A stretch of DNA of 64,000 bases, from positions 62,001 to 126,000 of the forward strand of contig NIVC01000056.1 in the NCBI GenBank assembly GCA_002269645.1, in the 5' to 3' direction. Position 1 is the first letter of the stretch; every line of letters begins with the position of its first letter. Source of the DNA: Macrostomum lignano (taxonomy: Eukaryota). Of the stretch, positions 1 to 64,000 are shown piece after piece. Made by a program: the position numbers and the translations under genes. The notes under the pieces are model-generated. The model searched no databases. It saw only the letters and a list, made by a program, of their open reading frames with translations, and had not been told where the DNA came from.

Positions 1-195
1 TTATAAGCAGAGTGGCACTGGCATGATAACTGTCTTGTACGTTATTCAAAAAGCGTCGCGATAAATGGCATGCAATGTAGGGAGGGATGCAGGGAGTCAT
101 CCCGTCATTCGAAATCAGCTTTCTATTATTTCAAAAGTCGTTCCTAACTCTAAAACCAAGTTTCGTAGAGAATCAAAACAGCATAGTTATAGTTG

Positions 196-3100
196 TTAGG
201 CCAGCAAAAATGGCGGCACCGACTGGACCCGGCAGCCGCTATCGCAGCAATCCAATTCAAAACCGGCCGGCGCGCGCTCCCGAGACCAGGCGTCAACGCG
301 ACTAGCCAGGCGACACCTGGACACGCCCGGACAGTCCAACAGGCGCAGACAGCGCAGCCGGGGACACGCACCAACCAGAGCGGCAACGCAATCGTCAGTG
401 AGGTGAGCGCAGTCATGCAATTCCAGTTCAACCAGACCGGCCGGCAGGCTGGCGCAGGCAGCCGCCAGGCCACGGCCGGTGACATCAGCGCACGATTGCA
501 GACGAAGAGACGCCAGCGAGGGCGGACAGGCCGGCAGAATCTCTTCGGCTAGCAGAGCGTCAGTGAGGCTGGTGATGCACAAAGTCAACTGGCGGAGCCG
601 GCCAAGTTTAGGTAGCAAGCGGCTTAGTCCGTCCAGCGGCCGGCCAGCCCGTCCGGCCGGTCCGAACTCCTGGGCGAACAGGGACAGACAAGCCAGGCGA
701 TGACAGCCGGCCAGACAGGTGACCAACCGGTCGGCCGAGAAGGCCCCGTAGCTAAAGTGCAGGCAGAGTTCGGTGAGCTGCGGCAGCATGGCCAGGCCGG
801 ACAAGTCAGCTGACAAGTCGCCCAAGCGCGGCAGGTCGCGGGCGCACAGGCGGTGCAGGCGGGGACAGGCAGCCAGCAGGCTGGTGAGGCTGGGCTCGAA
901 CAAGTCGCGAAAGCTGATGGCCAGAGAGGCGAGCTGGGGCGGCGCGAACTCGGCCAGAGCGGCCAGATCCGCTTTGCTAGGCGCCCGGCCCCAGTCCAAG
1001 TCCAGGCGGTTCAGCTTGGGCGCCGCTCTGGCTATGGCCGGCGCCAGACCTGTGGCGCCGTTGATGGGGTGCCTGGCCCGAATTCCAAGCTCGCGTAGCG
1101 GTAGCCAAGCAAGCCGTGGCGCCGGGCGCGCCGGTCTGCCTGGCGCCATTTCCATGTCGACGTCAAATCCAACAGCGACAAATTGATGATTGTAATCGTC
1201 GCCAAAGTCGTTATTGAAGTCGTCTGCGTCGGCGCAGTCGGCCGAGTCGACGACGGCCGTCAGGCGAAGCGCGGCAAGGATGCCTTCGGCAGTGACGCTT
1301 GGCAGGCCGCTGAGTACCTGCGCGCGGGGTAAAAGATCTAATAATCATAACAATAATTGATTACACCTGCCCCAATTGGGCCAGATGTGCAACCGACAGC
1401 TCAGCCGCAGCAATTGCGCGGCGCACCTGAAGGCTGCGTACGGCTGTTGAGTCAAAGAGTCGCCACGCACACCCTTAATTACCCCAGCTAAGTGTTTTGC
1501 TCATGGACACAAATTGTTCCAATGGGATCGCAAATCGAACCCCCGACCTTCCAGTCGTGGGTCCGACGCTATAAGTCTAACAACTAGGCTACGTCAGCCG
1601 TTACAGAAATTCTAATTAGAAGGCGCACTCCTATAAATAGAAATCCTAAATAGAACTCCTATAATTTCGAGTGCGTGCTTTCACAGGTAAGATCAATCCT
1701 TACGGTTATTAGACACATAATTCGCCCCAAAACTACTATAAGTAGCAAATTGGAAAGCACAGATTTTATAACTTTTCCTTTCCTTAAAACTGACCTTAAA
1801 ATCTACTCATAGTAGTGCAGTTAAAATATCGAAAAGCCGCAGTAATCTTACCACCCGGGTCAGCTGGCCGGCCGGATATTCAGCTGGTCGCTCCGTTAGC
1901 CTGCGCAGGTCGATAGCGTCGGCGCGACCGGCCAGGGAGACGCCCTCCCATCCGGGACAGGCGGTAGCGCCCAGGAACAGGGTCTCCAGACAGGAGAACT
2001 GGCGAACAGTATCGGCTAAGCCAGTATCTGTGAGCAGCACCCGGCCGCCAATGCACAGGCAGCGCAGCTGGTCGCAGACGGCCAGTCTAGACAGGAAATC
2101 GTCGCCGAATTCCAGATCGCTCACCCGATCGTCGAAGTTTACCAGGAGGCGCATCAGACAGGGCGCCTGGCTCAGACTGTCAGCTAGGCGGTGCCAGCCC
2201 TGACCGATTGTTGAATATTGTCATCAATTATTAGGCTACCGATATGTGTAGAAATAATACATTTTACACAATTAACACAGGTACGTCTGATTGAAGTTAA
2301 TAGGGACAGGTGAAGGGAGAGTAGGAACAGGTGAAGGGAGAGTAGGGACAGATGAAGGGAGAGTAGGGACAGATGAAAGGAGAGTAGGGACAGATGAAGG
2401 GAGAGTAGGGACAGGTGAAGGGAGAGTAGGGACAGGTGAAGGGAGAGTAGGGACAGGTGAAGGGAGAGTAGGGACAGGTGAAGGGAGAGTAGGGACAGAT
2501 GAAGGGAGAGTAGGGACAGATGAAGGGAGAGTAGGGACAAATGAAGGAAGAGTAGGGACAGGTGAAGGGAGAGTAGGGACAGGTGAAGGGAGAGTAGGGA
2601 CAGGTGAAGGGAGAGTAGGGACAGGTGAAGGGAGAGTAGGAACAGGTGAAGGGAGAGTAGGGACAGATGAAGGGAGAGTAGGGACAGATGAAGGGAGAGT
2701 AGGGACAGATGAAGGGAGAGTAGGGACAGATGAAGGGAGAGTAGGGACAGGTGAAGGGAGAGTAGGGACAGATGAAGGGAGAGTAGGGACAGGTGAAGGG
2801 AGAGTAGGGACAGATGAAGGGAGAGTAGGGACAGGTGAAGGGAGAGTAGGGACAGATGAAGGGAGAGTAGGGACAGATGAAGGGAGAGTAGGGACAGGTG
2901 AAGGGAGAGTAGGGACAGGTGAAGGGAGAGTAGGGACAGGTGAGGGTAAGACGATGAATTTAGCCTGACCCATCGACGTAACCAGAAGCGAGACTTAACC
3001 CACAGACGAGTCAAAGTGGATACCTGACCGGAGTCCACAGGGAAAGACAGTCAGGTGCGGGGAAGAGCCCACCCAGCCACTCACCTGCAGTCCCACGAGC

Positions 3101-3369
3101 TCCAGGCTGACCAGCCGGCCGGAGGCCAGCAGCGCAGGCCACAGCGGCGTCTCCAGCCGGTGGCCGCTCAGTCTGACGCGGCGCCACAGGGCGACGCTGG
3201 AGGCGACGTTGTTCCACTGGCGGCACACCTGGCGACACCTGGCTAAGCTGGCCTGATCCAGATTGAGGAACACCCGGTGCAGCAGTTCCTCGGGAAGGAA
3301 GCGCAACTGGTGAGGAAAGTCGGGCGCGGAGCAGGGCATTGTGACGCAGGTCGCCACAACGGCGAGCAT
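196..3369 (-). CDS. F-box / leucine-rich-repeat protein, 3 exons (3369-3085, 2199-1852, 1317-196; about 584 aa)
   Basis: Exon 1 encodes an F-box motif (LPEELLHRVFLNLDQASLARCRQVCRQW). The later exons are Leu/Cys-rich LRRs (LQSCADVTGRGL, LHDCAHLTDDCV). Splice sites are canonical: CAG|GTGAGT at 3085/3084, CAG| at 2200, GTG|GTAAGA at 1852/1851, CAG| at 1318. All junctions are phase 0 and join the track ORFs 2995-3369, 1807-2154 and 196-1155. Confidence 0.88.
1350..1595 (-). mobile_element. tRNA-derived SINE (CORE-like body) in F-box intron 2
   Basis: The minus strand reads TAGCCTAGTTGTTAG (A-box-like) ... GGGGGTTCGATT (B-box-like), then GTGTCCATGAGCAAAACACTTAGC, which resembles the CORE-SINE central motif. 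Boundaries are approximate. Confidence 0.55.
2300..2946. repeat. 21-bp minisatellite (GTAGGGACAGRTGAAGGGAGA)n, about 30 copies, in F-box intron 1
   Basis: Direct tandem periodicity. It explains the spurious GTGEGRV / LSLLSLH / PSPVPTL ORFs. Confidence 0.95.
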
Positions 3370-3880
3370 TTCTTGATTTTGGAGCCTTTTGAGTTGCTTT
3401 GAACTTACTTTATCAGCATGAAAATGTTTATGTCAAATTTTATTTATCATTAATTGAAACTCAAATGCACGCGCGACTCTCTACTGTTAGTAGATAAAAA
3501 TAGCTGCTGAAAAGGAAAAAAGCAGAGTAGTGTCAAATATTACGGGGCTTCCGCAAGCAATGATCAAAGACCCCAAAATTTTATTAACACAAATTTCCGA
3601 GTTTCATAATTATTGTCATTATAAAGTAAAGTAGATTTTTTAGGGCGATAAGTACTTAAAAATGCACATTTTTCAACCAATTTGGGTGGTAAAATCGGGG
3701 AACAGGAAGATTCGTGGCTCAGATTTGGACAAGGACAACATAAAAAACTGCGCGATTAATTGCAAATGCATGCAAATAACAATGAAACAATGTTAATTGC
3801 CGTTTGAACAGACAATAAAACAATACAATTCTTAAATGCCTAACTTCCAATATACTAAAAATTAGAGTCTAAAAACCAAA

Positions 3881-4110
3881 CCAATTAGGGAGTGGGGTGG
3901 TGGGTGCTGAAATGAACAGCTCCTCTCACTCAGACTGACCAATTAGGGAGTGGGGTGGTGGGTGCTGAAATGAACAGCTCCTCTCACTCAGACTGACCAA
4001 ATAGGGAGTGGGGTGGTGGGTGCTGAAATTAACAGCTCCTCTCACCCAGACTGACCAATTAGGGAGTGGGGTGGTGGGTGCTGAAATTAACAGCTCCTCT
4101 CACCCCAGAC
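3881..4110. repeat. 58-bp tandem repeat, 4 copies
   Basis: Units start at 3881, 3939, 3997 and 4055 (CCAATTAGGGAGTGGGGTGGTGGGTGCTGAAAT...CAGACTGA). Confidence 0.93.
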
Positions 4111-4302
4111 CGACTAATTGTTGTTGTAACAACCGACTAATTAGGGAGCGGATAATGAAACTATTCATACCAAATCCCTCAATTGATAGTTAAAGTCATT
4201 GTCTTATTAAAATTTTAACAAATTACGTGAGCAAAAAATAAAATCTCGATTAAAACGAGCGAATAATTCGGTCAAAAAGCCTCCGCAACAGATCCTACGC
4301 TA

Positions 4303-5166
4303 CTACCAATAGAGCGAAGTGTGCAAAAAGTCTGCAGCCCTGGCGAACCAGCTGGCCCGTCGTCTGGCGTCGCCCGGACTCGGCAGTTTCGGCGCGCGTT
4401 CGGACGCGGAATCATCCGGTGAATTGACGAGTAGCTGCGAGTCGTTCAACAAGTAGGCCGGACCGGCAGCTCGCTGCTGCTGCGGCTGCGGCACCTCGCA
4501 CAGGGTCTCGGTGATGCCGCCTGCAGAATCGTCGTCGTTGTTACCAAATGGTCGCTGGCGCCGGCGGACTACAAGGCGGACAGACAGATGCGGACAGGCC
4601 ACGGTCAGGGCCTCGGCAACGGTTGCTAGAGCGAGGCTACGGTGAAGGCGAAGAAAAACTCGACAGCAGGGTAGGCTGAATGTGACGCTGATAACGCCGC
4701 GAATGGAGACAAGGGCACGCCTGCGGGGAGGGACATTGGAGTGCAGAGCAGGTGCTTTGACGCTTGGCAAGTGCATAATGGTCGGAGCGAACAATTGGTA
4801 GCGTTACTAACTTCGCTTGGCATGGAAGAACTCTAGGCCATTTTTTCAAAAATTTACGTGAAAAACGCTAATGAAAATAAAAGATACGATTGAAATGACG
4901 AGATACACTAACTTGAACGCTTGATGTTGAGCATGCTGTGTGAATAGGTAGGAAAATAAGAAATCAAAGACCATAAGTACGATGGAGTGTTGGGAGCTTA
5001 GAGTAAAAAAAGATAGATATTAAGAAAAACAGATGAACAAACAGACAGGCGTAAACAGACTGTCTATCTATATGTCTATATATATAGACAGATAGATAGA
5101 CAGACACAGTAACACAGACAGACAGAGACAGACAGACAGACAGACAGATATATGGACAGATATATG

Positions 5167-5200
<34 letters not shown>

Positions 5201-5240
5201 GACAGACAGACAGACAGACAGATATATGGACAGATATATG

Positions 5241-5274
<34 letters not shown>

Positions 5275-5440
5275 GACAGACAGATAGATATATGGACAGA
5301 CAGACACAGACAGACAGACAGACAGACAGACAGAGACAGAGACAGACAGATAGATATATGGACAGACAGACAGACAGACAGACAGATAGATATATGGACA
5401 TACAGACAGACAGACAGACAGACAGACAGATAGATATATG

Positions 5441-5478
<38 letters not shown>

Positions 5479-6620
5479 GACAGATAGATATATGGACTGA
5501 CAGACAGACAGACATCCCTAAGCCCCACCTGCAGGCTTCAACATCCGCATCAGGGTCCATCCCGTCCAGCTGCAGCACCGCCAGTCGCGAGTTCAGGCCG
5601 GGCCCGCCGGCGGCAGCTACGGACGTCTTTGGCCGGCGCAGGCATTGGCAGAGCCGCTGGGCCTGCTTGGCCAGGTAGGCATCGCTGGAGTGCCTGGCCT
5701 TGGCCAGCAGCTCCCGCGCCTGCGACTCGACGCCCGGACAGGCACGCAGCAGCGGCCGACAGGAGTCGTCCCGGCCGAGCGTCAGCAGGATGTCCATCGC
5801 CGCGGTGGCTATGTCGCGATGCTCGTTGCTAAGCAACAGTACTAATCCGCCTAGGAGGCTGGCGTCCTTAGCAACGGACTGGCGCGTCTCCGGCCGGTCG
5901 GCCAGCGACTTTAGCGAGCCGAGAGCGCTCGCGTCCTGCAGGATGGTCAGCAGACCGTGTGTCAGAGTCAGTCAGACCCAGTGGGCCTTGTGTAGGGTCA
6001 ATGTGTCACGTGTCAGAGGATTATACCAGCGGAGTAGTGGAATATGCCAGGGAGTGTAGAATATGTGAGCGGTTAGGATCGGGTGATAGTGTGGGTGATG
6101 TGTCCAAGGATCGGGTGATAGTGTGGGTGATTTGTCCAAGGATCGGGTGATAGTGTGGGTGATGTGTCCAAGGATCGGGTGATAGTGTGGGTGATGTGTC
6201 CAAGGATCGGGTGATATTGTGGGTGATGTGTCCAAGGATCGGGTGATATTGTGGGTGATGTGTCCAAGGATCGAGTGATATTGTGGGTGATGTGTCCAAG
6301 GATCGGGTGATATTGTGGGTGATGTGTCCAAGGATCGAGTGATATTGTGGGTGATGTGTCCAAGGATCGGGTGATATTGTGGGTGATGTGTCCAAGGATC
6401 GGGTGATATTGTGGGTGATGTGTCCAAGGATCGGGTGATATTGTGGGTGATGTGTCCAAGGATCGGGTGATATTGTGGGTGATGTGTCCAAGGATCGGGT
6501 GATACTGTGGGTGATGTGTCCAAGGATCGGGTGATACTGTGGGTGATGTGTCCAAGGATCGAATGTGTAATGATCAAGAGTCAAGGAATCTATTGCTTTA
6601 ATTAAGGTACTTACTAACAT
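4303..6620 (-). CDS. ARMC1: Armadillo repeat-containing protein 1 homologue, 3 coding exons (6620-6615, 5935-5529, 4720-4303)
   Basis: The spliced product reads MLDASALGSLKSLADRPETRQSVAKDASLLGGLVLLLSN...VLQLDGMD...CRRALVSIRGVISVTF...SWFARAADFLHTSLYW. This matches the ARMC1 pattern recalled from the family: N-terminal ARM repeat, HMA-like GVISFTF segment, C-terminal SW..A.FL..S.YW. Junctions are GT-AG and in frame (phase 0, then phase 2). The 6-nt first exon is inferred. Confidence 0.85.
5060..5515. repeat. (GACA)n / GATA compound microsatellite in ARMC1 intron 2
   Basis: Direct observation. It generates the spurious TDRQ / SVCL ORFs. Confidence 0.96.
6076..6562. repeat. 32-bp minisatellite (GGATCGGGTGATATTGTGGGTGATGTGTCCAA)n, about 15 copies, in ARMC1 intron 1
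   Basis: Units start at 6076, 6108 and so on. They are near-identical and have no unique spacers. Confidence 0.95.
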
Positions 6621-7081
6621 CTAGCAGAATAAATTAAAACCGAAAACAATTGTTAAAAGTGGAATTCTTTAAAAAACTGTTTATTTAATTTGAGCCTATA
6701 TAAAAATCAGTGACAATTGCTTCATATTGGGACACACATTTCAACCCACTCAAGACGCAAAAGCGTGGACACTGCAGCTGAAAATTCCTGTACTGAAGTA
6801 AAAATGTGAGACATACATGGAAGAAGGGTTGAAAATTTTAACAAAATAATAATCAGCAAAGGGTAGCAAATATATATGTAAGCAAGTGGAATCAGTTATT
6901 GAATGAATTAGTGCAACTCACAGCATGGTAGAATATAATTAGTTGTGCATAGTAAAAATGTTTAAGTACATCAGGTTAAAGTCTGTATCTATAAAAAGTA
7001 TAAGATGTTACTAGCCGACCCTTGGGTATGTGGATTAGTGAGTGATAAGAACTGCAGCATGTCGAGAGTTACCAGGCCGAA

Positions 7082-7288
7082 TTACAAAAGCTCGCAGGAC
7101 TTCTTGGGATTAAACGGATTATCCTTGACGGGGTTGAGCAGCGGATCCTCCTGGACGTGGCTGTTGATGTATTGGATAATCTCTGAGATGGTGGTGGAAG
7201 TTTTGAGTCGCTGAAAGTAGCACTGCCTGCTCAAGTCTTCCAGTTCGTGCTTTAGGCGAGCAACCTGCTCCTCGCGGTGGCTTGACAT
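7082..7288 (-). CDS. Heterotrimeric G-protein gamma subunit (68 aa, intronless CDS)
   Basis: MSSHREEQVARLKHELEDLSRQCYFQRLKTSTTISEIIQYINSHVQEDPLLNPVKDNPFNPKKSCELL* shows the GGL-domain motifs (R.K.S, DPLL, NPF) and a C-terminal CAAX box (CELL). The start is taken at the ATG at 7288, not the longer track ORF. Confidence 0.93.
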   Translation of the reverse strand: MSSHREEQVARLKHELEDLSRQCYFQRLKTSTTISEIIQYINSHVQEDPLLNPVKDNPFNPKKSCELL

Positions 7289-7837
7289 TGCTGCTTTGCT
7301 TGAGCTTTGAGCTTTTGCCTCTGCTTTAAGTTTTTTAATCAGTTTGAGAAGCTTTTTAATTAGTTTGAAGAGCACAGATCTAAAAAATTGCATTGCATTT
7401 TGGTTGGCCAAAATTTCAATGCTTGAAATGCAACATGCAGAACAATATAAAAGTGCACACAAGACTCAAGTGTAAAAATCCCTAACTAGCCTTAATTTGT
7501 CAAAACAATAAAATCACAAATCTGTCTTGACAGAATTACAAATATATTTTTCAAGCTTCCCAAGCAGATTTTGTATTATTATAAATTATCATATATTAGA
7601 ACATAATATATGTTTAGTAACTAATAGACCTATAGTTCAACTTATACATTTAGATTTAAATATTTCAAAATATAAATCTTGAAAATTCATATACTTATTT
7701 ATTGATCAATACTACTATGTCTGAAACCATGATACTTATAAAGCATAATATTTGCAAACCAAGTTAAAGTTCCAAGAGACTATATGACAGAGCATCCTGA
7801 ATTTTACCTAGCCAGTAGGAGTTTTTTCAGTAGGGAG

Positions 7838-8132
7838 CATACATGCCCAGCCTTAAAATTTCACCTGTCTGGTGTGACTTAGTTTTGTCCAGATTTGCAA
7901 CTTAGTTCCTCTCGATTGCAACTTAATTTTCACTTTGTATGACTTTTCTTGCCTTTTTCTCTTTCTCTCTCTCCTCTTTCCCCTTTCTCTTTTCTCCCTC
8001 CTTTCTTTTCTTTTCCCTTCCTCTATTTTTTCTTCCCCCAATTTTTCAATTTTTTTCATTTTCAATTTTGTAACTTACCTTGGCTGGTAGCCATTTCACC
8101 TGTTTAGTTCAGATGGGTGTTGGACATGTATG
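7838..8132. mobile_element. hAT-type MITE family B, copy 1
   Basis: TIRs CATACATGCCCAGC / GTTGGACATGTATG. 8-bp TSD GTAGGGAG / GTAAGGAG (1 mismatch). Confidence 0.8.
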
Positions 8133-8487
8133 GTAAGGAGTTAGTAGGATTCTCTCTATCCCCCTTATTCATTTATTATGGAATTGTCTCTCTTTGATAT
8201 TATGCTACTATGTATAATGTATTCATACTGTACACTTTTGTATAATGCTAAGTAAATTTCCATCAATCTGAAGATGCCTAAAGTTGGCAAAATATGTTGT
8301 TTGAATGAAAAATGCTTGCGATTTCCTTCCTTCTAATAATTCTAAATAAGCTACTTGCCAGACATGGTGTTACTTTCCTTAGAGCATTGTACATATATAT
8401 ATATGCTTTCTTCTCTTTTTCTTTTTATTGCCATAGGTGCTATTATGCACTTTGAATAGCCCATTAACTGTTAATCTAATGTTTATT

Positions 8488-8775
8488 CATACATGCGCAA
8501 CCTCCAAAATTTAGTTGGCCATGTGACTTAGTTTAGACAATAAATGTGACATAGTTTTTGGCCAAAAATGTGACTTACATATAAAAGAAACCCTAAAGCA
8601 AAATTAATGCAACTTTGGGTAAACAGCAGGAATAACTATGACTGTCTTATTAAGGCAAAATGCCTCATTATCTACTTGGGTATTTATTTGGGCGGGCATT
8701 TTTGTGACTTACCTTGGTTGGCCACCAAATGAGTTGGCCGGATCAGCCAACTCAGCCAACTGTTGCACATGTACA
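8488..8775. mobile_element. hAT-type MITE family A, degenerate copy
   Basis: Same internal sequence as the copies at 9611, 12646 and 14265. The left TIR CATACATGCGCAAC is intact; the right end is decayed and no TSD was recovered. Confidence 0.75.
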
Positions 8776-9265
8776 AGCCATATGTGTATATTGCAAATTT
8801 TATTGATCTTTTTTTTATTTACAAATCTATAAAAAATAAATAAAGAAAAAGAATGAATTTTGATAAGGGACTAAGTTGCCTTTTGCATCTCTTGCATAAT
8901 AAATTTGAGCATATATGCATGACCAAAATGGTGACAACAATTTCCAACTTGATTGAAACCAAATTTTAAGAGCTATTTGTGACAATGAAAGTGTTAGTTA
9001 AGCTGCAAAACTTTTATGTCATTGACTCACTGAATTATTAGGCTTTCCTTTTGAAGCTTGAGCATATAGTAATCAGAATGCTTCTTGTCCTTTGCATGAT
9101 TTTCTTCTAAGCCTACTTACTATTTCAAAGCTAGCTAAGCTATAACAATGTAGGATTTTAGATAATACAATGCAATTCACAACACTTTGGTATTTATATG
9201 CTAAATTATATATAATAGAACCTTTGAAGATAGGTCATAATTTTTAAATCAGTACAATGTATACT

Positions 9266-9572
9266 CATATATGCCCAGCCTCAAAATTTCACCTATCCAG
9301 TACAACTTAGTTTTGTCCAGATTTGTGACTTAGTTCCTCCCAATTGTGACTTAGTTCCCCCAATTGCAACTTAATTTTTACTTTGAATATGATTTTTCTT
9401 GTCTTTTTCTCTTTCTCTCTCTTCTTCCCCTCTCTTTTCTCTCTCCTTTCTTTTCCTTTTCTTTTCCTTTTTTCTTCCTCCAATTTTTTGTTTTTGCATA
9501 TTCAATTTTGTGACTTGCTTTAGCCAGTGGCCATTTCACCTGTCCAGTTTGAATGGGTGTTGGCCATGTATG
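9266..9572. mobile_element. hAT-type MITE family B, copy 2
   Basis: Homologous to 7838-8132. Perfect 8-bp TSD TGTATACT (9258-9265 / 9573-9580). Confidence 0.85.
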
Positions 9573-9610
9573 TGTATACTAGTATCAATCAATCTAAGTA
9601 CATATGACTT

Positions 9611-9922
9611 CATACATGCAAAACCTCCAAAATTCGGTTGGCTGTGCGACTTAGTTTTAACAAAAATATGACATAGTTTTTGGCCAGAAATGCGACTTAC
9701 ATGTAAAAGAAGCCCTAAAGCAAAATTAATGCAACTCTGGGTAAATAGCAGGAGTAACTTGACTGTCTTATTAAGGCAAAATGCCTCGTCATCTACTTAG
9801 TACTACTTTAGTATTTATTCAGGTGGGCATTTTTGCAGCTTACCTTGGTTGGCCACCAAATTGGTTGACTGCCAAATTGGTTGGCCAGATCGGCCAACTT
9901 GGCTGACTGCTGCGCATGTATG
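9611..9922. mobile_element. hAT-type MITE family A
   Basis: TIR CATACATGC...GCATGTATG. Perfect 8-bp TSD TATGACTT (9603-9610 / 9923-9930). Confidence 0.88.
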
Positions 9923-12645
9923 TATGACTTGGCCAAGAAGTGTAAAAATGCAACATATTTTTGTTAAAATTAATTGTTATTTGTTAATGATATTTTAAAA
10001 TCAAAATTGCATTGGATTAAAATTATATTTAGTAATACTTTGAATCTTTATTACTTTATTAATATTATAAATAAAAATAATTAAACACTATATGTACCTC
10101 AAAAGCATACTTTATTTTCAAACTCTAGTATCAATACAAACTGAAAGATTAAACTAGTTTACTATAATGGTCCTATATGTTGCATGTATATTGTGCACAT
10201 TTTATCATGGAGATCTAAAAAATAAGTAGGCCTATATAAAAATCATTGGGAGGGCTCCTTTACTAAGACAAAAACTTAATATTTAGAGTGTTAAGTGCTA
10301 CAAATGCTATATCTATCTAGCATTATAGGCTAAACCTAAAAATTTCATTACAGATAAAATGACCAAATTGGCAGACAAAATGACTTTCTATAAATATTAG
10401 TAAACAAAAAGGTGGCAGACAAAATATAACAGATGATGCAAATACAGTGCTCTTCATATGTATAGTGCTTTTTATGCTCTTCATATATATAGTGCTCTTG
10501 TTCTAATCTAAGATATCTCAATCATAATGTTTACAAGTTTATTATAATAATTAAATTTTACCTTCAAAGTTAAACTTATCTAGCTGTTTATTAGATAATA
10601 TAAATACCTAATGTATATAAGTCCTATAACTGTCCTATCCTATAATTATAAATATAAAGCTATTAAGCAAAATTAATAGGTAAGATTCTTTTTCTTTCTA
10701 ACAATATTTTTTTAAATCAAAGAACAAAAAAATTCTTAATTGCATTGCAACAACTTCAATCTATGTATTTGCCATGCTAAAAATATAAAGGAAAATGCAA
10801 CACATAAATTTAAGTTTGGCTATCTTGCAGCCTGATTGCAGCGCATGGGCATTTTGGCGGACGGCGTCCGGCGCGGATCTAATACGGCGCGGCGCGGCGC
10901 GTACGGCGCGCGGCGATTAGTACGGCGCGGCGCGGTACTAATTAGATGCCGAGGCATTTAGGCTTGATAAGACAGTCATAGTTACTCCTGCCGTTTACCC
11001 AAAACTGCGTTAATTTTGCTTTAGAGTTTCTTTCATAGGTAAGTCATTTCACAGCGTGGCGCAGGTTGTGTAGGCGTCTGGCGTACTTAAGCCATGCGCT
11101 GCAATAGGGTCTTGCAGAATAATTTGATAAACTCACTATATGCACATTTTTATAGCTATTGAGATGAAACTTTCCAAAATGAATAAATTTTCATTATGCC
11201 AACATTTAAGAAATGTTTTAGCATTAAAATTCCATTTAAATTAAATTTAAATTTAATCATTAATTGAGGTGGCATAATCATGTTGGGGTAAAAGGTCATC
11301 CACTAGCCATTTTTAAATGGAAAGTACTTTATTTGCAATATTTGTAGCTAAGTAGCAAAATATTTCTGACCCTAAATCCCTTTCTTTAAAGCCCTAGAGT
11401 TTGTTACTAATTTTGGCCATAGACACATTTTTTGCCAAGGATATCAATGCACAAATTCAAAGTTGCATAGTTGTTAATAGTTGTTAAGTTTTGGAAAAAC
11501 ATGGAATTTGCAATAAAAGTTAAGTTGCAACCCTCACAATAGAATTTTAATGCCAACACTTAAAATGCTGGCATAATAAAAATATTCATTTTCAGAAAGT
11601 TTCATGTTAATAGCTAAAAAATGTACATACAGTGAGTTTAACAAATGATTCTGCAGGATAGAGCCCAATGTTTGGATAGTGCAACATGGTATATTGGAAA
11701 AAATGCCCTTTTTGTTATAATACATTAATAGTATGCTACATTTTGAGAGTTGCAACAATAAAGGACCTTTTTTGCAGCTGCAACAATAAAAGGCCTTTTT
11801 GCAGTTACAACAATAAAGAAACAAGTGAAACAATTGAAAAATGCAATTGAAGAAATATATTTTTAATTTCTAATATTTTTATATTTTTAATTTTTTTATA
11901 ACATGCCTTACAAAAAGCAAGAATATAATGACCAACAAATTTTAAAAAGTTTAAAGAAGTTTTTGTTTTTATTCAGAAAAGTTTCATTAGTACTATATAT
12001 AAAATTGATTTCTTTAAAACTCTCATACACGCGCAACCTTGGGATTCACTTGGCCATTTCTATTGGCAACATGCACATATAAGTCGCTATTGGCTGAGAG
12101 TAGTCACGTGACTACTATTCTGTCCAATAGCAACTTACCTGTGTGTGTTGCCAATAGAAATGGCCAAGTGAATCTCAAGGTTGCACCCAAGCATGAAAAC
12201 TTTTATTATTTATTATTAGGCAGCTAGACATTTGTGTTTTCAATGGTTCATTTGCCCTGAAGATGTCTGCTCTAGACGAAACCTGTCGGCAGTTTGAATA
12301 GATGAAATGTTTGTTTTGACATTTGCTCTTTTGCTAATTTTAAAGCGAGCTAAATTACCACACTTTTATTATTGTTGAACTTGAAATATACATATAGTTT
12401 TAAAAACAAATTATTGCTATTTATGTGCCAAAAATTTCCTGAGCTCAAAGTGGTATGCCAAAATGGTATACCAAAATAGCCAAACTCTCCAATGGTATAC
12501 TAGAAAATTCTGGTATACATGTAACCTTCAAGAGTCTAAGATAGGGCCTAGCCCAATTCTATTTAATTTAACAAATTTTTTGTATTGTAGATAAAAATTT
12601 GCAAAATGTAACAATATTGAAAGTAACAATTGTTTTGGGCCTAGC

Positions 12646-12942
12646 CATACATGCGCAACGTCCAAAATTCGGTCGGCCGTGCGACTTAGTTTTAACAAAA
12701 ATGCGACGTAGTTTTTGGCCAAAAATGCGACTTACATGTAAAAAAACCCTAAAGCAAAATTAACGCAACTTTGGGTAAACGGCGGGAGTAACTATGACTG
12801 TCTTATCAGGCAAAAATGCCTCGTCAGCTACTTAGTACTACTGCGTGGGTATTTTTTGGGTGGGCATTTTTGCGACTTCCTTGGTTGGCTGCCAAATCAG
12901 TCGGCCGGATCGGCCGACTTGGCCGACTGTTGCGCATGTATG
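12646..12942. mobile_element. hAT-type MITE family A (297 bp)
   Basis: Perfect 14-bp TIR CATACATGCGCAAC / GTTGCGCATGTATG. 8-bp TSD GGCCTAGC. Confidence 0.92.
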
Positions 12943-12972
12943 GGCCTAGCTCTAAATAATCTATAGAAATGC

Positions 12973-13438
12973 TAGACCCATAGTCAGAAAGATGGCACAA
13001 TGTGTGCCAGAATAAATTTTTTTGGGACAATCTGTGCGCCATCTGTGCACTATGTCTGTGCCCTTATTTTACGTATTTTATAAAATTTACATAATTTACA
13101 TATTTTATGTAAATTACATATTTTACAACAAATTTACAAAATTCTTAGAATTCATGTAGACTCAATATGCTATGCCAGTTTTATGCTAATAAAGATTCTA
13201 TTCTGATTCTTTATGCACCAAAGTTGTGCATAGCACTACATATGTCAGGGACCTTATGCACTGCATGCGCCGCAATTATGTGCCGCATGCGCTAGGGACC
13301 TTAGTATACGCCATGATTGTGTGCCGCATGTGTTAAGGACCTTAGTGTGCGCCATGATTGTGCACCAAGTGTGCTAAGGACCCTTTGTGTGCGCTGGAAT
13401 TTTCTATGGCAAAGGCCACCTTCCTGACTTTGGTGCTA
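12973..13438. mobile_element. Degenerate MITE-like element
   Basis: Imperfect inverted ends TAGACCCATAGTCAGAAAGATGGC / GCCACCTTCCTGACTTTGGTGCTA and internal short repeats (TGTGCGCCATGATTG). No clean TSD. Confidence 0.4.
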
Positions 13439-14264
13439 GACCCTAAATTGTTGATTTAATAGCTTTTACTTAGGCCTATATTATACCTTGTTGCTAGATT
13501 GGCAATCTTTCAGTTTCCCACTCTAAATTATTTAAACCCCTTTTTGAACTTTTCAGAGTCTGACAAGCTCACAGAGTTCTTGCAAGAGTTCATAGAGTTC
13601 TCTGTCTGTGTCTATCTGTCTAGCTAAGTGTCTATATAGACTAATAGTGTGTTATCTAGTAGAGGATATTGCAAAAGTGCTGATAGGGGAAAGCTCGGAA
13701 AATGGTAGACTATCAGATAGTTGGCCAATATGTTGCAGGCAGCCCATTGGTCCAGGGTTTAAATAATTTAGAGCAGGAAACTAAAGGGTAATAGTCCACT
13801 TCAGTAACAGCCATTTTGGTAACAGCCACTTCAATAAAAAGTGAATAATATAATATGCATTAATTGATATGCTCCAAAAGGATGTGCAAACAAACTTTAA
13901 AGAAAAAATGACAAAACACATGCATACCTGCATGTGTTTAACTTGTTTTAAAGTGTTTTAACCAATCTATTTTAATTTCCAGATGAGTCAGATTATGTGC
14001 ACCCAAGACATCCTATAATTAACCAAATTTTATGACCATATACATTGGAATCCCTGATCTAGTTAGTGAATAGTGACTTAAAATTACAGAATCTACTTTT
14101 TTCTTCATTAATTATTTAAAAAAAAATTCAATTTCAATGAATGTATGAGAGCTATATAGCTCACTTTGCTTAATTTTCTTTGCCTTCAAATGTTTCACAG
14201 TTACCATGCAAGTTTAAACAAATTATAATACAGTTTAACTAGAAAGTTTAATGATATGTGCAAT

Positions 14265-14561
14265 CATACATGCGCAACCCCTAAATGTCGGTCGGCCGTG
14301 CGACTTAGTTTTAACAAAAATGCGACGTACTTTTTGGCCAAAAATGCAACTTACATGTAAAAAACCCAAAAGCAAAATCAACGCAACTTTGGGTAAACGG
14401 CAGGAGTAACTATAACTGTCTTATTAAGCCAAAATGTCTCGTCAGCTACTTAGTACTACTACTTGGGTGTTTTTTCGGGTGGGCATTTTTGCGACTTCCT
14501 TGGTTGGCCGCCAAATCGGTCGGCCAGATCGGCCGACTCGGCCGACTGTTGCGCATGTATG
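14265..14561. mobile_element. hAT-type MITE family A (297 bp)
   Basis: Perfect 14-bp TIR. 8-bp TSD TGTGCAAT (14257-14264 / 14562-14569). Confidence 0.92.
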
Positions 14562-15214
14562 TGTGCAATAAAACATTTGAAATGTTAATTATTAAACTAA
14601 TTATTGCCAAACCTAATTATCATAAAAATATAGTGTCGACAATCATAAATCTGCTCATCTGCTATTACCAAAGATGAAAAGTGGCAGTTACCAAAGTATT
14701 CATTTTTGTTACCAAAGAGGCTGTTACCGAAATGGCTGTTACCAATCCACCAAAGTGGATTGTATTCAAACTGAAGGATGAATTGGTTTCCCAACAGACA
14801 TTCAGACAGACATTTAGAAATTGTTCAGTAAATGTTTCACAAAATTTGCTATTTAGTATGCAAGACAGTGTAAATTTTTAGACATTTTTACACATGTCTC
14901 TGCTTTAAAAAGACATCTCAGACACACACAAAGACGCTTCATAAACTGAGATATTCCCTAGCAACTGTTGTTACGACATTTCCCAATATAGCAAATACTG
15001 TATATAGTAGTTTTTTGAGAAGCCGCTACATCATCCCACTTTGGTCTTGCTACATGAAATTTGCACAGCTGTTTTACACATGTCTCTGCTTTAAAAAGAC
15101 ACCTCAGACATACACAAAAATGCTTCACAAGCTGAGATATTCCCTAGCAACTGTTGTTACAACGTTTCCCTATATACCAAATATGTATATCGCAGTTCAG
15201 CCTAGACATCGCTG

Positions 15215-16000
15215 ATCACTGATCAAGCCTCAACAATGGGCAAACCTCAACTGCTAGGTATCCTCAGTTGTCTCTTCGAGCACTCTGTCATCATCCAGAC
15301 GCTGTTGCCACCTTCAACAGATTATACCATGTGACTATATATGAATAGCCTGATAAGAATTTTTCTAGTTTCACTGATCAAGCCTTGAAAATAGGCAAGC
15401 CTCAACTGTGGGGCATTCTCAGCTAGTCTCTCAAGCATTCAGGCATCACCTAGACGCCGTTGGCACCTTCAATGGACTACACCAGCTGACTATGGACATT
15501 CTAATACAAATACGCCAGATTTTTCTTATCAAGCTTCAATAATGGGCAAAACTTAACTGCCAGACATTCTCAGCTAGAATCTTGAGCCTTCAGTCACCAC
15601 CCCGATGCTATCGGGACCTTCAACAGGTGGCACCAGGTGACTATGAACATCCTGATACAAATTTCTCTAGTTTTGCTATTCAAACCTTTACAGTGCAGGC
15701 AAGCCTCAACTGCTAGGTATCCTTAGCTGGTCTCCCAAGCATTTAGTCATCACCCCGACACTGTAGGCATCTTCAACAGATGACACCAGGTGACTGTGAC
15801 CACCCTGATGCAAATTTCTTGAGTTTTGCTGATCAAGCCTCAACAGTGAGCAAGCTTCAACTTTTGGACACCCTTAGCTAGGCCTAGTCTCTCTACTCTA
15901 GCATTCCGTCACCACTTCGACACCGTCGACACCTTCAATAGGTGGCATCAGATGACTATGGACATCCTTTTGCAACTATGTCAGGTTTTTCTTATCCACC
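15215..16000. repeat. Degenerate tandem repeat of about 153-155 bp, about 5 copies
   Basis: TGATCAAGCC-like anchors recur near 15220, 15375, 15528, 15678 and 15831, with shared CCTCAACTG, CACCTTCAA and GTGACTAT blocks. Confidence 0.75.
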
Positions 16001-16157
16001 CAGACGAAATCACCATCAACCAGCCTAGCCAATGCCTTATGTAGACAGTAGGCCTAGTAATGCAACACTGATTTACATTAGCCATAGCCCATATAGGCAT
16101 AGGCATAGGCCCAATATTTAATTTTAAATATAGATTATAATAATTAAATAAATTTAA

Positions 16158-16384
16158 CAATTAATATAGAGGCCTAGTGAAACTTAGAAAAGAAAGCATT
16201 AAACCTAATAGTGTTTTTAGTTTTTTATAATCTATAACTATAGCCTATTTTTAGTTTTTAGTTTTTTATAATCTATAACTATAGCCTATAGTTATAGATT
16301 ATAGTTATAGATTATAAAAAACTAAAAACACTATTAGGTTTAATGCTTTCTTTTCTAAGTTTCACTAGGCCTCTATATTAATTG
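16158..16384. repeat. Perfect AT-rich inverted repeat (arms of about 85 bp) with local duplications
   Basis: CAATTAATATAGAGGCCTAGTGAAAC...ATAACTAT is mirrored by ATAGTTAT...GTTTCACTAGGCCTCTATATTAATTG. Confidence 0.85.
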
Positions 16385-16660
16385 TAAAATTGTAAAAGAT
16401 TATAAAAAACTAAAAACACTATTAGGCTATTATCTAGTATTACAATGTCAATGTCATATGACAGACACAAATATTGGCAATATAAAGTCGTAAAGACTAT
16501 CATAGACATAAAAAACCCTAGGCCAAATTTTTTTCAAAAACTGTATTTTCTCACGAATAGAACATGAATATTTATTATCGTGATTATTTAACGCTCGAAA
16601 CTATAATCAATTATTGAAATATTTTTTAATGCCACTGTACAGATTAAATATTACTGAATA

Positions 16661-17466
16661 GGCAGTGCTTATTTAGCCGGCACCGGCCGAATAAGTTCGC
16701 TACTATTTAGCCGGCAGTCCTGCCCCACTGCCGGTCAAATAAGCTCGTCACTATTTAGCCGGCAGTCCTGCCCCACTGCCGGTCAAATAATTGCGTCACT
16801 ATTTAGCCGGCAATCCTGGCCCCCAATGGCCACGCCAATATATATATTTATTTGAGATATTTAAACTTTATAAATCTGTAAAGCGAATATAAATCAATGC
16901 AGATTCAGTACAATTTATTACTTGCCTTCAAGTTTGTTTAATTGTTTCTGGAAGTCTTGCATATTCCGGAAATTATTTGTAGCAGCAGAAGACACATTAA
17001 CAATTAAAAAATTAATTATGCATGTTTTACTTTCACTTTAATCTCTGAATCAAAAAACTCCAAAATTGTAGGATAAATAATTAGCTTGTAGTATGTTAAA
17101 TTATTAATTTAAGGTCATGACGAGCAGTGCGCAGTTATAAAATGTATAAATGTATTTTGACCAGCGTGGCCATTGGGCCAGGACTGCCGGCTAAATAGTG
17201 ACGCAATTATTTGACCAGCAGTGGGGCAGGACTGCCGGCTAAATAGTGACGCGCTTATTTGACCGGCAGTGGGACAGGACTGCCGGCTAAATAGTGACGC
17301 GATTATTTGACTGGCAGTGGGGCAGGACTGCCGGCTAAATAGTGACGAGCTTATTTGACCGGCAGTGGGGCAAGACTGCCGGCTAAATAATGGCGAACTT
17401 ATTCGGCCGGTGCCGGCTAAATAGTAGCAAACTTATTCGACCGGTGCCGGCTAAATAAGCACTGCC
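16661..17466. mobile_element. Mutator/foldback-type non-autonomous element with modular TIRs
   Basis: TIR GGCAGTGCTTATTTAGCCGGCACCGG. Perfect 9-bp TSD TACTGAATA (16652-16660 / 17467-17475). The arms are built of 48-bp subrepeats. Confidence 0.9.
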
Positions 17467-18106
17467 TACTGAATATGTATATTTAACAACGATTAAAATC
17501 GAAGGTTTTAAAATTTCAAACTTTTATGTCAGAAATCTAAATCATTAAAACGAATTTTGTGCGCAATTGAAATTCAATTTAAAAGTTTATGCTAAACTGA
17601 AAATATTTTGCAGCCAACATTTTTTTAATCGCTTTGAACGATCCTTAAAAATGTAGCTTTGTACTTTAAAAACACGCAAAGAGCTGATCAGCTGTACAGT
17701 CCTGTAGCGTTTTCTGTGGGATTGCCATGTATTGCTCGTATCTGATTTTTACGAAGGAAAATTTTTCTCTATCGGACTTCTTGCCGGATTTTTCTATAGC
17801 AAAAACTCATTCAGCGCTATGCGTTCCCTAGCTATATACATGTACACTGTAGCAATACACCACGTAGCATTGTATAGCAATACACCAAGCTTCACAGGCC
17901 TCCGGTTCATTTCTAAGAAAATCTTGCATGTAGCGTCTCTCTACTTAAGTTGTCCCAAGGACCTTGGACAGTGGTCTTTGAGTTGTCTATTGCATATCAT
18001 TAAAGGCATAAATATACAGAAATTGTACAGTAGTCTGTACATGCACAATTGGTACATATCAAAATTTTGTAAATTCATCCAATCACCATGCTCTTGACAA
18101 TTTATG

Positions 18107-18284
18107 CAGTGGCGCAACCAGGGGGGGGCGGTCGCCGCCCCTTAGGCGGAGACCGGAAAAAAATCAAAGTGGGGGATCAAGCGAATTTTCGCCTAAAACA
18201 GAGCCACCCCTCCGCCCCCTTCCCCCTCCCAGGTCTTTACCCTCCAGAATCCACCCCCTCAACAAATTTCTGGTTGCGCTACTA
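18107..18284. mobile_element. Small MITE
   Basis: Inverted ends CAGTGGCGCAACCAG / CTGGTTGCGCTACTA. The TSD is not clean. Confidence 0.55.
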
Positions 18285-18559
18285 TTTGTGGCCATGACGG
18301 ACTTCGAACCTTGCATGCACCTTCATGTATGTATATCATTAATTATGCATGTACACGTAGTTTTATCATTGCCCAGGCCCCAAGGATAGTAAAACTTGAA
18401 GAGTGATTCTACTGCGCAATAATATTTAATATTTAATATTTAATAACAGCAGAAATTAAAAGTTACAGCAATTATTTTTCCTATGTGATTTACTCATTTT
18501 ACTCCACATACTACTTTGATTTGACAAAGGGTTTTAGTCAAGACTAGCAATCTACGCCC

Positions 18560-19907
18560 CCCGTTGGGGAGCCAAAGAAATGCAATACACGTATTTTTAA
18601 TAAGCTACATGTAGCCTTGAAATCTTAAAAAATCTCCTGTCAAAATTCTAACCCTAACCCTAACCCTAACCAAAACCCTAAATTCAATATTTTGTCCATG
18701 AGTTTTTGCATGATCGATGCTTCTATGATTTTTGGCATGATGCTTCCATTGTTTTTGCATGACGCTTCCATTATTTTTGCATGATGCTTCCATGATAAAC
18801 ATTTTTAATAAGCTAAATGAGCCAAGTTATAAGCTACCCTAACCCTAACCCGAATCTTAACGCAATAACCCTGAACCTAACCCTAAACCTAAACCCCAAT
18901 ACCAACCCTAACACTAACCCTACAGCCTGACATCTGCATAAGTTTGTGAAGAGCTAGTAGTATTTTTTAGCTTAGTATCTTAGCGTTAGGGAGCCAAAAA
19001 TACAGTACAAGTTTTGTAATAAACTACATGTAGCATCTCTTTGCAATATACCTCAGAAGTCCCTTGTAAGCCTTGAAATGTCAGTAATTCCCCCCACAAG
19101 CTTTAACAAATCAACTCCCCCCCTTGACATCTCAGCGATGCCCCCAAATAAGCCTTGAAGTCTAAAAAAAATCTGTCAACCTTCTAACCCTAACCCTAGC
19201 CTAACCCTAACCCTAACCCTAGCCTAACCCTAACCCTAACCCTAGCCTAACCCTAACCCTAACCCTAACCCTAACCTAACCCTAAAGCATTGAAGTTTCA
19301 GTAATTCTGAGTCATTATAGCACTACTACAGCATTATAGCGATTCCCTGCAAGCCTCGACATCGTAGGGATTCCCAAATGAATCTCTTAACTTTGACATG
19401 AAGTTTATTTTATTTTTTACATTATGCTTTTTCTATCACCGAGCCCTGAGAAGCCAACAAAAATGTAATAAAAAGTTTTCATTAAACTACATGTAGCTTC
19501 TGACTTTAGCCTTGAAATCTCATTTATACCCCCGTGAGCCTTGACATCTCAGCTATTCCCCCCGTAAGCCTAGACATGTCAGCGATGCCCCCCATAAATC
19601 TTGAAATCTAAAAAAATCCCCTGTTAACCTTGAAACCCGATAAAATGTAACCCTCAATCCACACCTGACCTAAACCTAACTTTAACCCAACCTAAAGCCT
19701 TGAATCTCAGCAATTCTTCTCCCCCAAGCCTTGACATTTTAGTGTTTCCTTCTTTAAGAATCACAGCACTATAACGATTTCCACCAAGCTTTGACATCGT
19801 AGCAATTCCCAAATGAATCTTTTAACTTCGACATGACTTTTCTTATATGTATACATAGTGCTACTTTTATTTTTTACATGACTCTGCTTCTATCAGCGCC
19901 CCCCCCT
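18560..19907. repeat. Modular host repeat with interstitial telomere-like (CCCTAA)n tracts (left part; continues at 26595-26643 and 35025-37715)
   Basis: CCCTAA tracts near 18650-18680, 18835-18920 and 19185-19285 lie among recurring AGCCTTGACATCTCAG and AAACTACATGTAGC modules. The ATGACGCTTC motif at about 18770 matches the satellite at 35170 onward. Confidence 0.75.
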
Positions 19908-22046
19908 CCCTAGTAACACACTTCGTCGCGGCAACGTCGCGTATTGGTCGCGTTAGGTCGCGAAAGTCGCGGCCTTTATTGGTGAAACTTTGACGTTGCG
20001 AAAACGTCGCGAAAACGTCGGAAATCAAAGTACCAAAAAACGTTGAAATTTAACTTAATCAACCTGTTATACCTTTGATCAGACAGTATCAACTGCAATA
20101 TGTATTGCCTCTGAATTCAATAGATGAAAATAGAAAATGGTAGCCATGTAAATGGCAGTGTGCATGAACAAAAAATCTTCATATGTTTAGAGCAATTAAA
20201 ATAGTTGGAATTATTATGTGTGCAGCAAAAAACTTGGATGCCCCGAATATAGCGACAAACTTAGGCTGCGCTAGTTATTTATGAAACCTTTAATTGTTTA
20301 ATTATTCAGTATCTAAGATACTAAAAATGACTTTTTCAGAAGCACGTAATATAATTAACTAAATTACGTAACAACTTATTTGTATGCAAATTATTAGTGG
20401 TTTTAAAACCGTACCGTATTTATTAACTTGAGTGATTTTTTTAATGGGAGTTACTCTTTCGTGGCATTCGTTTGTTAAACTAACTGTTCCGTGTTTAGCA
20501 ATTCAAAACCAACAGAGCGTCTCTCGGCGTGCCACTGTCACGATCAACCTGCAGTTTTCAGTGGACTCGTTGCGGACTGTGTGCTTAATAAATTGAATAG
20601 TATACTCTTAATTCCCAAGTGTTTAATTATCAGCAGGTTGAAGCATTTGAGGTTGAGTTTTTGCTGTTTTGAACAATTGCTGATTGCTTTGAATGAACCA
20701 GTATTTGCATATTTTTTCTTGACCTGGAATTCAGTGTGTAACGACACAGAATATATCCTGTAAAATATTTTACATGTTTGACCAACACAATACCTTAAAG
20801 TGCAAGTGCAATCTTTTATGCTGGCTGCTAGGTGGCGAGTTAAAGTTTATAAGCAATTAGCATTTTAATTCAGTATAAGGGTATTATTTATCATGTGAGC
20901 TCACTTTTCTAAATTTGCATAGGCCTATTATGTTTATGATAGAATTTTTGCACTTTTGGCCCCACCTTTGTGGCTTGAAGTCAATCTATATATCTATATC
21001 AATATTTATGGTATAACATTGTTAGTTGCAAAGTTCATTAAATAATATTGTTTATTGTGCACAAAAAATTAAATTACTGAGTAATTCACAAAACTTAGAT
21101 GCCTGCCCTGCATTCAGGATTCAGGGTCATCATATATTAAGTTGTTCCATAGTATATTATATAAATGTTTATTGGCAAATATTATATTGGCAATCTTAAA
21201 ATTTGAGACATTGGGACAAACATTTTTCTTTAAAATGCACATTTAAACAAAGTTATGCATAGAAATTGTCTTATCTTTATATTAGATGTTTAATTTACCA
21301 AAAAGTAGAAGAAAAGCTAAATATAGACAACATGAAGCCATCAGTGTATTGGATATTAAAAGTGACTGCTACATTATTCTTAATTATACTTTGTTACAAA
21401 ACAATAACATTTTTAAACTGCTTCAAAATATTCTGATATCTAAATAGAATTCAACAAGGAAGAACTCCCTAGGATTTTACAATCATTGTTTATATTAGAC
21501 TTTCTATAGAATAGTTTATTGTGTAAAATGCTAGTAATGTATCAAGTCACTCTAAATGATTTACAATTAAGTCAATATAAAGAAAGCAGCAGAATGACCA
21601 TCTGCTTATATAGTCATTAAATCATATTGCAAAGCAAAGAGTAAAATTTTGATATTATTCAAATTTCAAATTATCAGATTAATTAAAATTGCCTTTCATA
21701 TTCAAAGATCTGCTTTAAAGCTCAATGTTCTTAGTGCTGTTAGCACCTCATTAATTAAATTAGTAATCACATTTCATTTCATTGTTTTATTTCATTTTGC
21801 AGCAATTTGATATTTGCCTTTCTTGGAATACTACGCTCGTATATTGGCTAATTTTGTATAAGTGCCTGCTGACTTAAAAAGCTTTGTATTTGGAATAATT
21901 AATATCTAGCAAAATAGCAGTTTTATTCAACTTGCCAAATTGAAACTGGTTCAAACTTTGTCATAGTTGAAACTAATCATCATATTGGTAAAATAATCTT
22001 ACTGGTAAACTGCTCTAATCACAATCCAACTGGCTTAAAAATTACA

Positions 22047-23962
22047 ATGTACAATGTATCAAAGAGAGCCCAACAACAAGGAATCAAAAGGAAAGTAAAT
22101 GAATTTTTAACAGAACTAAAGGCTAGTTCAACAAGCACAGCACAAGAAGAATATGATAAAAACCCTCAACTAGATGCGTCAGAGCATGAGATCAGCACTT
22201 TTTTTGCTAGTGAAGGAATTCTTGATGAAACCAGCTACAATTATGATGATACCATTGGCGAATGCAGTGATGATGAGTTCTGTGACAATCAGCCAAAGAC
22301 TGACATCGCCCAAGAAATCAGGAATTGGGCTGTCTTGTATAGAATTCCTGGCAATGCACTATCTGCACTATTAAAAATCCTTGTGAATTTTTTCCCATCC
22401 TTGCCATTGTCATCAAGAACTCTTCTCAAGACTCCAAGGCACACAACATTCACTGCAATGGGCTCTGGAAAGTTCACTTACTTCTTCGGGTTGCAAGACC
22501 TTGTGAACCAAGTGCTGTCTTCATCTGAAAAGCCTCAGCTTCAGATCAACATTGATGGCCTACCAGTTGGAAGCAACTCGAAAAAAGAATTTTGGCCAAT
22601 TCAGGCTTCCATTGGAAAAGACCCGCCAACTATAATAGGTCTGTACTGTGGAGAGCAAAAGCCACCTCTTGAGGAATATTTGAAGGATCTGATTGCTGAG
22701 CTGCAAGGTCTTGAAGACTGGTTCGACATCAAGTTCATATGCGACGCTCCAGCTCGTGCATTCATTAAATGCATCAAGGGACACGGCGGATATTCCTCAT
22801 GCGAGCAGTGTACTGCTTATGGCAGATATGTTGGCCACGTAATTCTGGAAGACATTGATGCCCCATTGCGCACGGATGACTCCTTCAGGCAACAGATTGA
22901 TGAGGAGCACCATACCGGAACAAGCCCCCTGATGGCTTTGAAGATCAATATGATTACAGCTTTCCCACTGGACTACATGCATCTTGTATGTCTTGGGGTG
23001 ATGAAGCGGCTGTTGTTGCAATGGGTTGGCGGTCGACTGCCAAATCGACTGTCTAATCAGCACGTATTGCAAATTTCTGGTCATATCCTGAATGTTGCCA
23101 ATTTCATTCCATCGGAGTTTGCTCGAGAACCGAGACCACTGAGTGAATGCCGGCGTTGGAAAGCGACTGAATTCCGGTCATTTCTGCTTTATTCAGGAAA
23201 AGTTGTACTGAAATCAGTTCTGCCCTCCAAGCTGTACAAGCATTTCTTGCTGCTGAGCGTCGCTATTTTCTGCCTGTGTAATCCTGAAAGGTGCATTCAG
23301 CTGGCAGATTATGCTGCAGAACTCCTTCGGATGTTTGTGTCCGACTGTGCGAAAATTTACGGTGACAATTTCATGAGTCATAATGTGCATTGCCTGCTCC
23401 ATCTACCATCCTGTGTCAAACACAACGGGTCTCTTGACAGTTTTTCTTTGCCTTTAAGTTCGAAAACAATATGCAATCCATCAAAGCAAAACTCAGAACC
23501 AGCAACTTACCATTCGAGCAAGTTTGCAACAGAATTCACGAAGAAAAAAGCATCAACGTGAATCGATCAGCCGCCAAGTCTACAAAATACATTGGCCTGC
23601 ATTGGTCAGGTCCGCTTCCGAATATTCCCCCTTCGTGCATTGAGCAGTACAGAGCGATCATTTCGAGCAGGTTCAGACTGTCCAGTGCCGTAAATGATTC
23701 CTTCATTGAATGCTCAGAAGGCTGCTACTATAGAATCGTGAATGTCCTGCAGGTGGAGAATGAGTCCAGCTTGGTGTGTCGCCGATTCAAAACCAAAGAG
23801 TCATTCTTCGCATACCCTGTTGAATCAGAAAAGATGGGAATCCATGTTGTGTCGAATTTAGATTTAGTTAACCTCTACACACTACGAATTACAGAGGTGA
23901 AGAGAAAGTTCTACGGACTGCCCGTCGACAACAAGGTTGTCCTCACACCCATGTTTCTGTAA
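22047..23962 (+). pseudogene. EnSpm/CACTA transposase with one frameshift near 23447
   Basis: Motifs include LQINIDGLP, FICDAPARAFIKCIKGHGGYSSCEQC, FPLDYMHLVCLGVMKRLL, RWKATEFRSFLLY and NVHCLLHL. Removing 2 nt (TT) at about 23447 restores LDSFSAFKFENNMQ and joins ORFs 22047-23561 and 23471-23962. Confidence 0.88.
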
Positions 23963-23975
23963 AACATCGTTGCAG

Positions 23976-25513
23976 ATGCACTTTTGCGTTGTGGAATTTG
24001 CGGACAAGTCAGTTGAATATGTCAGCGAGGCCTGGCTCGTAGGACGTACCCGCTGTTACTGGCCACCGATAACTGTAGCGAGGGCCATTAAGTTAAGGTC
24101 GAAGCACGCTGCACCGAATTCAGAATGGGAGCTTCATGACATTAAAATTTTGTCGATGACAACCAACGAATGCACGGCACGCCGACGACTCAACCGGGCA
24201 TCATGCGGCACAGAAGAGCTGACAACCGATGCTGAGGCAACAGCCAACAGGAAGCGCACTCAACCGATCCGCTTCATCGATGGGCCTGCTCAGCAAAACA
24301 AAAAAAAAGACGGCAAGGATCGTGTCAGACTCAGATCTAGAGTCATGCGATGGATATGACGATGATGCTGATCTGCCACCTCCATTGCCAAATTTTCGTG
24401 AGTACGCACATTTGAAGTTCGATCTTTGAATTGGCTAAAACAAATTTCAGTAAATCAAATGTTTTAAAACTGTTCATTCTTCTGCAGCCCGCATTAATGA
24501 GACGCCCCGAGCAGCGAGAGGCGGACGCGAAGAGTCAGTGGGATCGTCCAGCTGTGCAGCTGTTCTGTTTGAGGCGGCGCATTTGAATTCGTGCAGGCAG
24601 GATGACGCTGCGCAGTTGACGCAGACGCCGGCTGCTGCTGCCTACCCCGCTCAACAGTCGAACCAGACTCCCCTCTCGAATGCTTTGGGAATGACGCCGG
24701 CAAACAGGCCGCTCTCAGCTGTGCGACCTCCCGCTCCACCGTCAGCTGCTGCCTCCGCTGCCGCAAGTGAACCCAGACTGGCAGTTGCGCCAGATTGTGC
24801 TGCAGGCGCGAGCACGCGTAAGTGTTCACAGATTCATTTGAAATGCTGTTGTTGTGAGAACTAAAATCATGCACGTGTACACCAATGCCATTTTTGCTAA
24901 AGTACAAGAGCACTGTAGTGTGATATCCATGATGAAAATTCCCGCCTTGATGTTTCAGCATTCGAGAAGATTGTTATGAGGGAACTGGCAGCCATCCGTC
25001 AATACGTTGAACGGATTGAACGCACGGTCTCCGCGATCGCGTCACGAAAGAGCGTGGCGGCTCCAAATCTGCCTGTCAACTTGCCGTGCTCGGCAGAAGA
25101 CATGGCAGAACTAGTCCAGCATCTGGAAGAAAATCCAGCGGATGCAGAAGCGCTCGTGAGTGCATCGGCGTTCCTGTTTTTCTTCAATTCTTCTGTTGCG
25201 TGTAAAATAAAAAACAATTAGACAATTTTGCGTAACTGCTTCACTTGCATTACAGGAAGGACAGATGGCCTGCATTGGTGGCGGCAGCACCCAGGATGCA
25301 GTGCGTCGCATTTTGCGCCGGCTGCTGGCTCCGCCGGCTATGGCGAGTTTTAGTTTCGCAGGACGGCGAGAGAAAGCGGCGTTCAAGGACAGCATCCTGT
25401 GGACAATCGTGCGAGGTGCAACGCTACGCAGCGTCAAGGCGAAGGAGAAGGAGATAGAAGCCGCTGTAAAGGAGGTGCTAAAGCATGCAAATGACCCGAA
25501 TCGCGCTCGTTAG
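23976..25513 (+). pseudogene. EnSpm accessory ORF2 (DUF4806-like), 4 exons (23976-24397, 24488-24817, 24959-25155, 25256-25513), one frameshift in the A-run at about 24300
   Basis: The N-terminus MHFCVVEFADKSVEYVSEAWL..CYWPP and C-terminus IGGGSTQDAVRRIL..FSFAG..K.AF..EIEAAVKEVLKHAND fit the accessory protein of animal CMC elements. GT-AG introns keep frame (phases 1, 1, 0). The domain name is recalled, not searched. Confidence 0.72.
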
Positions 25514-26643
25514 CTTCATGTTGGAGGTCCCCTGGCCGCGGGAAAAATAGGCTCCCGAGCCTTGTCAGTTTGTTTCGATTTATTCATGCAGAGTAGGCTG
25601 GAATGGAGAAACTTAGATATAGAAAAATGGGGCGGGAAATTAGCTCTTTCCCTACCTAGTCACCAGATCCCTCCCCACCAAAATTTTAGATTCTAAGACA
25701 AACAGGGGTCGCAAAAACCCGTTCTTTATACCAGTTTTCAGTAATTTTTTAAAAAAAATGGTGAAAACGGTAAAACTGTTTTGTTGGCCTTTTTTGGCTT
25801 AAATTATTTCAAGTGTTATATTATTATGTGTTATATTATATTTATTTACTATATACTGGGCGTTTATTTGCCAATTAAATTGGCTGTTTATTCTAGGAAA
25901 CAAAAAATTTATTAATTAATTAAATGCTGCGTTGCTCTCATTTTTCTCTACTCTAATTACTTTTATCTACTATAATTTTACTCTAATTACCATTCATCGC
26001 TACGTTCTACTATTCATTACCCAGTTCCCAGTTGGTATTTATGTTCCTTTTGTTTGCTATAGCTTTTATTATCTCCTATTGCATAAAATTGCGTACTATA
26101 TTTTTTCAGCGGCTGACATATAGCTGTACAATCCTGGTGCGAGTCGACCTTCGCCAATAAAATATCACCCAGTATCTGATATAAGAAAGTTTATAGTAAC
26201 ACCGGTAGGAAACTGGTAAAACTGCCTATTTTTTAGCATTTTGGTTTTACATTATTTCAGGTATGCGTGCTCACGAGCGTGTATGTCAGTACGTGTGCAT
26301 TACAAATTATCTTGGTGTGCAATTGCTGCTGTGAATTACAGCATTTAAACCTCATAAATTTTTAAACAGCATTTAACGTGGCGATCACCTCTGTGAAACT
26401 GCATTCAAATCAAGAAGTAAGAAACTAACCGCGGCCAACTGTAAACTAGTCGCGTAAAGGTCGCGTAATGGTAATAACGTGACGTCGCTAAGTGAAGTGT
26501 ACGCGACGTCGCGTGGCGCGACACTTGACCCCTTCCCGCGACGTAACTTTGCGACGTTTACGCGACGTTGCCGCGACGAAGTGTGTTACTAGGGCCTGTG
26601 GCGAGCCAACAAAGAATGTAATAAAAATTGAGTAAAGTACATG

Positions 26644-29600
26644 ACTACTAAGCAACGGTAGATGTGTTGATTTTGGAGGTGAGGTGGGTGTCAACCCTCC
26701 TCGCCTCTCATTGGCTGGCGCCCCGATCACTAGGTGATCGATACCCGTATCGATATCGGCGCTCGGCGCGCGCGCGCGCCGCAGGCGCCAAGCGCCGCAG
26801 GCGACCCTCCCCAGCCGTAGGCGCACCTACCGATATTAGATCCCAATAAATCAATCAGATCCCAAATCAATCAGATCCCAAATCAATCAGATCCCAAGCG
26901 CACCCTCCCGAGCCGCAGGCGCCCATGCAGCAGGCGCCCATGCCGCAGGCACCCCGAGTGTACACTCTACCGAGCCGCAGGCACCCCGAGTGTACACTCT
27001 ACCGAGCCGCAGGCACCCCGAGTGTACACTCTACCGAGCCAAAGGTACACTCTACCACTCTCCCGGGCAGAGAGGGGCGGGTGGACAGAGAACCAGCCAC
27101 TAGGTTGTTATACTGTTGAAGCATAGGGAGCGAGAAGTTTTAACCCCGATGCTGACGCAGCCCTGTACACTGAGCGTGTACGGGCAGAGGGTGGGTGGAA
27201 AGAGATGTGAACAACACAGCCTGCTACAGGAGCCGGATAGAGAGGCGCATGCTAGGACAGAGAGGTAGTGTGAGTCACACACACCCCACAGAGAAAGCCA
27301 TACAGAGGATAGAGAGCTCCCTCCCCAGTTGCAGGGGACAGAGAGGCAGGCAGGGTATGCAGGGGCATGCGAACCGTCAAGGGGCCACGCGAGGATAGAG
27401 TGGAGGAGCAGAGATGTGTATGGACAGAGAGCCAGCCACGCGTGCGTAGTGTGAGGGAACAGAAACATATGGAGCAGGAGGGAGATAGGAAGCAAACGCG
27501 CTGGGTAAGGGAGCCACACAGGGCGGTACAGTGAGACACGGGCAGGGGTGGAGCCGTGCGTGGACAGAGCTGAACGGCACGGTCAGCTGCAGGAATAGGA
27601 TGATAGAGAGGCGCGGAGGGGGACAGAGAGCAGTGTGCAGGGGTAGGCAGCCACGCAGGCTGGGGAACAGAGAGGCGCGTGTCAGCCAGTTGCAGCCCGG
27701 GACAGAGAAGTATGAAGGGGGGCCTGGGACAGAGTTCCGAGCAAGGCACAGAGGTAGGGTCCTGTAGCTATGTATAGGCAGGGAGCCACGCGAGGGCAGG
27801 ACAGGGGAGCAGACATGCAAGTTGCATGCAAGGCCAGAGAGGTGTGCGCGGAGGGAGACAGAGAGCAGTGTGTAGGGGTAGGTAACAGCAAACTTTAGTA
27901 GAGGCGCGTGCGGGGACGGAGAAACCAGTCTGAGCGTACAGAGACGTTACAGAGAGGTACACAAACAGAGACCAAAGCGGGCAGAGCACGTGTAGGGACA
28001 GAGACGTGAGGGAGAATCGACCAAAACACGCTATGTATTTTCAAAAGTTGGTTTTAGTGCAGCATATTTAATAGCGGGTAGTATAATAGTATGTACATAG
28101 TAGGTATAATGGTAGTAATAATAGTAAGTATATTAGCCCAAAAGGTAGGCTAAAACAGGCTAAACTGTGTGTACGCATCCACATCACCCCACAAGCCCCC
28201 TCTCCCGCCAGACTCACTCTTCCATACCCTCCTGTATTGCTGCATGAAGGAAAATATAGTGTAAAAATACAGATCTTAACCGTCAGACCGCTGAAATCAG
28301 GGCACACTAGAGGGGGTTTCGGGGTCTGCATGCTCTATGTAAGCTGCTTGAGGAGGTTCCAAGGGCGTTGTGAGGGTTTCCATTATGTTTTGAAAAAAAA
28401 CTAGGGGCTTAAATACAACGTTTTATTCAAAAGTAGGTTATTTTAATGAAATAGCTGACACAATCATTGTCGAGAGTAGAAATTTTTATAAGAAACCAGG
28501 CATTTTAGCAAAAATAAACCTTCAAACCACATAAAATTGAATAAAAAGCAGACATTTTCAATTATAAACCGCAAGTATTTTAATAGAAAAGTAAGCAAAC
28601 AAGGCACAAAACCAGCAAATTTTACCTTTTTATTTTAATGTTACTGATAAGGTAGAGAGTAGAAACTTGTGAGCTGTACGGAGTTAGAAAGTATTAACCA
28701 TTATGTATCGTATGAATTATTAGTTCAGTACCAGCCATTGGTCAAGCGAGCATTTATGAAGTTATTACGAGTGATGAAGGGATAGAGAGCTATATACAGG
28801 AAGACAGTATCCTTCTAAACCACCACGAACAGATTGCTAATAGAGATAAGCTTTGTCTGTGTGCAGTATGAGTAAGCGAAGGCGGGGCAAATACTTTTCC
28901 ACATGCCGGACAGAACAGTATTGTGCTAGGATTTCTCTCGAAATCGCGGTACGTTACTAGTTTTTATCACACCATCCAGATGCGTCAACTAGTCAGCAGT
29001 AGTCATTTATATGTTATTAGAACTTACAAACCCAGGTCAAGTAAATATTACAAAGAGTATATTACGTACACACGCCAACTCCGAATACCAAGCCATACTA
29101 GTCTACTTGCAGTGCTCCTGGAGGGAAGGGACGGCGGGGTGTACATCCGGCAGGGTGGGCGTCCAGCGAGTGTACATCTGACAGGATGGGTGTTCAGCAA
29201 GTGTACATCTGACAGGGTGGGCGTTCAGCAAGTGTACCTTCAGCGTCGAGTAGGTGTACACCCGTCAGTGGGAACTCAGCCCCTCCCACCAATGTCGTGT
29301 GCATGCGGTTAGTCAGTATAGTGGTGGGGTAGACGGTGCAGGAAGGAAACCCAGATGCTGACGCTGCCCTGTACAGCGAGCAACCAGCCCTCCTGTAGCA
29401 GGAGGGGGACAGAGAGTGCGTGGAGGCAGTAGGAGATAGAGGACGCTACCCGGCATGTCGCAGCACGCGGCGCGGGACAGAGAGGCAGTGTGTAAGTCAC
29501 CCCCACAGGGAGAGCTGCCCTGGCAGGAGGCGCGGGACAGAGAGGCGGTGAATCACACCCCACGGAGAGAGCCGTACAGCGAGCTTCCCCACCCGAGTCC

Positions 29601-32600
29601 GGTAAATATTACAGAGTATTACGTGCACACGCCAGCCCTGAATACCAAGCCATACTAGTCTACCTGCAGTGCTCCCAGAGGGAAGGGATGGTCAGGAGTT
29701 ACACACCAAGAATGCATTCATACAAAGAGTACACAACTCGAGCCCAGACACCAAGTCACAGTCTACTTACAGTAGAGATGGTAGATTAATAGCAAGATTA
29801 TATTACAATTAGACCTCCCTAGCACATGAGGAGTGAAATTCAATAATAATTGAATTCAATAATAATACAACATTTAGACGTAGTAATTTAATTACAAAAT
29901 ACCACTAACACTGAGCCAACGAATTGTAGGTTACAAAGGAGTTGCCACTCATATGGAAAGCCAGTATAATGCAGGTGTATATTATTAAAACATAGACAAA
30001 AACGATGCAGACGTATATACACACTATTGATTTTGTACATGTACATTTCGGCATATTACCACACATCGCAGGCACATATTATATATCGGGGGATAGGTTA
30101 AAATACACACATCGTAGATGTAGAAGCAGACACAATGCAGGAAAATTATGATACGAGTGTACATATTAGTGCGTAAAAGTATCATATTATGACACCCTGT
30201 AGCACATATTGACATAATGCAGGGGAAAATATTGACAGAAATAGTACACAATTGTAGAGGTAACAACCCGCCAACTAGTAAGGACATCCAGCACTTGTTC
30301 AGGTTTTTATTATTATTATTGCGCATAAATGTACGCAATTTCCGGTATATAGGACCAAATGTACACAATGTACACAAACACACACACACACACTCAGGCG
30401 CATCCTGCAGCGCATCCTGCAGCACCGATCGCCGCAGGCGATGGCGCCATCGGCAGGAAGCTCTTGCTGTGAATACGCCTGAGTGTGTGTGTGTGTGTTT
30501 GTGTACATTGTGTACATTTGGTCCTATATACCGGAAATTGCGTACATTTATGCGTACAATTATGTCTATGCGCTACATTGTGTGTAGTTCGTTGCCCTGC
30601 GTTTGTAAATACAGTTTAGCCCGTGCACTGCATTGATGCCTACTTTTGTGTTAGGTACCTGCTTTTATTAAATACACTGCACCAAAAGCAACTTTAATCG
30701 GTACATACTGTGTTTTTGTAGAGGTGCCGGTATGCTTTTTAATACATATGTCTTTAGTGTAATTTAGTGTGCTTCTTCAACTTGGCTCGCGAATCTTGCA
30801 CTATGGCTCTCTAGTGGAAAGTACTCTTACTTGTGCTGGTTGCGGGTGATTGTAAGGCTTTCTGCTTGACTTCTTTAGTTTACTTGATGGTTAAATGAGG
30901 AGTGGGAGCTGACGCGCCTACCTCGGGGGAGGAATGCAGCCCTGCGGTCTGATGCAGCGCTTTCTGTTACCCCTCTCCGTCCGCACTGTACTTGGTCTCC
31001 GCTACGATCACCCCTTGGGGTTAAGAGTGGGCGGGTCCTTTGTACTCGACCCTGGGTTAAAAACTCACATTTGGAGGCTCTGGGGAGAGTTGCAGTGGAG
31101 TTCAACAAATTTCTGATAAGATCTCTTGCGGGGGCATGACACTCGTCTCGAAATAATAAAAACCTGAACAAGTGCTGGATGTCCTTACTAGTTGGCGGGT
31201 TGTTACCTCTACAATTGTGTACTATTTCTGTCAATATTTTCCCCTGCATTATGTCAATATGTGCTACAGGGTGTCATAATATGATACTTTTACGCACTAA
31301 TATGTACACTCGTATCATAATTTTCCTGCATTGTGTCTGCTTCTACATCTACGATGTGTGTATTTTAACCTATCCCCCGATATATAATATGTGCCTGCGA
31401 TGTGTGGTAATATGCCGAAATGTACATGTACAAAATCAATAGTGTGTATATACGTCTGCATCGTTTTTGTCTATGTTTTAATAATATACACCTGCATTAT
31501 ACTGGCTTTCCATATGAGTGGCAACTCCTTTGTAACCTACAATTCGTTGGCTCAGTGTTAGTGGTATTTTGTAATTAAATTACTACGTCTAAATGTTGTA
31601 TTATTATTGAATTCAATTATTATTGAATTTCACTCCTCATGTGCTAGGGAGGTCTAATTGTAATATAATCTTGCTATTAATCTACCATCTCTACTGTAAG
31701 TAGACTGTGACTTGGTGTCTGGGCTCGAGTTGTGTACTCTTTGTATGAATGCATTCTTGGTGTGTAACTCCTGACCATCCCTTCCCTCTGGGAGCACTGC
31801 AGGTAGACTAGTATGGCTTGGTATTCAGGGCTGGCGTGTGCACGTAATACTCTGTAATATTTACCGGACTCGGGTGGGGAAGCTCGCTGTACGGCTCTCT
31901 CCGTGGGGTGTGATTCACCGCCTCTCTGTCCCGCGCCTCCTGCCAGGGCAGCTCTCCCTGTGGGGGTGACTTACACACTGCCTCTCTGTCCCGCGCCGCG
32001 TGCTGCGACATGCCGGGTAGCGTCCTCTATCTCCTACTGCCTCCACGCACTCTCTGTCCCCCTCCTGCTACAGGAGGGCTGGTTGCTCGCTGTACAGGGC
32101 AGCGTCAGCATCTGGGTTTCCTTCCTGCACCGTCTACCCCACCACTATACTGACTAACCGCATGCACACGACATTGGTGGGAGGGGCTGAGTTCCCACTG
32201 ACGGGTGTACACCTACTCGACGCTGAAGGTACACTTGCTGAACGCCCACCCTGTCAGATGTACACTTGCTGAACACCCATCCTGTCAGATGTACACTCGC
32301 TGGACGCCCACCCTGCCGGATGTACACCCCGCCGTCCCTTCCCTCCAGGAGCACTGCAAGTAGACTAGTATGGCTTGGTATTCGGAGTTGGCGTGTGTAC
32401 GTAATATACTCTTTGTAATATTTACTTGACCTGGGTTTGTAAGTTCTAATAACATATAAATGACTACTGCTGACTAGTTGACGCATCTGGATGGTGTGAT
32501 AAAAACTAGTAACGTACCGCGATTTCGAGAGAAATCCTAGCACAATACTGTTCTGTCCGGCATGTGGAAAAGTATTTGCCCCGCCTTCGCTTACTCATAC

Positions 32601-35024
32601 TGCACACAGACAAAGCTTATCTCTATTAGCAATCTGTTCGTGGTGGTTTAGAAGGATACTGTCTTCCTGTATATAGCTCTCTATCCCTTCATCACTCGTA
32701 ATAACTTCATAAATGCTCGCTTGACCAATGGCTGGTACTGAACTAATAATTCATACGATACATAATGGTTAATACTTTCTAACTCCGTACAGCTCACAAG
32801 TTTCTACTCTCTACCTTATCAGTAACATTAAAATAAAAAGGTAAAATTTGCTGGTTTTGTGCCTTGTTTGCTTACTTTTCTATTAAAATACTTGCGGTTT
32901 ATAATTGAAAATGTCTGCTTTTTATTCAATTTTATGTGGTTTGAAGGTTTATTTTTGCTAAAATGCCTGGTTTCTTATAAAAATTTCTACTCTCGACAAT
33001 GATTGTGTCAGCTATTTCATTAAAATAACCTACTTTTGAATAAAACGTTGTATTTAAGCCCCTAGTTTTTTTTTCAAAACATAATGGAAACCCTCACAAC
33101 GCCCTTGGAACCTCCTCAAGCAGCTTACATAGAGCATGCAGACCCCGAAACCCCCTCTAGTGTGCCCTGATTTCAGCGGTCTGACGGTTAAGATCTGTAT
33201 TTTTACACTATATTTTCCTTCATGCAGCAATACAGGAGGGTATGGAAGAGTGAGTCTGGCGGGAGAGGGGGCTTGTGGGGTGATGTGGATGCGTACACAC
33301 AGTTTAGCCTGTTTTAGCCTACCTTTTGGGCTAATATACTTACTATTATTACTACCATTATACCTACTATGTACATACTATTATACTACCCGCTATTAAA
33401 TATGCTGCACTAAAACCAACTTTTGAAAATACATAGCGTGTTTTGGTCGATTCTCCCTCACGTCTCTGTCCCTACACGTGCTCTGCCCGCTTTGGTCTCT
33501 GTTTGTGTACCTCTCTGTAACGTCTCTGTACGCTCAGACTGGTTTCTCCGTCCCCGCACGCGCCTCTACTAAAGTTTGCTGTTACCTACCCCTACACACT
33601 GCTCTCTGTCTCCCTCCGCGCACACCTCTCTGGCCTTGCATGCAACTTGCATGTCTGCTCCCCTGTCCTGCCCTCGCGTGGCTCCCTGCCTATACATAGC
33701 TACAGGACCCTACCTCTGTGCCTTGCTCGGAACTCTGTCCCAGGCCCCCCTTCATACTTCTCTGTCCCGGGCTGCAACTGGCTGACACGCGCCTCTCTGT
33801 TCCCCAGCCTGCGTGGCTGCCTACCCCTGCACACTGCTCTCTGTCCCCCTCCGCGCCTCTCTATCATCCTATTCCTGCAGCTGACCGTGCCGTTCAGCTC
33901 TGTCCACGCACGGCTCCACCCCTGCCCGTGTCTCACTGTACCGCCCTGTGTGGCTCCCTTACCCAGCGCGTTTGCTTCCTATCTCCCTCCTGCTCCATAT
34001 GTTTCTGTTCCCTCACACTACGCACGCGTGGCTGGCTCTCTGTCCATACACATCTCTGCTCCTCCACTCTATCCTCGCGTGGCCCCTTGACGGTTCGCAT
34101 GCCCCTGCATACCCTGCCTGCCTCTCTGTCCCCTGCAACTGGGGAGGGAGCTCTCTATCCTCTGTATGGCTTTCTCTGTGGGGTGTGTGTGACTCACACT
34201 ACCTCTCTGTCCTAGCATGCGCCTCTCTATCCGGCTCCTGTAGCAGGCTGTGTTGTTCACATCTCTTTCCACCCACCCTCTGCCCGTACACGCTCAGTGT
34301 ACAGGGCTGCGTCAGCATCGGGGTTAAAACTTCTCGCTCCCTATGCTTCAACAGTATAACAACCTAGTGGCTGGTTCTCTGTCCGCGCCACCCCTCTCTG
34401 CCCGTACACTCTCACTGTACAGGGCTGCGTCAGCGTTAGGGTTGAAACTTCTCGCTCCCTATACCCCACAACCGTGTAGTGTCCTAGTATGGGCGCGACC
34501 TGGGTTCGATTTCGCTAGTTGAGATGTAGGTGAGAGAGGGGAAGAGGCCCGTATCGATGACTACATATCGGTGTACACACATATCGGGGGAGTGTACACT
34601 CGGGGCGCCTGCTGCATACATATCGGTGTACATATAGGGAGAGTGCGCATACATATCGGGAGGGGCGCCTGAGACGGGGAGGGCGCCTGCGGCATACATG
34701 TCGGGGAGGGCGCGTGCGGCGGGGAGGGGCGCCTGCTGCATGGGCGCCTGCGGCTCGGGAGGGTGCGCTTGGGATCTGATTGATTTGGGATCTGATTGAT
34801 TTGGGATCTGATTGATTTATTGGGATCTAATATCGGTAGGTGCGCCTGCGGCTGGGGAGGGTCGCCTGCGGCGCTTGGCGCCTGCGGCGCGCGCGCGCGC
34901 GCCGAGCGCCGATATCGATACGGGTATCGATTACCTAGTGATCGGGGCGCCAGCCAATGAGAGGCGAGGAGGTTTGACACCCACCTCACCTCCAAAATCA
35001 ACACATCTACCGTTGCTTAGTAGT
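26644..35024. mobile_element. 8381-bp non-coding palindromic element, arms about 3.7-3.9 kb, 6-bp TSD (possible non-autonomous Polinton/Maverick-like derivative)
   Basis: Termini ACTACTAAGCAACGGTAG / CTACCGTTGCTTAGTAGT are flanked by TACATG (26638-26643 / 35025-35030). Inner arms about 27085-30314 and 31152-34385 mirror each other (paired ORF coordinates sum to 61466-61467). The central spacer is 837 bp. The structure is certain; the family assignment is inference. Confidence 0.8.
30322..30554. repeat. Nested hairpin in the central spacer: 79-bp perfect inverted arms around a 75-bp GC-rich loop
   Basis: CGCATAAATGTACGCAATTTCCGGTATATAGGACC...CAGGCG (30322-30400) is mirrored at 30476-30554. 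Confidence 0.92.
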
Positions 35025-35169
35025 TACATGAACTTTGAAGTAGCTTCTGACTTTTTCTTTGACATCTCAGAAACCCCCCCCCCACCTGTAATCCCAGTTA
35101 TTTTCTGTGAGCCTTGACGTCTCAGTAATTCTCCCCAGCACAGCACTGTACTATAGCTTCATTTAATTT

Positions 35170-37715
35170 TTATATGACACCTTTCATGTCTGACATGACG
35201 CTTCTTTTGATTTTTATATGACGCTTCTTTTATTCTTCCATGATGCTTCTTAATTTTTTAAATGACACTTTCATTAGTTTTTATATGAGGCTTCTATGAT
35301 TTTACCATGACGCTTCTATTATTGTTTGCATGACGCTTCTATGATTTTTACATAACGCTACTATGATTTTTACATGACGCTTCTATGCTTGTTTACATGA
35401 CGCTTCTATGTTTGTTTACATGACGCTTCTATGCTTGTTTACATGACGCTTCTATGCTTGTTTACATGACGCTTCTATGCTTGTTTACATGACGCTTCTA
35501 TGATTCTTTCATGACGCTTCTATGATTGCTTACATGACGCTTCTATGATTGTTTGCATGACGCTTCTATGATTGTTTACATGACGCTTCTATGATTGTTT
35601 ACATGATGCTTCTATGAATTTTTACATGACGCTTCTATGATTTTACCATGACGCTTCTATTATTGTTTGCATGACGCTTCTATGATTTTTACATGACGCT
35701 ACTATGATTTTTACATGACGCTTCTATGATTTTTTCATGACGCTTCTATGATTTTTTATGACGCTTTTATGACTTTTACATGACGCTTCTATGATTTTTT
35801 ACATGACGCTTCTATGATTGTTTACATGACGCTTCTATGATTTTTTACATTACGCTTCTATGATTGTTTACATGACGCTTTTACGATTTTTTACATGGCG
35901 CTTCTATGATTTTTTATGACGCTTTTTTGAATTTTACATGACGCTTCTATGATTTTTTAAATGACGCTTCTATGATTTTTATATAACGCTTTTACGATTT
36001 TTTAAATGACGCTTCTATGATTGTTTACATGACGCTTCTCTGATTTTTTACATGACGCTTCTATGATTTTTTAGGTGACGCTTCTATGTTTTTTAAATGA
36101 GGCTTCTATGATTTTTCTTGACGCTTCTATAATTGTTTACATGACGCTTCTATGATTTTTTACATGACGCTTCTATGATTGTTTACATGACGCTTCTATG
36201 ATTGTTTACATGACGCTTCTATATTTTTTTAAATGACGCTTCTACGATTTTTTACATGACGCTTCTATGATTGTTTACATGACGCTTCTATGATTTTTTC
36301 ATGACGCTTCTATGATTGTTTACATGACGCTTCTATGATTTTCACATGAGGCTTCTATGATTTTTTCATGACGCTTCTACGATTTTTTATGACGCTTTTA
36401 TGACTTTTACATGACGCTTCTATGATTGTTTACATGACACTTCTATGATTGTTTACATGACGCTTCTATGATTTTTTACATTACGCTTCTATGATTGTTT
36501 GCATGACGCTTTTACGATTTTTTTACATGGCGCTTCTATGATTTTTTATGACGCTTTTTTGAATTTTACATGACGCTTCTATGATTTTTTAAATGACGCT
36601 TCTATGATTTTTATATAACGCTTTTACGATTTTTTACATGACGCTTCTATGATTGTTTACATGACGCTTCTATAATTGTTTACATGACGCTTTTATGATT
36701 TTTTACATGACGCTTCTATGATTGTTTACATGACGCTTCTATGATTTTTTCATGACGCTTCCATGATTGTTTACATGACGCTTTTATGATTTTCACATGA
36801 GGCTTCTATGATTTTTTCATGACGCTTCTATGATTTTTTATGACGCTTTTATGACTTTTACATGACGCTTCTATGATTGTTTACATGACACTTCTATGAT
36901 TGTTTACATGACGCTTCTATGATTTTTTAAATGACGCTTCTATGATTTTTATAAGACGCTTTTACGATTTTTTACATGGCGCTTCTATGATTGTTTACAT
37001 GACGCTTCTATGATTTTTTACATGACGCTTCTATGATTTTTTAAATGACGCTTCTATGATTTTTATATGGCGCTTCTATTATTGTTTACATGACGCTTCT
37101 ATGATTGTTTACATGACGCTTCTATGATTTTTTACATGACCCTTCTATGATTTTTTACATGACGCTTCTATGATTTTTTAAATGACGCTTCTATGATTTT
37201 TACATGAGGCTTCTATGATTTTTTCATGACGCTTCTATGATTTTTTATGACGCTTTTATGACTTTTACATGACGCTTCTATGATTGTTTACATGACGCTT
37301 CTATGATTGTTTACATGACGCTTCTATGATTTTTTAAATGACGCTTCTATGATTTTTATATGACGCTTTTACGATTTTTTACATGGCGCTTCTATGATTG
37401 TTTACATGACGCTTCTATGATTGTTTACATGACGCTTCTATGATTGTTTACATGACGCTTCTATGATTTTTTAAATGACGCTTCTATGATTTTTATATGA
37501 CGCTTTTACGATTTTTTACATGGCGCTTCTATGATTGTTTACATGACGCTTCTATGATTGTTTACATGACGCTTCTATGATTTTTTACATGACCCTTCTA
37601 TGATTTTTTACATGACGCTTCTATGATTTTTTAAATGACGCTTCTATGATTGTTTACATGACGCTTCTGTGATTGTTTACATGACACTTCTATGATTTTT
37701 TACATGACGCTTCTT
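35170..37715. repeat. 23-bp satellite (ATGACGCTTCTATGATTGTTTAC)n, roughly 110 copies
   Basis: Direct tandem periodicity, with recurring variant blocks that suggest higher-order duplication. Confidence 0.96.
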
Positions 37716-38199
37716 TTTAAAAAGTATTTTAGTTTTCCTGACGTTGAAAAGCTTTAATTAAAAAAATTATACTCTATGAAAATTCGAACCATCGTCGCTG
37801 CATTTGGCAGTTCAGTTTGTTCACCTCTAGGCTAGCTCTCATCGTTTTGATAACATCAAATTTTGCACTTATATAATTCAACACTTTAAAATCCAAGCAT
37901 AGAGTAAATCACACGAAGCAGTTATGACATAATCAATTTCTCAGTCAGTCAGTATCAGTTAACAATATGCATGGTTACGCAATTTAAATCAAGTCTGGTG
38001 CTACGCTTCCACACTGCATTTTCAATTCAAGTCGGAGTTACAATTCAGTTATGATGCAATCTATTTCAGAATCAGAATTCAACCAGTCAGTTTTTTCTCT
38101 AGCATTCTTACAATGCATTTCAAGTCGAAAAGTTTGCTTGACCTTTGCAAAAAAGCATGTTTTTCGAATATTTAATGCCTTTAGCATCGAGCAATTTCT

Positions 38200-38330
38200 T
38201 AGCCACGATGCATGTACCGTCACGGGAAAATTTCTGATCGAACAGTGCAAGTCTCATGAAAATCGGTCCAGCCATTTTTTCTCTAATCGATTGCGTACAA
38301 ACAAACAACTCATTTAGTATATAGGAGGAT
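38200..38330 (+). mobile_element. Helitron-like non-autonomous element 3' end (second copy at about 55190-55263)
   Basis: CCAGCCA..TTTTCTCTAATCGATTGCGT..ACAAACAA.CAACTCATTT..AGTATATAGGA occurs twice in the window and resembles the 3' ends of invertebrate non-autonomous Helitrons. The class is inferred. Confidence 0.4.

Positions 38331-64000: not shown

What the first reader, a model, noticed from the sequence alone, without database searches (positions are those of the whole stretch)
26644..35024. 8.4-kb transposase-free palindromic element with a 6-bp TSD and (ACT)n termini: candidate new class of giant non-autonomous element
Seen in sequence: the element is almost entirely one inverted repeat, sits between a perfect TACATG duplication, ends in a trinucleotide repeat (5'-ACTACTA...TAGTAGT-3'), and encodes no recognisable protein. 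Established knowledge: a 6-bp TSD, long TIRs and short tandem repeats at the very ends are Polinton/Maverick hallmarks tied to protein-primed replication. Canonical Polintons are described with 5'-AG ends, whereas here the same trinucleotide has the opposite polarity, and the arms are several times longer than usual. Inference: this is a parasite of a Polinton-like or other integrase-coding element that could replicate as a panhandle/hairpin molecule, or it belongs to an unrecognised family. A 7-bp reading of the TSD (TACATGA) is possible but makes the ends asymmetric.
Basis: partly seen in the sequence, partly recalled or inferred. Interest (0 to 1): 0.85.

Follow-up and report, generated by a model that had tools for sequence, protein, structure and literature searches.

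The report
Foldback-type non-coding transposon in flatworm
This is a genuine 8.4-kb insertion in the flatworm Macrostomum lignano made almost entirely of one long inverted repeat with no genes, and it looks like an unusually long-armed "foldback" DNA transposon, not a relative of Polinton viruses; I found only this one copy, so its family cannot yet be named.

Summary
Window 26644-35024 is an 8,381-bp element, 90% inverted repeat. Its ends match perfectly (5'-ACTACTAAGCAACGG...) and it sits between two TACATG copies. It has no credible ORF or Pfam domain. The window is Macrostomum lignano, assembly Mlig_3_7, contig NIVC01000056.1.

The anatomy is that of a foldback-type non-autonomous TIR transposon:
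- a 296-bp terminal domain, 98% alike between the two ends;
- a minisatellite domain that differs between the arms;
- a 3.25-kb inner domain with no substitution between the arms;
- an 837-bp non-coding middle.

A 12-nt motif occurs 11 times in the window, only in the two subterminal regions, mirror-oriented (0.03 expected). That pattern resembles transposase-binding repeats.

The same window holds a second palindromic non-coding element of 12.6 kb with a 7-bp TSD, and an 808-bp one, also with a 7-bp TSD. This architecture is therefore recurrent here.

The Polinton reading is not supported. The termini are AC..GT, not AG..CT. "(ACT)n" is only two units. There are no Polinton genes. The IS3EU/GingerRoot and Dada signatures also fail. 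A 7-bp TSD reading remains open.

I could reach no other copy, so TSD length, copy number and the autonomous partner are untested. Interest is modest.

The parts
26638..26643 (.). Left copy of the target-site duplication TACATG (or 26638-26644 if the TSD is read as 7 bp, TACATGA)
26644..26939 (+). Left terminal domain of the inverted repeat (296 bp). It starts ACTACTAAGCAACGG. It contains two short palindromes, a (GC)n run and three copies of a 16-bp tandem unit (26848-26897).
   Evidence: 98.3% identical to the right terminal domain; the first 51 bp are identical.
26940..27063 (+). Left variable minisatellite domain (32-bp unit x3.1). It does not align with its counterpart in the right arm.
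26778..27017 (+). Left cluster of the subterminal 12-nt motif GCMGYAGGCRCC (6 copies on the + strand)
   Evidence: 11 matches in the 64-kb window, all in the two ends of this element; 0.03 expected
27064..30314 (+). Left inner domain of the arm (3,251 bp). It includes a GA-rich degenerate repeat block (about 27.07-28.0 kb), a 31-bp x3.2 tandem repeat (29139-29237) and a 75-bp direct repeat (29060-29134 and 29617-29691).
   Evidence: No substitution against the right arm from 27083 to 30314.
30315..31151 (.). Middle domain (837 bp), unique and non-coding. It contains its own small inverted repeat (82-nt arms at 30322-30403 and 30473-30554).
31152..34404 (-). Right inner domain, the mirror of 27064-30314
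34405..34726 (-). Right variable minisatellite domain (322 bp). It holds a 45-bp unit x2.1 and an extra copy of a repeat unit that is also present in the inner domain.
   Evidence: (I8)
34604..34888 (-). Right cluster of the subterminal 12-nt motif (5 copies on the - strand)
34727..35024 (-). Right terminal domain (298 bp), ending ...CCGTTGCTTAGTAGT
35025..35030 (.). Right copy of the target-site duplication TACATG

Best explanation
The element is a non-autonomous class II (TIR) DNA transposon of the foldback architectural type in the Macrostomum lignano genome.

Shown: it is an insertion. Its perfectly matching ends abut a 6-bp (or 7-bp) duplication of the target, which is the footprint of staggered cleavage and repair by a DDE-type transposase or integrase.

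Shown: it encodes nothing recognisable.

Inferred: it must have been moved by an enzyme supplied from elsewhere in the genome.

Inferred: that enzyme probably recognises the conserved terminal approximately 50-300 bp. It may use as extra binding sites the short palindromes, the 16-bp triple repeat and the mirror-oriented 12-nt subterminal motif cluster.

Inferred: the multi-kb arms arose by extension of the inverted repeat. An internal inverted duplication would have recruited interior sequence into the arms, together with expansion and contraction of tandem repeats, as described for Galileo and other foldback elements. This explains why the inner 3.2 kb of the arms is identical while the outer 296 bp and the minisatellites differ.

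The superfamily is unresolved. No autonomous relative and no second copy could be reached.
For: Insertion signature: perfect ends and a TACATG duplication, with unrelated flanks.

Foldback anatomy, seen:
- a terminal domain;
- a tandem-repeat domain that differs between the arms;
- an inner domain;
- a non-coding middle domain.
This is the layout that PMC4079207 gives for foldback elements.

Literature parallel. In Galileo the longest TIRs occur in non-autonomous copies. They grow by tandem-repeat expansion and by inverted duplication of internal sequence. The repeat numbers differ between the two TIRs of one copy, and subterminal repeats carry secondary transposase-binding sites (PMC3573991).

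Subterminal motif: 11 copies, found only in the two ends, in mirror orientation, with 0.03 expected.

No coding capacity.

Same architecture elsewhere in the window, with clean TSDs: a 12,568-bp element at 38903-51470 (TSD ACTTTAG) and an 808-bp element at 16660-17467 (TSD ACTGAAT). Ordinary active-looking transposons sit alongside: a hAT family at 99.8-99.9% identity with four different 8-bp TSDs, and an EnSpm-like element with a 3-bp TSD.
Against: Only one copy was seen, so mobility as a family, the TSD length and the terminal consensus are not established.

No known foldback or cut-and-paste family that I could check combines a 6-bp TSD with AC..GT ends. Drosophila-type foldbacks have TSDs of 7-10 bp.

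The arms (3.7-3.9 kb) are about three times the longest Galileo TIR reported in PMC3573991 (1.25 kb).

The zero divergence of the inner arms could partly reflect consensus collapse in the PacBio/Canu assembly (assembly method: PMC5730564). That would make the 'recent extension' inference weaker.
Confidence: 0.75

Rival explanations
1. It is a non-autonomous derivative or parasite of a Polinton/Maverick-like element. A retrovirus-type integrase would insert it, giving the 6-bp TSD. It would perhaps be copied by protein-primed replication that uses the terminal ACTACT iteration.
For: The 6-bp reading of the TSD agrees with Polintons (PMC10045372). The element has long inverted ends. It has a two-unit trinucleotide iteration at the very end.
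Against:
- Two units of ACT are expected by chance about once in 64.
- No polymerase, integrase, ATPase, protease or capsid remnant is in the element.
- No such domain was found in the nine longest ORFs tested elsewhere in the window.
- Neither of the two M. lignano genome papers searched in full text mentions Polinton or Maverick, and the supplementary files of one of them, also searched, do not either. This is weak evidence.
- The subterminal motif array and the tandem-repeat TIR domains are typical of cut-and-paste elements.
- Neighbouring elements with the same architecture have 7-bp TSDs.
- A 7-bp reading is also possible here.
Confidence: 0.05
2. It is a non-autonomous member of another 6-bp-TSD group (IS3EU/GingerRoot-like or Dada-like), or of a still unclassified TIR superfamily.
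For: The 6-bp TSD reading fits. IS3EU and GingerRoot usually give 6 bp, and Dada gives 6-7 bp. The ends match none of the families whose signatures I could check, which leaves room for an unclassified group.
Against: IS3EU and GingerRoot are reported with TA..TA (occasionally TG..CA) termini. No shift of the boundaries gives such ends together with a duplication. Dada elements have no terminal inverted repeats and sit inside small-RNA genes; here the TIRs are perfect, and no tRNA or Rfam family is found anywhere in the window. One copy cannot define a superfamily.
Confidence: 0.12
3. It is a 7-bp-TSD foldback element of a P/Galileo-like or Mutator/foldback-like lineage. The true duplication would be TACATGA, and the two ends would be offset by one base.
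For: TACATGA is present on both sides. The two other non-coding TIR elements in the window have 7-bp TSDs. Galileo has 7-bp TSDs and long, internally repetitive TIRs. MuDR-type elements make 4-10-bp TSDs and most foldbacks are assigned to Mutator.
Against: It requires unequal ends, whereas the 6-bp reading gives ends that are perfectly symmetric to the last base. The termini resemble neither of the two 7-bp-TSD elements, nor the hAT family, nor the EnSpm-like element in the window. No THAP/P-type or MULE transposase was seen in the ORFs tested.
Confidence: 0.2
4. It is an assembly artefact, either a fold-back chimeric PacBio read or a collapsed repeat, and not a real palindrome.
For: The assembly is Canu on early PacBio data from a very repeat-rich, partly duplicated genome (PMC5730564). 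The inner arms are suspiciously identical: 0 substitutions in 3.2 kb.
Against: - The flanks are not mirror images and carry a clean TSD.
- The centre is 837 bp of asymmetric unique sequence with no spacer-less fold point.
- The arms differ in minisatellite content (124 bp against 322 bp) and by substitutions in the outer 296 bp.
- A second, unrelated palindromic element with its own TSD lies 4 kb away.
Confidence: 0.04

Closest known systems
Foldback (FB-type) transposons, e.g. Tetris of Drosophila virilis
   Same: The long inverted arms have the same layered layout: a terminal domain, a tandem-repeat domain of variable copy number and an inner domain. A middle domain of variable content has no coding capacity. 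The element is non-autonomous and flanked by a TSD. It lies next to satellite arrays (PMC4079207).
   Different: The TSD is 6 (or 7) bp here, against 8-10 bp for Tetris. The arms are 3.7-3.9 kb. There is no sequence relation. Family behaviour (many copies with variable arms) could not be checked.
Galileo (P superfamily, Drosophila)
   Same: Galileo has long, internally repetitive TIRs, and the longest ones are in non-autonomous copies. TIR growth occurs by tandem-repeat expansion and by inverted duplication of interior sequence. The two TIRs of one copy differ in repeat number. Subterminal repeats serve as extra transposase-binding sites. The TSD is 7 bp, which matches the alternative reading here (PMC3573991).
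   Different: Galileo TIRs reach about 1.25 kb, whereas these arms are about three times longer. Under the symmetric reading the TSD here is 6 bp. No P-type transposase partner is known for this element.
Polinton/Maverick
   Same: A 6-bp TSD (PMC10045372) and inverted ends.
   Different: There are no polymerase, integrase or capsid genes. The termini are AC..GT, not AG..CT. The element carries a subterminal motif array and minisatellite domains. The arms make up 90% of the element.
IS3EU / GingerRoot
   Same: TSDs are usually 6 bp, and these are TIR elements (PMC10045372).
   Different: The reported TA..TA (or TG..CA) termini are absent. No transposase is present. No long arms are described for these families in the source I read.
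The 12.6-kb palindromic element in the same window (38903-51470)
   Same: It is non-coding, with long inverted arms (a 1,089-bp perfect outer part followed by 20-bp satellite arrays in mirror orientation). It has a clean TSD and lies in the same genome.
   Different: Its termini are unrelated (they start CACCCGACGAC). Its TSD is 7 bp (ACTTTAG). It shares no sequence with element 1.

Membership tests
Foldback-type TIR transposon (architectural class) | Long terminal inverted repeats that contain tandem repeats, whose copy number can differ between the arms | tested here: met
   arms of 3,671 and 3,873 bp; 16-bp, 32-bp, 45-bp and 31-bp tandem units; the minisatellite block is 124 bp on the left and 322 bp on the right
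Foldback-type TIR transposon (architectural class) | Middle domain without coding capacity; the element is non-autonomous | tested here: met
   no Pfam domain, and stop density like shuffled sequence
Foldback-type TIR transposon (architectural class) | Target-site duplication at the ends | tested here: met
   TACATG on both sides (6 bp; a 7-bp reading is possible)
Foldback-type TIR transposon (architectural class) | A dispersed family of copies with shared ends | not testable with these tools
   No eukaryotic genome DNA search is available. No other copy was found in the window, in 66 kb of other M. lignano loci or in the viral and metagenome collections.
Polinton/Maverick | [quoted passage not shown] | tested here: not met
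   no domains and no long open frames
Polinton/Maverick | Capsid, packaging ATPase and protease genes | tested here: not met
Polinton/Maverick | 6-bp TSD | tested here: inconclusive
   6 bp with symmetric ends, or 7 bp with offset ends; only one copy
   the ends are 5'-AC...GT-3'
Polinton/Maverick | For a non-autonomous derivative: ends shared with a gene-bearing Polinton in the same genome | not testable with these tools
   The M. lignano genome cannot be searched by DNA here.
IS3EU / GingerRoot | 6-bp TSD with TA..TA (occasionally TG..CA) termini (PMC10045372) | tested here: not met
   the TSD length may fit, but the terminal dinucleotides do not, whatever the boundary shift
Dada | No terminal inverted repeats; insertion at fixed sites inside tRNA or snRNA genes; 6-7-bp TSD (PMC3706591) | tested here: not met
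   the TIRs are perfect, and no small-RNA gene was detected anywhere in the window
P superfamily / Galileo-like | 7-8-bp TSD | tested here: inconclusive
   TACATGA is readable on both sides, but it makes the ends unequal
P superfamily / Galileo-like | THAP-domain P-type transposase in autonomous copies with the same ends | not testable with these tools
   No other copy could be retrieved.
hAT family Mlig006260 (present in the window) | Shared termini (starting TAGAGGTCGGACGGGAT) and 8-bp TSD | tested here: not met
   the termini and the TSD length both differ
Long-read fold-back assembly artefact | Spacer-less perfect palindrome with mirrored flanks | tested here: not met
   an asymmetric 837-bp centre, different flanks with a TSD, and arms that differ in minisatellites

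The most novel reading that the evidence does not exclude
The element is the first-seen non-autonomous member of a TIR transposon lineage not yet classified in flatworms. It would be defined by AC..GT ends, a true 6-bp TSD and a mirror-oriented GCMGYAGGCRCC subterminal array. An integrase-type enzyme would move it, possibly one related to Polinton or IS3EU/GingerRoot integrases. Its multi-kb perfect arms would be maintained by intramolecular conversion.
Probability: 0.12. Interest if true: 0.6.

Novelty: new member of a known kind. Interest (0 to 1): 0.3.

Why it matters
If it is simply a foldback-type element, the value is mostly for annotation. Published M. lignano repeat libraries discarded unclassified repeats, and about 10% of the assembly is unclassified repeat detected only by a de novo repeat finder (PMC5730564).

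Multi-kb perfect palindromes such as this one and its 12.6-kb neighbour are likely sources of assembly breaks, ectopic recombination, hairpin RNA and satellite seeding in a genome already known to be hard to assemble.

A confirmed 6-bp TSD with non-canonical ends would add a new lineage to the small set of 6-bp-TSD eukaryotic transposons. Nothing here yet shows that.

Tried and rejected
Searches for other copies (none found):
- blastn of the element against the rest of the window: 0 hits.
- blastn against three other M. lignano loci, 66 kb in all: 0 hits.
- Exact look-ups of five of the element's own ORFs in the gene-position index: none on record. The neighbouring 504-aa ORF was not on record either.
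- Protein search with the as-is open frame that covers the right terminal 450 bp: no hit.

The third protein search was not spent. The collection shows no sign of holding M. lignano reads. The intact 504-aa ORF had no hit above 50% identity. The Logan contigs clustered with the hAT protein are unrelated to it at the DNA level.

Homeologous empty site. There is no annotated gene within 10 kb of the element. The zf-BED gene turned out to be a multi-copy hAT transposase in non-syntenic contexts.

Candidate partners in the window. The hAT and EnSpm-like elements were rejected because their termini and TSDs differ.

Nested insertion. I checked whether the inner palindrome is a separate element nested in a short TIR element. 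There is no TSD at its boundaries, and the boundary lies inside a repeat array.

I relied instead on open segments of at least 80 aa and on stop density.

In one search a script printed the open segments run together as one string.

An ORF in the centre of the second element (42580-42969) reminded me of an IS1595/Merlin-type transposase, but Pfam gave no support, so I make no claim.


Full report
**Source.** The 580-aa zf-BED ORF at window 56492-58234 is on record at NIVC01000056.1 of GCA_002269645.1. Papers identify that accession as the Macrostomum lignano Mlig_3_7 assembly. The assembly was built with Canu from PacBio plus Illumina/454 data. The genome is more than half repetitive (13% tandem repeats, 10% repeats unclassified) and contains about 180 Mb of near-identical duplicated blocks (PMC5730564). 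The window corresponds to about 62001-126000 of that contig. A nuclear-receptor zinc finger and an actin gene confirm a metazoan context.

**The observation.** It is correct.
- The element runs from 26644 to 35024 (8,381 bp).
- Its two ends are exact reverse complements for the first 51 bases and start ACTACTAAGCAACGG. Complementarity stops exactly at the ends.
- TACATG lies immediately outside on both sides.
- The terminal 23-mer occurs nowhere else in the window, even with three mismatches.
- The arms are 3,671 and 3,873 bp, which is 90% of the element.

Two points in the finding are overstated or open. First, the '(ACT)n' terminus is only two units. Second, the base following TACATG is A on both sides, so a 7-bp duplication with ends offset by one base cannot be excluded from one copy.

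**Anatomy.** Aligning the left arm with the reverse complement of the right arm shows three layers.
1. The outer 296/298 bp are 98.3% identical (3 substitutions and one 2-bp indel in a GC run). This layer holds two short palindromes and a 16-bp unit repeated three times.
2. A block follows that does not align: 124 bp on the left (32-bp unit x3.1) against 322 bp on the right (45-bp unit x2.1 plus an extra repeat unit).
3. The inner 3.25 kb comes next. After a few differences at its outer edge and one homopolymer indel, it shows no substitution over 3,232 bp. The contrast with the outer layer is significant (Fisher p = 6e-4).

The centre, 30315-31151, is 837 bp of unique sequence with its own small inverted repeat.

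A 12-nt motif, GCMGYAGGCRCC, occurs 11 times in the 64-kb window, against 0.03 expected. All copies lie in the two subterminal regions: on the + strand at the left and on the - strand at the right.

**Coding capacity.** The longest open stretch is 189 codons. Stop counts per frame (50-73 in 1,505 codons) are close to shuffled sequence (81 +/- 8), and the lower counts fall on the strand with skewed composition. Twenty open segments of at least 80 aa give nothing above Pfam thresholds. No Rfam family reaches gathering score, and there is no tRNA gene in the window.

**Artefact?** A missed-adapter fold-back read would give a spacer-less palindrome with mirrored flanks and identical arms. Here the flanks are unrelated and carry a TSD. 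The centre is asymmetric. The arms differ in minisatellite content and by substitutions near the ends. I consider misassembly unlikely. However, the perfect identity of the inner arms may be exaggerated by consensus collapse, because reads from the two arms cannot be told apart.

**Context in the window.** The neighbourhood is a transposon landscape (coordinates and TSDs verified).
- A second palindromic, non-coding element spans 38903-51470 (12,568 bp). Its outer arms are 1,089 bp and perfect. Mirror-oriented 20-bp satellite arrays follow them. Its termini start CACCCGACGAC, and its TSD is 7 bp, ACTTTAG.
- An 808-bp element at 16660-17467 has TIRs built of tandem units and a 7-bp TSD, ACTGAAT.
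- An EnSpm/CACTA-like element at 19908-26594 has a 3-bp TSD (CCT). It carries a 504-aa DUF4218-type transposase ORF with thousands of animal homologues. Element 1 sits 43 bp beyond that element's TSD, not inside it.
- A 5.3-kb hAT element at 54546-59880 has an 8-bp TSD. It is 99.8-99.9% identical to three other copies, which lie in unrelated contexts and each have a different 8-bp TSD.

None of these shares ends or sequence with element 1. So long-armed, gene-free TIR elements recur in this genome, alongside ordinary and apparently young cut-and-paste families.

**What it most likely is.** The layered arms, the non-coding middle and the flanking TSD match the published scheme for foldback elements. 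That scheme has a terminal domain, a tandem-repeat outer domain, an inner domain and a middle domain without coding capacity. [quoted passage not shown]

Galileo offers a worked example of the dynamics. Its longest TIRs are in non-autonomous copies. Growth occurs by tandem-repeat expansion and by duplicating interior sequence in inverted orientation. The two TIRs of one copy hold unequal repeat numbers. Subterminal repeats act as secondary transposase-binding sites (PMC3573991).

On that model, the identical inner 3.2 kb is a recent extension of the arms, or a tract kept identical by conversion between the arms. The older outer 296 bp and the motif array are what the mobilising enzyme recognises. 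The steps rest on different bases:
- the insertion by staggered cleavage is shown by the TSD;
- trans-mobilisation is inferred from the lack of genes;
- the binding role of the motifs and the origin of the arms are inferences by analogy.

**Comparison with 6-bp-TSD families.**
- Polintons make 6-bp TSDs. But the ends here are AC..GT, there is no Polinton gene or remnant, and a two-unit terminal iteration is not evidence of slide-back priming.
- IS3EU/GingerRoot usually make 6-bp TSDs but have TA..TA (occasionally TG..CA) ends. No boundary shift yields such ends together with a duplication.
- Dada makes 6-7-bp TSDs, but it lacks TIRs and sits in small-RNA genes.
- MuDR-type elements make 4-10-bp TSDs, and most foldbacks have been assigned to Mutator. 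P/Galileo makes 7-8 bp.

The superfamily therefore stays open. Candidates are an unclassified 6-bp lineage and a 7-bp P- or Mutator-like foldback.

**Limits.** The tools offer no DNA search of eukaryotic genomes, so the decisive evidence was out of reach: other copies, their TSDs, an autonomous partner and an empty homeologous site. All indirect routes came back empty.

**Verdict.** This is a real and tidy foldback-type non-autonomous transposon with exceptionally long, nearly perfect arms. The Polinton interpretation is unsupported, and the 'new class' claim is premature. I rate it a new member of a known kind, of modest interest. There is a small chance (about 0.12) that it marks an unclassified 6-bp-TSD lineage.

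Noticed in passing
window 38903-51470 (TSD copies at 38896-38902 and 51471-51477): A second giant palindromic, apparently non-coding element of 12,568 bp. The outer arms are 1,089 bp and 100% complementary. Mirror-oriented 20-bp satellite arrays follow (about 39.8-41.9 kb and 47.3-50.4 kb), around a centre of about 5.4 kb. Termini start CACCCGACGAC; the 7-bp TSD is ACTTTAG. It is unrelated in sequence to the element in question.
   Followed up: partly
window 16660-17467: An 808-bp MITE-like element whose inverted ends are built of tandem units of about 58-60 bp. Termini start AGGCAGTGC; the 7-bp TSD is ACTGAAT.
   Followed up: partly
window 19908-26594: A 6.7-kb EnSpm/CACTA-like transposon with TIRs starting CCCTAGTAACACACTTCGTCGCGG, CGTCGCG-type subterminal repeats and a 3-bp TSD (CCT). 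Its 504-aa ORF (22047-23561) has 2,896 homologues across animals, many annotated 'transposase domain-containing' or DUF4218. The best identity is 46-50%, and most homologues listed are longer (about 550-730 aa), so the ORF may be incomplete.
   Followed up: partly
window 54546-59880; L002, L003, L004: A 5.3-kb hAT transposon (termini start TAGAGGTCGGACGGGAT; 8-bp TSD CTGACAAA). It is 99.8-99.9% identical to three other copies in unrelated contexts, each with its own 8-bp TSD, so the family looks very young. The window copy's transposase ORF is 580 aa, against 671 aa in the others. The copy differs in length by a single base, which is consistent with one frameshift.
   Followed up: partly
window 35193-37700; also 2154-3060, 5979-6657, 63316-63990: Large minisatellite or satellite arrays: a 23-bp unit directly downstream of the element, and units of 21, 32 and 20 bp elsewhere. 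The 23-bp array begins about 170 bp from the insertion site.
   Followed up: no
window 61739-62881 (- strand): A 380-aa open frame with a nuclear-receptor C4 zinc finger (Pfam E = 1e-23). No gene is called at this position in the gene calls listed for the locus.
   Followed up: no
window 52993-54283: An actin gene with one 160-bp intron (376 aa). It lies between the second palindromic element and the hAT copy.
   Followed up: no
window 16151-16391: A 243-bp stretch that is 89% identical to its own reverse complement (a small stand-alone palindrome). It lies just upstream of the MITE-like element.
   Followed up: no
L005-L011 (Logan contigs): A 45-aa Logan protein is placed in the same 90% cluster as the hAT transposase. 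It comes from contigs with no detectable DNA similarity to the M. lignano hAT, so this cluster membership looks spurious.
   Followed up: partly
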